DNA of 64,000 nt from Planctomycetota bacterium (GTDB taxonomy: Bacteria; Planctomycetota; B15-G4; SIAN01), in contig JANNXA010000016.1 in the NCBI GenBank assembly GCA_031409275.1, positions 96,001 to 160,000 of the forward strand, in the 5' to 3' direction. This document shows, in pieces, positions 1-64,000 of this stretch. The position numbers were made by a program, and so were the translations under genes. The notes under the pieces were generated by a model, which was given only the letters and a program-made list of their open reading frames with translations, had not been told where the DNA came from and searched no databases. Numbering within the stretch: position 1 is the first letter of the stretch; every line of letters begins with the position of its first letter.

Positions 1-58
1 CCTGCAAGAGCACTCGGGCGCTCCCTCCCGCCCCATCGCCGCGGCATCCTGCGCCGCC

Positions 59-340
59 ATGCAAGCGAGCCGGATTCTCTCGATCCTGTTGCGGCTGCAG
101 ACGCAGGGGCGCGTCTCGGCGCGCGCGTTGGCCGAGGTCTTCGAGGTCTCGGTGCGGACGATCTACCGCGACATCGATGCGTTGAGCGCGGCGGGTGTTC
201 CGGTCGTGGCGGAGAAGGGGCGCCACGGCGGCTTCGCGTTGCGCGATGGCTACCGCACGCGGCTCCGCCGGCTGGCCGATCGCGGCCGGATCGCGCCGGG
301 GCTGCTGGCCGACCTCGTGCTGGTCGAGGAGGCGGAGTGA
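59..340 (+). pseudogene. Truncated YafY/WYL-family regulator (HTH only) fused to an amidohydrolase C-terminal remnant
   Basis: N-terminus ...[29 protein letters not shown]...GRHGGF...GYRTRL is typical of the YafY HTH. No WYL domain follows. It switches to [18 protein letters not shown], an amidohydrolase C-terminal motif. Confidence 0.7.
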
Positions 341-565
341 ACGGTGGCGGACGGCGAAGGCGTGGATCGGCGGGAAGCTCGCCTACGACCGAGCGCGCGG
401 CGAGGACGTGGCCGCGCTCGAGGCGGCCGCACCACCGCCGCTCGAGTCGCGCGGTGGCGACGGCAAGAGCGGCGGCTGCTGCTCGAGCGCCGCTTCCCGC
501 CGCCGGGCCGGTCGTCCGCTCGCCGGAATCCTTGAGCCGAGCGCGCCGCGGTTCCGGCGGAGGGG

Positions 566-587
566 TCCTGAAGTCCCTGCTTCAGGA
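566..587 (+). promoter_or_regulatory. Perfect 8-bp inverted repeat overlapping the Shine-Dalgarno of the downstream lipoprotein gene
   Basis: TCCTGAAG-tccctg-CTTCAGGA; AGGAG at 584-588; ATG at 597. Confidence 0.4.
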
Positions 588-596
588 GCCACTCCG

Positions 597-2717
597 ATGA
601 ATCGTTCGATGCGCTTCCCGATCCTCTTGGCGACGGTCGCGGCGGCCGCGGCGTGCGGCGGCGGCGGCGGCAGCAGCCAGGCGAAGAAGGTCGTGACGCA
701 GCTCTCCGTCGACTTCCCGCCGGCGCGCTCGATGACGAGCAGCACGACCGTCACGATGCGCGGCCGGGCGAGCAACGGCGCCGACGTCGCCTCGCTACAG
801 GTGAACGGCATCCAGGCCGCCAGCGCCGACGGCTTCCAGAACTGGACCGCCACGGTGTCGCTGCCCGTCGCCTCCAACACGCTGCGCGCGGTCGCGACCG
901 ATCGCGTCGGGCGTACGCTCGGGCCGATCGACCGGACGGTCGAGATCTCGACACCGCCGGTCAGCCCGCAGCGGCCCACCGTCGACCCGAATCGCCAGCA
1001 ACTCCTCCTCGGCCAGGGCAATCTCGATCCGTTCGGGCTCGTCGCGCTCGACGTCCCGACCGGGCGGTTCGTCGCCGTCTCGGGTCCGACCCGCGGCGCC
1101 GGGGCGTCCTTCGACGGGTTCGTGATGTCGGTGGCGGTCGACGCCGCGTCCGACGTGGCCTACGTCGTCGAGTTCCTCCCGACCCGCATCCGCGAACTCG
1201 ATCTCGCCAGCGGCGATCGCGCCATCCTCTCCGACGACGCGAGCGCCGGCCCCGACCTCGACTTCCCGACGGACGCCGACCTCGACTTGCCTCGGAACCG
1301 CCTCCTGGTGGCCGATCGCGACTTGAGGGCGATCGTCGCCGTCTCCCTCGCCGACGGCTCGCGGTCGATCCTCTCCGACGCCACCCACGGGAGCGGGCCG
1401 GCGTTCAACCTGCCGGACTCGATCCAGGTGGTCGCGAACCAGGGACGCGCGCTGGTCGGGGACGTGATCCTGGGCGCGCTCGTCTCGGTCGACCTCGCCA
1501 GCGGCGCGCGATCGATCGTCTCCGATGCGACGCGCGGCTCGGGCCCGGCGTTCGTCTCGATCGGCGACGTGGCCTTCGACCTCGCGAGCGGCGCGGCGCT
1601 GGTCGTCGACCAGAGCCTCGAGGCGCTCCTCCGCGTCGACCTCGTCACCGGCAACCGGACGATCGTGAGCGACCGGACGACCGGCGGCGGCGCCGCGCTG
1701 CGGTCGCCCGTCGGCGTCACGCTGCTCGCGGACGGGAGCGGCCGGGCGGTGCTGGTCGACAGCGGGCAGGGGACGCTCCTGGCCGTCGACCTCGCGACCG
1801 GCGCCCGGACCGACCTCGAGACGCTGCGGATCGGCGCCGGCCAGCGCCTGGGGCGGGCGAACATCGTCGCGGCGAACCCGGTGAACGGCCACCTCTTCAC
1901 CGCCGGCTTCGACTCGGCGAACCTCTTCGAGATCGACCCGGCGACGGGCGACCGCGCCGTGGTCGCCTCGGAGACGCGCGGCAGCGGGCCGGCGCTCGGG
2001 TTCGTCGTCGCCCTCGCCGTCGCGCCGTCCCTGCGCAAGGCGTTCGTCGCGGACATCGCGCTCGACGGGCTGTTGGCCGTGGACCTCTTCAACGGCGACC
2101 GGACCATCGTCTCGAGCGACTCGATCGGCTCCGGCCCCGCCTTCGACACGCTCGATGCGATCACGATCGACGAGGGCCGGAACCTCGCGATCGTCATGAG
2201 CGAGACCTTCGGCGGCGGCGGCGCCCGGCGCCTGCTGAACGTCGACCTCGCGACCGGCGATCGCAGCGAGCTCTCGGGGCCGACGCGCGGCTCGGGACCG
2301 GCCGCCTTCCGGATCGAGTCGCTGGCGCTCTCCGCCGACGGGATCACGCTCTTCGCCGTGGACGTCGGCCTGCGCGCCGTCTTCCGGATCGATCGCGCCT
2401 CGGGCGACCGGACGATCGTCTCGGACGCGACGACCGGCAGCGGCCCCTCGGTCTCCTTCCTCCAGCCGGGACTCGTGCTCTCGGCCGACGAGGAGAAGGC
2501 CTACATCGTCGACTTCAACTCCGGCCTGCTGGAGGTCGATCTCGCCACCGGCAACCGCGTTGCGCTCGCCGGCCCCACGGTCGGCTCCGGCCCGCAGATC
2601 CAGGGCAGCCTCGCCTTCGGCACCGCGCCCGATCGACTCTTCTCGACCGCCTTCGGCAGCTTCGGCGTCCTCGAGATCGACCTCGCGACCGGCGACCGCG
2701 TGATCGTCTCGCACTGA
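597..2717 (+). CDS. Lipoprotein with an Ig-like N-terminal domain and 12 beta-propeller-type repeats
   Basis: SD AGGAG before ATG 597; lipobox AAAC followed by GGGGGSS; 12 copies of the consensus VDLATGDRTIVSDxTRGSGP. Confidence 0.8.
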   Translation: MNRSMRFPILLATVAAAAACGGGGGSSQAKKVVTQLSVDFPPARSMTSSTTVTMRGRASNGADVASLQVNGIQAASADGFQNWTATVSLPVASNTLRAVATDRVGRTLGPIDRTVEISTPPVSPQRPTVDPNRQQLLLGQGNLDPFGLVALDVPTGRFVAVSGPTRGAGASFDGFVMSVAVDAASDVAYVVEFLPTRIRELDLASGDRAILSDDASAGPDLDFPTDADLDLPRNRLLVADRDLRAIVAVSLADGSRSILSDATHGSGPAFNLPDSIQVVANQGRALVGDVILGALVSVDLASGARSIVSDATRGSGPAFVSIGDVAFDLASGAALVVDQSLEALLRVDLVTGNRTIVSDRTTGGGAALRSPVGVTLLADGSGRAVLVDSGQGTLLAVDLATGARTDLETLRIGAGQRLGRANIVAANPVNGHLFTAGFDSANLFEIDPATGDRAVVASETRGSGPALGFVVALAVAPSLRKAFVADIALDGLLAVDLFNGDRTIVSSDSIGSGPAFDTLDAITIDEGRNLAIVMSETFGGGGARRLLNVDLATGDRSELSGPTRGSGPAAFRIESLALSADGITLFAVDVGLRAVFRIDRASGDRTIVSDATTGSGPSVSFLQPGLVLSADEEKAYIVDFNSGLLEVDLATGNRVALAGPTVGSGPQIQGSLAFGTAPDRLFSTAFGSFGVLEIDLATGDRVIVSH

Positions 2718-2752
2718 AGGCCAGGATGCCGCAGTCGAGGTAGCGGCAGAGC

Positions 2753-2950
2753 GTCGAAGTCAGCGATCGCGGGGCGCTCGCGTACCAGCTCTTCGCCGGT
2801 GTGGGCTGGCGCGCCACGGACGCTCTCGAGCGGACGATGGAAGGCCGTTATCCGGGCACGCGTGGTGTCGAGCTCGAAGGCGCGTGAAACTCCTTCGACG
2901 CCGACGATGAGCACCTCGGCGTGCTGCTTGGCATGCGCTGGCTGCTCTGA
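2753..2950 (+). pseudogene. Degenerate C-terminal fragment of an outer-membrane beta-barrel protein
   Basis: Reads VEVSDRGALAYQLFAGVGWRATDALERTMEGRYPGTRGVELEGA*NSFDADDEHLGVLLGMRWLL*. It has the AYQxxAGVG and terminal GMRW beta-strand pattern, an in-frame TGA at 2885-2887 and no start codon. Confidence 0.5.
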
Positions 2951-3190
2951 GCGACGGCGACGCCCCTCACGGGCGGCTGGATTCCGGAGTCGGCTGGACT
3001 CGATCTGCACCACGAACAAGTCCTGGTGTCGGTGGGACTTCAGCCGCCAGCCGAAGCGTGTGCACCGCTCGCTCGCGATCTGAAGTCCGAGCACGAGCCG
3101 CGAGCCTTCGACCTCGACGCGCACGCACCCGCGAGTACCGAGCGCTCCGCGACCAGCCGATCATCGTGCGAGGCGCAGGCGGCGAGTCGC

Positions 3191-4651
3191 TCACACCAGC
3201 CGCAGCACCGACACGAGTCCGCCCTTCTGCGCGACGTTGACGACCCGGCGACGCGAACCACGACCCAGCACGCCGAGGCGCTGCTCGCTGGCGTAGAGGC
3301 CGAGCACCGTGAAGTAATCGGCGAGGCCGACGTTGCCCTCTTCGTCGATGACGGGGAAGTCCTTCTCGGCGACCGGACGGTAGCCCTGCACGACCCAGCT
3401 GCCGGGGTTCTTCACGCCGCGATCGATCGCCTGCTCCCACGCGCGCTCGGAACAGTCGAGCCCGACCAGGATGCCCGATCCGCCGTAGCTGCGATTGGGC
3501 TTGAGCAGCAGCGACTCGCGTTCGCGCGCGAGCCACGGCAAGAGGTCGATCGACTCGCCCTTGGGCGACGTGGTGCGCCCGGCGTCGACGAGCCGCGTCC
3601 AGGGCACGTGGCGCTTGAAGAGTCGCCGCTCGTTCGCCGTGAAATGGCGGGCGAAGCGCTCCTCGGTGAAGAGATGGAACGCGCTCTTGTGGTCGAACTC
3701 GCCGGCCAGCGAGCTGATGCAGCGGCCGCTCTTCAGAGCGTGCTTGATGCCGCTCATGTCGACGCCCGACTCCTCCTGCGCGGCGAGGTCGTTGATCTCG
3801 TGGTCGCGGTAGATGATGTCGATCCCGTGTTCCACGCTGCCGCCCGCCGCCGCCGGCCGCTCTTCGACGTAGACCAGCTCGCCATCCTTCACGCGCAGCT
3901 CGCGCGGATCGACGTGCCAGCAGTTGACCCCCAGCGCGCGGAAGAACTTGACGTTCTCGGGGAACTCCTCGACGCCGCCCTTCAACCCCTTGTATTGGCA
4001 GAGCGCGACGTTGAAGCGGTGGAGCTTCAAGTCGCGCGCGTGGTCGGCCAGCACTTCGAGCATCACGAGACGCGGGTCGTCGTTCATCTCGAGCAGCAGC
4101 GTCGGCGCCAGCTTGCGCAGCTCCGGCACCAGCGTCTTCAGCAGGATCGCGTCGGTCGCAGGGGCGAGGTAGGTGCCGCCGGCGCCGATCGGGTTGTATT
4201 CGAAGAATTGCGTGCTCTTCACCCAGTCCTTCACGCCGAAGTCGCTCGTCGCGTCCCAGCGCCCGAAGAGGACGTCCGCCTGCTTGCCGCCGAGCTCGGT
4301 GAGCCAGCGCTCCTCGCGCGGCGTCATCGCGAGGCAGCGGCGCGCCTCGGGCACCTCGCGCCAGAGGCGGTAGAGCTTCTGCCACGCCCCCTCCATCACC
4401 CGGCAGATCTGGTGGAGGTAGTTGCGCTGGTTGCCGCCGAGGACACGCGGACGCAGCAGGATCGGCGTCGGCTGCGGCTTGCCGTCCTCATCCTCGTAGA
4501 CGACGCCGCGCGCGAGCCCCTCCTCGCGCACCTGCCGCTTCACCGCCCTCAACACGTCCGGCGGGATCATCTGCAGCATCTCGTTCAGCGACGAGCCGAG
4601 GCTGTCCTTCAGGTTGACGAATTTGACCGGCAGGTGCTTCGTCTTCCCCAT
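3191..4651 (-). CDS. Circularly permuted ATP-grasp / glutathionylspermidine-synthase-like ligase
   Basis: GRWD, FFEYN, DIIYR, HVPWTRLV, LLLKPNRSYGGSGILVG and WVVQ motifs. Confidence 0.75.
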   Translation of the reverse strand: MGKTKHLPVKFVNLKDSLGSSLNEMLQMIPPDVLRAVKRQVREEGLARGVVYEDEDGKPQPTPILLRPRVLGGNQRNYLHQICRVMEGAWQKLYRLWREVPEARRCLAMTPREERWLTELGGKQADVLFGRWDATSDFGVKDWVKSTQFFEYNPIGAGGTYLAPATDAILLKTLVPELRKLAPTLLLEMNDDPRLVMLEVLADHARDLKLHRFNVALCQYKGLKGGVEEFPENVKFFRALGVNCWHVDPRELRVKDGELVYVEERPAAAGGSVEHGIDIIYRDHEINDLAAQEESGVDMSGIKHALKSGRCISSLAGEFDHKSAFHLFTEERFARHFTANERRLFKRHVPWTRLVDAGRTTSPKGESIDLLPWLARERESLLLKPNRSYGGSGILVGLDCSERAWEQAIDRGVKNPGSWVVQGYRPVAEKDFPVIDEEGNVGLADYFTVLGLYASEQRLGVLGRGSRRRVVNVAQKGGLVSVLRLV

Positions 4652-4728
4652 GGCTCGGGATCATCGCGCGCCGCAGTGTCGACGCCAAGCATGGGAATCT
4701 CGGCCACGCACGACCCCGGGGCGACGCG

Positions 4729-6195
4729 CTACGCGAGGATCTCGCGCAGGACCGTTCCGTGCACGTCGGTGAGCCGCCGCTCGATGCCGTTGTGGTACCA
4801 GCTGAGCCGTTGGTGATCGAGGCCGAGCAGATGGAGCAGCGTCGCGTGCAGGTCGTAGATGGTCGTCACGCCGTCGACCGCCTTCCAGCCGAAGTCGTCG
4901 GTGGCGCCGAAGCAAAACGGCGCTTTGACGCCCGCACCCGCAAGCCACACCGTGAACCCCTTCGGATTGTGGTCGCGACCGCTGGCCCCTTTCTGGAAGG
5001 TCGGCATGCGGCCGAACTCGGTGGTGAAGAGGACCAACGTCTCGTCGAGCAGTCCACGCTGCGCCAGGTCGTCGAGCAGCGCGGCGGCCGGCTGGTCGAG
5101 GATCGGCGCGTGGACGGCGTACTGCTCCGCGAGGTACTTGTGGCCATCCCAGTTGCCGACCCCTTCGCCCATCGCGTAGGAGCCATTGAAGAGCTGCACG
5201 AAACGGACGCCCGCTTCCAGCAGCCGGCGCGCCAGCACGCAGTTCTTCGCGAAGCCCGCCTTCAGCGCGTTGCCGTCGTCGCAACCGTAGGCGGCGCGCG
5301 TCGCGGCGCTCTCGGTGGAGAGGTCGCCGATCGCTGCCGCACGCAATTGCATGCGCCCCGCAAGTTCGAAGCTCGCGATGCGGGCCGCGAGATCGGCGTC
5401 GCCCGGGAAGCGCTCGAGCCGTTGCTGGTCGAGGCGACGGGTCAACGCGCGCGCGGCGTGATCGCTCGCTTCATCGAGGCCGGCGGGCCGCGCAAGATGT
5501 TCGATCGGCCGGTTCGCGCTGAACGGAGTGCCCTGGAAGACGGCGGGCAGGAACGCGCAGCCCCAGTGGTTGCCCATCGACTGCGGCAGTCCGCGCGGAT
5601 CGGGGATCGCCACGAACGCCGGGAGCTCTTCGCACTCGCTGCCGAGCGCGTAGCTCACCCAGGCCCCCATGCCTGGGAACCCCTCGAGCGTGAACCCGGT
5701 GCTCATCTGGTTCTCGCCCGGCCCGTGCGTGTTGCTCTTCGCGACCATGCCGTGGAGGAAGCACATGCGATCGACGTGGCGCGCGAGGTTTTTCAGCAGG
5801 TCGGACGTCCACTTGCCGCATTCGCCGCGCGGCGCGAACGACCACGGGCTGCGCGTGAGGTTGCCTTGCTCGCCCTGGAAGGTGACGAGTCCATCGCCGC
5901 CGGGGAGCGGTTGCCCGTCGCGCTTGTGGAGTTCCGGCTTCCAATCGAACGTGTCGAGGTGCGACAGCGCGCCCGAGCAGTAGATCACCAGCACCCGCTT
6001 GGCGCGCGGCGCGAAGTGAGGCGAGCGAGCGCGCAGCGGTGCCGACGGATCGATGCTCGGACGGATCGGCGAGCCGTCGTCCAGGCGAGCGGCGGGCCAC
6101 GGCGCCGCACCGCGCGCACGCTCGGCGAGCAGGGCCGCCAACGCGATCTGCGCCAGACCGTTCGCGCCGGAAGCGAGGAAGTCGCGTCGATTCAT
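4729..6195 (-). CDS. DUF1501 family protein (Tat-exported, sulfatase-like; typical of planctomycetes)
   Basis: MNRRDFL Tat motif; HFAPRAKRVLVIY, SHLDTFDWKP, ARRLLEAGVRFVQL, WDGH, EFGRMP, GRDHNP, DLHATLLHLLG, RRLTDVHG. Confidence 0.92.
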   Translation of the reverse strand: MNRRDFLASGANGLAQIALAALLAERARGAAPWPAARLDDGSPIRPSIDPSAPLRARSPHFAPRAKRVLVIYCSGALSHLDTFDWKPELHKRDGQPLPGGDGLVTFQGEQGNLTRSPWSFAPRGECGKWTSDLLKNLARHVDRMCFLHGMVAKSNTHGPGENQMSTGFTLEGFPGMGAWVSYALGSECEELPAFVAIPDPRGLPQSMGNHWGCAFLPAVFQGTPFSANRPIEHLARPAGLDEASDHAARALTRRLDQQRLERFPGDADLAARIASFELAGRMQLRAAAIGDLSTESAATRAAYGCDDGNALKAGFAKNCVLARRLLEAGVRFVQLFNGSYAMGEGVGNWDGHKYLAEQYAVHAPILDQPAAALLDDLAQRGLLDETLVLFTTEFGRMPTFQKGASGRDHNPKGFTVWLAGAGVKAPFCFGATDDFGWKAVDGVTTIYDLHATLLHLLGLDHQRLSWYHNGIERRLTDVHGTVLREILA

Positions 6196-6214
6196 CGGCA
6201 GCCTCGAGGGCACG

Positions 6215-8893
6215 TCATTCGATCCACAGGAACTCGCTGGCCGCGAGCAGCGCGCGGCAGCACGTCGCAAGGCCGTGGTCGCGCGCCACGGCGACCGCCT
6301 CGGCGCGTTCCGCGCCACTCGAAGCGCGGCCGAACGCCGATTCGAAGGCGCGCCCCACCTGCGCCTCGAGATCGCCGGGCCGCTCGCGCTCGAGCCGCGC
6401 CGCGAAGCGCTGCGCGACGTCGATCACGAAGGGCGAGTGCGTCAGCGCGAGCGCCTGCAGCGGCGTGATCGCGCTGCCGCGGCGCGGGCAGGGCTGGCCG
6501 CCGTCGGGCAGGTCGAACGTCGCGAAGGTCGGTTCGGGATGCATGCGCACGCGCTGCAGGTAGATCGTGCGACGGAAGTCGGAGCGATCGAACTCGAGCT
6601 TCGGCTCGTAGACGCGCACGTAGTTGTCATTTCGCGCGAAGGGCGAGGCGCTCGGCCCGCCCATCGTCAGGTCGAGCGCGCCCGCGACCGCGAGCATCGA
6701 GTCGCGAATCGCTTCCGCCGGAAGGCGGCGCGGCGCGAAGCGCCACAGCCAGCGACCGCCGGCGTCGGCGGCCTGCGCATCGGCGCGCGGCGCGCTCGCC
6801 TGCCGATAGGTCGCGGACAGCAGCAGTCGCCGATGCAACGCCTTCATGCTGCCGCCGCTCGCAACGAAGTCGCACGCCAGCGTGTCGAGCAGTTCGGGAT
6901 GGCTTGGCCGCGTGCCCATCGCGCCGAAGTCGCTCGGCGTCTCGACGAGGCCGCGCCCGAAGTGGTGCTGCCAGATCCGATTGACCATCACGCGCGCCGG
7001 CAGCGGGTTGCCAGGCGCGACGATCCACTCGGCCAGCGCGCGCCGTCGCGCGGGCTCGCCGGCGTCCGGAGCGAGCACGAACGGAACGTCGATCCGCACG
7101 AGGCCGCCGGGCGCGACCGCTTCGCGCGGCTCCATCGGGTTGCCGCGCTCGAGGAGATGGGTTTCGGCCGGCATCGCAGCGAAACGGCCGGCGAAGAGCG
7201 TCGGCTCCGGTCCGCGCGGCGGACGGCGGTCGTCCGAACTCGCGACGATGCGCCAGCCGACGCCATCGACGAGCGCCTCGATGCGGTAGGCGGTGGCCAC
7301 TCGATCGCGGTACGTCCCGGTCCGATCGCGCCCCCACGAGACGGTGTCGATGGCGGTCGGTCGCGCGAACTCGATCTCGACCCAGCCCTCACGCTCGGCG
7401 GGAATCCAGCTCCAGTCGTTGCCGTAGCGGCCGTCATTCACGTGGTCGAGCGTGTGGCGCGGATTGCCGACGTAGACGCTCGACGCACGCGCGACGGCGC
7501 CCTGCGACGCCAACGCGACGTTTGCGCGCGTCGTGCCGGCGTCGGTCGCCGGTTCGCCGACGGAGAGCACCTCGATCTCGTCGAGGCACGGCTCGGCGTC
7601 GCTGGAGGCGAGGACGGTGAAGCGCACGCGCGTCGCCACGATGGGCGCGAAGCGGTCGACGTTCTGCTCCGGCGCGACCGGCTCGCGACCCGGCAGCGCG
7701 CCGACGACGGCCGCGCCGCGCCATGGCCGGCTCGCCAGTTCGACTCCGGCGAAGCAGGCGCGCAACGCGTAGTAGTCGCGCTGATCGATCGGGTCGAACT
7801 TGTGGTCGTGGCACTTCGCGCAACCGACGGTGAGGCCGAGCAGCGCGGCGCTGGTCGTCGCGACCATGCCATGCAGCTCGTCGTCGCGCTGGACGGCGGT
7901 CAGCTCAGGATCGGGGCTCTTCACCTCGTCCCACGCGCCTGCGACGAGGAATCCCGTCGCCGCATCGGCTCCAAGCTGATCGCCGGCCAGCTGCGCGCGG
8001 ACGAAGTCGGTGAACGGCAGGTCGCGATTGAACGCCGCGATCACCCAGTCGCGATAAGGCCACGCATTGGCGCGCGGCTGGTTCATCTCGAAACCGTGCG
8101 TCTCGGCGAAACGCACCACGTCGAGCCAATCGACCGCGCAACGCTCGCCGTAGTGCGCCGACGCCAGCAGTCGGTCGATGCAGCGCACATACGCGCCGTC
8201 GAGGTCGACGCGCGCGTCGGCAACGAAGGCCGCGACCTCCTCGGGAGTCGGCGGCAACCCGGTCACGTCGAGCGTCGCGCGGCGAATCAGCGTGCGCGCA
8301 TCGGCCTCCGGCGAAGGCGCGAGACCGGCCGCCGCCAGCGACGCCGCGACGAACGCATCGAGCGGATCGCGGACGAAGCGGGCGAAGGGTGGCGAGTCGG
8401 GGGGCGGCGGCGCGGGCGATGCGCGCGGCAGCGCGAAGGCCCAGGTGTCGGGAAGCTCGTTGGTGGCGGCGACGGCATCGGTCACCGCGACGCCCTCGGG
8501 CCACGGCGCGCCGCCGCGGATCCAGCTCTCGAACGCGGCGACCGTCTCCTCTTCGAGCGCATGCGACGGTGGCATCTGCAGCTTCGCGTCGCTGCGGCGC
8601 AGCGCCTCGATCAGCGTGCTCGCCGCGGGATCGCCGGCGACGATCGCCGCGCCGCGCTTGCCGCCACGCAGCAGCGCCGCGCGCGAATCGACGCGCAGTC
8701 CGCTGCGCTGCTTCACGGGCCCGTGGCAACGAACGCACTCGCTCGTGAGCGTCGGCACGACGTGCGCCGCGAACGCCTCGGCGGCGGCCTGCACAGCGAC
8801 CTCGTCCTGCCCGCTCGCGCGGGCGAGCGGCACGAGCGTCGCCACCATCGCGGCGAGCGACCGGCGAAGGAGAAAGAGATGCGGCGCAGTCAC
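6215..8893 (-). CDS. Planctomycete cytochrome c domain + DUF1549/DUF1553 (PSD1) protein with a discoidin-like insert
   Basis: CVRCH heme motif; LIRRATLDVTGLPPT, YGER, WLDVVRFAET, CAKCHDHKFDPI, ARVMVNRIWQHHFGRGLV, PSHPELLD, PLQALAL. Confidence 0.92.
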   Translation of the reverse strand: MTAPHLFLLRRSLAAMVATLVPLARASGQDEVAVQAAAEAFAAHVVPTLTSECVRCHGPVKQRSGLRVDSRAALLRGGKRGAAIVAGDPAASTLIEALRRSDAKLQMPPSHALEEETVAAFESWIRGGAPWPEGVAVTDAVAATNELPDTWAFALPRASPAPPPPDSPPFARFVRDPLDAFVAASLAAAGLAPSPEADARTLIRRATLDVTGLPPTPEEVAAFVADARVDLDGAYVRCIDRLLASAHYGERCAVDWLDVVRFAETHGFEMNQPRANAWPYRDWVIAAFNRDLPFTDFVRAQLAGDQLGADAATGFLVAGAWDEVKSPDPELTAVQRDDELHGMVATTSAALLGLTVGCAKCHDHKFDPIDQRDYYALRACFAGVELASRPWRGAAVVGALPGREPVAPEQNVDRFAPIVATRVRFTVLASSDAEPCLDEIEVLSVGEPATDAGTTRANVALASQGAVARASSVYVGNPRHTLDHVNDGRYGNDWSWIPAEREGWVEIEFARPTAIDTVSWGRDRTGTYRDRVATAYRIEALVDGVGWRIVASSDDRRPPRGPEPTLFAGRFAAMPAETHLLERGNPMEPREAVAPGGLVRIDVPFVLAPDAGEPARRRALAEWIVAPGNPLPARVMVNRIWQHHFGRGLVETPSDFGAMGTRPSHPELLDTLACDFVASGGSMKALHRRLLLSATYRQASAPRADAQAADAGGRWLWRFAPRRLPAEAIRDSMLAVAGALDLTMGGPSASPFARNDNYVRVYEPKLEFDRSDFRRTIYLQRVRMHPEPTFATFDLPDGGQPCPRRGSAITPLQALALTHSPFVIDVAQRFAARLERERPGDLEAQVGRAFESAFGRASSGAERAEAVAVARDHGLATCCRALLAASEFLWIE

Positions 8894-8947
8894 GCCGAGA
8901 TCATCGCCGCATCGCTTCCGCTCGCAAGAGCCCGCGCCGAAGTCGCG

Positions 8948-11900
8948 TCATTGCGTTGGCGGCGCGACGTCGCGGATCACGGCACCGCGCTGCTCGTGCA
9001 GCACCAGCACGGCGTAACGCGTCGCGCCGGCATTGGGGTCGTCGGAAACGGAGGCGTAGTCGAAACGGCCGCGCAGGTCGGTGTAGCCATCCTTGTGGAA
9101 GCGGACCTCGCCACTGGGGAGCTTCGCGAAGACCTTCACGTAGGTCCTCGGCAGCGGCGTCTTCGTGCCCGGCTCGCTGACCGTGACCTGGCCGTAGGAC
9201 TCGAGGAAGCGCACATCGAGCGCGTTGGCGAAGTAGGTGCGCGAACGGACGATCCCGCCGCCCCGCACTTCGACGAGGACGTTCTGCTGGTGGAACTCCT
9301 TGGGCAGCTCGATCACGAGCTCCGGCTGCTCCTTGCGCAGCTCCACCGCATCGCGGCGCGTCGGCTGGACGAATGCGGCCGAGCCTCCGCCTTCCTCGGC
9401 GAAGGGCTGCGCCGAGAAGGCGAACTCGACGTCGATCACGTAGTAGCTGACCTCGCATCGCGCGAGGTTCTGGGAACGGAGCAGCAGGTTCTTGCCTTCG
9501 ACGGCAAGCTCGAGTGCCGGCGCCGTCGCCGCCAGCGCATCCGCCGTCGGCTCGCCGCTCACCACCGCCGTCTTGCCCTCCGCCTCGTCGAGCTGCCCCA
9601 GCACGTCGGCGAATCGGGCCTGCCAATGCGGGACCGGGAAGGCTCGGTAGCGCTCGGCGATGCCGCGCGCCTTGCTCGCGTCGCCGGTGAAGAAGCAGAG
9701 GTAGGCCGAGAGGTAGTCGTACTGGATCTTCTCGTGCACCTGCGCCGCATCGACCTTCGCGAACGCGGCGAGCGCCTCCTCGACGCGGTCCTGGAGCAGG
9801 AGGTAGCAGGTGACGGCCAACCACTCCTCGCTGTCGAGCTTCGGCTGGTAGCCGAGCAGCGTCGTCAGCGCGGCGTACTGGCGCGCGAGGTCGGCGTTGC
9901 CGATGACGCGCTGGCTGCCGAGCCGATGAGCCCGCGCGTACACCAGCGGATCGAGCTCGAGCTGCTGGTACCGGCGACGTTCGACGGGATCGAGCGAGAC
10001 GAGCGGCGACTCGATCGCCATGCCGCAGTTCTGCAGGAAGCCGTCCGCGTGACGCAGGTACTCGCGCGCGGCGACGGCATCGCGATGGAGGATGCTGTAG
10101 CTCCACAGCGTGTCGTCGTAGACGTGGCGTGCCCGCAACGAGACGAGCAGCGTCTGGAAGAACTCGCGATCCTTCATGCGCCACGCGAGCTTGCCGAGCT
10201 CGAGGTTCTGCACGTTGTGGCGGTCGAGGAAGCCGAGCACTTCCGCCGCGCTGCCCTGTTGTGACACGTGCTCCCACGAGGTGGTGTCGATCTTCGTGGC
10301 GGTCGGGACGACGTGGAGCGTGCGCGCGCTGGCGGCGGCCGCCAGCTTGCCCTTCTCCGAGGCGTGCGCTGGATAGTGGGCGAAGTCGCCGGAAGCGGGG
10401 AAATAGAAGGCGTACTCCAGCGACGCCGTCGCGTACGGCGCGAGCTCGACGGCGACACCTTTGGTCCAGAAGCCCTTCTGCAACGGGAGCGAGCCAGCGG
10501 GGATCTGCAGCAACACCTCGGTGGTGCGCTTGCTCGAGGTCGGATTGGTGACCACGACCTGGCAGCCGTACGCGACGTCGACCAGGAACTCGTCGGTCAC
10601 GAAGGCATCGCGGCGCTCGCCCCCCTCGAAGCGATAGCGATCATCGACGCGGAAGAAGTTCTCGCCGAGCAGCAGCGGTGCGACGTCCGCGGCGACTTCC
10701 GTCTTCTGCACCTCCTTGCGCACCAGCAACAGCGGCGTTGCGGCGCGCAGCGTGCGTCGGTCGCCATCGGCGACGACCTCGTGCGCACCCGCCTCGAAGG
10801 GCAGGTCGAGCAGCGAGAGCGCGAACATCATCTCGAGGAAGCTGCCACCGGTCTCGACGATCGCCGGTGAGACGAACGGCTGGCCCGCCGGCGCCATGGC
10901 GTAGTCGAGCCAGAATCGGTTGGGCGCCACGACGTCGCCGCCGCTCTCCTCGAGGCGACGATGCCAGTAGTGGTGCTCGGCGAAGAGCTTGGTCGGCTCG
11001 ACGGCGCGGTAGAGCCGGCGCACGAGGCCACGCTGATCGCTCTCGGCCGCGAGCGCCCTGCCTTCGAACTCCTTGTCCTGCACGACCTCTTCCAACTTCT
11101 CGAGGGTCTCGGGCTCACTCGACTTCTTCTCCTTGGCGTCGATCCGCGCGTCCTTCGCCGCCGCCGCGTCCGCCTTCGGGGCATCCTCCGATTCGAAGCG
11201 GTCCGCTGCCGACTCCGCGGGCATCGCCGCGGCGGGCGCGCCGGGCGGCGTCATTGGTGCCCTGAACTTCACGATGCCTGACTGCGGCTCCGCGAGCTCG
11301 TTGCTCTTCAATGCGAGATCGAACAGGCGATCGAGCCGTTCGCGATCGACGGGCCGCAGTTCGAGCTGCTCCTTCACGAGCCGAGCCACCGCGTCGCGCT
11401 CGCTGCCGCCGAGACGCTGCGCCAACAGCAGCCTCTCGACGAGGTTCAACTGGGCGAACGACCAGGTTTCGAGGTAGCCGCGCAGGTCATCGCCCAGCAG
11501 CCAGTGGTCGAGGAACGTCCACTCGCGCTTGTTGGCGAGGAACGGCTTCACCACCGCGCCGAAGAACTCGGGGTCCTTGCGTGACAGGAAGAAGTGGAGC
11601 TCGTGGCAGGCGTGCTGGCTGTAGAGCTCCTGCTTGCGAGCCGGCGTGAGCTTCGGCCACTCGAGCAGGAACGCGAACTCCGCCAGCGCCGCGTCCTGGC
11701 TGACCGTCGTCAGCAGCCGGTAGACGCTCGCGATCGAGTCGTAGATCTCGACCTCCGCGCTGCGCGCGTCGCCGAGCACGCTGGTCGCCCCGCCGGCAAC
11801 GAACTCGATGCGCTTCTGCTCGATGAAGTGCTGCGCACCATCGAGCGCCGTCGGCAGGTGGCGCGCGCGGGGAAGCAGCGGCTTCTCCGCGAGGACGAGC

Positions 11901-14900
11901 GAGTCGTAGATCGCCTCGTCACCGTCGATCGCGACGACGTGGACGATCTGGCCCTCGCCGAGTTCGGCGCGCGCGACATGCACGACGCCGTCGGGACCGG
12001 GAACGAGGTTGGTCAGCGTCGTCGAACCGCGCGGGAGGTAGTCGAGGTTCGCGAACGTGCCGGGATGCGGCGTCTGTCCAGGTCCGCCGCTGCTCGGTCC
12101 GCCCTCGCCCCTGCGCCGCATCCCCGCCGAACCGCCACGACGGCCGTACTTGCCGCCGCTGCCGCCGCCGGCGCCGATGGCGGCGTTCCACGAATCGTCG
12201 TCGATCGCCCACGGATTCAGCAGCAGGCTCGGCCGACGCAACATGTTGCCGGCGTACTTGGTCTGGAAGCGGCGCTCGAGCACGTAGCGGTACTCATCAC
12301 CGAGTTGGCGGCCGGCGTGGTAGCTGCTCTCGAGCAGCTCACCCTCCATCGCTTGCAATGGCGGCGACGCGACGCCGCCAAGTCGCTCGAACGGATCGAA
12401 CGGCGGCGTGAAACGAGTCACCGTGACGTGGGCGCGCGTGCCCGGCGTGATGTTCACGAGGCGAATCTGCAGCTCATCGCCCGCGACCTCGATCGCGCGC
12501 AGCTGCAGCGGCCGCGACTGGCTTGCCTGGAGCATGCGATCGGCGCCGAGCAGCCAGCCCCCATCGCGGTCGCCCTTCGTCACGCGGACGAGGATCGACT
12601 GCTCGCTCTCGTGGAGCAGCAGTCGATAGTCGCCAGGCGCCAGGTCGCGCAGCTCGAGGAACCCACCCGCGAGTGCAAGGTGGGAGAACTCGTCGCGCTC
12701 GTGGCCAAGCAGCGAGAACTCGCCGTGCGTCGGTGACGTGGCCTTGCCCTGATACGGGACGCGCAGCACCTCGCCGGCGCTGGCGTGGAGCACGGTTGGC
12801 AAACGGCTGCGCGCACCGATCAGCGCGAAGGTGCCCGCGAAGCCCGACGGCTGCTGCACGCTGACCGAGTCGATGCCGGGAAGCGCGCCGAGCGCGATGC
12901 GGCCGGTCGCGTCGCTCTGCAGCGCGACGTCGATCGAGTCGCGGAAGTCGCGATGACGCAGCGCCACCTGGCAGGTCTGGCCCGCCTGGCGCTCGCCATC
13001 CTTGCCGCGCATCTCCAGCACGTAGCCCTCGGTCGTGCGCAGCAGCAACACGCTGCCCGTCGCCGCCGTGAAGTCGATGCCGTTCACCGCGAAGAACTGC
13101 GGCGGCGCTGTCAGCGCGACCTCCTTGCCGGCGAGGTCGCGCACGGTGCCGCGCAGGCTCACCTGCAGCGAGGCAAGCCGCTCGGGCACCCGGATCTCGT
13201 GCACGAGTTCGCGGTCGTCCGCGAGCTTGAGGTCGCGCACTTCCTGCGGCGTCGACAGGCCGTCGAGGTCGGTGGCGACGATGGAGAGGATCGGGTCGGC
13301 GAGCAGCTTCAGCGCGACCGCGTGGTCCGACAGTCGAAGTTGCGGGCGCACGACGATGCGCGCCTTCTGGCCGGCGATCAACGCTTCGCGGTCGACGTAG
13401 ACGCCCGCGTGCAGCGCATAGCTCTCTTCGCGATGGTCGAACTGCGCCAGCGTCGAACGAATGCCCTGGTGCAGCACGATCGATTTGCTGCCGGGCGCCG
13501 TCGAGAACGGCAGCAGGATCTCGCCGTTCGCATCGGCTCCGTACTCGCGCCCGCCGAACCAGACGGCAGCGTCCTTCAGATGGCGCCCCGCCTCGTCGTA
13601 GATCCGGAACAGCTGACCGGCCGCCGCGGTGCGTTCGACGTAGCGCAGGCCGCCCTTGTGGATCACCGCGCGGCTGCTGATGCCATTGCCGACCAGCTCG
13701 ACGACGTAGGTGCCGGGATTGGCGAGCATCGGCAGCTCCAGCGTCCGTCGCACTCGGCGCAGAGGCAGGTCGCTGTAGGTCAGCGTCTGCTCGACGTTCG
13801 CGACGATGCCATCGAGCTCGATCGAGGCGTCGACCTCCTTCTGCTTCTCCACGTGGTAGCGGTAGCTGTCGATCGCGAAGACCTTCACCAGCAGCGTCGG
13901 CACGTTCTTGGTGTCGACCGCGAGCGAGACGGCGTCACCTGCCGCGTAACGCGTGCGCTGAGTAGGCGGGAACGCGATCTCGACACGCCGCTCGAGCTGC
14001 ACGAGCCGCTGCGGGTCGTTCAGCAGCGCCGCCCACCGCTCCATCGCACCCTGTCCGAGCAGGATCTTCGTTTCGGCGAGGACCCCCTTCAGCCAGTCGC
14101 TGTCGAGATAGTCGGCGTACGCCTCGTAGCCGTCTTCGCGCACGAAGAACTGCTCGAGGCAGGCGCGCACGAGCGCTTCGTCGTCGCCGATCGGCGGCAG
14201 CTCGGTCGGGTAGTCGCTGCTCGGATCGACGGACGGCTCGATGCGCGCGAGCCGCTGCACGTACTCCTTGTTCGGATGGCCGCTCTTGCGCGGAAGCCGG
14301 ATGTAGGCGAGGAAGCGCTCCTTGTCAGGCGCGCCCTGAGTCAGATCGTGCTGCAGCCAATGGAACAGCACGTGGGCCTTCAGCGAGTTGTGCGCCGGAG
14401 ACAGCCGCTGCGCGAACTCCCAGAGACGCGCCAGTTGGGTCGCGCGAGCGGTCGGGTCGGACTGCCAATCGGTGTCGGCGCCAGGCTGCAGCCGAACAAG
14501 GTAGGCCTGGACGAACTTCGGCTCGTTCTGGAGCTTGGGGCGCAGTCGCAGGCACTCCTCGAGTTGCTCGCGGCGGAGCTCCGAGTGGATCGGCAGCGAG
14601 CCGAAGCCGGAGCTCGAACGGTTCTCGAGGTCGCGAACGATCAGTGCGGGAAGGTTGGCGACGTCCGGCCTTCGCAGGCGCGCGAGCAGGCTGCGCAGCG
14701 CGTCGTCGCCGAGGTTCGTCGCGGCGAGCGCGGCCAACGCATGATCGGTGAAGCCATCGACGGTGCCCGAATAGCGTGCGAGCGCTTGCGCCGAGAGAGC
14801 GGTCACGGAGAGAGTCTGCGGATCGAGCGCGGTCGGCAGATCGGAGCGCTCCCCCGGCACCACGCGCTGGTGGTTCCACTGCAGCCCGAGGCGATCGCGC

Positions 14901-15238
14901 AGGAAGTCGTACGTGCGCGCGGCGTTCGCGGCGAAGCTCAGGAGCGCTTCGCGATTCTCGATCTCGATCACGCGCTGCGAGCGGCCGTAGCGCTGGATCC
15001 AGGTCGGCAGGATCTTGCGCACGCTGTCGAAGTCGCCGGCGTCGAGGCGCTCGCGACAGCTGTAGTAGTAGGACTCCTCGCTGCCGGGGATCAGCGTTGC
15101 GACGACCTTGGCGCGATCGGGCGCGAGCGCGTAGGTCTCGTCGAAACCGACCGGGGTCCCTTGCGCCGCAGCGGTGGCAGGGAGCGCCGCGAGGAGGCAA
15201 AGCGCGAGGCGACGATCGAGGCTCATCGAGAGACGCAT
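8948..15238 (-). CDS. Very large (~2100 aa) secreted protein of unknown function, possibly alpha-2-macroglobulin-like
   Basis: Long ORF with genome-typical codon bias; GGAG SD before ATG 15238; signal peptide ending AAAQ; C-terminal YVKVFAK...FHKDGYTDLRGRFDYAS. Confidence 0.8.
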   Translation of the reverse strand: MRLSMSLDRRLALCLLAALPATAAAQGTPVGFDETYALAPDRAKVVATLIPGSEESYYYSCRERLDAGDFDSVRKILPTWIQRYGRSQRVIEIENREALLSFAANAARTYDFLRDRLGLQWNHQRVVPGERSDLPTALDPQTLSVTALSAQALARYSGTVDGFTDHALAALAATNLGDDALRSLLARLRRPDVANLPALIVRDLENRSSSGFGSLPIHSELRREQLEECLRLRPKLQNEPKFVQAYLVRLQPGADTDWQSDPTARATQLARLWEFAQRLSPAHNSLKAHVLFHWLQHDLTQGAPDKERFLAYIRLPRKSGHPNKEYVQRLARIEPSVDPSSDYPTELPPIGDDEALVRACLEQFFVREDGYEAYADYLDSDWLKGVLAETKILLGQGAMERWAALLNDPQRLVQLERRVEIAFPPTQRTRYAAGDAVSLAVDTKNVPTLLVKVFAIDSYRYHVEKQKEVDASIELDGIVANVEQTLTYSDLPLRRVRRTLELPMLANPGTYVVELVGNGISSRAVIHKGGLRYVERTAAAGQLFRIYDEAGRHLKDAAVWFGGREYGADANGEILLPFSTAPGSKSIVLHQGIRSTLAQFDHREESYALHAGVYVDREALIAGQKARIVVRPQLRLSDHAVALKLLADPILSIVATDLDGLSTPQEVRDLKLADDRELVHEIRVPERLASLQVSLRGTVRDLAGKEVALTAPPQFFAVNGIDFTAATGSVLLLRTTEGYVLEMRGKDGERQAGQTCQVALRHRDFRDSIDVALQSDATGRIALGALPGIDSVSVQQPSGFAGTFALIGARSRLPTVLHASAGEVLRVPYQGKATSPTHGEFSLLGHERDEFSHLALAGGFLELRDLAPGDYRLLLHESEQSILVRVTKGDRDGGWLLGADRMLQASQSRPLQLRAIEVAGDELQIRLVNITPGTRAHVTVTRFTPPFDPFERLGGVASPPLQAMEGELLESSYHAGRQLGDEYRYVLERRFQTKYAGNMLRRPSLLLNPWAIDDDSWNAAIGAGGGSGGKYGRRGGSAGMRRRGEGGPSSGGPGQTPHPGTFANLDYLPRGSTTLTNLVPGPDGVVHVARAELGEGQIVHVVAIDGDEAIYDSLVLAEKPLLPRARHLPTALDGAQHFIEQKRIEFVAGGATSVLGDARSAEVEIYDSIASVYRLLTTVSQDAALAEFAFLLEWPKLTPARKQELYSQHACHELHFFLSRKDPEFFGAVVKPFLANKREWTFLDHWLLGDDLRGYLETWSFAQLNLVERLLLAQRLGGSERDAVARLVKEQLELRPVDRERLDRLFDLALKSNELAEPQSGIVKFRAPMTPPGAPAAAMPAESAADRFESEDAPKADAAAAKDARIDAKEKKSSEPETLEKLEEVVQDKEFEGRALAAESDQRGLVRRLYRAVEPTKLFAEHHYWHRRLEESGGDVVAPNRFWLDYAMAPAGQPFVSPAIVETGGSFLEMMFALSLLDLPFEAGAHEVVADGDRRTLRAATPLLLVRKEVQKTEVAADVAPLLLGENFFRVDDRYRFEGGERRDAFVTDEFLVDVAYGCQVVVTNPTSSKRTTEVLLQIPAGSLPLQKGFWTKGVAVELAPYATASLEYAFYFPASGDFAHYPAHASEKGKLAAAASARTLHVVPTATKIDTTSWEHVSQQGSAAEVLGFLDRHNVQNLELGKLAWRMKDREFFQTLLVSLRARHVYDDTLWSYSILHRDAVAAREYLRHADGFLQNCGMAIESPLVSLDPVERRRYQQLELDPLVYARAHRLGSQRVIGNADLARQYAALTTLLGYQPKLDSEEWLAVTCYLLLQDRVEEALAAFAKVDAAQVHEKIQYDYLSAYLCFFTGDASKARGIAERYRAFPVPHWQARFADVLGQLDEAEGKTAVVSGEPTADALAATAPALELAVEGKNLLLRSQNLARCEVSYYVIDVEFAFSAQPFAEEGGGSAAFVQPTRRDAVELRKEQPELVIELPKEFHQQNVLVEVRGGGIVRSRTYFANALDVRFLESYGQVTVSEPGTKTPLPRTYVKVFAKLPSGEVRFHKDGYTDLRGRFDYASVSDDPNAGATRYAVLVLHEQRGAVIRDVAPPTQ

Positions 15239-15570
15239 GACAGCTCCAGCACGTGGGCGGTGCGACATCGTGGCAACGGCGCGGACCGAGGTCGGCTCAT
15301 TCGATTCTGCCGTCGAGCGCGAGAATCCTTCGGAGCGCGTTGCGCCGAGCCGCGCCGACTTCCCGAACCGGTGGTTCGACCTGCGGGCCGCTCGCCAGTT
15401 CCCACCGCTCGCGTCGCCGCGAGTCCCGCCCGCGGATTTCGAGTCGGGACGAGGAGCCGGTTCGAAGCCAACTCCCCGGTGATTGGTCGAGAGCCGCGGA
15501 CGAAGCACCGGCTCGAAAGACGCCGCCGGGCGACGCGGAGAGTTCGCCGACGGGCGCTAGCCTCAGCGCG

Positions 15571-16737
15571 ATGATCCTCCGCCAATTCCCGCCAATGGGC
15601 GTCTACGAGACGCTGTTCCGCTTCGCCGAGGTCACCCACAAGTACATGGGCGACCCGGGAACTCACCCGTGGGCGCAGGGCTTCCCGCTGACGACGCCCG
15701 TTCCTGGCGGCCCGTCGCTGCCCGACTCGATCGCAATCAGCGCGACCGACCGCATGTATCCGAAGGCCGACGGCCAGCCGCCGTTGCGCGAGGCGATCGC
15801 CGACTACTACCGGAACTTCTACGGCGCGAAGATCACGGCCGACCACGTGGCTCTCTTCGCCGGCGGCCGGCCGGGGCTCTTCGCGACGCTCGCCTTCCTG
15901 CTCGAAGATTGGAAGGTCGCCGTCGAGGAGACGGAGTACACGCCCTACTTCGATCTGCTGCAGTTGCTGCGACGTCCTCACACGCTGATCGCGAGCAACG
16001 CGCAGAACCGCTTCCGGCCGACGCTGGCCGACCATCCGACCGGGGATCGAGTGGTGCTCCTCAAGAGCAACCCGTGCAACCCCAGCGGCGTCACCACCGC
16101 GGGCGCCGAGCTGCAGAAGCTGGTTGCCGCCTACAGCACTCCCGAACGCGGCGCGATCTTCGACGAGGCGTACGAGTTCTTCTGCGATCCCGAGCCGGTC
16201 AGCGCGCTGCGCTACGTCGACGACATCGACCGCACCAATCTTTTCATCTGCGGCGCCGCGACGAAGGGGTTGCAGGCACCTGGGATGCGCGTCGGTTGGA
16301 TCGTCGCCGCCAAACGGCACATCGAAGTGTTCCGGAACTACAGCTCGCTCGGCATGGGTGGAGTGTCGCGTCCATCGCAGCTCTACGTGACGGAACTGCT
16401 GCAGCGGGAGCGCGTCGCGAAGGCGCGCACGGCGATCGCGAGCTTCTACACCAGCCAGCGTCATCGCTACGCGGAAGGGCTGCGGCGACTCGGCTTCGAG
16501 TTGTTCACGGGAACCGGCGGCTTCTACCACTGGGCGCGACTGCCCAAGGGGATGACCGGCGACGCCTTCAACGAACGCCTGATGCGCCACGACGCCGCGA
16601 TCCTGCCGGGCCGGCTCTGTGACATGGCGCGGCGCGGCGACCGCGGCCCGCTCGGCGACATGATGCGATTCTCGTTCGGGCCGCTGTCGGCGAGTTCGTG
16701 CGAGCAGGACCTCGAGATCTTCGCGCGCTGCGTCTGA
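15571..16737 (+). CDS. PLP-dependent aminotransferase, class I/II
   Basis: SNPCNPSG, IFDEAY, ATKGLQAPGMRVGW (PLP lysine), GGFYHW, MRFSF. Confidence 0.9.
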   Translation: MILRQFPPMGVYETLFRFAEVTHKYMGDPGTHPWAQGFPLTTPVPGGPSLPDSIAISATDRMYPKADGQPPLREAIADYYRNFYGAKITADHVALFAGGRPGLFATLAFLLEDWKVAVEETEYTPYFDLLQLLRRPHTLIASNAQNRFRPTLADHPTGDRVVLLKSNPCNPSGVTTAGAELQKLVAAYSTPERGAIFDEAYEFFCDPEPVSALRYVDDIDRTNLFICGAATKGLQAPGMRVGWIVAAKRHIEVFRNYSSLGMGGVSRPSQLYVTELLQRERVAKARTAIASFYTSQRHRYAEGLRRLGFELFTGTGGFYHWARLPKGMTGDAFNERLMRHDAAILPGRLCDMARRGDRGPLGDMMRFSFGPLSASSCEQDLEIFARCV

Positions 16738-16743
16738 GCGCTC

Positions 16744-17841
16744 CTACTTCGAGGCGCCACCGCGCGGCACCCAGCACGGCGACGAGTCGGTCGCTGGATG
16801 ATGGGTCAGGTTCTCGATGACCCCTTCCTTGATCCGCAACGCGCCGATCTCGGCGTTGCCGCTTCGAGACGATGCGAAGAGCACTCGCGTCGAATCGGGA
16901 GAGAACCCGACGATCTTCGCTCCCTCGAGCTCCTTGCCCAGTTCCACCGCCGTCCCGAGCTTCACGTCGAGAAGCCGTGGCGACCGCGAGCTGAGGAGCA
17001 GTCCGGTTCCGTCGGGCGTCCATGCCACCAGGTCGCCCTCGATGTCCGCGACGACCCTTCGGTTGGATCCATCGGCGTCGACGAGCACGATGCGTGTCGG
17101 GGTCGGCACCGCAGCCGGGTCGGCGGAGACCTGATAGGCGATCTTCGTTCCATCGGGTGACCATCGCGCCGCGAACACCCCGACTTCCTCGCGCGTCACC
17201 GGTCCCGGGTCGGATCCATCCGCCTTCATGACGACGAGCGTCGAAGGCGCCGTGAAGACGGGGCTTCGCTTCGAGAGAAAGAGCAGCCGTTTGCCATCGG
17301 GCGACCAACTCGGATCGAGATGGAGCCCGTCGACGTCGGTGAGCCGCTTCTCATGCTCGCCCGTGCTGTCGATTCGGTAGATGGCGCTCGAGACCAGGCC
17401 ATCCTTGCCCGCGTTCCTTGCGTCCTCGCATGAGGAAAGGAAGACGATCGAGCGGCCATCCGGCGACCACCGCACGCTTCCCGCAGCGACCGGAGTCTTC
17501 GTCAAGAGCGCGAGGCCCGTCCCGTCGATCCCCACGACGTAGAGCAGGAAGTGCATGGAGAGGTCGAACCGCTCGAGGGTCGCCGTGTCCTCTTCGCGCA
17601 AGCCGACGAAAGCGACTCGCTTGCCGTCAGGAGAAACCGTCGGCGCGAAGCCGTACTCACCGCGAAACAGCGCGCGGGCGTCACCACCGAGGTCGTCCGT
17701 CACGAAGATTCCGCCGCCATCCCGATCGGACACGAAGACGACTGCGGCCTTGGCGTCGTCCTCGGGAAGTGCGCGATCCAGCCAGACGCCGGCCGCCAAC
17801 AGCCACGCCGCGCCGCCAATCAGAAGCGATCGAGAGTCCAC
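16744..17841 (-). CDS. TolB-like PD40 beta-propeller periplasmic protein
   Basis: Signal-like N-terminus; repeated (P)xWSPDGxxI(V/A)F motifs. Confidence 0.85.
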   Translation of the reverse strand: MDSRSLLIGGAAWLLAAGVWLDRALPEDDAKAAVVFVSDRDGGGIFVTDDLGGDARALFRGEYGFAPTVSPDGKRVAFVGLREEDTATLERFDLSMHFLLYVVGIDGTGLALLTKTPVAAGSVRWSPDGRSIVFLSSCEDARNAGKDGLVSSAIYRIDSTGEHEKRLTDVDGLHLDPSWSPDGKRLLFLSKRSPVFTAPSTLVVMKADGSDPGPVTREEVGVFAARWSPDGTKIAYQVSADPAAVPTPTRIVLVDADGSNRRVVADIEGDLVAWTPDGTGLLLSSRSPRLLDVKLGTAVELGKELEGAKIVGFSPDSTRVLFASSRSGNAEIGALRIKEGVIENLTHHPATDSSPCWVPRGGASK

Positions 17842-17887
17842 CGCGTTCTCCTTGCAAGCTGTCGAAACCTGCGGTCTCGAAGCTCGC

Positions 17888-19468
17888 CTACCGCTGCCGA
17901 GTCAGGCGCATGCCATCCACTAACAGCAGCACCTCGCCGCGGTTCGAGCGGAGTTCGGCCACCAGTGTCACCTCGTCGACGCCCTCGGCGACGACGAAGT
18001 CGTAGCTGATCGCACGCAGCGCATGGCTGCCGATCAGCCACTCGCCCTGCGGCTCGGCTCCCGAGATGCGCAGGCCGACGCCAGTGCCGGCGACGCCAGT
18101 GACCTTCACCTTGGCCTCGAAGCGGTAGCGGCCCGGTTCGAGGGTCACCGCACGGCGCCATGAAGCCTGGCATTCGCCATCGGCGACGATGCGCAGGTGC
18201 TTGTCGCCCAACCGATCGAGCCGCGCGTCGCCCTCGCGCTTCATCGCCCAACCCGACGTCAGGCGCGCCACCCCCGCTGCATCGAAGTGCAGCGGCTCGC
18301 TCACGTCCGCGAGAGCGTCGCCGACCGCGGCGATGCGCTGCGCGACGGTCTCCTTCAGCGCCTGCTGCTGCTCGCGCATCTCCTTCGCGAATCCGCTGCC
18401 GCGCCGAGGCAGGGCGGCCAGCACTTTCGCGCTCGCGGCCCCGACCTCGGCCGGCCAGTCGCGGCTCGTCAACACCTTCGAGTGCAGTTCCGCGGCCCGC
18501 TTCCGATAGAGCGCACGTCCTTCTGGACACGCGAGGAACGCCGTTCCGACGATGCTCTCGGGGCTGCGTGCCAGGTCGACTTCGACTTCGTTGAACGGTT
18601 GGTCCATGCCGTGCGGGATGAACGAGAGGAGCTTCGTCAGCGGGTCGTGATAGATGCGGTAGTTGTTGTGGAAGAAGTCGTATCCGTCGCCGATCCCGAG
18701 CAGCACTTCGAGCGAAAAGAAGGTGGCGAAGCGGTCGACGTCGAGGATCGCGCCGAGCTTCCGCCAGCGCTCCTCCGCATCGTCCTCGCGACACGCCTCG
18801 AGCAGCTGCTCGATCGCGCGGAAGTCCTTCTTGTCGCCGACGTCTTTGGTCAATCCCTGGTCGATGTCCATGCAGAAGCCGCTCTCGAACAGGTCGCCGG
18901 ACGGATCGGCGAAGAACGGCGCCAGCAGATCCTCCGTGTAGCTCTCGGTGAGCACGTAGAGCCCGAGTTCGCGGCCATCGAGCGAGACGTTCGCGTGCGT
19001 GCAACGCAGGGCGGGGATGCCGGCGGCACGCACCATGGCGCCGCACAGCTGCTGCCGGAGGAAGCTCGGGTCCTCGTTGGCGTTGTTGAGGTGCAGCTTC
19101 TTCAGGCCGTGGAAGCGCTCGCCGTTCCCGTACTTTCCGAAGCTCAAGGTGAAGCACGGCTTCTCGTCGACGGGCTGGAAGCTCCCCGAAGCGCCCTTCA
19201 GCTTCAAGGCCACGCCCTTCCACGTCCGGTCGCCGACCTTCATCGCGCCTTCGACGTAGGTGCGCGGGTCGCTGCGCAGCGATTCGAGTGCGTCGGGCGG
19301 CAACGCCAGCGCGATGGTCACGATCGGCCCGGCGAAAAACTCGTCTTGCGCCGCGCGCTCGGCGCGATCGTCCGCCCGGCTCACGATCGACAGGACGCCG
19401 ATCGTCAACGCGGCGAACCACCGGCGACCTGGAGGAGAGAGCGGCATCGTGGAAGACTCGATCACCAT
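17888..19468 (-). CDS. CotH kinase family protein (secreted)
   Basis: VALKLKGASGSF, KPCFTLSF, FHGLKKLHLNN, LGLYVLTE, DGY...NNYRIY, FIPHGMDQ. Start uncertain (19468 or 19447). Confidence 0.88.
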   Translation of the reverse strand: MVIESSTMPLSPPGRRWFAALTIGVLSIVSRADDRAERAAQDEFFAGPIVTIALALPPDALESLRSDPRTYVEGAMKVGDRTWKGVALKLKGASGSFQPVDEKPCFTLSFGKYGNGERFHGLKKLHLNNANEDPSFLRQQLCGAMVRAAGIPALRCTHANVSLDGRELGLYVLTESYTEDLLAPFFADPSGDLFESGFCMDIDQGLTKDVGDKKDFRAIEQLLEACREDDAEERWRKLGAILDVDRFATFFSLEVLLGIGDGYDFFHNNYRIYHDPLTKLLSFIPHGMDQPFNEVEVDLARSPESIVGTAFLACPEGRALYRKRAAELHSKVLTSRDWPAEVGAASAKVLAALPRRGSGFAKEMREQQQALKETVAQRIAAVGDALADVSEPLHFDAAGVARLTSGWAMKREGDARLDRLGDKHLRIVADGECQASWRRAVTLEPGRYRFEAKVKVTGVAGTGVGLRISGAEPQGEWLIGSHALRAISYDFVVAEGVDEVTLVAELRSNRGEVLLLVDGMRLTRQR

Positions 19469-19605
19469 CGCTGGCAACGGCGTGACGAGGGCATCGTGTC
19501 GCGATCCCGCCGCACGATCAACCGATGGCGGCCCGCCCGCGGGCACTACGATGCCGCCGCACGACCTTTCGACCGCGTCGCGCCCGCTGCAAGGAGACCG
19601 CCCCG

Positions 19606-20778
19606 ATGGATTCCTTCGATCCGACCAAGCTCGACCGCTTCACGTTCGGCCTGTGGACGGTCGGCAATCCCGGGCGCGACCCGTTCGGCGAGCCGGTGCG
19701 CGCGCGCCTGTCACCGGTCCAGATCGTCACCAAGCTCGCGGCCTGCGGCGCGCATGGGGTGAACCTCCATGACGACGACCTCGTGCCGCCGGGCTCTTCT
19801 CCGAGCCAGCGCGATGCGATCGTCGCCGAGTTCAAGCGCGCACTCGTCGATCACGGGATGGTCGTGCCGATGGCGACGACCAACCTCTTCACCCACCCGG
19901 TCTTCAAGGACGGCGCGTTCACCGCCAACGATCCCGCCGTGCGCGCCTTCGCGCTGCAGAAGACGCTGCGCGCCATCGACCTCGGCGTCGAGCTTGGCGC
20001 GCGGATCTATGTGTTCTGGGGCGGGCGCGAAGGCAGCGAGGCCGACGCCTGCCGTGACCCGCGGACGGCGATCGCGCGCATGCGCGACGCGCTCGACTAT
20101 CTCTGCAGCTACGTGCGCGATCGCGGCTTCGACCTCAAGTTCGCGCTCGAAGCGAAGCCGAACGAGCCGCGCGGCGACCTCTACCTGCCCACCACCGGCC
20201 ACATGCTCCACTTCATCACGACGCTCGCGCACCCCGAGATGGTCGGCGTCAATCCCGAGGTCGCGCACGAGACGATGTCGGGGCTCTCGTTCGTCCACGG
20301 CGTCGCGCAGGCGATGGAAGCCGGCAAGCTCTTCCACATCGACCTCAACGCGCAACGCATCGGCCGCTACGACCAGGACCTGCGCTTCGGCTCCGAGGAT
20401 CTGAAGCAGGCGTTCCTGCTGGTCCGGCTGCTCGAAGGAACTGCGGGCGGCGCTCCCTACACCGGTCCGCTCCATTTCGACGCGCACGCCTATCGCACCG
20501 AGGATGACGCCGGGGTGTGGGACTTCGCGCGCGGCTGCATGCGCACCTACAAGATCCTCGCCGCGCGCGCCCGCGCCTTCGATGCCGATCCCGAGGTGCG
20601 CGCCCTCATCGCCGAGCGGCACGACACCGCGCTCGAGCCGCTGCTGACCGGCTACTCGCGCGCGAAAGGCGAGGCGCTGCGCGCGCGGGCGATCGACGCG
20701 AACGCGCTTGCGCAGCGCGGCCTGCAGTACGAGCGGCTCGATCAGCTCATGGTCGAGCATCTGCTCGGCACGCGTTGA
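19606..20778 (+). CDS. xylA: Xylose isomerase (class I)
   Basis: [67 protein letters not shown] before ATG 19606. Confidence 0.97.
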
Positions 20779-20791
20779 GGCGGCGGCGCGA

Positions 20792-22282
20792 ATGGGCCGC
20801 CCGCTCTTCCTCGGCTTCGACGTCGGCACGCAAGGCGCCAAGGGGCTCCTCCTCGACGCCGAGCGCGGCATCGTCGTCGCGCGCGCCCGAAGCGCTTACG
20901 GCCTGATCGAGGGGCTGCCTGCTGGCGCTGCCGAACAGCATCCCGACACCTGGGCGACCGCGTTGCGCGCGATCACGGCAGAGCTCTTCGACGGGGCGCG
21001 CGCGGACGCCAGCCAGCTCGCGGGGATCGGCGTCGCGGGCCAGCAGCACGGCTGCGTGGTGGTCGACGACGCAGGCGAGGTCGTGCGCCCCGCGAAGCTG
21101 TGGTGCGACACGGCGACCGTCGCGGAGGCACGCGAGCTCTCCGATCGACTCGGCCGCCACGTGCCCGTCGGCTACACCGCGTCGAAGCTGCTCTGGCTCG
21201 CACGCCACGAACCGACCCGCTTCGCGCGGGTCCGTCGCGTGATGCTCCCGCACGACTGGGTCAACTTCCGGCTGACCGGTCGGGCGACGATGGAGGCGGG
21301 CGACGCCTCGGGCACCGGCTTCTTCGACGCACGGTCGCGGCAGTTCGACCGCGTGGCGGTCGCGGCGATCGACCCACGCCTCGAGGCGATGCTGCCGCCA
21401 CTCCTCGCCGCAGGCGCACCGGCGGGCGAGCTGACCGCCGACGGCGCGCGCTGGCTCGGGCTGCCCGCATCAGCGATCGGCGCGCTGGTCGCAGCGGGCG
21501 GCGGCGACAACATGATGAGCGCCGTCGGCAGCGGTGCGACGCGCGCCGGAGTCGCGGTCTTGAGCCTCGGCACGTCGGCGACGCTCTTCTGCCACAGCGA
21601 TCGACCCATCATCGATCGCAGCGGAGCCATCGCGCCGTTCTGCAGTTCGACGGGCGGCTGGCTGCCGCTTCTCTGCGTGATGAATGCGACCGGCGTCCTC
21701 GAAGAGGTGCGCGCCGCGTTCAGTGCCAGCTGGGCGACTCTGACCGCAGAGGCGGAACAGGTCGCGCCAGGATGCGACGGGCTCACCTTCCTCCCCTTCT
21801 TGATGGGCGAGCGCGTGCCCGACCTTCCCACCGCAACGGGAGCGCTGATCGGGTTGCGGCCGGGCCTGCTGCGTCGCGGCCGCCTCTTTCGCGCCGCGCT
21901 CGAAGGGGTCGCGCTCAACCTCGCGTGGGGACTCGAGAGAATGCGAGCGCTCGGGCTCGCGATCGATTCGGTCCGACTCGTGGGCGGTGGTGCGCGCGAT
22001 CCCCTGTGGCAGCGGATCCTCGCGGACGCGCTGCGCACCTCGGTGCAGCCGCTCGCGGAGCCTGAGTCGGGCGCGCTCGGTGCGGCACTGCAGGCGCTCT
22101 GGACGCAACGAATCCAGGCGGGCGAGTCGATCGGCATCGACGCCGTGGTCCAACCGTGGATCCACTTCGAGGGCGGCACGATCGAGCCGGAAGCGGGCGC
22201 TGCAGATTGCTACTCAGCACTGCTCGCACGATTCCGCGAGAAGTGCGACCGCCTCTTCGGCGCCGCGCCAGCGCGCTCCTGA
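20792..22282 (+). CDS. xylB: Xylulokinase
   Basis: FGGY motifs GFDVGTQG, GQQHG, AKLWCD, GDASGTG, GGGDNM, SLGTS, GERVP; directly after xylA. Confidence 0.93.
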   Translation: MGRPLFLGFDVGTQGAKGLLLDAERGIVVARARSAYGLIEGLPAGAAEQHPDTWATALRAITAELFDGARADASQLAGIGVAGQQHGCVVVDDAGEVVRPAKLWCDTATVAEARELSDRLGRHVPVGYTASKLLWLARHEPTRFARVRRVMLPHDWVNFRLTGRATMEAGDASGTGFFDARSRQFDRVAVAAIDPRLEAMLPPLLAAGAPAGELTADGARWLGLPASAIGALVAAGGGDNMMSAVGSGATRAGVAVLSLGTSATLFCHSDRPIIDRSGAIAPFCSSTGGWLPLLCVMNATGVLEEVRAAFSASWATLTAEAEQVAPGCDGLTFLPFLMGERVPDLPTATGALIGLRPGLLRRGRLFRAALEGVALNLAWGLERMRALGLAIDSVRLVGGGARDPLWQRILADALRTSVQPLAEPESGALGAALQALWTQRIQAGESIGIDAVVQPWIHFEGGTIEPEAGAADCYSALLARFREKCDRLFGAAPARS

Positions 22283-22309
22283 AACTGCGAACGCCGTCCG
22301 CGTTCGACC

Positions 22310-23542
22310 TCAGCGTTTGCTGGCCGCGATCCACTCCGGCAGCACCGTCGCGGGGTCGAGCCAATCGCTGAGCCCGGCGGACACCGGCTTGTAGCCGTAG
22401 TTGTGGAGCGGGTCGAAGGCGCCGGGATAGAGGCCGAGGTGGAGATGGGCGAAGTGGCCGCCGTTCTCGATCGAGAACGAGAGCCCCATCGTGCCGAGCA
22501 GCTGGCCCGCGCTCACCTTGTCGCCGCTCTTCACGAAGACGATGGCCCCGCCATGCATGTAGACCGCGTTCACCAGCTCCTTCGCCGCGCGGCGGTGCTC
22601 GACGACGAGGAGCGTGCCCATGTCGCTGCCGCTGTAGACCCAGCGCACGACACCATCGGCGAGCGCGTAGTAGCCGGCGCCATCGAGGCTGGCGCCCAGA
22701 TCCTGACCGGTGTGGTAGACGGTCCCGTTCTGGCGCAGGTTCGCGAAGGGCTGCAGTCCGGCGCCGGGCACCTCTTCGTCGGGCCAGCGCGTGAGCGGTC
22801 CGATCCAGCTCGCGGCCACCGGCAGCTTCTGAGCGCTCGTCCCGCTCGGTGACCCCTTCGTCACCAGCCTCACCCCTGGCGCGACGGTGCCGAGCTTGTC
22901 CATGCCGTCCAGGAACGGCGTCCACTGCAGGCCATCCTCGCAAGCGACGACCACTTCGTCGGCCACCCGCTCCGGAGTCAGCTTGCCTTGAAGTCGACGC
23001 TCAAGGGCGTGGAGCGCGGACACCAGATGCGGATCCGTTTCGGCGGCGAGCTTCTGCGCGACCCGTTCCTTCACCTTGCCACCCGCGAGCTCCTTCCCCT
23101 TCTTCGGATCCCACGCTTCGAGCAACGTCAGCGCCGCCTTTTCGCGCAGCCGCGGCTGCTCGTGGTCGAGCAACGCAACGGCGGCTTCGAGAACCGCCGG
23201 GTCGTTCAAGCAGCGGCTCCAATGGAGTCCGCGGTGCGCGACCTTCCAGTCCGCGTGCTTCACACAGGCGCGCGCGAGCGCGACGAGCTCGGGGTTGCGG
23301 AAGCGCTTCCACGCCTCGATCGCCGCCACCGCACGGCGAGTCGCGAGCGCCTCGGCCTTCGCCGCGCGCTCGGCCGGCGCCGCCTTCACGATCTCCAGCA
23401 GTTCCGCGTGCGCTTCGGCAGCGAGCTTCGGCCCCGCCCCAGGGTTGATGTCCGTCCCCCACGCATTGCCCCTCGGCATCGAGGGTGCAAGCGCGAACAG
23501 AGTCGCCAAGGCCGCGAACAGCGCCGCGTGCACGCTTCTCAT
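22310..23542 (-). CDS. Secreted M23 family metallopeptidase with N-terminal HEAT-like helical repeats
   Basis: HTGQD (HxxxD), YMHG, VKSGDKVSAGQLLG, AHLHLG (HxH); signal peptide; GGAG SD. Confidence 0.85.
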   Translation of the reverse strand: MRSVHAALFAALATLFALAPSMPRGNAWGTDINPGAGPKLAAEAHAELLEIVKAAPAERAAKAEALATRRAVAAIEAWKRFRNPELVALARACVKHADWKVAHRGLHWSRCLNDPAVLEAAVALLDHEQPRLREKAALTLLEAWDPKKGKELAGGKVKERVAQKLAAETDPHLVSALHALERRLQGKLTPERVADEVVVACEDGLQWTPFLDGMDKLGTVAPGVRLVTKGSPSGTSAQKLPVAASWIGPLTRWPDEEVPGAGLQPFANLRQNGTVYHTGQDLGASLDGAGYYALADGVVRWVYSGSDMGTLLVVEHRRAAKELVNAVYMHGGAIVFVKSGDKVSAGQLLGTMGLSFSIENGGHFAHLHLGLYPGAFDPLHNYGYKPVSAGLSDWLDPATVLPEWIAASKR

Positions 23543-23794
23543 CGAGTTCTCCGTACCCCCAAGCATCACGCGGCGAGCGTGTCGTCGGCAACTCGACCGC
23601 ACGCCACGGCGCTCGACGTCATCGGGGAATCGAGCCTGACCATCCGACTCGCACAGGGAAGAACCTCCCGAAATGCACGCTCGCGCCGCCCCTCCTCCCG
23701 GGCGCCGGGCCCCGGGACTCAGGTTCGCACTGCCCCCTTCCGTCGCGACGACGCTGCGCATCGACGCCCACTGCGTCCACGCGAGGAGGAACCC

Positions 23795-24511
23795 ATGGTG
23801 ATGGCGAACAATCGACGCAGCTCGATCCGTTGGGTGGTGGCAACGGCAGTGCTTGCCGCCGGCATGGTCACCGCGACCGCCGGCACCGGCGGTACGCCGC
23901 ACGCGCTCGCGCCGGCTCCCAAGTACATCGGCTCCGCCAAGTGCAAGAACTGTCACGCGACCAAGGCGAATGGCGATCAGTACGGCCGCTGGAAAGCGGA
24001 GAAGCACTCGCACGCGTTCGAGTCGCTCGCGCTTCCCGCCGCGCTCGCCGCGGGCAAGGAGCGCGGCATCGCCGAGCCGCAGAAGGAGGCCGCGTGCCTC
24101 AAGTGCCACTCCACGGCGGCGACCGAGCCGGCCGATCGGCTCGCCAAGGGCTTCGATCCCAAGGAAGGGGTCGGCTGTGAGGCGTGCCACGGACCTGGTG
24201 AGGCGCACTTCAAGGCGCGCATGGCGGCAGCCGCTGCCGCGGAAGGGGACGCCGGGTTCGGCGACGAAGAAGCCGCGACGGCGGTGCAGAAGCTCCCGGA
24301 CGGCGAGATCGTGCTGCGCCCGAAGGTCGACCTCTGCGTGAAGTGCCACAACAAGGAGAGCCCGACCTACAAGCCCTTCTGCATGAAGGAGCGCGTGAAG
24401 GAGATCGCCCACTTCGATCCGCGCAAGCCGCGGACGCCCGAGCAGCTCGCAGCCAAGGACTTCGAGTGCCTCCCCGACTGCGAGAAGTGCAAGGCGGGCG
24501 GCGGCAAGTAA
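23795..24511 (+). CDS. Periplasmic tetraheme cytochrome c (c554-like family)
   Basis: SD GAGGAGG; signal peptide; YIGSAKCKNCH, CLKCH, GVGCEACHGPG, CVKCH. Confidence 0.9.
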   Translation: MVMANNRRSSIRWVVATAVLAAGMVTATAGTGGTPHALAPAPKYIGSAKCKNCHATKANGDQYGRWKAEKHSHAFESLALPAALAAGKERGIAEPQKEAACLKCHSTAATEPADRLAKGFDPKEGVGCEACHGPGEAHFKARMAAAAAAEGDAGFGDEEAATAVQKLPDGEIVLRPKVDLCVKCHNKESPTYKPFCMKERVKEIAHFDPRKPRTPEQLAAKDFECLPDCEKCKAGGGK

Positions 24512-24535
24512 CCAGGGGCGCGGCGGAGCCCAGCG

Positions 24536-25045
24536 ATGGCGAGCTCGAGAAGGCGGGTCGTGATCAGCGCGATCGCGACCCTGTTCGTCGCCACCGGCAT
24601 CGGGCCTGCCAGTGCGCCACCGGCCGTAGTCCAGCCGCTGCACTTCGACCACAAGCGCCATGTCGACGAGGGCGTCGCCTGCACCGACTGCCACTCGCGC
24701 GCGACCAACGCCGCGAAGGCGGGCCATCCGCTGTTGAAGGCGTGCCTCCTCTGCCACAACGAACCCAAGGGCGAGAGCAGCGACGAGGCGAAGCTGCGCG
24801 AGTTCATCGCGGCTGGCCGCCAGGTGCCGTGGGTGCGAGTGAACCGGCTTCCAGGGCACGTCTACTTCAGCCACGAGGCGCACGTGACGCGCGGTCAGAT
24901 GGACTGCGCCGAATGCCACGGCGACATGAAGGGTCGGACGACATCGACGGTCGCTTCGCAGATCGACCACCTCGACATGCGCGCCTGCATGGAATGCCAC
25001 GAGCAGCGAGGCGCGGCCAACGACTGCATCACCTGTCATCAGTGA
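24536..25045 (+). CDS. Pentaheme cytochrome c, QrcA/ActA-like
   Basis: QPLHFDHKRH; CTDCH, CLLCH, CAECH, CMECH, CITCH; WVRVNRLPGHVYFSH. Confidence 0.92.
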   Translation: MASSRRRVVISAIATLFVATGIGPASAPPAVVQPLHFDHKRHVDEGVACTDCHSRATNAAKAGHPLLKACLLCHNEPKGESSDEAKLREFIAAGRQVPWVRVNRLPGHVYFSHEAHVTRGQMDCAECHGDMKGRTTSTVASQIDHLDMRACMECHEQRGAANDCITCHQ

Positions 25046-25055
25046 GCGCCACGCC

Positions 25056-27416
25056 ATGGCCACGCCTCTCGATCGCCGCCAGTTCCTGCAGCTTGCAGGC
25101 GGAGCCGCCAGCGGTGCGCTGATCGCCGGCTGTCACCACGAAGAGGATCCGTACGCGCTCGAGCGACCCGAAGTCCCCGGCGCCGACGGGTTCATGCGCG
25201 GCGAGGAGCGCTTCATCGCCACGGCGTGCGCGCAGTGCCCAGCCGGCTGCGGAACCCGTGTCCGCGTCGTCGAGGGACGGGCAGTGAAGATCGAGGGACA
25301 CCACTCCTCGCCCGTGAACCGCGGCGGCATCGGCCCGCGCGGCCTTTCGGCATTGCAGGCGCTCTACGACCCCGACCGGGTGCGCACGCCGCTGCGCCGA
25401 GTCGGCAAGGGGGCGGGCTCGAAACTCGAGCCGATCGGTTGGGACGAGGCGATCGCGCTGCTGTCGACCCGCCTGACCGAGCTTCGCGCGCGCGGCGCGC
25501 CCGAGCAGCTCGCCATCGTCTGCGGACGCGAGCGCGGCACGATGCTCGAGCTGTGGCAGCGCTTTGCCGCCGCGTACGGCACGCCGAATCTCCTCAACAG
25601 CCGCGATCACGCGGAAGGAGTCGTCGCGCACGCCGTGCGGCTGATGCAAGGCGGCAACGAACCACCGGCGTACGACTGGCCGCGAGCGCGTTACGTGTTG
25701 AGCCTCGGCTCCGGGCTGCTCGACTCCTCCTGTCAGCTCGTGGCGTTCGCGCGCGCGCAGCACGAGCGGCGCGACGGTTCCGCCGGCGGGCGTGCCAAGG
25801 TCGTCCATCTCGGCGCGTGGCGTTCGCGCACCGCGGTGAACGCCGATGAGTTCCTGGTGATGAAGCCAGGGTCGGCCGCGGCGATCGCGCTGGGTCTCGC
25901 CCACCTGCTCGTGCGCGACGGAGTCCATGACGCGGCGTTCGTCGCCGATCACGGCTTCGGCTTCGCTCCATGGCTCGACCGCGCCGGCGTCGAGCAGCCG
26001 GGCCTCGCGGCTCGATTGGCCGACTACGCGCCAGCGCGGGTCGCGGAGCTCACCGGCGTGCCCGTGGCCGAACTCGAGCGCATCGCGCGCGAACTCGTCG
26101 CGCAGAAGCCGGCGTTCGTGGTCGCTGGCGGCGAAGAGCTGCTGCTCGCTCACGGCCTCGAAGCGGCGCTCGCGATCCACGCGCTGAATGGACTGTTGGG
26201 CGCCATTGATCGGCCGGGTGGACTGCTCACGCAGCGGCCCGCGCCACTCGATGGCTGGCCGGAATTCGAGCCCGACGAAGTGGCGCAAGCCGGCCTCGCG
26301 CGGCCGCGCATCGACGGGGTCGGCACGGCGCGCCTGCCTTCGTGCGGAACGGTGCTGGACGCGCTGCCCGAAGCGCTGCAGCGCGGCGCCGTCGACACGC
26401 TGCTGCTCCACTACGCGAACCCGGCGTGGTCACGTCCGGGCGCCGCCCGGTGGCGTGAAGCGCTGGCGCGCGTGCCGTTCCTCGTGAGCTTCAGTCCCTA
26501 CCTCGACGAGACTTGCGCCGACCTCGCCGACCTCGTGCTGCCCGACAGCTCGTCGCTCGAGCGGTTCGAGGATGCCGCACCGGGACCGAGCGTCGGCTTC
26601 CCGGTCTTCGGCATCGCGCAGCCGACCGTCGCCACTCTCCACTCGACGCGACCCAGCGGCGATGTCGTGCTCGCGCTGGCGAAGGCGATGGGCGAGCCGC
26701 TGGCCGCAGCGTTCCCGTGGGCGGACTTCAAAGCGGCGCTGCTCAAGCGCGTGGTCGGACTCCACAACGCCAAGCGCGGCACCATCGTCGAGACCAAGGG
26801 CTCCGACTTCCTGAAGCGCCTCTACGAAGAGGGCAGCTGGAGCGAGCCGGGCTACGTCTACGAGCAGTGGGATGCCGTGCTGACCACGCCGTCGGGCCGC
26901 TTCGAATTCGCATCGCAACCGCTCGCGCAGGAGCGCGCGGCGCTGACCGGTGGCGCCGCATCGATCGACGCGCTGCCGCGCCACGTCGAGCTGCCGACGC
27001 CACCACCGGATCGCCCGTGGCTCCTGCTGGCGTATCGGCCCGGCAGCTACGCGACCGGCAGCGGCGCCAACCTGCCGTGGCTGCGACGCGTCGCCCCTGA
27101 AGTGCACGCGAACGGCGGCGTCTCGGTCGTGGTGGTCCATCCGGAGACGGCGCTCGCGGCAGGAGTCGGCGCCGGCAGCCACGTCGAGCTCGAGAGCGTT
27201 CACGGCCGCGTGCAGGCGATCGCGCGACTCGATCGTGACGTGGCGCGCGGCGTCGTGGTGATGGCGGAAGGCGGCGGCCACACGGCGTTCGGGCGCTACG
27301 CGCGCGGGCGAGGCGCCAACGTGATGGAGTTGTTCGCCGCCGGCGAAACGGACTGCGCCGGAAGCGTTGCGGCGGCGCGCGCCGCGCACGTCTCGATGCG
27401 AAGGAGCGCGTCATGA
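25056..27416 (+). CDS. Molybdopterin-oxidoreductase-family subunit, QrcB/ActB-like Tat lipoprotein
   Basis: DRRQFL Tat motif + lipobox IAGC; CAQCPAGC; LYDPDRVRTPLRR; ADLVLPD; TPSGRFEF; C-terminal dinucleotide-binding domain. Confidence 0.88.
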   Translation: MATPLDRRQFLQLAGGAASGALIAGCHHEEDPYALERPEVPGADGFMRGEERFIATACAQCPAGCGTRVRVVEGRAVKIEGHHSSPVNRGGIGPRGLSALQALYDPDRVRTPLRRVGKGAGSKLEPIGWDEAIALLSTRLTELRARGAPEQLAIVCGRERGTMLELWQRFAAAYGTPNLLNSRDHAEGVVAHAVRLMQGGNEPPAYDWPRARYVLSLGSGLLDSSCQLVAFARAQHERRDGSAGGRAKVVHLGAWRSRTAVNADEFLVMKPGSAAAIALGLAHLLVRDGVHDAAFVADHGFGFAPWLDRAGVEQPGLAARLADYAPARVAELTGVPVAELERIARELVAQKPAFVVAGGEELLLAHGLEAALAIHALNGLLGAIDRPGGLLTQRPAPLDGWPEFEPDEVAQAGLARPRIDGVGTARLPSCGTVLDALPEALQRGAVDTLLLHYANPAWSRPGAARWREALARVPFLVSFSPYLDETCADLADLVLPDSSSLERFEDAAPGPSVGFPVFGIAQPTVATLHSTRPSGDVVLALAKAMGEPLAAAFPWADFKAALLKRVVGLHNAKRGTIVETKGSDFLKRLYEEGSWSEPGYVYEQWDAVLTTPSGRFEFASQPLAQERAALTGGAASIDALPRHVELPTPPPDRPWLLLAYRPGSYATGSGANLPWLRRVAPEVHANGGVSVVVVHPETALAAGVGAGSHVELESVHGRVQAIARLDRDVARGVVVMAEGGGHTAFGRYARGRGANVMELFAAGETDCAGSVAAARAAHVSMRRSAS

Positions 27417-28237
27417 CGAGCAGTCGCCGCGGGGTCCTGCGCACGCTCGGCACGGCGCTGCTCGGAGCCCTGTTGCCGTCGCGGCGCGCGAACGCGCAAA
27501 CGGCAGCGTCGAAGCGAACGCTGACCGCGGATGGCCACACGCCGCGCTGGGGAATGGCAATCGACCTCGACCTCTGCACTGCCTGCGGCGGTTGCGTAGT
27601 CGCCTGCGCCAGCGAGAACAACCTGCCGTTGCCCGACGACTCGACCGACGCGGCCGGCACCGGCGTCTCGTGGATGGAACTCGTCGCGCCGCGCTCGGGC
27701 GAGCAAGGAGTCGTCGCCGAGCTCGCGCCGATGCCCTGCATGCACTGCGACAACCCGCCCTGCACGAAAGTCTGCCCGGTCGGAGCGACCTACCAGAACG
27801 AGGAGGGGCTCGTCGTCCAGATCTGGGATCGCTGCATCGGCTGTCGCTATTGCACCGCCGCGTGTCCCTACTCGCGCCGCTACTACAACTGGTCGAAGCC
27901 GGAGTTCCCTGACGACCTGCGCAACCTGCTCAACCCCGACGTCGCGACGCGCCCCGAAGGGGTCGTCGAGAAGTGCACCTTCTGCGTCCATCGGCTGCGC
28001 AAGACGAAGGAGAACGTCCGCCGCGAAGGGCGCCTGCTGACCGACGACGACGTCGTCCGGCTGCCGGCGTGCGCACAGTCGTGCCCGGCCAGCGCGATCG
28101 TCTTCGGCGACCTCGCCGACCCGACCAGTCGCGTCGCGCACGCGGCCGCCAGCCCGCGCGCCTCGCGCCTGCTCGAGCACCTCGGCACGCAGCCCAAGGT
28201 CTACTACTTGTCGAAGGACCGCAGGAGGAGTTCATGA
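27413..28237 (+). CDS. 4Fe-4S dicluster subunit (NrfC/QrcC-like)
   Basis: WGMAIDLDLCTACGGCVVAC, CMHCDNPPCTKVCP, CIGCRYCTAACPY, VVEKCTFC, PACAQSCP; ATGA overlap with the upstream gene. Confidence 0.95.
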   Translation: MTSSRRGVLRTLGTALLGALLPSRRANAQTAASKRTLTADGHTPRWGMAIDLDLCTACGGCVVACASENNLPLPDDSTDAAGTGVSWMELVAPRSGEQGVVAELAPMPCMHCDNPPCTKVCPVGATYQNEEGLVVQIWDRCIGCRYCTAACPYSRRYYNWSKPEFPDDLRNLLNPDVATRPEGVVEKCTFCVHRLRKTKENVRREGRLLTDDDVVRLPACAQSCPASAIVFGDLADPTSRVAHAAASPRASRLLEHLGTQPKVYYLSKDRRRSS

Positions 28238-29799
28238 GCGGTGAAGCGGACGGGCGAGAGCACGCCGCGACCGACGTGCTGCCCTTCGGAATCGGCCGCC
28301 TCTCGAAGCGCACCGTCGTCGCGGCGCTGCTGCTGCTCTGCGGCCTGGCATTCGGACTGATTGCCTACGCGCAGCAGCTGCTGCACGGCGACATCGTCAG
28401 CGGCCTGCGCACGATCGGCGGAGGCGGCGCGACCTGGGGCCTCTACATCGTCCTCGACGTCACCTTCGTCGGCTTCAGCTTCGCCGCGATGCTGGTGGTG
28501 GTGATCGAGCGACTCTTCCACGTGCGCGCGCTGCAGCCGGTGACGCGCCTCGCCGAGTGGATCGCGCTGCTGTCGCTGGTGATGGGCGGGATGTGTGTGC
28601 TCGCCGACCTCGGTCGCCCGCTGCAGGGCCTGTTGAACCTGCCGCGCTACGCGCGCATCACCTCTCCCTTCTTCGGGACCTTCGCGCTGGTGATCGGGGG
28701 CTACCTCTTCGCGACCCTCGTGCAGCTCTTCCTGTCGGGTCGCGCCGATGCCGCATGGTGCCTCGAGCGCAAGCCGCCGCTCCCGTTGCTCCACCGGGTC
28801 TGGGCCGCCGGCTTCCGCGGCAGCGCCGGCGAGCGTTGGCGCCACGCACGCGTCAGCGGCTGGATCGCGGTTGCGATCCTGCCGTTGCTGGTCATCGCTC
28901 ACTCGACCCTCGGATTCATCTTCGGCATCCAGGCCGGGCGACCGGGTTGGTTCAGCGCGCTCGCAGCGCCGGGCTTCCTGCTCCTCGCCGGAGTCTCCGG
29001 TGTCGGGTTGCTGCTGCTGGTGGCGGCGGGCGCGCGGCGGTGGCTCGGCCTGCACGAGGCGCTTGGCGAGGCGACGTTCCGCTGGCTCTCGAACCTCCTG
29101 CTGGTGCTCACGGCGGCGTTCCTCTACCTGCTCGCGGTCGAGGAGCTGACCGCGTGGTACGCCGCCTCGACGCAGGACTTCGAGCTGGCTCGCGAGCGCA
29201 TCGCCGGCGCGTTCGCGCTCCCCTTCTGGACGATGGTCGGCTGCTTCGTGGTCGCCGTCGGCGCGCTGCTGGTCGAGTGGACGCGGCGGCGCGTCTCGAT
29301 GCCGCTGATCGTCGCCGTCGCGCTCCTCGTGAACGTCGGCGCGTTCTGCAAGCGCTGGCTGATCGTGGTCCCATCGCAGACGCACGGAATGCTGCTCCCC
29401 TACGGTCACGGAAGCTACGTGCCGACCTGGGTCGAGTGGGGCGTGACGCTTGGGGTGCTTTGCGTCGGTGCGCTGTTGCTGCTGGTGGTAGCGAAGCTCT
29501 TCCCGCTGGTGCCCGTCGATCGGACGCCGGCACCCGCGACCCGACCACCCGACGCACTCGAAGGCGGACGCGGCGTCGCGCGCGTCGTGATCGCGCTGTC
29601 GACGTTCGCCGCCGGCTCGCTGCTGCTGGTGGCCGGCTTCCTCTGGAGCGCGCGCTACGGCAGCGACCACTACGTCGATCCGCCGGTGCCGTTCAGCCCG
29701 GTGATCTTCATCGCGGGCGTGGTGATGACCTTCTATGCCGCCGCCGTCTTCGAGACGATTCCGTTCACGCGATCGGTGACGCGCGCCACCAAGGAGTAG
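28234..29799 (+). CDS. NrfD/PsrC-family membrane anchor (QrcD/ActC-like)
   Basis: WGLYI, ADLGRP, AHSTLGFIFG, RPGW, KRWLIVVP, YVPTWVEW; many transmembrane segments; ATGA overlap. Confidence 0.92.
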   Translation: MSGEADGREHAATDVLPFGIGRLSKRTVVAALLLLCGLAFGLIAYAQQLLHGDIVSGLRTIGGGGATWGLYIVLDVTFVGFSFAAMLVVVIERLFHVRALQPVTRLAEWIALLSLVMGGMCVLADLGRPLQGLLNLPRYARITSPFFGTFALVIGGYLFATLVQLFLSGRADAAWCLERKPPLPLLHRVWAAGFRGSAGERWRHARVSGWIAVAILPLLVIAHSTLGFIFGIQAGRPGWFSALAAPGFLLLAGVSGVGLLLLVAAGARRWLGLHEALGEATFRWLSNLLLVLTAAFLYLLAVEELTAWYAASTQDFELARERIAGAFALPFWTMVGCFVVAVGALLVEWTRRRVSMPLIVAVALLVNVGAFCKRWLIVVPSQTHGMLLPYGHGSYVPTWVEWGVTLGVLCVGALLLLVVAKLFPLVPVDRTPAPATRPPDALEGGRGVARVVIALSTFAAGSLLLVAGFLWSARYGSDHYVDPPVPFSPVIFIAGVVMTFYAAAVFETIPFTRSVTRATKE

Positions 29800-29928
29800 C
29801 CCACGCCACGCGGGCGGCACTCGTCCTCCCTTGGCGGCCACTCCACCCACGCCATGGTCTTGCAAGTCCGCGTTCTCTCTCTACGGTGCGGAGCCTGGAA
29901 CAATCCCCCCCCCACCTTGGAGTTCGAC

Positions 29929-30924
29929 ATGCGGAGTTGGATATCGATCTCGATCCTCGCGGCGCTCATGCCCGCTCCGGCTTTCGCCGGCGACTGCGAC
30001 GGCGCGGACGGCTGGCACAACGCGGCTCCGACCGAAGCCGCCATCGGCTCGACGGTCGACGTCTGCCTGCACGGTCCGGCCAATGAGATGGGACTGCTCC
30101 TGGTCTCGGGCACTCAGGGATCGCTGCCGAGCAAGTACGGCACGATCTGCGTCGGCTTCCCGACGATCACCGATGTCCTGTTCACGCTCGACGTGAACGG
30201 CACCTTCTGCTTCCAGGCCGAGATCGACTGCGATCCGACGCTCGTCGGGATCACGGTCTACTCGCAATTCATCACCTGCCGGCCGAACATCGGCATCTCG
30301 AACCTCGTCGCGACGACGATCACCGACGCGCTCTGCGACGGCGATCTCTGCACCTTCACGCAGGGTGGTTGGGGAACTTCGTGCAGCGGCGGCAACCCCG
30401 GCTGCCGTCGCGATCAGTGGTTCGACACCGTCTATCCCAACGGGCTGACGCTCGGTGACAGCGACGGCATCGATGGCGATTCGGTCTACGCGCTCCACTT
30501 CGATAGCTCGAGCGCGGTCGAGGCGTTCCTTCCGGCCGGCAAGTCGGCGGGAGTGCTCACGGCGGACGCCCACAATCCGACCAAGAGCGCGGCGGGCGTC
30601 TTCGCTGGCCAGCTGCTTTCGGCCAAGCTCAACGTCGGTTTCGATGACGCCGGCGCGCTCGACGATTGCAAGGGTCGCACCGACCTCCTCGTCGGCGACC
30701 TCGTCTTCCAGTCCGGCGTCGATGGCGACCTGATCGGCTGGACGGTCCGCGAAGTTCTCGACCTCGCCGATCAGGCGATCAGCGGCGCGCTCGGAACCGA
30801 CCTCGACCTCGACGGCGACGGCCACGCCGAGCTGACGATCAGCGACCTCAGCGACGCGCTCGACGTGCTGAACAACAACTTCGACAACGGCACGTCGAAC
30901 CTCGGGCACCTCGGCATCGGCTGA
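29929..30924 (+). CDS. Secreted acidic, Cys-containing protein of unknown function
   Basis: Signal peptide ending PAFAG; TFTQGGWG...GGNPG motif; DxDxDG loops; SD GGAG. Confidence 0.75.
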   Translation: MRSWISISILAALMPAPAFAGDCDGADGWHNAAPTEAAIGSTVDVCLHGPANEMGLLLVSGTQGSLPSKYGTICVGFPTITDVLFTLDVNGTFCFQAEIDCDPTLVGITVYSQFITCRPNIGISNLVATTITDALCDGDLCTFTQGGWGTSCSGGNPGCRRDQWFDTVYPNGLTLGDSDGIDGDSVYALHFDSSSAVEAFLPAGKSAGVLTADAHNPTKSAAGVFAGQLLSAKLNVGFDDAGALDDCKGRTDLLVGDLVFQSGVDGDLIGWTVREVLDLADQAISGALGTDLDLDGDGHAELTISDLSDALDVLNNNFDNGTSNLGHLGIG

Positions 30925-30943
30925 GCTTCCACCACGGCATCTG

Positions 30944-30989
30944 GCGGGCCCGGCACGGCGAGGAGCCGCGCCGGGCCCGCGTCGTTTCT
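30944..30989 (+). terminator. Probable intrinsic terminator
   Basis: GCGGGCCCGGC...GCCGGGCCCGC stem followed by gtcgtttct, 20 nt after the stop codon. Confidence 0.55.
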
Positions 30990-31049
30990 GCCGCGGAGGG
31001 GCCGCCTGAGGAGGCGGCTGCCGAGAGGAATCCCCCAGGTTCCGGGAAG

Positions 31050-31078
31050 TAAAGCCGCGGCCGCGCGCCTGCCGATTA
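31050..31078 (+). promoter_or_regulatory. Sigma28 (FliA/WhiG)-like promoter
   Basis: TAAAG-N16-GCCGATTA upstream of the pilin-like cluster; spacer slightly longer than the E. coli consensus. Confidence 0.4.
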
Positions 31079-31120
31079 GTCGACTCGCTCCCGTTTCGAA
31101 CCGGGTCGAGGACGCGCTCC

Positions 31121-31819
31121 ATGACACCACTGATCGCAAGCCGTCGATCACTCTTGCCGCACCGCCGCCAGTGCGACGGCTTGGGCCTGATCGATTGCCT
31201 CGTGTCTCTCGTCGTGATCTCGCTGTCGAGCTTCGGGTTCCTCGCCGCCTCGATGTCGTCCACCGCGCTCGACGTCGAGACGCGCACGATCGCGGCCGCG
31301 AACCGGATCACGCGCGGGGTGCTGGAAGAGATGCAGTCGATCCCGATGGACGAGCTCATCCGGCGCTTCAACGCCGACCCGGCCGACGATCCCGACGGGC
31401 CCGGCACCGCGCGCGGCGACACGTTCGAGCTGCAAACGACGGAAACGAAACGCGACCCGCTAGTCGTCGTCGAGGACCTCTACGACCCGAATTGCACTTA
31501 CGACCCGAACGCGAGTTGCAACACGACGACGTCGGATCGCACCAAGGTGTCGATCGGATCGATCCCGCCGAAGATGGATTGCCGCGTCGATCTGCCGACG
31601 ACGATCAGCGGCGGCATCGAGAAGCTGCGCGAGGACACTGTCGCGCCAGAGCTCGGGCTGCCCGCCGACTTGAACGGCGACGGCCAGATCGACTCCGTCG
31701 ACCACTTCGCCGACTTCAAGATCCTCCCGGTGCGCATCCGCATCCAGTGGCCTGGCTCTGACGGCAGCCTCCGGAGCGTCGACCTCACCGCGGTGCTCGG
31801 CGGCAGGGGCAAGTCGTGA
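31121..31819 (+). CDS. Type IV minor pilin / pseudopilin-like protein (PilV-like)
   Basis: Basic leader then G-LGLIDCLVSLVVISL hydrophobic helix; DLNGDGQID loop. Confidence 0.7.
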   Translation: MTPLIASRRSLLPHRRQCDGLGLIDCLVSLVVISLSSFGFLAASMSSTALDVETRTIAAANRITRGVLEEMQSIPMDELIRRFNADPADDPDGPGTARGDTFELQTTETKRDPLVVVEDLYDPNCTYDPNASCNTTTSDRTKVSIGSIPPKMDCRVDLPTTISGGIEKLREDTVAPELGLPADLNGDGQIDSVDHFADFKILPVRIRIQWPGSDGSLRSVDLTAVLGGRGKS

Positions 31820-32475
31820 TGCGCCGCAAACCCCGCACGAGGTCGCGCGCCGAGGCGGGCGTCTCGATGATCGACGTGCTCATGGGCGCCGCCGTCATGG
31901 CGACCGTGCTGGGCGGCGTCACGACGTTCCTGAGCTCGGCGATCGCCGGCAGTCGCACGACGACCGAGCGGGCGATCCTGGCGCGGCGCGCTTGCGAAAC
32001 GGTGCGGCGCATCGCCGACGAGATCAGCATGGCGGACGCCTCCTCGCTCTCGACGGCGGCCGAGCCCCTCGGCGCGAACTTCCTCGACTTCCGTTTGCCG
32101 CAGGTGATCGCCGCGGCCGGCGTGACCTGGGCGAACACGACGCGCATCGAACTCCAGGCCGACCCGAGGGACGTTGCGGACGGCACCGACAACGACGGCG
32201 ACGGCGTGATCGACGAGGGGATCGTCGTGCTGCGCCGCAACGTCGGCCTCGTCAACGAGCAAGCCACGACCCTGGCGACCGGTGTCGCACCGCTTCTCGA
32301 GGGCGAGACGGACAACGACGCCGACGACAACAACAACGATCTCGAGGACGAAGCCGGCCTGAGCTTCGAGACGGACGAGGACGGCATGGTGACCCTCCGG
32401 CTCACCCTCTTCGCTGCGACCCGGACGGGCGTGCTGGTCTGCACGGCGGCCGCGGACGTCGTCCCCCGCAACTAG
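31816..32475 (+). CDS. Type IV minor pilin / pseudopilin-like protein (PilW-like)
   Basis: Basic leader then G-VSMIDVLMGAAVM; RRIADEI; DGTDNDGDGVIDEG. Confidence 0.7.
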   Translation: MMRRKPRTRSRAEAGVSMIDVLMGAAVMATVLGGVTTFLSSAIAGSRTTTERAILARRACETVRRIADEISMADASSLSTAAEPLGANFLDFRLPQVIAAAGVTWANTTRIELQADPRDVADGTDNDGDGVIDEGIVVLRRNVGLVNEQATTLATGVAPLLEGETDNDADDNNNDLEDEAGLSFETDEDGMVTLRLTLFAATRTGVLVCTAAADVVPRN

Positions 32476-32489
32476 GAGTGCGCCGAATC

Positions 32490-33932
32490 ATGAAGCCCAC
32501 CATCAATCGAGCGGTCGCAGCGCTCCGGAATCCACGGCGTGGACGACGCGAGGGCGGCAGCGTGCTGCTGGCCGCGATCGCGATCGCGTTCATCCTCGCC
32601 GGACTCGCCGCCTCGACGCTGCGCATCGTCTACTCGGTGCAGAACGAGACGCAGCAGGAGCGCGACGACCTCGTGAGGCGCTACCTCGCCGAGTCTGCGG
32701 CCGGCTTCGCCGAGCTCGACCTCGTGGCGGAAGGGAGCGGAAGCCTCGGCAGCGAGCAGGCACCGATCACGTTGAACGGAGGGGCGTACTGGACCGTCGC
32801 GACCAGGAACGCGGACACGACGGTGCGGGTCGACTGCTTCGGCGCGTACCACGGCGGCACGCGCGCGATCTCCGCGACGTTCCTCGATGCGCCTGATCTC
32901 TTCGACAACGCGGTGTTCGCCGGCAACTCGTCGGGCGATCCGAACTACTCGCTCAACTTCGGCGGCACCGGAGCTGACGCGGACGCGGTGTCGGGCGACA
33001 TCTACAGCGGCGGCGACATCGCTTTCAACGGCACCTCGACGATCACGGGAACGCCGCGCGCCAAAGGCGACATCACGGGAGCCGCGGGCAAGGAGGGGCA
33101 GACGCAGCCCCTGCCCGACCTCGCCGCGATGGACTACGCGAACACGGCCGACGTCGACGTCGTCGCCGACTTCACCCGCGCGACGCGCGCCTTCTACAGC
33201 GCCGGTGGATTCGCGTGGCAGCTGCCCGCGTCCGAGAAGGCGCACGTCTTTCGCAAGAACCCGAATGATCGAGCGGCCGAAATCGCTTCGACCACGAAGG
33301 ACGACTTCTTTCTCGAGGATCCCTACGAGCGCTGCCGTTCGGACTCGCGTTCCGACGGCTCCGACCCCTACGTGATCACGCTCAACGGCGACACGGGGAG
33401 GGCGGGTGGCGACGGCAACGGGCTGGTCTACTACATCGACGGCAACCTCTGGATCCACAACAAGAACACGATGTCGCTGCAGATCGAGGGACTCGGCTCG
33501 CTCGGCATCACCATCGTCGTGCGCGGCAACATCTACATCTCCGACAACATCTTCTACGAGGACAAGGACCGGGACGGCCTCGCCTTGATCGCGATGGCGG
33601 ATCCGAGCGTGAATGACAGCGGGAACATCTACTTCGGCGATCCGGTGTTCGGCACGCTCGAACACATGAGCGCCTACATGTACGCCGAAAACAACTTCTT
33701 CGACACCAACTTGAGCGCCTCCGGCTCCGCCCGAGTCTCCGTCGACGGAATGATGAGCGCCGGCAACCAGGTGGCGATCAACCGCGACTTCAGGGGACGC
33801 CACTCGCGCCTCACCGTGAACTACGACTCGCGCGTCCGCGATGGCCGCCTGAGGCTGCCGGGCCTGCCGTCCAGCTCGTCCGGCGGCGAGGTCACGTTCC
33901 TCGGCTGGCAGCACATGGCCGCGGGGCAGTGA
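32490..33932 (+). CDS. PilX-like protein with a large beta-rich C-terminal domain
   Basis: RREGGSVLLAAIAIAFILAGLA N-terminus; YLAESAA; YYIDGNLWI and IVVRGNIYI repeats; SD AGGAG. Confidence 0.75.
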   Translation: MKPTINRAVAALRNPRRGRREGGSVLLAAIAIAFILAGLAASTLRIVYSVQNETQQERDDLVRRYLAESAAGFAELDLVAEGSGSLGSEQAPITLNGGAYWTVATRNADTTVRVDCFGAYHGGTRAISATFLDAPDLFDNAVFAGNSSGDPNYSLNFGGTGADADAVSGDIYSGGDIAFNGTSTITGTPRAKGDITGAAGKEGQTQPLPDLAAMDYANTADVDVVADFTRATRAFYSAGGFAWQLPASEKAHVFRKNPNDRAAEIASTTKDDFFLEDPYERCRSDSRSDGSDPYVITLNGDTGRAGGDGNGLVYYIDGNLWIHNKNTMSLQIEGLGSLGITIVVRGNIYISDNIFYEDKDRDGLALIAMADPSVNDSGNIYFGDPVFGTLEHMSAYMYAENNFFDTNLSASGSARVSVDGMMSAGNQVAINRDFRGRHSRLTVNYDSRVRDGRLRLPGLPSSSSGGEVTFLGWQHMAAGQ

Positions 33933-33936
33933 CGCC

Positions 33937-35208
33937 ATGAGCCGAATGACCTCATTCGCAATCGCGTTGCTCCTTGCCGTGGCGGCACCGCCGCTGCTCG
34001 CGGACGACGACTGGGCCGCGATCGTGGCGGCCAGCAAGCGGGTCGCGGCGATCGTTCGCAACGACGCAGGACTCAATGAGAGCGCGCAGGTCGCGGCTCT
34101 CGTCGCGCTCGGCGATTCGACGATCCCCGCGCTCTTCGCGCTCCACCTCGGCATGCCGTTGCCGTCAGCCGCCGAGGGCGGCGACCCATCGGTGGCCGCG
34201 GACGAAGCCCCCACCGCGCTGGCGCTGGCGGCGCTGCGCGCGCTTCCGTCCGAGGCGGTCGACGACTTCCTGGTGACCGTCGCGGCTGGAGCGACCGACC
34301 CGCGCCGCGCGATCGACGTCGTGCGCGTCGCCGGCGAGCTCGCGCGCAAATCGTCGTTCGGCGTCCTGCTGCGGGTGACGGCGGCGATGGACGAGCTGCT
34401 GCAGGGGCATCCGGTCGTCAACGGCACCTTGCGCACCGCGCTGCAGTCGATCGTGGCGCACGCCTGCCCACCCCCCGCCGAGCTGCGAACCCTCGTCGCG
34501 TCGCTGCCACCCGCGTTCACCGAGACTGCGCTTGACGCCGTCGGAACGAAGCTGGCGGATGAACGCGCGACACTCTGCTGCGACCTCTTCGGCAAGCGCC
34601 AGGAACTCGATCGCACGGTGCTCGTCGAGCTCGACCGCCGGCCGCCTACCAACACCGCCGACGCGGATCGCGTCGCGCGGCTCCTGTGCTCGAATACCAA
34701 TGTCGAAGCGGTCGAGACCCGTCGCCTCGTCGCTCACGCGCTGCGGCGCTACCCGGCGCTCGAAAGCGCGGAAGCGCTGATCGACCTGCTGGCCGATGTC
34801 GACCCGCGCGTGCGCGCGGTGGCCCTCCAGTCGCTCGGTGAAGTCGCTGGAGTGACGCTGCCAGCGGACGCGACGTCATGGCGTGACTGGCGCAACGTCG
34901 AGCGCCGCTGGCGCGCCGAAGAACTCCCCGAGATCAAGCGACGACTCGAGAGCGCCGACGTCCAGGAAGCGCTGCGTTGGGTGGCGACGCTGTCGTTGAA
35001 ACGCGTCCATGCGGCGGAGGTCGCTGCAGTGGTCGGGCCGTTCCTGGAACACGAGCGGGCAGAGCTCCGCCGCGCCGCGTGCGAAGCGCTCGGCCGGCTG
35101 GCGACGCCTGCATGCACGGAGTGGCTGCGTCGGGCGCTGGTCGATCGCGACGCAGCGGTACGGGCCATCGCACAGAGAAGCCTGGCAAAGATGGGAGAGC
35201 GGTCATGA
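33937..35208 (+). CDS. Secreted HEAT-repeat protein
   Basis: Signal peptide; LIDLLADVDPRVRAVALQSLG, LRRAACEALGRL, DRDAAVRAIAQRSL. Confidence 0.8.
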   Translation: MSRMTSFAIALLLAVAAPPLLADDDWAAIVAASKRVAAIVRNDAGLNESAQVAALVALGDSTIPALFALHLGMPLPSAAEGGDPSVAADEAPTALALAALRALPSEAVDDFLVTVAAGATDPRRAIDVVRVAGELARKSSFGVLLRVTAAMDELLQGHPVVNGTLRTALQSIVAHACPPPAELRTLVASLPPAFTETALDAVGTKLADERATLCCDLFGKRQELDRTVLVELDRRPPTNTADADRVARLLCSNTNVEAVETRRLVAHALRRYPALESAEALIDLLADVDPRVRAVALQSLGEVAGVTLPADATSWRDWRNVERRWRAEELPEIKRRLESADVQEALRWVATLSLKRVHAAEVAAVVGPFLEHERAELRRAACEALGRLATPACTEWLRRALVDRDAAVRAIAQRSLAKMGERS

Positions 35209-35831
35209 GTGCTTCGACGGAACGACGTCACGGATTCGTCACCAAGCTGCTGTCGGGAGAGCGTCTCGAGTGGAGCCTCATCGGCCGACTCGCGGTCGTG
35301 CTTGCCGCCGCGTTCGTGACCTTCGCGACACTCTCGCTGACGATGCCGGCCGCGATCGGCTACTTCACCGGCACGCCGCAGCACGGCATCGCCGAAGTGC
35401 TGAAGCGCGGCGACCTGCTGCTCAACGCCGTGGTGCTGCCGTTGGCGGCGACGTTCTTGTGCCTGTTCGGTTTCTGCATCCGTGAGGCGCTTCGCGTCGC
35501 CGGGCCGGCGTACCGCTTGAACGACGTCGCGTGCCGGCTTCAGGAGCTCTCGGTGCCGCGCGGGGTTCGCGTCCGCAAGGACGACCATCTGCAGTTCGCG
35601 GTGAAGCAGCTGAGCGTCGGACTCGAGCGGATCCACGAGGAGCTGGCGGCGCTGCAGACGATTGCGCGACGCGCTGACGTCAACGATCCCGCTCGCGCAC
35701 AGGCGGCGTTGACGCAACTCAAGATGCGCCTCGAGAGCTTCACGCTCGTGACGGCGGCTCCGGAGTGCGCAGTGATCACGGACACGACGGTCGCCGTCGC
35801 CGATGCGGTGCGAGAGCCGGTGGTTCAGTAG
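35205..35831 (+). CDS. Two-TM membrane protein with a HAMP-like segment
   Basis: Two hydrophobic helices followed by RVAGPAYRL...VRVRKDDHLQ; ATGA overlap. Confidence 0.7.
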   Translation: MSASTERRHGFVTKLLSGERLEWSLIGRLAVVLAAAFVTFATLSLTMPAAIGYFTGTPQHGIAEVLKRGDLLLNAVVLPLAATFLCLFGFCIREALRVAGPAYRLNDVACRLQELSVPRGVRVRKDDHLQFAVKQLSVGLERIHEELAALQTIARRADVNDPARAQAALTQLKMRLESFTLVTAAPECAVITDTTVAVADAVREPVVQ

Positions 35832-35865
35832 CGACACCACGCGGCGGGGTCGACCGCCGGCGCGA

Positions 35866-36807
35866 TCAGCGCGGTTCCTGCTGTGAGCGCACGGCGCAGC
35901 GCACGCCGTCCGACGTGACGGTCACCGATCCGTGTTCGGCCGTGACGTAGACCTCCGCGCCGACGGCCCCGAAGACCCGCTTCGCCAGATCGCCCGGCGA
36001 GCGCGGCTTCTTGTTCGTGTAGTTCGCCAGGCACGAGACGACGACCGTGCGCGGGTGGACCGCATCGACGAAGCGCGCCTCGTCGAAGAATCCGTGGTGC
36101 GGCGCGACCAGAACCGTCGAACGCAACGTCTCGGCTGGGACTGTCGCGAGCAGGCTCTCGCTGCCTTCGTGCTCGAGGTCACCGGGCAGGAGGAAGACGT
36201 TGTCGCCGTGCTGGATTCGCAGCACGACGGAGTTGTCGTTCAACCGGTCGTCGTCACTCGACCGCACGCCCCCGATCGGAGGCGCCAGAACCGTGACCTC
36301 GAGCGCAGGATCCCACGGCAACGTGTCGCCCGCGTGCACGACGCGGTAGCCCTTCGCACGCTTCTGCGCGCGCTTGCGCAGGTCGAGGTACTCGGTGTCG
36401 ACCAGCGCCCCCTCGGCCCCCGCGTCGACGAACGTCGCCACCTCGAAGTGCTTCAACAGATACGCCGCGCCCTCGAAGTGATCGTGATGGGGATGGCTGA
36501 TCACGATGCCATCGATCGCATCGACGCCACGCGCGCGCAGGAACGGCGCGAGCGTGTCCTTGCCGGTGTCGCTGTCGCCCAACTTGTCGCCGGTGTCGAC
36601 GAAGTAGAGGGCGCCGGACGGGGTCTCGACGGCGATGGCGAGTCCGTGCCGGCTCAACCCGAAGACCGTGATCTGCAACGTGCCGGGCATGCGAGCGGCA
36701 GGCGGCGCGGTCTCGCCCGGCGATCGCGTGCACGCCAACGAAGCCGCGATCGCGATGCAACCGAGGATCGCGGCCTGCCAGCCTCGTCGCCGAATGGGGC
36801 GCCTCAT
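35866..36807 (-). CDS. Lipoprotein metallo-beta-lactamase-fold hydrolase (ComEC C-terminal domain-like)
   Basis: Lipobox SLAC; FVDTG, ISHPHHDHFEG, NDNSVVLRI, PGDLE, APHHG; no ComEC membrane domain; ATGA overlap with tolC-like gene. Confidence 0.85.
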   Translation of the reverse strand: MRRPIRRRGWQAAILGCIAIAASLACTRSPGETAPPAARMPGTLQITVFGLSRHGLAIAVETPSGALYFVDTGDKLGDSDTGKDTLAPFLRARGVDAIDGIVISHPHHDHFEGAAYLLKHFEVATFVDAGAEGALVDTEYLDLRKRAQKRAKGYRVVHAGDTLPWDPALEVTVLAPPIGGVRSSDDDRLNDNSVVLRIQHGDNVFLLPGDLEHEGSESLLATVPAETLRSTVLVAPHHGFFDEARFVDAVHPRTVVVSCLANYTNKKPRSPGDLAKRVFGAVGAEVYVTAEHGSVTVTSDGVRCAVRSQQEPR

Positions 36808-38114
36808 GGATCGAACACCGTGCCCGTGGCGAGGTCGAGTTCGACGCGCGCCTTCACGCCGTCGAACCACGCCTGCGCCTGATCGCGACGGGCGTCGAGG
36901 ATTCGCGACTCGATCGTCCACCACTCGATCGCGTCCACTTCACCCGCCTCCAGCGCCGCCTTCATCAGCTGCTCGGCCTCGTCGAGCGCCTGCGGCAGCG
37001 GATCGGACGAACCGTGCCTTCGCTGATCTTGCGCCCGCCATCGCAGGACCGCGAGGTGAATCTCCTGGCGGACCCGCGCCAGCTGCGCCGCGTAGGCGGC
37101 CTCTGCCTGCTTCACCCGCGCTTCCTCGACGGCGATCGCCTTGTCGCCCGAATCGAACAACGGGATCTCGAATCCGGCCTGGAGCCCGAAGTCGTGGCCG
37201 AGGTGGTCCCCCTCGGCCGAAGGCTGCAGGAAGAGTGGCCACCATCCATGCGCCAATCGCGCGATCCGCAGCGTCTGCTGCTGCGCGTCGTACTCCTGCG
37301 CGCGCACCTGCAGATCGGCGCGGCGCGAGAGAGCGGCCTGCTCGAGCGCCGCCTCATCGGGCTCGACGAACTCGCGCTCCTGCGTCGCTTTGCGCACCCG
37401 CAAGGGCGCGTCGAACGGCGCCCCCACCAGCGCCGCGAGTTCCGTACGCGCCACCTCGAGCTCCGCTCTCGCAACCAAGAGTTCCTCGTCGAACTGAGCG
37501 CTGCGCAGCCTGGCGAACGCCGCATCGATGCCCTTGGCGGCTCGCGCGACCACCCTCTCCTTCACGAGCGTCGCCATGCGAGCGTGCAGAGCGCGCGCCG
37601 CTTCGGTGAGCGCGAGCTGCTCTTCGAGCATCACGACTCGCGCGTGAGCCAGCCGGGTCGCCGCGGCGACCTGCGACTCGCGATCGGCGATGCGGGCGAC
37701 GGCACGCGCGTCCAACGCCTGCGCACGCCCGACACGCGCATCACGTTCGCCCGGCACGCCAGGGAAGAAACGCAATCCGAGTGCGAGTGCCACCGGACTG
37801 CCGACGCTCGACGCGAGGTGGGAGAGGCTCGGCCGGAACTCGGGATTGCGCCACGCCCCCTCGGCGACGACCTCATTCGCGGCGATCTCGTGCTCCACGC
37901 GCAGCGCCACGAGGTCGGGATGGTGGACCAGCGCGAGCGCCATCGCCTGAACCGGATCGAGCCCCTCCGCCGGAACGTCGATCCTCGCCGCGCGCAGCTC
38001 CGCCAGCAGCGCCTCCGGATCCAGCGGCGGCGGCCGATCCGTGGAGCAGCTCGCTGCCGCCGCGAACGATGCGACGACCAGCCAGCGAACGGCGCGATTC
38101 GGGCGGCGGCTCAA
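36804..38114 (-). CDS. TolC-family outer membrane channel lipoprotein
   Basis: TTG start overlapping the upstream stop; lipobox AASC; ALVHHPDL, NPEF, ALSRRADL, FEIPLFD, ELDLATG. Confidence 0.85.
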   Translation of the reverse strand: MSRRPNRAVRWLVVASFAAAASCSTDRPPPLDPEALLAELRAARIDVPAEGLDPVQAMALALVHHPDLVALRVEHEIAANEVVAEGAWRNPEFRPSLSHLASSVGSPVALALGLRFFPGVPGERDARVGRAQALDARAVARIADRESQVAAATRLAHARVVMLEEQLALTEAARALHARMATLVKERVVARAAKGIDAAFARLRSAQFDEELLVARAELEVARTELAALVGAPFDAPLRVRKATQEREFVEPDEAALEQAALSRRADLQVRAQEYDAQQQTLRIARLAHGWWPLFLQPSAEGDHLGHDFGLQAGFEIPLFDSGDKAIAVEEARVKQAEAAYAAQLARVRQEIHLAVLRWRAQDQRRHGSSDPLPQALDEAEQLMKAALEAGEVDAIEWWTIESRILDARRDQAQAWFDGVKARVELDLATGTVFDP

Positions 38115-39292
38115 TGGAACCTCACGTCGTAGATGGCGCCGACGATCGAATCGACCTGGCCCTGAAGCTCGAGGGTGATCCGCCGTCCCCACTGCGGCGA
38201 GTCGAGCGTGGGACGGAGTCGCAGCGGGACCTCCTCGATCAGCGGCCCCATCGACGTGACGCGCCCCTCGACCGCTCGACCGGGAAGATCGCGCGGCCGC
38301 AGCGTCGCCAGCGTTCCCACTTTCACCGCCTGGATCTGCCGGTCGACGATGTAGGCCGAGACCGCTCCCGCCGACGGCAACACGATGCACGCGATCTCCG
38401 CGCCGGCGACGCACCACTCTCCGGGTCGCACGAGGATCCGACTGATGGTGCCGCTCGCGGGGGCAGCGATGCGACACGACTGACGCTCGAGCTCGAGCTG
38501 CGCCACTCGCGCCTCCTGGCTCGCCCGGGCCAACTCGAGCGGGAGCAGGCTCGCCTCGAGGTCGAGCTCCTGCGAGGACTCCGGAGTCAGCGCGTCCCAC
38601 GCGACCACCGCGGCCTGAACTCTCTCGACGCTGGGGCCGCGCGACACGATCCGTTCGGCGAGCAGCGCGCGTCTCCGTTCGAGTTCCTCGACTCGATCGA
38701 CGGTCGTCAACTGCCGGTCGAGCAGCGCCTTCTGCCGCTCGATCTGCGGTGCGATGGCGGCGAGCTCGGCCTGATCGGTCGCCTGATCGGTCGCTTGCGC
38801 CGCGGCGGCAGCGCGCAGCCGGAGCCCTTCGCTCTCGAAGGTGGTGCGGCGCGCCAGCGCTTGCGCGCGACTCTCGATCGCGGTGATCCGAAGCGTGGCT
38901 CGCTCCGCTTCGATGTTCGACCGCGCACGGTCGAGTTCGCTGTGTGCGAGGCGCAAGCGCGCGTCGATGTCCCCTGGGTCGAGCGTCGCGATCGGATCGC
39001 CCGCCTGCACGACCTGGCCGACGGCGACGTCGATCGTCAGGAGGCGGCTGGCCACCGAAGGCGCGATGCGCAGCTCCGCTGCGCTCTCGCACGCGATCGC
39101 GTGGCTCTCCCCTGAACCACCGAAGTAGAGCCACGCCGCAGCGATCGCTGCGCCGCACCATGCCGTCAGCGGCCAGATGCGAAACGCCATGCGGGCGAGG
39201 CGGCGCGAGGTCGCGATCCTCGGCGGCGGCCGCGGACCGAGGCGTGGCGCATGGGCGCTCCGTGCGGTCTCGACTTCCGGTGCGATTCTCAT
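38111..39292 (-). CDS. HlyD-family periplasmic adaptor (membrane fusion protein)
   Basis: Single TM helix; lipoyl half-motifs VAVGQVVQAGDPIATLD and IAAPASGTISRILVRPGE; long coiled coil. Confidence 0.88.
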   Translation of the reverse strand: MRIAPEVETARSAHAPRLGPRPPPRIATSRRLARMAFRIWPLTAWCGAAIAAAWLYFGGSGESHAIACESAAELRIAPSVASRLLTIDVAVGQVVQAGDPIATLDPGDIDARLRLAHSELDRARSNIEAERATLRITAIESRAQALARRTTFESEGLRLRAAAAAQATDQATDQAELAAIAPQIERQKALLDRQLTTVDRVEELERRRALLAERIVSRGPSVERVQAAVVAWDALTPESSQELDLEASLLPLELARASQEARVAQLELERQSCRIAAPASGTISRILVRPGEWCVAGAEIACIVLPSAGAVSAYIVDRQIQAVKVGTLATLRPRDLPGRAVEGRVTSMGPLIEEVPLRLRPTLDSPQWGRRITLELQGQVDSIVGAIYDVRFH

Positions 39293-39294
39293 GG

Positions 39295-39987
39295 TCAGAC
39301 CTCGAGCCCGGGATCTTGCATCAGCAACGAGACGTCGTTGATCTCGTCCACGGAGCGGATCGCATCGATGAGGGAATGCTGGAACGACGGGTCGCGCAGC
39401 TTGATCTGGTAGGCGTGCTCGAGGCGCTTGCCTTGCGCGATCTCGCGCAGATTCACCAGCACGAACCGGCTGCAGTACTCGAGCAACACTCGCTTCAGCG
39501 GGAGGTCCGCTTCGGGACTGGCACCGCTGTTGAGCCGCAGCAGTCCATCGAACTGCTTGCGGCTCGCGAAGGGGCTGAACGTCAGGTGGATCATGAAGAG
39601 GCTGAACATCGCCGTCCCGATGCCGGCGATGAGGAAGGACTGCACCCCCACCGAGATCCCGACGGCCAGCGACGCGAAGATGAAGCTCATGTCGCGCACG
39701 TCGCGCAGCGTCGAGCGGAAGCGGATGACCGCGAGCGTGCCGAGCAGCCCGAGGCCGCGCGCCACGCTGTTGCCGATCGCCAGCATGAGCAGCGTCGCGA
39801 CGACACCGGTGATCGCCAGCGCGATCACGAATCCGCGCGAATAGGAGAGCCCGCGGAAGGTCCACGAGTAGACCGCCGCCAGCACCTGACACAACACGAA
39901 GGAGACCAGCATCGAGAGCAGGATCATCTGCCAGGAGAGTCCCGGCTCGTAGCGAAGGTACTGATCGAACAGCGCATCCATGGTCAT
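39295..39987 (-). CDS. DUF4956 family membrane protein
   Basis: YSRGFVIAL, IGNSVARGLGLLGTLAVIRFRSTLRDVRD; TM helices plus a C-terminal soluble domain; ATGA overlap. Confidence 0.9.
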   Translation of the reverse strand: MTMDALFDQYLRYEPGLSWQMILLSMLVSFVLCQVLAAVYSWTFRGLSYSRGFVIALAITGVVATLLMLAIGNSVARGLGLLGTLAVIRFRSTLRDVRDMSFIFASLAVGISVGVQSFLIAGIGTAMFSLFMIHLTFSPFASRKQFDGLLRLNSGASPEADLPLKRVLLEYCSRFVLVNLREIAQGKRLEHAYQIKLRDPSFQHSLIDAIRSVDEINDVSLLMQDPGLEV

Positions 39988-40766
39988 CCCCTGACACTGG
40001 CGCGTCGATGGAACTCGACGCCGCCGGAGGCGCCATCGAGAAGACGCGTCATCGAGACGATGTACTTCGAGAATCCGCAGCGCACGAGATCGAGCTCGGC
40101 GACCAGGTCGGACATCCAGCGCGGGAAGTCGCGACTGAACTTGAGTTCGATGAGGAACGCGCGCGGCACGTCGAACATCTCGCCGGCGCCATCGATGTAT
40201 CTCCACCCCAACGGGTCCTCGATCGCGCCGTCGCCTTCGAACGACTGGTAGCACATCGCGCGATCGAACGTGATGCGGGCGTACTCCCCGAACACGCTCT
40301 CGTAGGCCTCGCGGGAGTACCGCGAGCGCATCACGGGAACGGCACCCGACCTCGTGGTTCGGTCGAGGAACGACGCGAGCGTCGGGTCGGCGCGGCCGGC
40401 CGCGAGCGCGAGCGGCCGACCGCAGAGCAGCCCATCGAGCTCTTCTCGCGACATCCGCGCCCGATCCTTCACGATCACTTGCCGGATCTTGCGCTTCACC
40501 TCACAGAAGATCTGCCCGTGCTCGATCGAGTCGTACCAGCGAACCCGCAACTTGTAGCGATCCGGAGCATCCCGCAGCCCGGCGTGATAGAGCTCGAGCG
40601 TCGGCGTGTCGAAGTAGATGCTGTGGATCGTGTAGGCATGGTCGACCGACTGCTGCGCATGCTCGTCGAGCCGGGTGTAGGGTCGAATGAAGCGTCGAAG
40701 CTCCTCGATCCGGTCTTCCGAGAGGAAGTACTTGTACTCGTAGCGTTCGAAATGGAGCGCCTCCAT
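39984..40766 (-). CDS. VTC-domain polyphosphate polymerase-like protein (CYTH/TTM fold)
   Basis: RYEYKY, SIYFDTP, RYKLRVRWY, FCEVKRK, YSREAY, RITFDR, IELKF, FSKY. Confidence 0.92.
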   Translation of the reverse strand: MEALHFERYEYKYFLSEDRIEELRRFIRPYTRLDEHAQQSVDHAYTIHSIYFDTPTLELYHAGLRDAPDRYKLRVRWYDSIEHGQIFCEVKRKIRQVIVKDRARMSREELDGLLCGRPLALAAGRADPTLASFLDRTTRSGAVPVMRSRYSREAYESVFGEYARITFDRAMCYQSFEGDGAIEDPLGWRYIDGAGEMFDVPRAFLIELKFSRDFPRWMSDLVAELDLVRCGFSKYIVSMTRLLDGASGGVEFHRRASVRG

Positions 40767-40771
40767 CGCCG

Positions 40772-40888
40772 TCAGTAGCCAGCGCGGCGGGCATGCCCCA
40801 CCGCCAACGCCACGACTGCCAACGTCCCGAACAGCAGCGTCGATCGGGCGAGCCACACGCCGATGCTGCGGATGAACCTGCGCGTCAC
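40772..40888 (-). CDS. 38-aa single-TM small protein (not on the ORF track)
   Basis: AGGAG SD 7 nt before GTG; MTRRFIRSIGVWLARSTLLFGTLAVVALAVGHARRAGY*; fills the gap in the operon and ends 5 nt before the VTC start. Confidence 0.6.
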   Translation of the reverse strand: MTRRFIRSIGVWLARSTLLFGTLAVVALAVGHARRAGY

Positions 40889-40922
40889 GTCGAGTCTCCT
40901 GATGGTGTCCACGCCGCAGCGC

Positions 40923-42305
40923 TCACTGGTCGTAGGTGATCAGGACGGGCGCCGACATCTCCGCCGGCTTCGCGATCCCCGCCACTTGCACGACGATGTT
41001 CAGGTCACCGTTGAGGTCGGCGGGATCCAGCGAGAAGTCGATCGCGGCGCGACCGTTCGAGTCGAGGTCGAAGGGCAGCAGGAGGAAGTAGTTCGACGTG
41101 TACCACGCCTGGAAGCGGAACTTGTCGGAGAGCGGCACCGCGTCGAACGTCGCGCCCGCGCTGGATGCGCCGAACGTGGCGAAGATCCAGACCGTGCCAT
41201 CCGGCACGCCATGGTCGATCCAGAGCGTGTCGTCGAGGTCGAGCGGGGTGAGTCCCTGGCCCGACAAGTCGAGGCAGAGCGGAAGGTCGCGAGTGGCGAT
41301 CACCTGGAGGCAGGTGAGGTCGCTGCCGTTGCCGTCGAGGCCGAGGAACGAGCCGGTCGGCGATGCGGCGCCGCCGAGAGCGACGCCGTTCAACGTGGCG
41401 ATCGCGCCGCCCCCCGCGGTGGTCAGGATGCGAGGGCCGTTGTCCGAGCCGGCGTAGAGCAGGTTCGGCCACGCCGTGACGCCGTCGGCACCCACGAACG
41501 TCCCACCCGCGGGATCGACGTCGAGCGCCTGCAGGTCGCCGATGGTCGTGACAGGAACGCCGAGCGCATCGAGCAGCCCCGCGGCGACCACCTGCGCGTC
41601 CACGTCGGACTCGGCGAGGACGATCGCGACCGTGTCGCTGCCGAGGCTTGCGATGGTGCCGTCGGCGTTCCAGACGATGTCGTCCGCATCGAACGCGAGC
41701 ACGGCGCCGTCGCCCACGCTGACGAGGTCGCCGTGGATCAGCTCGTCGTCGCGGAACGAGACGTAGAGGTTGCCGTCCGCATCGAACGCCGCCGCATCGA
41801 CGTCGATCGACAGGGTCGTGCCGATCCCGGCCTGCAACGTCGGCTGCGACAACACGATGTCGATCACCGGCGCACCGACCGCCGGGGCGCGATGGAAGCG
41901 CCACAACGAGCCGTCGGTCACGATGGCCGCGTACGCCTCGCCGAAGTCGGACTTCGAGCTGAGCACGTAGTCGAAGATCGAGGGGCTGCCGTAGGGCGAG
42001 GCGACATAGCTCGGCGGCAGGGCGATCGCATCGATCTCGTCGAGCGCGGTCTCGAAGAAGTCGAGGTCGCCATCCTCGTCGCCGAGCAGCGCGTTCAGCG
42101 TCGCCAGGCCGACCGTCTTCTCGGCCGCGAGCGTTCCTGGCCCGGGAACCACCTCGCAGATCGTCTCGTCCGTGAGGAGGTCGAGTGGGGTGAGGCCGCC
42201 TCGGGTCGAGCAGTCGGCTTCGGGAACGAAGACGAGCGAGTGCTGGGCGCCGGCCGTTGCGGCGACGCCGATCTGCAAAACGAGGACGGCGATCGAGCGA
42301 TTCAT
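40923..42305 (-). CDS. Secreted acidic protein of unknown function
   Basis: GGAG SD; signal peptide MNRSIAVLVLQIGVAATAGAQ; Asp-rich, beta-rich body. The frame stays open upstream to 42581. Confidence 0.75.
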   Translation of the reverse strand: MNRSIAVLVLQIGVAATAGAQHSLVFVPEADCSTRGGLTPLDLLTDETICEVVPGPGTLAAEKTVGLATLNALLGDEDGDLDFFETALDEIDAIALPPSYVASPYGSPSIFDYVLSSKSDFGEAYAAIVTDGSLWRFHRAPAVGAPVIDIVLSQPTLQAGIGTTLSIDVDAAAFDADGNLYVSFRDDELIHGDLVSVGDGAVLAFDADDIVWNADGTIASLGSDTVAIVLAESDVDAQVVAAGLLDALGVPVTTIGDLQALDVDPAGGTFVGADGVTAWPNLLYAGSDNGPRILTTAGGGAIATLNGVALGGAASPTGSFLGLDGNGSDLTCLQVIATRDLPLCLDLSGQGLTPLDLDDTLWIDHGVPDGTVWIFATFGASSAGATFDAVPLSDKFRFQAWYTSNYFLLLPFDLDSNGRAAIDFSLDPADLNGDLNIVVQVAGIAKPAEMSAPVLITYDQ

Positions 42306-42527
42306 GGGAGCTCCGGGTGCGGGGATGGAGGGCGTTCGTTGGCCGGCGCAACTCCACGCAACGAGGCCGGCACTCAACGGCTGCACGAACAGCAATCGCG
42401 ACGCCGGCGTGCCGTCGCGCCGCCTTGATTGCGTGTCGGGATCGCCCGCGGGCACCCGCGCCTTGGCGAGCGCTTCATTGAAATCCAATTCAGGATTGCC
42501 GTCCGCTCGACGTGCGATCGAGCACTG

Positions 42528-42776
42528 CGCGCTTCCGACGAGGTTCTGAATCGAACGGCCCAGCCGCAGCAGGGGTTTCATGAACCACGCGGGCTAGCCG
42601 CTTGACTCATGATCCCCGTCGCGAGGCGACGGGATGTCGGTCCAGGACGAGGAGGGAATGCGAGTCTCCGACGATGCGGGCTGGTGAGCCCGCTGAGGAA
42701 GGAACGCGCGTTTCCGACGAAGTACTGGATTGACAGACCAAGCCGCAGCAGGGGTTTCATGAGTCGAGCGGGCTAG
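42528..42776. repeat. Imperfect 70-bp direct repeat, two copies (42528-42597 and 42707-42776)
   Basis: Shared core AGCCGCAGCAGGGGTTTCATGA-N6-GCGGGCTAG; offset 179 bp. Confidence 0.9.
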
Positions 42777-42823
42777 AGTCCGTCGCCGCTGGTCGGCGCC
42801 GCGGTCGTCGGAGCGCACCTCTC

Positions 42824-43501
42824 ATGCGTCTGTTGGTCGTCGAGGACTCGGAGCGGCTTGGGGAAACGCTGCGTGTCGGTCTGCGGAAGCTCGGCCACGC
42901 GGTCGATGTCGTCGGCGATGGGACGCGCGGCCTCTCCTATGCAAAGCTCAACCCGTACGACGTGATGATCCTCGATCTCATGCTGCCGGGCCTCGACGGG
43001 ATGTCGGTGATGCGCTCGATCCGCCAGCTCGGCAACTCGATCCCGATCTTGATCCTGACGGCCCGCGATGCCGTCGCGGATCGGGTCGCCGGGCTTCGGC
43101 AGGGCGCCGACGATTACCTGGTGAAGCCGTTCGCGTTCGACGAGCTGGTGGTCCGCATCGAGGCACTCGATCGGCGCGCGCGCGGAACGGCGAGCCCATC
43201 GATCGAGGTCGGCGACCTGCACATCGACACCGGCGCGCGACGCGTCTCGCGGTCTGGGAAATGGATCGAGCTCAATCGCCGCGAGTACGCCCTGCTGCTC
43301 TACCTCGCCCAGCGACGCGGAAAAGTGGTCACCCGGCTGGAAATCGAGGATCACCTCTACGACGAGCACCACTTCCCGAACAGCAATGTCGTGGCCTCCG
43401 CCATCTCGGAGTTGCGGGCGCGACTCGCCGTCGATGGTCGACCCGACATGATCCAGACTCGGCGCGGACTCGGCTATGTGCTCGAGGCCCCCACGTGTTG
43501 A
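42824..43501 (+). CDS. OmpR/PhoB-family response regulator
   Basis: MRLLVVED, ILDLMLPGLDG, LILTARD, GADDYLVKPF, winged-helix QTRRGLGY. Confidence 0.95.
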   Translation: MRLLVVEDSERLGETLRVGLRKLGHAVDVVGDGTRGLSYAKLNPYDVMILDLMLPGLDGMSVMRSIRQLGNSIPILILTARDAVADRVAGLRQGADDYLVKPFAFDELVVRIEALDRRARGTASPSIEVGDLHIDTGARRVSRSGKWIELNRREYALLLYLAQRRGKVVTRLEIEDHLYDEHHFPNSNVVASAISELRARLAVDGRPDMIQTRRGLGYVLEAPTC

Positions 43502-44964
43502 CGTCGATCCGCGCACGGGTGACGCTCGCCGCCTGCGCCATCGTGATCGGCGCGGTGGCCTCCGTCGGGATCACGATCGACGTGCTGATTCGTCGGCAGA
43601 TGGTCCGCCTGTACGACGAGTCGGTCGCGATGCGCGTGCGCACGCTGGCGACACTCGTGCATTCCTCCGACGCGATGCTGTTCTTCGACTTCGCCGGCGA
43701 ACTGATGCCCGAGTTCGAGCGCGCCGCTCACGCCGACTACTTTGAGGTGTGGGACAGCGACGGCGACGTCATCGAGCGCTCCCTTTCGTTGGACGACGCG
43801 CATCTTCCGCGAACGTTCGGATCGGTTGCCACGCCCGCGGCATTCGACCTCCGTCTCCCCGACGGGCGTCATGGACGCGCGATCGGCATCGAATTCGATG
43901 CCTCACCTGCCGAGGCGGATGAAAGCGTCGAGGGTCTCGACTCCTCACTGCACCCGCACCCATCGCAGAGCCACCGCGCGGTCATCGTGGTCGCCTCCGG
44001 GAGAGCTGGGCTCGACGACGCGTTCGTCGCGCTGCGTCGAGTCGTCGTGGCAAGCAGCGTCGTCGCGTCGCTCGTCGCGCTGATCGTGACGGCCTGGATC
44101 GTGCGGCGATCCATGCGCCCGCTGATCGGGCTCGCGCGACACCTGGAGCAGATGGATGCCGCCCGCCTCGATGAGCCGCTGGCGCGGATGGGGTTGCCCT
44201 CCGAACTGATCCCGATCTGCGAACGTCTCGACGACCTCTTCGCGCGAGTTCAAGCCGCGTTCGATCGGGAGCGGCGAATGACCGCCAACCTGGCACACGA
44301 GCTGCGGACGCCGATCGCCGAGCTGCGGGCGGCGACCGACGTGGCGGAGCGCTGGCCGGACGACGCGGCACTTCGCCTGAACGCGATCGAGACGGCATCG
44401 GACGTCGCAGCGCGCATGGGCGTCGCCGTCGACGCGTTGCTGAAGCTCGCCCGACTCGAGGCCGGAGAGGACGAAATCGAAGGCGACCGGGTGAATCTCG
44501 CCGCTCTGTTCGAGGACGCCTGGCGACCGTTGGTCCGCGGTTGCGCCGCGCGCGAGCTTCAGCTTGTCGACGAGATTCCGCGTGACCTCGAAGCGTCTAC
44601 GGACCGCGGTCTTCTGGCGCTGGTGGTCAGCAACATTGTGCGCAATGCCGTCGTGCACGCCGATGCGCCCGGTCCGCTCACCGTCTCCGCAGAGGCGACC
44701 CCAACGCGGATCCGCTGGATCGTTCGCAATCGCGCGTCTCGGCTGTCGCGGGCCGATCTGCCCTACCTCGATCAGCCGTTCTGGCAAAAACAACCCGCCG
44801 CCCCCCGCGGCACGCACGTCGGGCTCGGACTGGCGCTCTCCGACGCGATCCTCCGCTTCCTCGATTCGCACATGGAGTTCACCCTGGTCGCTGGTGAGCT
44901 GACGTTGACGCTCGACCTACCAAGAGCGGCCCCCAACGCCGGCAAACAACCGGGCATCGCCTGA
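43495..44964 (+). CDS. Sensor histidine kinase (2 TM, periplasmic sensor, HAMP)
   Basis: ANLAHELRTPIA H-box; SNIVRNAV; GLGLAL; overlaps the regulator stop codon. Confidence 0.93.
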   Translation: MLTSIRARVTLAACAIVIGAVASVGITIDVLIRRQMVRLYDESVAMRVRTLATLVHSSDAMLFFDFAGELMPEFERAAHADYFEVWDSDGDVIERSLSLDDAHLPRTFGSVATPAAFDLRLPDGRHGRAIGIEFDASPAEADESVEGLDSSLHPHPSQSHRAVIVVASGRAGLDDAFVALRRVVVASSVVASLVALIVTAWIVRRSMRPLIGLARHLEQMDAARLDEPLARMGLPSELIPICERLDDLFARVQAAFDRERRMTANLAHELRTPIAELRAATDVAERWPDDAALRLNAIETASDVAARMGVAVDALLKLARLEAGEDEIEGDRVNLAALFEDAWRPLVRGCAARELQLVDEIPRDLEASTDRGLLALVVSNIVRNAVVHADAPGPLTVSAEATPTRIRWIVRNRASRLSRADLPYLDQPFWQKQPAAPRGTHVGLGLALSDAILRFLDSHMEFTLVAGELTLTLDLPRAAPNAGKQPGIA

Positions 44965-44991
44965 GCGCGATCCGTGGCAGCCGCCGCATAC

Positions 44992-45507
44992 CTACGTGTC
45001 GTCCTCCTCCTCATCCGCCGCCTTCGCCTTGACCGGCACTGGAAGAACGGGGCGATCGATGCGCGCCCCGGTCGCGTCGACTTCGAGGCTGCGCCGATGG
45101 CCATCCACGGTGAGCGCCACTTCGAAGTAACGCCGCGTCACTGACTCGACGCGGGTGACGACACCCCCCGGAAAGTCAGACTCGATACGCGCCTTCGCGG
45201 CGACAGAGAGGCGGTTCGCGTCGACGACGAGTTCCTCCTCGACGATCTCGCCCGCGCTGGTGACACGCAACGCGAGCGCGCCGTCTGCGGCGACGCCCTC
45301 AACCTCAAAGACATCGATCCCGTCGCGCGAGAACTTGCATCTCGCCAACGACCCGAAGCGCTGGCCGGCGGCCTTCGCCGCCGCGGGCGGAAGCTCCTCC
45401 GTGGGCGACGAGGGCGGAACCGCGAGGCGGGTCGCAGCCCCGCCGAGGCCGACAGCGAGAAGGAACAGGCACGGCGCGAACATGCGGCGTTGGCAGCTAG
45501 AGGTCAT
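44992..45507 (-). CDS. Secreted PepSY-like small protein
   Basis: Signal peptide; two repeats (ELPPAAAKAA...FEVEG...VTSAGEI and LSVAAKARIESDFPG...FEVAL...VDATG). Confidence 0.65.
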   Translation of the reverse strand: MTSSCQRRMFAPCLFLLAVGLGGAATRLAVPPSSPTEELPPAAAKAAGQRFGSLARCKFSRDGIDVFEVEGVAADGALALRVTSAGEIVEEELVVDANRLSVAAKARIESDFPGGVVTRVESVTRRYFEVALTVDGHRRSLEVDATGARIDRPVLPVPVKAKAADEEEDDT

Positions 45508-45605
45508 CTTGCTCTCCGGTGCGACCGAGCGGGACACGCCCGGCGACGGGGTCGCGAACCGCCGCCGGGCCAAGAACACTCGCAAAGCGTCCGCGAGCCA
45601 GTGGT

Positions 45606-46286
45606 TCAGTGCGTCAAGAACGACTGCTCGACGAGGGTGACGTTGCCCGTCGCCGACTCGGCCGCGACGGCGAGCGAGTATTCGTTGCCGGGGATCAGCA
45701 ACCCGACCGGAACGGTGAACATCAACACATCGGCCGGAACCCGGAAGTTCAACTTGAGCCCGAGCAGCTTGTTCTCGACCTCGATGAGATAGCTGGTCGC
45801 GCCAACGACGGGCAACCAAGCGATCTCGGCGTCGTCCGCCGCGACGTCCGCGCCATCGCTGGGTGAGATCACGGGCTCGGCGAGCATCGAATGGGTGAGC
45901 GTCGCCTCCCCCTTGATCTTGCGGCCATCGAGGGTCTTCGCCTCGAATTTGTACATTCCTTCCGGGTAGGCCGCGAAGACGTCGTCAAGCGTCGGCTCGG
46001 CGCTCTCCAGCACGACCTGGCCCTGTCCGATCGCATCCTTCGAGGTGAGGGACATCGTGCTCTTCTTCCCGTCCGGGAAGGTGACCGAGAGCTCTTTCAT
46101 GCCTTCCGGCGACTTCACAACGATGAACCCCTCGCCATCACTATCCGTCACGTTCGTCTCGATGTGGATCGAGGCTTCATCAAACCGAAGTCGTTCGTCG
46201 ACCGGCGTTGCCATGGTGTACGCGCTGATCGGAACGACGATGGAAGCGAGGGAGAGCGCGACAAGAGCGTTGAAATTGATGTTCAT
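45606..46286 (-). CDS. Secreted beta-sandwich protein of unknown function
   Basis: GAGG SD; signal peptide; IETNVTDSD, ESAEPTL, YPEGMYKF; FN3-like C-terminus. Confidence 0.7.
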   Translation of the reverse strand: MNINFNALVALSLASIVVPISAYTMATPVDERLRFDEASIHIETNVTDSDGEGFIVVKSPEGMKELSVTFPDGKKSTMSLTSKDAIGQGQVVLESAEPTLDDVFAAYPEGMYKFEAKTLDGRKIKGEATLTHSMLAEPVISPSDGADVAADDAEIAWLPVVGATSYLIEVENKLLGLKLNFRVPADVLMFTVPVGLLIPGNEYSLAVAAESATGNVTLVEQSFLTH

Positions 46287-46328
46287 CGGGTGATCCTCGA
46301 GTCCGACGGCAGGCTTCGCCGTCGAACG

Positions 46329-46357
46329 CATCCTGAGGGTGTGAAACCAGGATGAAA
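46329..46357. promoter_or_regulatory. Candidate OmpR-type binding site with an overlapping inverted repeat
   Basis: TGAAA at 46342 and 46353 (11-bp period); CATCCTG/CAGGATG inverted repeat at 46329-46354. Confidence 0.4.
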
Positions 46358-46522
46358 TCTAGTCGCGCGAAAACGCTGAAGATGACGCCAACGTGATCTG
46401 CGCCATCGCGGCGCGAGGCCGGCCAACAGCGCGAATCAGCGGCGAGTTTCAGTGAGGAGGCGCGACGATGCAGAGGCGGAGTGCCGCCGATACGGCGACC
46501 ACGCAACCACCGGGATCGGCTC

Positions 46523-46783
46523 TCAGTGCGAGTCGCGCCCGACCTTCGCCCTTGGCAGCGCCAGTGCGTTCGCGCGCGGGCGACGCTTCCAATCGCCGAC
46601 GGAGCCGGGGCTGCTCTTCGCGAGCTTGCCATCGCTCGGCGCTGCGTCGACCGGCTGCTGTGCCGCAGCCGCCGTCGCGGCGGCGAGTTCCGCCGTTCGC
46701 CGGGCGTCGTCGGCGGCAGCGCAGCAGCGCTTGTGCTTCTTGCCCGACCCGCAGGGGCAATCGTCGTTGCGTCCGACCTTCAT
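46523..46783 (-). CDS. SEC-C motif protein
   Basis: MKVGRNDDCPCGSGKKHKRCC. Confidence 0.85.
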   Translation of the reverse strand: MKVGRNDDCPCGSGKKHKRCCAAADDARRTAELAAATAAAAQQPVDAAPSDGKLAKSSPGSVGDWKRRPRANALALPRAKVGRDSH

Positions 46784-46949
46784 GGCGCCGTTCCCTTCGC
46801 CGAGGGAGCTCGCGGCGGACGAGTCGTTGGCAGCAGGTGCCAGCAGGCGCCTCCGCGAAGCGGTGACGATCGTCGCGTCCCGCGAGCGGAGTTGCCATCG
46901 CGATCTTGCGCGCGCCGGCGATTCGCGAAAAACAGGGCGCCGGCGCGCC

Positions 46950-48473
<1,524 letters not shown>

Positions 48474-48647
48474 TGGCGGCTCCCTCAAGCGGCGGACGAT
48501 GCCGGCGCTCGATCCCTCTCTCACGGCATTGAAGCGCTCCGGGGGCGACTCTCGCTAGCTTGCCGCCGCTCCGGGGCGGGGAATCACCTTGCAACCCGCC
48601 GCCGCGGGGCGCGCTCCTTTGCGCCGATGCAGGCCATCGAGGACACG

Positions 48648-49196
48648 ATGACGGGGTCGCCGGAGAGCGAGCTGGCCGAAGGGCTGCGCCGTGGAGACGA
48701 GCGCGCCTTCGAGGAGCTCTATCGCCTCTACGCGGACGGGCTCCACCACCTGGCCGAGCGGATGCTCGGCAGCACGGCCGACGCGGCCGACGTCCTCCAG
48801 GAGACCTTCGTCGCCGTCTTCCGGCGCATCGAGACGTGGCGCGGCGAAGGCTCGCTGAAGAGCTGGCTCTACCAGATCGCGGTGCGCTTCGCCCTGCGCG
48901 CGAAACGGCGCCGCCCGATCACCGTCGACTTCGACGACGAGGAGCAGATCCCGCCGCCCGCCGTGAATGACCCGCCGCCCTCCGAAATGGACTTCCGCTC
49001 GGCCGTCGATCAGGAGATCGCGCGACTGCCGACGCGCGCGCGCATGGTCTTCGTGATGCACACGGTCGATGGGATGACCCATCCCGAGATCGCCAAGGTG
49101 CTCGAGGTCGACGAGGGCACGTCGAAATCGCAGCTCCACTACGCACGCTCGCTGCTCAAGCGCCGACTCGCGAGGTTCGAACGTGAACTCGCCTGA
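48648..49196 (+). CDS. ECF-type RNA polymerase sigma factor
   Basis: GDERAFEELYR, AADVLQETF, SLKSWLYQIA, HPEIAKVL, GTSKSQLHYAR; alternative start 48627. Confidence 0.93.
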   Translation: MTGSPESELAEGLRRGDERAFEELYRLYADGLHHLAERMLGSTADAADVLQETFVAVFRRIETWRGEGSLKSWLYQIAVRFALRAKRRRPITVDFDDEEQIPPPAVNDPPPSEMDFRSAVDQEIARLPTRARMVFVMHTVDGMTHPEIAKVLEVDEGTSKSQLHYARSLLKRRLARFERELA

Positions 49197-49971
49197 CCTC
49201 GGCGCCACGGGCCTGCCGCCGCCCGAACCGGAGTTCACCGCCTTCGACGCGCGCATCGCCGACGCGGCGAAGTCGCTGCGCCGCCCGCTGCACCCCTCGC
49301 TGGCGCCCGCGCGCTTCGCTGCGATCCGTGCCGCCGCGCGCGATCCCGACGTGGCCCACGCGACGGCCGCCCGCACGCTGGTCGAGCCGGCGCCGCTCTC
49401 CTTCGCCGATGTGCGGGCACGCGCGCAGGACGAGACGCCCGACCGCTTCGATCGCGCGATCGCCGACGCCGCACGCACGCTGGTGCGGCCCGCACCGGCC
49501 GGGTTGCTGGAGCAGGTGCGCGCTTCGGCGCGGCCGCGCTGGACGCGCCGCGCGTTGCGGGTCGTCGCGCTGCGCCGCTTCGCGCTGGCGGCGGCGGCCA
49601 CGCTGCTGGCCGGCCTCGCGCTCTTCTTCGCGGCACAGAACCAGGCGAGCGCGGCGCCCCACCCCGCGCTCCTCTCCGCCAGCGCGCTCGAGCGCGCCGA
49701 GGCCGCGGAGTCGGCGCTCGCGACGCGCGCCGATTCGCTGGCCGCGCAGGTCGCCGCCGATCCGGCGCTCGCCGACGACGAGGCGCTGGCGCCGCTGCTC
49801 GAAGAGGCCGCCTTCCTCGATGGCGCCATCACGGAATGCCGCGCCGCGCTCGAGCTCTCGCAGGCGCACAGCCATTTGCGCGAGCAGCTGCGCGTGCTCG
49901 GCGAACGGCGGGTCGAGCTGCTGGCGCTGCTGGCGGCCGCGCGCGGGAACGACGGCGGAGCGGGCCGATGA
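49183..49971 (+). CDS. Putative anti-sigma factor (single TM)
   Basis: Overlaps the ECF stop; central TM FALAAAATLLAGLALFF; helical periplasmic part. Confidence 0.7.
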   Translation: MNSPDLGATGLPPPEPEFTAFDARIADAAKSLRRPLHPSLAPARFAAIRAAARDPDVAHATAARTLVEPAPLSFADVRARAQDETPDRFDRAIADAARTLVRPAPAGLLEQVRASARPRWTRRALRVVALRRFALAAAATLLAGLALFFAAQNQASAAPHPALLSASALERAEAAESALATRADSLAAQVAADPALADDEALAPLLEEAAFLDGAITECRAALELSQAHSHLREQLRVLGERRVELLALLAAARGNDGGAGR

Positions 49972-51275
49972 GCGCGCTCGCGACGCTCTTCCTCGCCCTC
50001 GCCACGCATGCGCCACGGCAGAGCGAACGCGTCATCGAGCTGCCCCTGCCGCTGGCGACGACCTATCGCATCCACCACTCCTTCGGACCGTGCAGCGTGC
50101 AGGTCAGCGCGCCGGGAACGGCGCCGAGCGCGCGCCTCGAACTGGTGGCCAGCGGCGGCACCGGCACGCGCGAACGCAGCTACCTCGATCTCTGCGGACT
50201 CGGCACCGAGTCGATCGACAGCGCCACGTGTGGCGTGAAGTCGGCCTTCCCGCCGCCCGAGCAGAAGGCGCAGGAACTCTCGTTCGCGGCGACGCTGCTG
50301 CTGCGCCTTCCCGCGGGCAGCGCCATCGAACTCGAGCAGCGTTTCGGCGCGGCGACCGTGACCGGCGCCTTCGGTCCCACCCGCGTGAAGTGCACGCTCG
50401 GATCGGTGCTGGTGGCGGACGTGCGCGGCGACGTGGAAGTGACCGGCGAGTACGGCGCCATCGCCGTGCGCGATCTCGGGGCGGCCGCCAAGCTCTCCAA
50501 CAAGAGCGCGGCCATCACCGCCGAGCGCGTCGCCGGCCACGTCGAAGCGCGCACCAGCGGCGACCGGATCTTGATCGACGGCGCCGGTTCGGCCCACGCC
50601 GAGAACCGCATCAAGCCGATCGAGATCCACCGCGTGCGCGGCGACGCGCGCGTGATCGCGCCGTTCTCGGAGGTCACCGCGCGCGACATCGGCGGCGACC
50701 TCACGATCGACGGCCAGAACCAGCCGATCCACGTCGAGCAGGTCGGCGGCCATCTGATCGTCCGCAACAAGAGCGGCGCCATCGATGCGCGCCGGATCGG
50801 CGGCAACGCGACGCTGCAGGGCAGCCTCTCGGCGATCACGCTCTCCGACGTCGTCGGCGACGTCGAAGCGCGCAGCCCCAACGCGCCGCTCAAGCTCTCG
50901 CGCATCGGCGGCCGGCTGGTGGCCGAGAACTCGGCGTTCGCGCTCGACCTCATCGACGTGAACGGCGATGTCGACGCCCACGCCAGCGGCGGCCTGTTGC
51001 GTGCGCGCTTCGCCACGCTCCCCGAGGGTGCGACGCCGCGCACCGTCGTCCTTGAGGCGATCGGCGGCGCGATCGAGCTCGAGTTGCCGGCCAACGGCTC
51101 GGCCGAACTCGAGCTCCTCAGCACCAGCGGGCAGCTCGACGCCGAACTGCCCGGAATCTCCATCACGCAGAACGGCGGCACCCGCATGGGAACGCTGAAG
51201 CTCGGCACCGGCCATGTGAAGCTGCGCGCCACCGCGGTCGGTGGCACGCTCCGCGCCCGTCTTGGCGGCTCCTGA
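49968..51275 (+). CDS. DUF4097-family beta-strand repeat protein
   Basis: Repeated GxIxxxxVxGxVxxxxxxG pattern; typical position after ECF/anti-sigma; ATGA overlap. Confidence 0.85.
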   Translation: MSALATLFLALATHAPRQSERVIELPLPLATTYRIHHSFGPCSVQVSAPGTAPSARLELVASGGTGTRERSYLDLCGLGTESIDSATCGVKSAFPPPEQKAQELSFAATLLLRLPAGSAIELEQRFGAATVTGAFGPTRVKCTLGSVLVADVRGDVEVTGEYGAIAVRDLGAAAKLSNKSAAITAERVAGHVEARTSGDRILIDGAGSAHAENRIKPIEIHRVRGDARVIAPFSEVTARDIGGDLTIDGQNQPIHVEQVGGHLIVRNKSGAIDARRIGGNATLQGSLSAITLSDVVGDVEARSPNAPLKLSRIGGRLVAENSAFALDLIDVNGDVDAHASGGLLRARFATLPEGATPRTVVLEAIGGAIELELPANGSAELELLSTSGQLDAELPGISITQNGGTRMGTLKLGTGHVKLRATAVGGTLRARLGGS

Positions 51276-51293
51276 CGCCGCTAGGACGAACGC

Positions 51294-52655
51294 ATGAACG
51301 AACAGGATCGAGGAACCATGAGCACCATCGGCCCCCGGACACGGAACGCGACCCGCTGGATGACCGGCTTGGGGATCGCCTTGCTCGCGCTGCTGCAGGC
51401 GTGCGCCACCGAAAGCCGCGTGCAGATCAGCTCGAATCCCGCCGGCGCACGCATCTTGATCGACGGCGCCGACTCCGGGCGCCAGACGCCGAGCAGCATC
51501 GTCCTGTCGACCAAGCGCGACAGCTACGACATCACGATCGAGAAGGCGGGCTACAACTCCGCCGGGCACGTCGTGCGGCTCGGCACCGACGTCGACGTGA
51601 TCGATGCCGACGAAGCGGTTTGCACGATCTGCGTCTCGCCGTGCTGCTGCTTCCTGCCGCTGCTGCGATTCCTCGATCCGGTCGACGTGCGCACGCGGTT
51701 CCGGCCGAGCGACTTGAACGTCGAGCTCGAAGTCGCCGGACAAGGGGCCCGCCTCGACATCACGCCGCCAAACGCCGAGGTCTACCTCGACGGCAACCTC
51801 GCCGCGCTGCTCGATGGCAACTACCTCGTCACCACGGTGGGCGACCATGCGCTGGAGATCCGCGCCACCGGCTACCGGCCGTGGACGCGCAGCCTGCGCA
51901 TCGACGAGCGCGTCTACCAGCGCCTCACCGTCGAGCTCGAGATCGAAGGACAGGGAGTGCTGGTGCGCGGCACGCCGGGTGGAGCGAGGATCTACCTCGA
52001 CGACCAGTTCCAGGGCGCTCTCGACGACGGAGCGCGGCGCGTACGGACCGAACCGGGCCCCCACCTGCTGCGCGTCGACGCCGAGGGCTTCAAGGGCTGG
52101 CAGGACGTGATCCAGGTCAACAGCGACCGCTACGAGGAAGTGGTGATCGACCTCGCGCTCGACGGCCAGGGCGTGCGCGTGCGCAAGCCTGAAGGGTTGC
52201 CGGCGCGCAATCCGGAGCTGCAGATCTTCCTCGACGGCCAGCTGCAAGGCAGCTCGTTCGACTTGCCGATCCGCACCAGCGCGGGCGAGCATGACGTCGA
52301 GATCCGAGTCGGCGGTCGCGAGACGCGGCGGCTGCGCATCAACCTCGCGCCCGGCCAGTTCCTCGACCTGCAGCCCGGGCCCAAGAGCGACCCCAAGGCG
52401 GCGCGCGCGCAGGCGCAGCTGTCCGGCGTCTGCATCTACGGCTCGCCCGAGATCGGCAGCGTCGCGCCGCAAGAGGTGCAGGTGCGCGTCGCGGGCGTGC
52501 TGGTCGGCCAGCGCCTTGGCGAGTTGATCGAGATGGCGCCGAGCCAGGAGGTCGAGATCGAGGTGGTGGTGCGCGGCTTCAAGCCATGGAAAGATCGCAT
52601 CGTCGTCGCCAAGGGTGGCGTGACCGAGATCTACCCGCGCTTCGAGAAGGAGTGA
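51294..52655 (+). CDS. PEGA-domain lipoprotein
   Basis: Lipobox LQAC; ISSNPAGARILIDG, ITPPNAEVYLDG, GTPGGARIYLDD repeats; alternative start 51318. Confidence 0.85.
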   Translation: MNEQDRGTMSTIGPRTRNATRWMTGLGIALLALLQACATESRVQISSNPAGARILIDGADSGRQTPSSIVLSTKRDSYDITIEKAGYNSAGHVVRLGTDVDVIDADEAVCTICVSPCCCFLPLLRFLDPVDVRTRFRPSDLNVELEVAGQGARLDITPPNAEVYLDGNLAALLDGNYLVTTVGDHALEIRATGYRPWTRSLRIDERVYQRLTVELEIEGQGVLVRGTPGGARIYLDDQFQGALDDGARRVRTEPGPHLLRVDAEGFKGWQDVIQVNSDRYEEVVIDLALDGQGVRVRKPEGLPARNPELQIFLDGQLQGSSFDLPIRTSAGEHDVEIRVGGRETRRLRINLAPGQFLDLQPGPKSDPKAARAQAQLSGVCIYGSPEIGSVAPQEVQVRVAGVLVGQRLGELIEMAPSQEVEIEVVVRGFKPWKDRIVVAKGGVTEIYPRFEKE

Positions 52656-52674
52656 GCCGATCGCGACGACACGC

Positions 52675-53883
52675 TTGCTGAACACGGCGTTCGAGCGCGG
52701 CCGCGCGCGATCGCGACGGGCGCCCTTCGGCGCGCTCGCCGCAGCAGTCGCGCTGGCCGGCTGCACCAGCACCGGCGAGGCCGGAACCGACGGCGCGATC
52801 GGCTTCTACCAGCGCTTCCTGGGCGACCAGTGGGCGTGGCACTGCGACTTCCAGCCGAGCTGCAGCAGCTTCGGCCGCCAGGCGATCGCCGAGCAGGGCG
52901 CGCTCGCGGGGCTGGTGATGACGGCGGACCGCCTGCAGCGCGACCATCAGTTCGACCGCGCCGAATATCCGCACGACGAATGGGGCCATCCGCTCGACCC
53001 GCCGGCGGCGCACGCGCTGTTCGGGCCGCGCGTCGAAGACGAGCCGTCCGCGCAGGATCCGCAGCTCGAGGCGGAACTCGCCGCCGCGCCGCCGCTCGCG
53101 CAGGACGACGCCGCGCAGGCCGCCTTCGCCGATCGGCTGTGGGACGCGCACGAATGGGCGCGCGCGCGCATCGAGTACGAGCGGCTCCTCTTCGCCCGAC
53201 CGACCACTCGCTTCGCGACGCACTGCCATCAGCGAGCCGCGCTCTGCCTCGCCAGGGTGCGTCGGCGCGGCGATGCGCTGGCGCACGTCGACAAGATCGC
53301 CGATGCGAGCGAGCGCGCGGCGACGCGCGCCCTCGTCGAGCGCGAGGTCGAGCGACCCGAGGCGGCGTTGCGAGCGGCCGACGTCGCCGGCGCGCCGCTG
53401 CTCGCCGGATTCCTCGCGCTCGAAGCCGAGCAATGCGCCGGCGCGCGCGAACGCTTCACGCCGTTGCCGGAGACGGTGCGCAGCGAGCTGCTCGCGACCG
53501 TCGATGCCATCGAGCAGCGGCCGCGCAAGTCACGGCTGCTGGCGGGCTCTCTGTCGGCGCTGCTGCCCGGCTCGGGACAGCTCTACATCGGCCGGCCGGG
53601 CGACGCGCTCGCCGCCTTCACCACCAACGCGATCCTGATCGGCGGCACGGTCGTCGCCGCGCGGCGCGATCAGGACGTGGCGGCGATCGCGCTCGGCTTC
53701 GTCGCCTTCGGCTTCTGGAACGGGAACATCTACGGCGCCGCCAACGGCGCGACGCTGCACGACCGTCGGCGCCGTGACGCGCTGCTCGACGAAGCGCGCG
53801 GTCGGCTGCGCCAGTCGGGCTTCTTCGGCGGCCTCGCCCCCGACGGCGACGGCGGCGCGCTCGGCATCTACTTCGGGTTCTGA
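52675..53883 (+). CDS. Lipoprotein fusing a YidD-like domain, TPR-like helices and a C-terminal membrane domain
   Basis: Lipobox LAGC; IGFYQRFL...CDFQPSCSSFGRQAI...G...GLVMTADRLQRDH; ARIEYERLLF; KSRLLAGSLSALLPGSGQLYIG. Confidence 0.8.
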   Translation: MLNTAFERGRARSRRAPFGALAAAVALAGCTSTGEAGTDGAIGFYQRFLGDQWAWHCDFQPSCSSFGRQAIAEQGALAGLVMTADRLQRDHQFDRAEYPHDEWGHPLDPPAAHALFGPRVEDEPSAQDPQLEAELAAAPPLAQDDAAQAAFADRLWDAHEWARARIEYERLLFARPTTRFATHCHQRAALCLARVRRRGDALAHVDKIADASERAATRALVEREVERPEAALRAADVAGAPLLAGFLALEAEQCAGARERFTPLPETVRSELLATVDAIEQRPRKSRLLAGSLSALLPGSGQLYIGRPGDALAAFTTNAILIGGTVVAARRDQDVAAIALGFVAFGFWNGNIYGAANGATLHDRRRRDALLDEARGRLRQSGFFGGLAPDGDGGALGIYFGF

Positions 53884-53920
53884 GAGGACGGCGGCGGATC
53901 GAGCGCCGCGCCGCGAAGCC

Positions 53921-54979
53921 TCACGTCCAGCGGAAGATCTTGAGCGCGATGGCGAACCCGAGCCCGCCCCACGCGCCAAGGACGGCGAGCTGAGGAGCGG
54001 TGGCGGCGAGCGTGGCGCCATCGAGGATGACGGCGCGCAAGGCGTCGTTCAGCGCGGTGAGCGGCAGCGCCTTCACCAGCGGCTGCATCCAATCGGGAAA
54101 GTTGCCCGCCGGAAAGAAGACGCCCGAGAGCAGGAACATCGGCAGCGTCACCAGGTTCATCAAGCCGGCGGCCGACTGCGAGTTCTGCGCGCGCGACGCC
54201 ACGAGCAGGCCGACGCCTGAGAACGCGAGCGCCGACACCGACACCAGGACGGCCAGCGTGAGGTAGCTGCCGCGCGGCCAGAGCTTGAACGCGAGGATCC
54301 CGAAGAGGATCAGGAACAGCGCCTCGATCAGCGCGATCACGACTCGGAACAGCATGAACGAGAGCAGCAGGTCGCTGCGCCGCATCGGCGTGGCGGCGAA
54401 GCGCTTCAGCAGCTTGCGCGTGCGCATCAGCACCAGCGCCCAACCGACGCCCCAGACGCCGCCGCTCATCAAGTTCATCCCGAGCAGTCCCGGCAGCAGG
54501 AAGTCGATGTAACGCTGGCCGGGCGCCGTGACGACGTTCTCCTGCGTCGCCATGCGAGCTTTGGGGTCGTGCGCGAACTCGAGCGCGTCGCGCACGGCGA
54601 TCTCGGCGAGTCGGCTGCCGGCGCGGGTCGGATCGAAGGTGAAGCGCGGCGGGTCGCCGGGCTCGACGACCAGCAGCGCGCGACCAGAACGCAACAGCTC
54701 GGCGGCGGTGGCGGCGTCGACGCGGCGCGCCTTGAAGCCGTCGACCGCATCGATCGCGGCGGCGACGTCCGTGGCCGGCGCGTTCGTCGTCGAAAGCGCA
54801 GGTGCGTCGACGACCGCGATCGTGGCGACCTCGGGCGGACGATTGCGAAACGCCAGCCCGAGCGCGATCGCGAGCAGGATCGGGAAGCCGAACACCCAGA
54901 AGAGCACGCCCGGCTCGCGACGGAGCTCGCGCCAACGCGCGAGGAAGAGCTGCGCGAGCGGTCCTTGCGAGAAGGTCAC
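53921..54979 (-). CDS. ABC-2 type transporter permease
   Basis: REPGVLFWVFGFP, RYIDFLLPG, LKRFAATP, FLLSGVFFP, ALPLTALNDALR. Confidence 0.93.
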   Translation of the reverse strand: MTFSQGPLAQLFLARWRELRREPGVLFWVFGFPILLAIALGLAFRNRPPEVATIAVVDAPALSTTNAPATDVAAAIDAVDGFKARRVDAATAAELLRSGRALLVVEPGDPPRFTFDPTRAGSRLAEIAVRDALEFAHDPKARMATQENVVTAPGQRYIDFLLPGLLGMNLMSGGVWGVGWALVLMRTRKLLKRFAATPMRRSDLLLSFMLFRVVIALIEALFLILFGILAFKLWPRGSYLTLAVLVSVSALAFSGVGLLVASRAQNSQSAAGLMNLVTLPMFLLSGVFFPAGNFPDWMQPLVKALPLTALNDALRAVILDGATLAATAPQLAVLGAWGGLGFAIALKIFRWT

Positions 54980-56010
54980 GACGCGACCTCCGGCTTGCGC
55001 CGGCGCGACTTCGCGTCGTGGACGCCCGCGACGCTCGCGGCCTGCGCCTCGTCGGCTCCGAGGCTCGTGCCGGTCAGCTCGACGAAGACGTCATCGAGCG
55101 TCGCGGTGCGAGTCGAGAGGCGGCTCGGCCGCGCGCCGCGCTTGCGCAGCTCGTCGATGACGAGCGGCAGCGTGGCGTGGATCTCATGCACCGTGAGTCG
55201 GAAGCCGCCGGGGTCGGGCAGGCAGGCGACGACGCCGGGAATCGCGGCGAAGAGCTCGGCGGGGAGCGGCGGCTCGCTGCCGACCTCGATGATCTGCTCG
55301 CCTCCCAGTCGCGCGATGAGCTCCGAGGGCGTGCCGAGCGCGATGATCTTGCCTTTGCGCATGATCGCGATGCGGTCGCAGAGCTTCTCGGCCTCCTCCA
55401 TGTAGTGCGTCGTGAGGAGCAGCGTGCGACCGCCCGCGCGCAGTCGACGCAGGATCTCCCATAGCGCACGGCGCGCGGCCGGATCGAGGCCGGTCGTCGG
55501 CTCGTCGAGGAAACAGAGTTCCGGGTCGGAGACGAGCGCGCATGCGATGGCGAGCCGCTGCTTCTGGCCGCCGGAGAGCTTCTCGACCCAAGCGTCCTGC
55601 TTGTCGATCAAGTCCACCTGCTCGAGGACGTCGGCGACCTCGAGCGGGTGGGGATAGAAGCTGCGAAACAGGCGCACGGTCTCGACCACCGAGAGCTTGT
55701 CGTAGAGCTCCGTTTCCTGCAGCTGGATGCCGATGCGCGCGCGCAGCTCGGTTGCGTGGCCGTCCCACGGCAGGCCGAGCAGCTCGACCTCGCCCGACGT
55801 CGCGCGCTGCAGTCCTTCGAGGATCTCGATCGTCGTGGTCTTGCCGGCACCGTTGGGGCCGAGCAGGCCGAAGCACTCGCCGGCTCGGACTTCGAGGTCG
55901 ACTCCATCCACCGCAGTGACCGCGTCGAAGCGCTTCACGAGGCCGCGGGTGCGGATCGCCGGGCGACTTGCCACCGGCGCGGCGATCGTCGGAGCATCGG
56001 GCGAGTCCAT
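54976..56010 (-). CDS. ABC transporter ATP-binding protein
   Basis: Walker A GPNGAGKTT, LSGGQ, FLDEPTTGLD, TTHYMEEAE; start approximate. Confidence 0.95.
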   Translation of the reverse strand: MDSPDAPTIAAPVASRPAIRTRGLVKRFDAVTAVDGVDLEVRAGECFGLLGPNGAGKTTTIEILEGLQRATSGEVELLGLPWDGHATELRARIGIQLQETELYDKLSVVETVRLFRSFYPHPLEVADVLEQVDLIDKQDAWVEKLSGGQKQRLAIACALVSDPELCFLDEPTTGLDPAARRALWEILRRLRAGGRTLLLTTHYMEEAEKLCDRIAIMRKGKIIALGTPSELIARLGGEQIIEVGSEPPLPAELFAAIPGVVACLPDPGGFRLTVHEIHATLPLVIDELRKRGARPSRLSTRTATLDDVFVELTGTSLGADEAQAASVAGVHDAKSRRRKPEVAS

Positions 56011-56212
56011 CGCGGGGTCCCTCGAGCAGTCCATTCGCACGCGCCGCTCCGCGGCGTCGATGCGGTACAGCATGCCCCCGGCACGAGCCGCTCGAACCGC
56101 CTCTTTTTCTCGCACCCGCATCGGAGCGTCGTGGCGGCGAACGACGCGACGGCCGGGCCGCGATCCACGGGCTATCTTCGGCGCCGACATCGTCCCGCGG
56201 AGCCGCCGGTTC

Positions 56213-58540
56213 ATGTTCGACTCCTTGCTCACGCTGCTCGCGCTGTCGATGCCAACCGATCCACTGCCCCCGCTCCGCCACCACCCGCACGACATCATCG
56301 ACTGCGTCGAGCTCAGCCCCGACTACGGTCGCGATCGCACGTTGTTCGCGACGTCGAATGGAACCATCAATCTGGTGGTGAGGAGCTCCGACGGCGGCGT
56401 CACCTGGCGCGATTCGCGCAGCGGCGTCACGGGTCGCTGCGTCGACGCGATCGCGCTCGACCCGGGCTTCGGGAAGAACGGGCGAGCGTGGGCGGCGCTC
56501 GGCGAGGACGGCCTTGTCGCCAGCGACGATGGCGGCGTTTCATGGCGCGTGATCCCGTCGGGCGGGACCGCCCGCGTGCTGGCGCTGGGCATGCCGCGAA
56601 CGGACGCGACGGGCGATCGCGCCGGGCTGCCGACGCTCTACGTCGGAGGCAGCCACGGCCTGCACTCGATGCTGGCCGATGGCAGCCTGCCGGTGCCCAT
56701 CGCCCCTTCCATCTTCACGAAGCATCCGCCCACCGAGCTCGCGATCACCGCCGACGACACGCTCTTCGTCGCCACCGACAACAGCAGGTTGTGGCGACTC
56801 GACCGCGGGCGCAGGATCACCCGCGTCGCGCGCCTCGAGGCGGTGCGCAAGATCGCGCCGTCGCCCGCCTTTGCGACCGATCGAACCGTGTTCGTCGCCA
56901 CCTTCGGCCGCGGCGTCTGGGTGAGCCGCGACGCGGGCGACACCTTCACGCCGATGAATGACGGACTCGACGACCCGTTCGTGAACGACCTTGCGGTACC
57001 GCGCCGTTTCCCGGAGTGCCGAGAGCTCTTCGCGGTGACGAAAGACGCCGGCCTCTACCGCTTCGTCGACGGCAGCAATCGATGGGAACTCACGACGTTC
57101 GCGGTGCTCGAACGGACGTACCAGACGTCGAACCACCACCTCCAGGTACGGCTGGCTGCCGACTACCCGACGACTCCTGACGTCATCGTCGGGACCTTCG
57201 AAGGCCTCTTCGTCTCCAACGATCGCGCCGTCTTCACCTCGGGTTACGGGATGCTGCTCTCGACGTCGGACGACGCGGGGGAGAACTGGCGGTTCGGGGC
57301 GCGCGACGTGAGGGCGCTCAGCACCTACGCGCTTTCGGTCGCGCCCACCTGGCGCGACGAAGGGCTGATCGTGCTGGGGATCAACGAGGGGATCTGGCGC
57401 TCGCGAGACCGCGGCGCCAGCTTCGCGAAGGTCGACCTGCCGCCTCACCACCGTCTTGACGGTCCGCGCCGCGACCACGACATCTTCCAGGTCGCGTTCT
57501 CGCCCGCGTTCCAGGAGGACCGGACCTGCGCCGCGATCAGCTTCGGAGGCGTCTACGTGTCGAACGACGCTGCCGAGAGCTTCGTCACGACCGCTCCGCC
57601 CTGTGCGTGGCTCAAGGCCATCGCGTTCTCGCCCCTCTTTCCTGCCGACCGGACGATCTTCGTCGGCGGCGAATCGGTGCATCGATCCACGGACGGCGGC
57701 GCCACGTTCGAATCGGCGACGCTCCGAGAGCCGATCGATGGACTGTTGACCGCACGCGACTTCGGCAGTTCACGCCAGCTCTTCGCGATCAGCCGCGACA
57801 GCGGGGTCTTCCGATCCGACGACGGCGGACAACGCTGGACGAAGGCGAACCACGGCCTCGACGGCCATCGCCCATCCGCGATCGCGGAGACCGTCGACGA
57901 GGCGAGCCGCCCGACGCTCTTCCTGGCCACGTTGGGCGGCGGCCTGTTCATCTCGCACGATCGCGGAACGACCTGGCAGCGGCACGGGACACGCGACCAC
58001 CTTCTCCAGCACGTTCTCTCCATCGCGATCTCGCCGGCGTTCAAAGACGACGGGACGCTCTTCATCGGGACGCTCGACGGCGTCTGGCGCTCGCGGGATC
58101 GTGGCGCGACCTTCACCCTTTGCACGCGCCAGGAGGTCTACGACGACAACCGCGAGCCGTGGCAGGCTCGAGGCGGAACGTGGAGCAACTGGGGCCGGCC
58201 AGAGGCTTTCTGCATGACCGCGCACTTCGCGCGAGCGCCCGGCGCCGAGATGGAACTGCCATTCGTCGGCGACGGCGTGAAGCTGCTGATGATGCGAGGC
58301 CCCGAACTCGGCATCTCCGAAGTGCTGCTCGACGGCGCCGTCGTCGCGCGCATCGACCACTACGCGCCCGAGCGGCAGGGCGCCGTGCCGGCGTTCGAAT
58401 CGGCGAATCTGCCCTTCGGATTCCACCGGATCGTCGTGCGCGTCACCGGAGAGAAGAACGCGGCGTCGAGCGGCGTGCTCATCGGTGTCGATGCCGCCGA
58501 AGTGAGCTGCACCGCGCCCGAGCTCAAGTCGGCCCGGTAG
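56213..58540 (+). CDS. Secreted BNR/Asp-box repeat beta-propeller protein with a C-terminal jelly-roll-like domain (paralog A)
   Basis: Many SxDGGxTW Asp-boxes; HHPHDIIDCV N-terminal motif; C-terminal FVGDGV...GP..G...V.LDG...D.Y. Confidence 0.85.
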   Translation: MFDSLLTLLALSMPTDPLPPLRHHPHDIIDCVELSPDYGRDRTLFATSNGTINLVVRSSDGGVTWRDSRSGVTGRCVDAIALDPGFGKNGRAWAALGEDGLVASDDGGVSWRVIPSGGTARVLALGMPRTDATGDRAGLPTLYVGGSHGLHSMLADGSLPVPIAPSIFTKHPPTELAITADDTLFVATDNSRLWRLDRGRRITRVARLEAVRKIAPSPAFATDRTVFVATFGRGVWVSRDAGDTFTPMNDGLDDPFVNDLAVPRRFPECRELFAVTKDAGLYRFVDGSNRWELTTFAVLERTYQTSNHHLQVRLAADYPTTPDVIVGTFEGLFVSNDRAVFTSGYGMLLSTSDDAGENWRFGARDVRALSTYALSVAPTWRDEGLIVLGINEGIWRSRDRGASFAKVDLPPHHRLDGPRRDHDIFQVAFSPAFQEDRTCAAISFGGVYVSNDAAESFVTTAPPCAWLKAIAFSPLFPADRTIFVGGESVHRSTDGGATFESATLREPIDGLLTARDFGSSRQLFAISRDSGVFRSDDGGQRWTKANHGLDGHRPSAIAETVDEASRPTLFLATLGGGLFISHDRGTTWQRHGTRDHLLQHVLSIAISPAFKDDGTLFIGTLDGVWRSRDRGATFTLCTRQEVYDDNREPWQARGGTWSNWGRPEAFCMTAHFARAPGAEMELPFVGDGVKLLMMRGPELGISEVLLDGAVVARIDHYAPERQGAVPAFESANLPFGFHRIVVRVTGEKNAASSGVLIGVDAAEVSCTAPELKSAR

Positions 58541-58606
58541 TCACGATCCGGGGGCCGCGCCGCACACGGAGCCGACCGAAAGAGCCGCAGCACGGGGCCG
58601 GGGAAT

Positions 58607-60208
58607 CTAGTGCCCGTCGCCGCCGCGATCTTCCGTGCCATCGTCGGTGTAGCCGAGCGCGTCCATCTGCTTGCGCTCCTCGTCGGAGAGCTGGACTCCC
58701 TCGGGATCGGGTGGCGTCTTCGCGTACGCCGCGTCGACGAAGAGGTCGAGCTCCTCGCGCAGCGCCTCGAAGACCGCCGCCTCATCCTCGATGAGGTTCT
58801 TCGTCTCGCCCGGATCCGCCGCGACGTCGTAGAGCTCGTACTTCTTGCCGGACAAGAGCGCCGCCGTCTTCTGCGAGCCGATCTTGATGAGCTTCCACTT
58901 TCCACGGCGAATCGAGACGTCGTACTCCTTCGTGTAGCCCGACTCGACGAAGACCGGACGCGCGAGATCCGACGGAGCGCCGGAGTCGAGCCACGGCTGC
59001 AGCGACTGCCCCTCGAACTGCCATCCGTTCTGGACGTCGAGCAGGTCAAGCAGGGTCGGCGCGACATCCATCAGTGCGACCGGAGCCGCGACGCGGCGCG
59101 GTGCCCAATCGGGGTGAACGACCACCAGCGGAACGTGCGCGCAATCGTCGTATGGAAAGCGTCCGTGCTCGAAGAAGTAGTTGTGACCGCCGAGTCCCTC
59201 GCCATGGTCGGCCGTGAGCACGATCACGGTGCGGCTCAAGAGCTCCTGCGAGTTCATCCATTCGAGCAGCTTGCCGAGGTACTCGTCGAGGTAGCGGATG
59301 TCGCCGTCGTAGGCCGCGATGTAGTTGCGCAGCTGGTCCTTCTCTTTGACCCACGGATATCGGGCAGGGAAGTAGGCGTACGCCGGAATCATCCCGATGT
59401 CGTTCTGCTCCGGCGCGGCGGCGGCCGGGTTCTGCACTCGAGGATCGATCGCCATCGGAGCCGCGCTTCCCGCCTTCCAGTCGGCGTCACCGACGAAGAG
59501 CTCGAGGTGTCGCTTCGGCGGGATGTAGGGCGCATGCGGATCGAGGTAGTGCACCCACAGGAAGAAGTTCTTCGCCGGGTCGCGGGAGGCCAGCAACTCC
59601 TTCGCGCGCTCGGTGACGGTGTCGGCTCGACTCTCGGTGCCAGGGGTCACCACGAATCGATCGAAGCCCTGGTGGTACTGGAACTTCTCGGAGAGGCTGA
59701 TGTTCGAGACGACCCCCAGCGTGTTCCAACCCGCGCGCTGCAGCAGTTCCGGCAGCAGGTCGTAGTGCAACGGGACTTTGATCTTGAGCGTCTCGCGCAT
59801 CACGCCGCTGGTGGAGCCGTAGGTGCTGGTCAGCAGCGAGGCCATGCTCGGCCCGGTTTTCGGCCACTGGACGAGGCAGTTCTCGAACAGCGTGCCCTGC
59901 GCCGCGAGACGATCGATGCACGGCGTCGTCGGCCGGGAGTAGCCGTAGCTCGAGAGGTGGTCCGCCCGCAACGTGTCGATGGTGATCAGCAGCACGTTGA
60001 GCGGCGCGGGCGCCGGAGTGAGGTGCTCGGGCGAAGCGAGTCGCTGCCCGGCCGGCCGCGCTTGCGGAGGCGCCGCCACGGTCGACGCGTCTTTCCGCTC
60101 GGTTGCAGCACTCTCATCGGGAGTCGCCGTGCCCGCCTTCGTCGGCGAGCATCCACCTGCCAGGAGCAGCGCTCCGGCGGCGAACAGCGGCAAGCGACCA
60201 AGACGCAT
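58607..60208 (-). CDS. Sulfatase-like hydrolase/transferase lipoprotein (alkaline phosphatase superfamily)
   Basis: Lipobox AGGC; NVLLITIDTLRADHL, WVHYLDPHAPY, YDGDIRYLD, TADHGE, FEHG, ELYDVAADPGETKNL, ALGY. Confidence 0.9.
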   Translation of the reverse strand: MRLGRLPLFAAGALLLAGGCSPTKAGTATPDESAATERKDASTVAAPPQARPAGQRLASPEHLTPAPAPLNVLLITIDTLRADHLSSYGYSRPTTPCIDRLAAQGTLFENCLVQWPKTGPSMASLLTSTYGSTSGVMRETLKIKVPLHYDLLPELLQRAGWNTLGVVSNISLSEKFQYHQGFDRFVVTPGTESRADTVTERAKELLASRDPAKNFFLWVHYLDPHAPYIPPKRHLELFVGDADWKAGSAAPMAIDPRVQNPAAAAPEQNDIGMIPAYAYFPARYPWVKEKDQLRNYIAAYDGDIRYLDEYLGKLLEWMNSQELLSRTVIVLTADHGEGLGGHNYFFEHGRFPYDDCAHVPLVVVHPDWAPRRVAAPVALMDVAPTLLDLLDVQNGWQFEGQSLQPWLDSGAPSDLARPVFVESGYTKEYDVSIRRGKWKLIKIGSQKTAALLSGKKYELYDVAADPGETKNLIEDEAAVFEALREELDLFVDAAYAKTPPDPEGVQLSDEERKQMDALGYTDDGTEDRGGDGH

Positions 60209-60390
60209 CGGATGAGACCGCGGGTGGCGAAGGGCGCACGACGATTGGCGAAGCGAGCGGAGGATCGGCGGGAGTGTGCCTAGGGCTTGAAAGGGAGTCA
60301 AGGCGCGCCGCGCTGCGGTCGCGGGTGTCGCGTGGTCGATGGTCGAGCTATCGTCTCCACGTCTCCACCTGATGGGAAAAGGACACCACC

Positions 60391-62820
60391 TTGAGTTCCA
60401 TCGCATTTGTGCGCATTGCGATCCTAGCGGCCACGATTCCGACGCTGCCCTCGCTGCCGGCCCTCCCTCGCCACCATCCTCACGACATCATCGACTGCGT
60501 TCAGCTCAGCCCACAGTACGGGCACGACCGAACGCTCTTCGCGACCTCCGAAGGGACGATCAACCTCGTGGTTCGCAGCCGCGACGGTGGCACGACATGG
60601 AGCGATGTGCGCAGCGGCATCACCGGCCGCCACGTCTTCTCAATGGCCCTGGCCGACGACTTCCAGACGAGCGGCCTCGCGTGGGCGGCGCTCGGCGAAA
60701 ACGGACTGATCCGCAGCGAGGACGGTGGCTCGAGCTGGACGGTCACGCCCTTCCGCGCCGATTCGCGCCTGCTCGCGCTCGGCCCTCCGGTTCCACAGGC
60801 ACCCGGTCCGATCGGCAAGCAGCCGACCCTCTTCGTCGGCACCAACAAGGGGCTCTTCCGCGTCCTCGCCGACGGCAGCACGGCGCGCCCGCTCGGCGCC
60901 GACACGTTCCAGCGCAAGAACATCCCCCAACGGATGGTCGTTGCCAACGATGGGACGCTCTTCGTCTACAGCGCCGACGGCACGTTGTGGCGCAGTCGCG
61001 ACGACGGCGAGGTCTTCACGCGCCTGTGTCGGCCGGGCGACGTCCGGGCAATCGTCCCGTCGCCGACCTACATGAAGGACCAGACGCTCTTCGTGGCCAC
61101 CTTCGGCGCTGGCATCCTGGTCAGCCGCAATCGCGGCGCCACGTTCGAACCGATGAATCGCGGTCTCGACGACCTGATGGTGAATGACCTCGCGATTCCC
61201 AAGCGGTGGCCCGACTGCCAGGAGATGTTCGCCGTCACCAAGGACGCCGGCCTGTTCCGCTCGGTCGATGGCGGTCGCAACTGGCAGCTCACGCCATTCG
61301 CGGTGATCGAGAAGACCTACCAGACCACCAACCACCATCTGCACGTTCGGCTCCCCGCGGACTATCCGCAGACGCCCGACGTCGTGGTCGGAACCTACGA
61401 GGGGCTGTTCGTCTCGAAGGACCGCGGCGCGACTTTCCTGAAGAGCAACATCAACCCGACGCGCATCGGCCGTCGGCTCGCGATCTCGCCCGACTTCGCC
61501 GATGACGCAACCGTGTTCACTTCGGGCTACGGGATGCTGCTCTCCATCTCGAATGACGCCGGCAAGAGCTGGGACTTCAGCGCGCGCGACGTCAACGCTC
61601 TGAGCACCTACGCGCTGGCCGTCGCGCCTACATGGCGGACCGAGGGGCTGATCGTACTGGGCGTCAACGAAGGGGTCTGGAGCTCACGCAACCGCGGCGC
61701 GAGCTGGAACCTGGTGCGACTCGACCCGTTCGCTCGGCCCGACGGTCCGCGCCAGGACCACGACATCTTCCAGTTCGCCTTCTCGCCCGCATTCGCCACC
61801 GACCGCACCTGCTTCGGCGTGAGCTTCGGCGGTGTCTACGTCTCGAACGACGCGGCCGCCTCATTCGAGACGCGCGCGCCGCCCAGCCGTTGGCTGAAGG
61901 CGCTGGCGGTGTCACCCAACTTCGCCGAGGACAAGACCTTCTTCGTCGGGGGCGAGATGATCCATCGCTCCGTCGATGGAGGACTGACGTTCGAAGGGCC
62001 GCTGCTCACGGGGTCGATCGACGGAATGCTGTGCGCTCAGGACTTCAAGACGTCACGGCTCGCCTTCGCCGTGAGCCGCAAGGACGGCGTGTTTCGATCG
62101 AGCGACGGTGGCGACAGCTGGAAGCCCGCGAACGACGGCCTGAACGGCCACCGACCGACGACGATCCAGGGCACCGTCGACTCCGACGGCAAGTACGTCC
62201 TCTTCGTCGGCACGCTGGGCGGAGGGATCCACCGTTCGCGCGATCGCGGCCTCACTTGGGAGCGATTCGGGCGCAAGGATCCGCACCTGCAGAACGTGCT
62301 CTCGCTGGCCTTCTCGCCGAAGTACCGCGAAGACGGGACCTTCTTCGCCGGCGCGCTCGACGGTGTGTGGCGATCGACCGATCGCGGGCAGACCTTCGCG
62401 CTCACGACCCAGCGCGAGATCTACGACAACATGCGCGAGCCGTGGCAGCACTCGAGCGGCAAGTGGGAACGCTACGGCCGCGAAGGCGCGCACCAGGGAA
62501 TGGCCGACATGGCGCGCCGCGCCGGCGCCACGATGACCCTGCCGTTCGTCGGCTCGAAGGTCGAGCTGCTCACGACCCGCGGCCCCGACCATGGCATGGC
62601 CGAAGTCCTCCTCGACGGGGTGGTCGTGAGCGAGTTCGATGGCTACTCCGCGCAGCCCGAAGGTGCCGTCCCGATCTTCGCGAGCGCGGAACTGCGCTTT
62701 GGCGCGCATGTCCTTGCAGTGCGCGTGCTCGGAAAGAAGCGCGAAGCCTCGAGCGACGTGCTCGTCGGCGTCGACGCGGCGATCGTCTGGTGCACTGATC
62801 CAGCGCTGCTGCGTCCGTGA
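60391..62820 (+). CDS. Secreted BNR/Asp-box repeat beta-propeller protein (paralog B)
   Basis: Collinear with 56213-58540 over its whole length; start uncertain (TTG). Confidence 0.85.
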   Translation: MSSIAFVRIAILAATIPTLPSLPALPRHHPHDIIDCVQLSPQYGHDRTLFATSEGTINLVVRSRDGGTTWSDVRSGITGRHVFSMALADDFQTSGLAWAALGENGLIRSEDGGSSWTVTPFRADSRLLALGPPVPQAPGPIGKQPTLFVGTNKGLFRVLADGSTARPLGADTFQRKNIPQRMVVANDGTLFVYSADGTLWRSRDDGEVFTRLCRPGDVRAIVPSPTYMKDQTLFVATFGAGILVSRNRGATFEPMNRGLDDLMVNDLAIPKRWPDCQEMFAVTKDAGLFRSVDGGRNWQLTPFAVIEKTYQTTNHHLHVRLPADYPQTPDVVVGTYEGLFVSKDRGATFLKSNINPTRIGRRLAISPDFADDATVFTSGYGMLLSISNDAGKSWDFSARDVNALSTYALAVAPTWRTEGLIVLGVNEGVWSSRNRGASWNLVRLDPFARPDGPRQDHDIFQFAFSPAFATDRTCFGVSFGGVYVSNDAAASFETRAPPSRWLKALAVSPNFAEDKTFFVGGEMIHRSVDGGLTFEGPLLTGSIDGMLCAQDFKTSRLAFAVSRKDGVFRSSDGGDSWKPANDGLNGHRPTTIQGTVDSDGKYVLFVGTLGGGIHRSRDRGLTWERFGRKDPHLQNVLSLAFSPKYREDGTFFAGALDGVWRSTDRGQTFALTTQREIYDNMREPWQHSSGKWERYGREGAHQGMADMARRAGATMTLPFVGSKVELLTTRGPDHGMAEVLLDGVVVSEFDGYSAQPEGAVPIFASAELRFGAHVLAVRVLGKKREASSDVLVGVDAAIVWCTDPALLRP

Positions 62821-62827
62821 CGACGCC

Positions 62828-64000
62828 TCAGTGCGCGACGACGTAGCGGCGGCGGAAGTCGGCGTACTGCGCGTGCACGTCGGCGATCGAGCGATCGAGT
62901 GGCAGCCTCGCGCCGCCGCGCGCGCGGACTGCGGCGGCGGCGTCGAGCAACGCCCGCCGCAGCGCCGCCGCGTCGCCAGCCGCGAAGGCGCGGCCGCGCC
63001 CGGCCGGCACGCACTCGGTCATCCCGTCGAGGTCGCTCGTGACCAGCTCGAGTCCCGCCGCACGCCCTTCGAGCACGACGAACGGCGTGTTCTCCCGCCA
63101 CCGCGACGGGACGACCAAGACCTGCAGCTGCGAAAGCGTCGCGGAAAGCTGCTCGCGCGCGAAGGGGCCACGGAAGGTGATGCGCGAGTCCCCCGCTGCC
63201 AGCTCGCGCAACTTCGCGTCGTAGTCGGGAAAGTCGCCGAACCGTCCGAAGCAGTGCAGGCGCAGCTGCGGATCGTCGATCCCGCGCATCGCTTCGAGCA
63301 GCACGGCGAGCCCCTTGTGCGCGGCGAAGGTGCCCATGAATCCGACGTGGACGCCTTCCGGCGGCGGCGGCGCGAGGCGATCGAGCAGCTTCCAGTCGAT
63401 CGCGTAGGGGACCACCTCGAGCTGCGGCGGCTCCACCCCGGCGCGGCGCAGCGCCATCTGCACCGTGCGCGACGGCGACAGGACCCGCGTCGCGCCGGCA
63501 AGCGCCGCCGCCAGCCGCCGCGGCCGCTCGGTCATCGCGAACCCCGCCTGCTCGCCGCTCGTCTCGTCGAGCGGGAACTCGCCGGCTTCGCGGCGTTGCA
63601 CGTGGCGACCGCGCGCCCACGGCTCGCGCGCCCACGGCGCCATCGCGCCATGCACGCAATCGAAGCAGCCGTAGCCGCCGTCGGGCGGGCCGTCGCACTG
63701 GACGTCGCGCGCGCCGACCACGGCGCCGCTGGCGTCGAGTTGAGGCTCGTGACGCAGCAGCAGGAAGCTCGGACAGACCCACCAGAAGTCCATCAAGTGG
63801 ACGATGCTGGGGATGCCGCGCCGCGCGACCTGCTCGAGCCGATCGACGCCGACGAAGCGCAAGTGGAAGAAGTGCACCGCCTCCGGCCGGAAGTCGTCGA
63901 GCAGTTGCGCGAAGCTCGCTTCGTTCTGCGGATTCCACCAGTCGGCCAGCACGTGGTTCTTCACCGTCGATTTCGCGAAGGCGTGGCTCACCACCGGTAC
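62828..64000 (-). CDS. Glycosyltransferase family 4 (GT-B), 5' end outside the window
   Basis: HLMDFWWVCP, GFMGTFAAHKG, VVPSRWRENTPFVVLE, SDLDGMTE. Confidence 0.9.
   Translation of the reverse strand, partial: VPVVSHAFAKSTVKNHVLADWWNPQNEASFAQLLDDFRPEAVHFFHLRFVGVDRLEQVARRGIPSIVHLMDFWWVCPSFLLLRHEPQLDASGAVVGARDVQCDGPPDGGYGCFDCVHGAMAPWAREPWARGRHVQRREAGEFPLDETSGEQAGFAMTERPRRLAAALAGATRVLSPSRTVQMALRRAGVEPPQLEVVPYAIDWKLLDRLAPPPPEGVHVGFMGTFAAHKGLAVLLEAMRGIDDPQLRLHCFGRFGDFPDYDAKLRELAAGDSRITFRGPFAREQLSATLSQLQVLVVPSRWRENTPFVVLEGRAAGLELVTSDLDGMTECVPAGRGRAFAAGDAAALRRALLDAAAAVRARGGARLPLDRSIADVHAQYADFRRRYVVAH

Follow-up and report, generated by a model that had tools for sequence, protein, structure and literature searches.

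The eukaryotic VTC complex (yeast Vtc4/Vtc3/Vtc1; 3g3q, 8i6v, and 7ytj) is one of the closest described relatives of the locus studied here, and the accessible account of the yeast enzyme proposes that polyphosphate (polyP) synthesis is coupled to membrane passage (PMC9911596). The two have in common a homologous catalytic tunnel and its catalytic residues; however, in the bacterial cassette the catalytic domain stands alone as a soluble protein, there is no SPX domain, the membrane partner resembles MgtC and no likeness to DUF202 was detected in it, and an adaptor and a TolC-family protein are added. The VTC and DUF4956 families are also shared with the VTC-DUF4956/MgtC-like-CotH trio, which is already published but uncharacterised, and which is noted in the accessible parts of reports on Gram-positive pel loci and C. 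perfringens NELoc-2 (10.1101/768473; PMC12345266; PMC2879425). The trio loci are described there as having no adaptor or TolC, whereas CotH and pel genes are both lacking from the present operon. MgtC/SapB proteins (PF02308) share a homologous membrane domain and an ACT tail with DUF4956, which differs from them in its invariant R-F-R motif, its fixed linkage to VTC and its sub-cut-off PF02308 score. Tripartite exporters (RND, MacAB/T1SS ABC, and EmrAB MFS) likewise have an anchored adaptor and a TolC-family duct, but the cassette has no RND, ABC or MFS-sized pump and its TolC is optional at the locus. Export driven by a polymerase and without a pump, involving an adaptor-like co-factor and a periplasmic hydrolase, also occurs in synthase-dependent exopolymer secretion, e.g., of alginate by Alg8/Alg44 with the lyase AlgL. 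The likeness is one of description, and alginate secretion uses a glycosyltransferase and a porin/TPR exit, in contrast to the phosphate tunnel enzyme and TolC found here.

In the window (the whole stretch of 64,000 nucleotides that was analysed) the ORF listing contains seven minus-strand ORFs in an unbroken row from 42305 to 35866 (Table 1). The first-pass annotation had described this row and had its last five genes joined by overlaps or a 2-nt gap, and both statements agree with the ORF coordinates and the re-measured junctions. The gene for the acidic protein is separated from that of the 38-residue peptide by 34 nt, and the latter from the VTC gene by 5 nt. The DUF4956 ORF, which has an alternative start at 39987, meets the VTC gene in an ATGA overlap, or across 2 nt if it starts at 39981; the DUF4956/adaptor junction is 2 nt, the adaptor and TolC genes overlap by TTGA, and the TolC and metallo-beta-lactamase-fold (MBL) genes by ATGA. 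Family assignments by Pfam had E-values of 3.9e-41 (VTC), 3e-11 (DUF4956), 2.2e-15 (HlyD_3), 7.5e-25 (OEP), and 3e-9 (Lactamase_B). No sigma-70 promoter or terminator-like site was found in 35600-43000. A divergent two-component pair was considered as a conserved part of the system and rejected, similar regulators being present at only five examined loci and absent from G003.

Table 1. Genes of the locus and their coordinates in the window
Feature	Coordinates	Strand	Remarks
Secreted acidic protein, 460 aa, net charge -50	40923..42305	-	planctomycete family, accessory
Single-pass membrane peptide, 38 aa	40772..40888	-	AGGAG site upstream, hydrophobic; subclade-specific
VTC-domain triphosphate-tunnel enzyme, 260 aa	39984..40766	-	PF09359; predicted polyP polymerase, cytoplasmic
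DUF4956, MgtC-family membrane protein, 228 aa	39295..39981	-	PF16316; candidate inner-membrane component
Periplasmic adaptor, HlyD/EmrA type, 393 aa	38111..39292	-	HlyD_3, HlyD_D23, Biotin_lipoyl_2 (Pfam)
TolC-family outer-membrane duct, 436 aa, TTG start	36804..38114	-	PF02321; predicted lipoprotein
ComEC-type metallo-beta-lactamase-fold hydrolase, 313 aa	35866..36807	-	HxHxDH motif intact; predicted lipoprotein; subclade accessory

The VTC protein scores 141.6 bits against the Pfam profile PF09359 (cut-off 23), and its best PDB match is yeast Vtc4 (3g3q, E 1e-7). Residues R8, K12, R74, R76, K91, Y150, R152, E207, K209, and K234 are invariant in 74/74 aligned sequences. In Vtc4, the residues given as catalytic include R264, R266, and E426 in the accessible text of one study (PMC9911596) and K458 in another (PMC4641920); in the alignment to 3g3q these correspond to R74, R76, E207, and K234, respectively, with the E207 equivalence assigned through the E-x-K motif. 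The VTC protein therefore keeps the invariant Vtc4-type catalytic residues in an intact active site, and is probably a polymerase. Relative to the acidic patch of the hydrolase AtTTM3 (mapped by motif spacing, E90 being unmapped), E2 is replaced by R8 and E171 by K209, so that two positions are basic as in Vtc4, while E4 is kept as E10, an acidic-patch glutamate absent from Vtc4. The protein consists of the VTC domain alone (residues 7-242), with neither SPX nor a fused membrane domain. As PPK1 is encoded in the genome, VTC would not be needed for storage polyP.

DUF4956 is the sole multi-pass membrane protein among the seven, as judged by hydropathy and family assignments, with five predicted membrane helices and a C-terminal ACT domain in AF2 models. 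HHalign relates it to MgtC (96.9%, E 1.3e-10, 116 columns; 97.2% when extending into the ACT part), and its ACT fold resembles the MgtC C-terminal domain in 7qa5 (Z 8.3, rmsd 4.5, 89 aligned) and 2lqj (Z 8.2, rmsd 3.5, 87 aligned). This DUF4956 is unmatched by PF02308 and a paralogue reaches 24 bits against a cut-off of 31.4. From these comparisons we regard DUF4956 as an MgtC-family homologue. Seven planctomycete DUF202 sequences, a shallow stand-in for the VTC channel domain, gave 3% by HHalign. The first-pass proposal that VTC and DUF4956 may rebuild a VTC-like synthase/translocase was not borne out as worded: DUF4956 is MgtC-like and no VTC membrane-domain likeness was detected, so the pair is probably not a split VTC by descent, and descent of DUF4956 from Vtc1 was rejected on the HHalign assignment to MgtC. 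Searches with the membrane domain alone gave no Foldseek match at E<=0.001 and no usable match in the Atlas; with VIA-align the best match (Z 9.1, rmsd 6.6, 103 aligned) was to archaeal virus coat bundles, and VTC chains were absent among the best 50. Profile A1 had no PDB relative. Longer, fused forms of DUF4956 were absent among 7989 candidates, which is weak evidence. Residues R87 and R89 are invariant (140/140 sequences) and lie at a helix end in the AF2 model; there is no invariant basic residue mid-helix.

Conservation was judged mainly in the 80 closest GTDB DUF4956 loci, where VTC and the adaptor are each present at 77 and an OEP at 62, 60 of these being cassette-linked. The VTC-DUF4956-HlyD-TolC synteny is thus conserved, as the first-pass annotation had anticipated, and the linkage spans Planctomycetota, Myxococcota, Verrucomicrobiota, Lentisphaerota, Fibrobacterota, and KSB1, persisting at ~20-30% adaptor identity and despite changes in gene order; the cassette thus recurs in many bacteria with two membranes. 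The adaptor is anchored to the membrane at its N-terminus and carries a long hairpin; it scores below the cut-off of TIGR01730 (E 1e-20), and belongs to a subfamily linked to DUF4956, behind which it immediately lies in 94/97 loci. A quick tree places the adaptor-linked DUF4956 proteins in a single clade (SH-aLRT 98), in which 98 of the 102 rows have an adaptor, and the adaptor label changes four times compared with 39 in shuffles. Three of the four clade members with no adaptor at the locus have a subfamily adaptor elsewhere in the genome (E 2e-56 to 3e-77, the next-best adaptor match being 1e-21 or weaker). The relocated adaptor is followed by an OEP in all three split-operon genomes, two of which are close kin, and no multi-pass membrane gene was found beside the relocated pair in the three. 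The DUF4956 clade is thus tied to an adaptor clade of its own. DUF4956 occurs without an adaptor at 46/66 phylum loci, and adaptor-less VTC-DUF4956 versions are also present in this genome.

The absence of a pump claimed for the locus was upheld: RND, MacB permease, and ABC ATPase profiles had no match up to 6 kb from the adaptor, and by hydropathy and family assignments none of the seven genes encodes a membrane protein of MFS size. The same is true of homologous loci, as a pump adjoins the cassette in only one of the 80 closest GTDB loci (L064, which has two adaptors of its own), there were no RND/ABC matches in 25/25 metagenome loci (mostly short), and no recurrent pump family was found among families occurring at at least four loci. 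The four RND pumps in the genome each have their own adjacent adaptor. The TolC of this operon has a net charge of -12, and its Cys23 is retained in 84% of 58 linked homologues. TolC is missing at 26/97 adaptor loci, 24 of which encode an adaptor with a full hairpin, and no clear dedicated OEP was found elsewhere in nine genomes with such loci; one locus counted among the 26, L099, carries a divergent OEP in a separate scan. At L015, L207, and L212, which have no TolC, the adaptor is shortened by >100 hairpin residues and runs directly into the MBL gene. Of the earlier idea of a tripartite pump-less exporter, the conserved pump-less synteny therefore stands, but TolC is absent from too many adaptor loci for "tripartite" to be obligatory.

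The usual partner of the cassette is a secreted CotH kinase, encoded at 45/66 phylum loci and 27/80 GTDB loci. There is none in this operon, the nearest lying 16 kb off (window 17888-19546), nor in the fetched DNA of 11/20 adaptor-bearing phylum loci. Large lamin-tail fusions make up 8/9 CotH proteins in the 20 adaptor-bearing planctomycete loci versus 5/36 in adaptor-less loci, a comparison in which kin loci are not independent.

The gene identities, the conserved pump-less linkage, the dedicated DUF4956-adaptor clade and the catalytic residues are supported by the data. We tentatively suggest, allowing it slightly less than an even chance, that the cassette couples polymerisation to export of polyP into the periplasm or to the surface, with the activity, contacts, and direction of flow all being predictions from sequence. 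VTC would polymerise phosphate from ATP at the inner membrane face, and the chain would pass through a putative pore in a putative oligomer of the MgtC-like DUF4956, after which it would cross the periplasm by way of the dedicated adaptor, and of TolC where TolC is present. Synthesis would stand in for the pump. Counted in favour of this reading, besides the linkage and the catalytic residues, are the PPK1 of this genome, the adaptors that its RND pumps have of their own, the adaptor-TolC pairs retained after operon splits, the lamin-tail CotH fusions of adaptor-bearing loci, and the joint loss of hairpin residues and TolC at L015, L207, and L212. The exported polymer would most likely donate phosphate to secreted CotH kinases and other surface proteins or act as their scaffold; in this operon the ComEC-type lipoprotein may trim or clear periplasmic polymer and the acidic secreted protein may take the place usually held by CotH. 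The fullest version, in which an MgtC-family oligomer is the channel, a Vtc4-type polymerase the only motor, and the adaptor and TolC deliver surface polyP that supplies secreted kinases, is more doubtful.

Several observations count against export of polyP, namely the description of MgtC as a binding partner and not a channel, the lack of an invariant mid-helix basic residue, the retention of E10, the negative charge of TolC, the TolC-less loci, and an operon without CotH. It is feasible, if unlikely, that what leaves by this machine is not long polyP but a small phosphoryl donor for extracytoplasmic CotH and PPDK-like enzymes, namely PPPi, a nucleotide or an oligophosphate of very few units. 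The frequency of CotH at both sets of loci would fit this, as would the PPDK_N-domain proteins among 4 of 70 neighbours scanned (all Polyangiaceae), E10, and the greater ease with which a five-helix MgtC-like protein could pass a small anion. However, the basic residues that lead the chain away in Vtc4 are kept (R8, K100, R102, and K209, on a partly inferred mapping), and a small solute would reach the periplasm without an adaptor. Flow in the opposite direction also seems improbable to us: a porin or TolC would admit polyP or organophosphates for cleavage by periplasmic hydrolases (the MBL protein or a phytase-like propeller), DUF4956 would take up or sense the product, and VTC would be a triphosphatase. 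Such scavenging would account for the Porin_O_P genes 3' of the cassette in G003 and G020, the propeller fused to the adaptor in 26/80 loci (one of which scores as Phytase-like, E 9e-8), the ComEC-type hydrolase of this operon, and the link of MgtC to phosphate uptake given in the accessible part of one report (PMC6658541). Conversely, a porin profile matched 0/80 GTDB loci, VTC has lost part of the hydrolase acidic patch, and the kinase neighbours suggest donation of phosphate rather than its release. In addition, those adaptor-TolC pairs that have been characterised work in export.

DUF4956 may instead be an MgtC-like regulator or scaffold, with VTC making a cytoplasmic signal and the adaptor and TolC working with a pump from another locus, whose cargo might be the large CotH/lamin-tail proteins. 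The MgtC homology with its ACT domain is consistent with this, and MgtC is described in the accessible text as exerting its effect through binding to membrane proteins such as PhoR (PMC6658541); the 55 ABC ATPases of the genome, whose partners are not assigned, could include such a pump. In Streptococcus intermedius, aggregation is reduced by deletion of the MgtC-like or the CotH gene, while the accessible text reports no drop for deletion of the polyP-polymerase gene (PMC12345266), a pattern that also fits regulation and is hard to reconcile with VTC and DUF4956 being an obligatory pair. We nevertheless give this reading little probability, as no pump family recurs among families at four or more loci, the adaptor's place directly behind DUF4956 is held in several phyla, and CotH is missing from this operon and from more than half of the adaptor-bearing phylum loci. 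That the adaptor and TolC have simply travelled along with VTC-DUF4956 by descent, without a functional link to it, is very improbable: DUF4956 does occur without an adaptor at most phylum loci, and the clade may derive from a single ancestral rearrangement, but the linkage has held across the phyla listed above, through low adaptor identity and altered gene order, and the adaptor is retained after operon splits.

For the open question of how extracellular polyP is produced and released by bacteria, the cassette is a compact four-gene candidate. In the literature searched (mostly non-subscription, main texts) we found no description of VTC/DUF4956 with an adaptor or TolC, and no bacterial VTC protein that had been assayed. 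The accessible text of a 2026 preprint reports external polyP that is PPK-independent, its enzyme and export route being unknown, in a species without a VTC4 homologue (10.64898/2026.08.04.742738), and the cassette therefore need not be its answer. If the fullest version of polymerisation-coupled export were correct, the cassette would be an envelope-spanning exporter of a new class; it would define for the first time how bacteria synthesise and secrete polyP without PPK, and would give a transport role to an MgtC-family protein. The cassette would also bring a new type of inner-membrane component into adaptor/TolC systems, provide non-sporulating bacteria with a phosphoryl source for their CotH kinases, and assign a first function to bacterial VTC domains and DUF4956.

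Two of the accessory genes had been given possible roles in the first-pass annotation, the MBL protein trimming the polymer and the acidic protein binding it. Both are accessories of one subclade and were for this reason rejected as core parts; with its net charge the acidic protein could bind polyP only via cations, and trimming by the MBL protein is conceivable in this operon. The acidic protein and the 38-residue peptide had no Pfam match, and the former also had no NCBIfam match and no PDB match at E<0.07 (50-sequence profile). It has 142 relatives, and relatives are encoded directly upstream of VTC in G003 and 3/66 phylum loci; only unnamed planctomycete clusters match it, with propeller-type families as sub-0.9 leads, and its C-terminus weakly resembles a common planctomycete C-terminal domain (HHalign 44%). 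Homologues of the peptide lie directly upstream of VTC in the related loci L010, L203, and L207, and were not seen there in seven inspected loci (L006, L009, and L011-L015). The MBL protein matches the PDB ComEC domain 9ic4 (E 1e-26) and, far below cut-off, ComEC models (E 8e-23), covering only the C-terminal MBL part of a 758-position model, and the membrane competence domain of ComEC is absent. The HxHxDH motif is present in 7/7 MBL homologues examined, and an MBL gene lies beside the cassette in G003, 2/80 GTDB loci, and 4/25 metagenome loci.

The proposed cassette exists, recurs in related genomes and lacks a pump. Its seven ORFs, with the coordinates and junctions given by the first-pass annotation, were borne out on re-reading the window ORFs, and Pfam assigned families to five of the seven genes (VTC, DUF4956, HlyD-type adaptor, the TolC-family duct OEP and a metallo-beta-lactamase fold, MBL). 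The absence of a pump from the operon held as well, no RND, MacB or ABC gene being found within 6 kb either side of the adaptor. An adaptor search of 61 relatives gave matches in three. The nearest relatives that bear a name are Planctomycetota MAGs, which makes a planctomycete host probable. The same-genus genome (G003) has acidic protein, VTC, DUF4956, adaptor, TolC and MBL in unchanged order, followed by a phosphate-selective porin, and the other two (G014 and G020) have CotH-VTC-DUF4956-adaptor without an adjoining TolC. The shortened DUF4956 and frameshifted acidic gene of the same-genus locus (L006, table) reflect either decay or an assembly error.

A neighbourhood survey for pump-less VTC-DUF4956-HlyD-TolC synteny, as that annotation had proposed, was made by a GTDB scan anchored on DUF4956, in which at least 551 relatives were confirmed and the best 80 kept, so that the sample leans toward close homologues. 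Among these best 80 of at least 551, VTC and the adaptor were each present in 77 loci, OEP in 62 (two of them part of a separate RND operon), CotH in 27, a lamin-tail domain in 24 and MBL in two. All-against-all clustering of the 80 loci yielded no recurrent pump family, and a pump adjoins the cassette in one only (L064), a MacB-type ABC system with adaptors of its own. An ABC-2 pair lies 4.7 kb further on at L042, complete RND operons lie on the opposite strand at L020 and L022, and unnamed multi-pass genes occur near L036 and L037; many of the 80 loci stop at contig edges. The Pfam check of these loci took in every one of the 42 unassigned ORFs that have a P-loop or at least five predicted helices. 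It also covered 72 of 93 co-directional neighbours, the remaining 21 having at most one predicted helix each. No RND or ABC matches were found in 25 metagenome loci.

Within the phylum, DUF4956 occurs in 53 of 201 genomes. From 69 match rows 66 loci were fetched (our own locus was omitted, as were two pieces of a single broken gene); 46 have no co-directional adaptor and 20 have one, and those 20 all carry VTC and six carry OEP. In a quick-search, midpoint-rooted DUF4956 tree of 144 rows (omitting three duplicates, a broken gene and any row shorter than 160 aa or containing X), all 98 adaptor-linked rows fell in a single clade of 102 (SH-aLRT 98), and the adaptor label required four changes vs a shuffled mean of 39. 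The adaptor directly follows DUF4956 in 94 of 97 loci. Three of the four adaptor-less clade members have a subfamily adaptor and OEP at another genomic site, where hydropathy shows no adjoining multi-pass membrane gene; the fourth, G046, gave no subfamily-adaptor match. The best indication that DUF4956 partners the adaptor comes from the single clade together with these adaptor/OEP pairs kept elsewhere without a multi-pass gene, and DUF4956, with its adaptor clade, likely supplies the inner-membrane part.

In the AF2 model, DUF4956 consists of five long helices plus an ACT domain, and HHalign gave 96.9% against 20 planctomycete MgtC sequences vs 3% against seven DUF202 sequences. In 140 DUF4956 sequences no residues but R87 and R89 are invariant; an ACT domain lying inside would put them on the cytoplasmic side, where a Gly-rich helix ends. 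The adaptor clade additionally fixes G44-x-S-Y-S-R49, R149 and R179, and the fixed residues could be phosphate- or enzyme-binding positions. For MgtC, binding to PhoR is described (PMC6658541).

The best PDB relative of the VTC protein is yeast Vtc4, to which R8, K12, R74, R76, K91, Y150, R152 and K234 align as R196, K200, R264, R266, K281, Y359, R361 and K458, with E207 matched by motif to E426; all nine are invariant in 74 sequences. To inactivate VTC, Vtc4 was mutated at R264, R266 and E426 (PMC9911596), and K458 is described as a catalytic residue of Vtc4 that a triphosphatase can do without, with four glutamates setting hydrolases apart from Vtc4 (PMC4641920). At these four positions the VTC protein has two basic residues, retains E10 and has one without a mapped position. 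The predicted active site leans toward polymerase, yet is not identical to Vtc4.

TolC is not obligatory: among the 97 adaptor loci whose downstream DNA suffices for the count, 71 have OEP and 26 lack it. The long helical hairpin of the adaptor is full-length in 24 of these 26. The best OEP in nine genomes with OEP-less loci scored 55-137 bits or gave no match (an ordinary OEP of the source genome, 107; most held-out cassette OEPs 185-394, some divergent planctomycete ones only 24-37), so that the score does not separate the two kinds. Such loci may rely on a general TolC or have the periplasm as their destination. In three loci of our own subclade the adaptor is more than 100 hairpin residues short, TolC is absent and the MBL gene is next, which may be one event. 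The MBL gene, confined to a close subclade of cassette loci, has an intact HxHxDH motif and is nearest to the MBL domain of ComEC (NCBIfam, PDB). The 38-aa ORF has homologues in three related loci. The family of the acidic protein numbers 142 clusters, and PDB and Pfam searches gave it no known domains; four other genomes have a relative immediately upstream of VTC, adaptor present or not, in the slot usually filled by CotH. Extracytoplasmic partners at other loci, mostly phosphate-handling or surface proteins, are CotH/lamin-tail, PPDK-like and Cthe_2159 proteins, propellers and porins.

We tentatively read the cassette as exporting polyP by coupling to polymerisation, at somewhat under an even chance. 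It would then work like the yeast VTC complex or synthase-dependent polymer exporters if the steps we infer hold, being a member of neither, nor of the RND, ABC or MFS pumps; true in full, the reading would amount to a new exporter class, which is possible, if doubtful. Export of a small phosphoryl donor is unlikely. A scavenging unit is similarly improbable. We give an equally low rating to a regulator with its pump in trans. That adaptor and TolC are passengers is very improbable.

The VTC-DUF4956-CotH trio is already in print, and our literature search turned up none describing the version with adaptor and TolC. The trio adjoins Gram-positive pel operons (10.1101/768473), and C. perfringens NELoc-2 carries VTC together with CotH (PMC2879425). 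In S. intermedius, deletion of the MgtC-like or CotH gene is reported to more than halve aggregation in one medium and to alter Pel levels, with no comparable drop given, in the text available, for the polymerase gene (PMC12345266). The available portions of PMC12526157 handle VTC as the eukaryotic type and, like those of PMC13454231, hold nothing further on function of the family. The source genome, which has PPK1, carries three VTC, three DUF4956 and four CotH genes, its two other DUF4956 genes adjoining CotH without an adaptor. It also has 55 ABC ATPases, and each of the four RND pumps found in it adjoins an adaptor of its own (pairing was checked for RND). The stand-alone window CotH is 35% identical to the CotH genes adjoining its other VTC or DUF4956 genes and is a possible partner of the cassette in trans.

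Coordinates of features in the window and at other DUF4956 loci
Feature	Location	Strand	Description
CotH kinase	window 17888-19546	-	stand-alone
Redox cluster	window 22988-29799	+	apparent multiheme cytochrome, molybdopterin oxidoreductase, iron-sulfur and NrfD-type membrane subunits, judged from translations
Convergent ORFs	window 29854-35831	+	secreted and pilin-like in appearance, plus HEAT-repeat protein; Pfam match to HEAT repeats only
179-nt element	window 42527-42776		inverted ends, with 71-nt partial copy; between operon and divergent regulator
OmpR-type regulator, histidine kinase	window 42824-44964	+	divergent from operon
DUF4956	L006:9948-10547		G003; ~29 residues of ACT domain missing
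Acidic protein	L006:11375-12823		G003; frameshifted
C-terminal domain ORF	L007:6382-8799		~125-aa domain
Adaptor-propeller	L083:10675-12714		fusion example
Adaptor-propeller	L020:10694-12985		fusion example

The regulator/kinase pair is not conserved next to the G003 cassette. The 179-nt element, which is MITE- or REP-like, has 15 near-full copies in the genome, that of the window included (80-85% identical, 12 contigs). The ~125-aa domain occurs in 67 ORFs of the source genome, 69 of 79 matches being C-terminal, and may serve for surface sorting in planctomycetes. L085 has the whole cassette, TolC included, in a MAG carrying the Bifidobacterium label; it groups with Fibrobacterota sequences and is probably a mis-binned contig. 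Polyangiaceae loci L050, L066, L082 and L084 encode a 660-690 aa PPDK_N ATP-binding-domain protein next to CotH, ~2-5 kb upstream of DUF4956, a predicted second kind of kinase-like partner. Among the best 80 of at least 551 loci, 26 adaptors (L020-L088) carry a fused C-terminal propeller of ~300 aa; one scores as Phytase-like, and several Myxococcota loci have the fusion without TolC.
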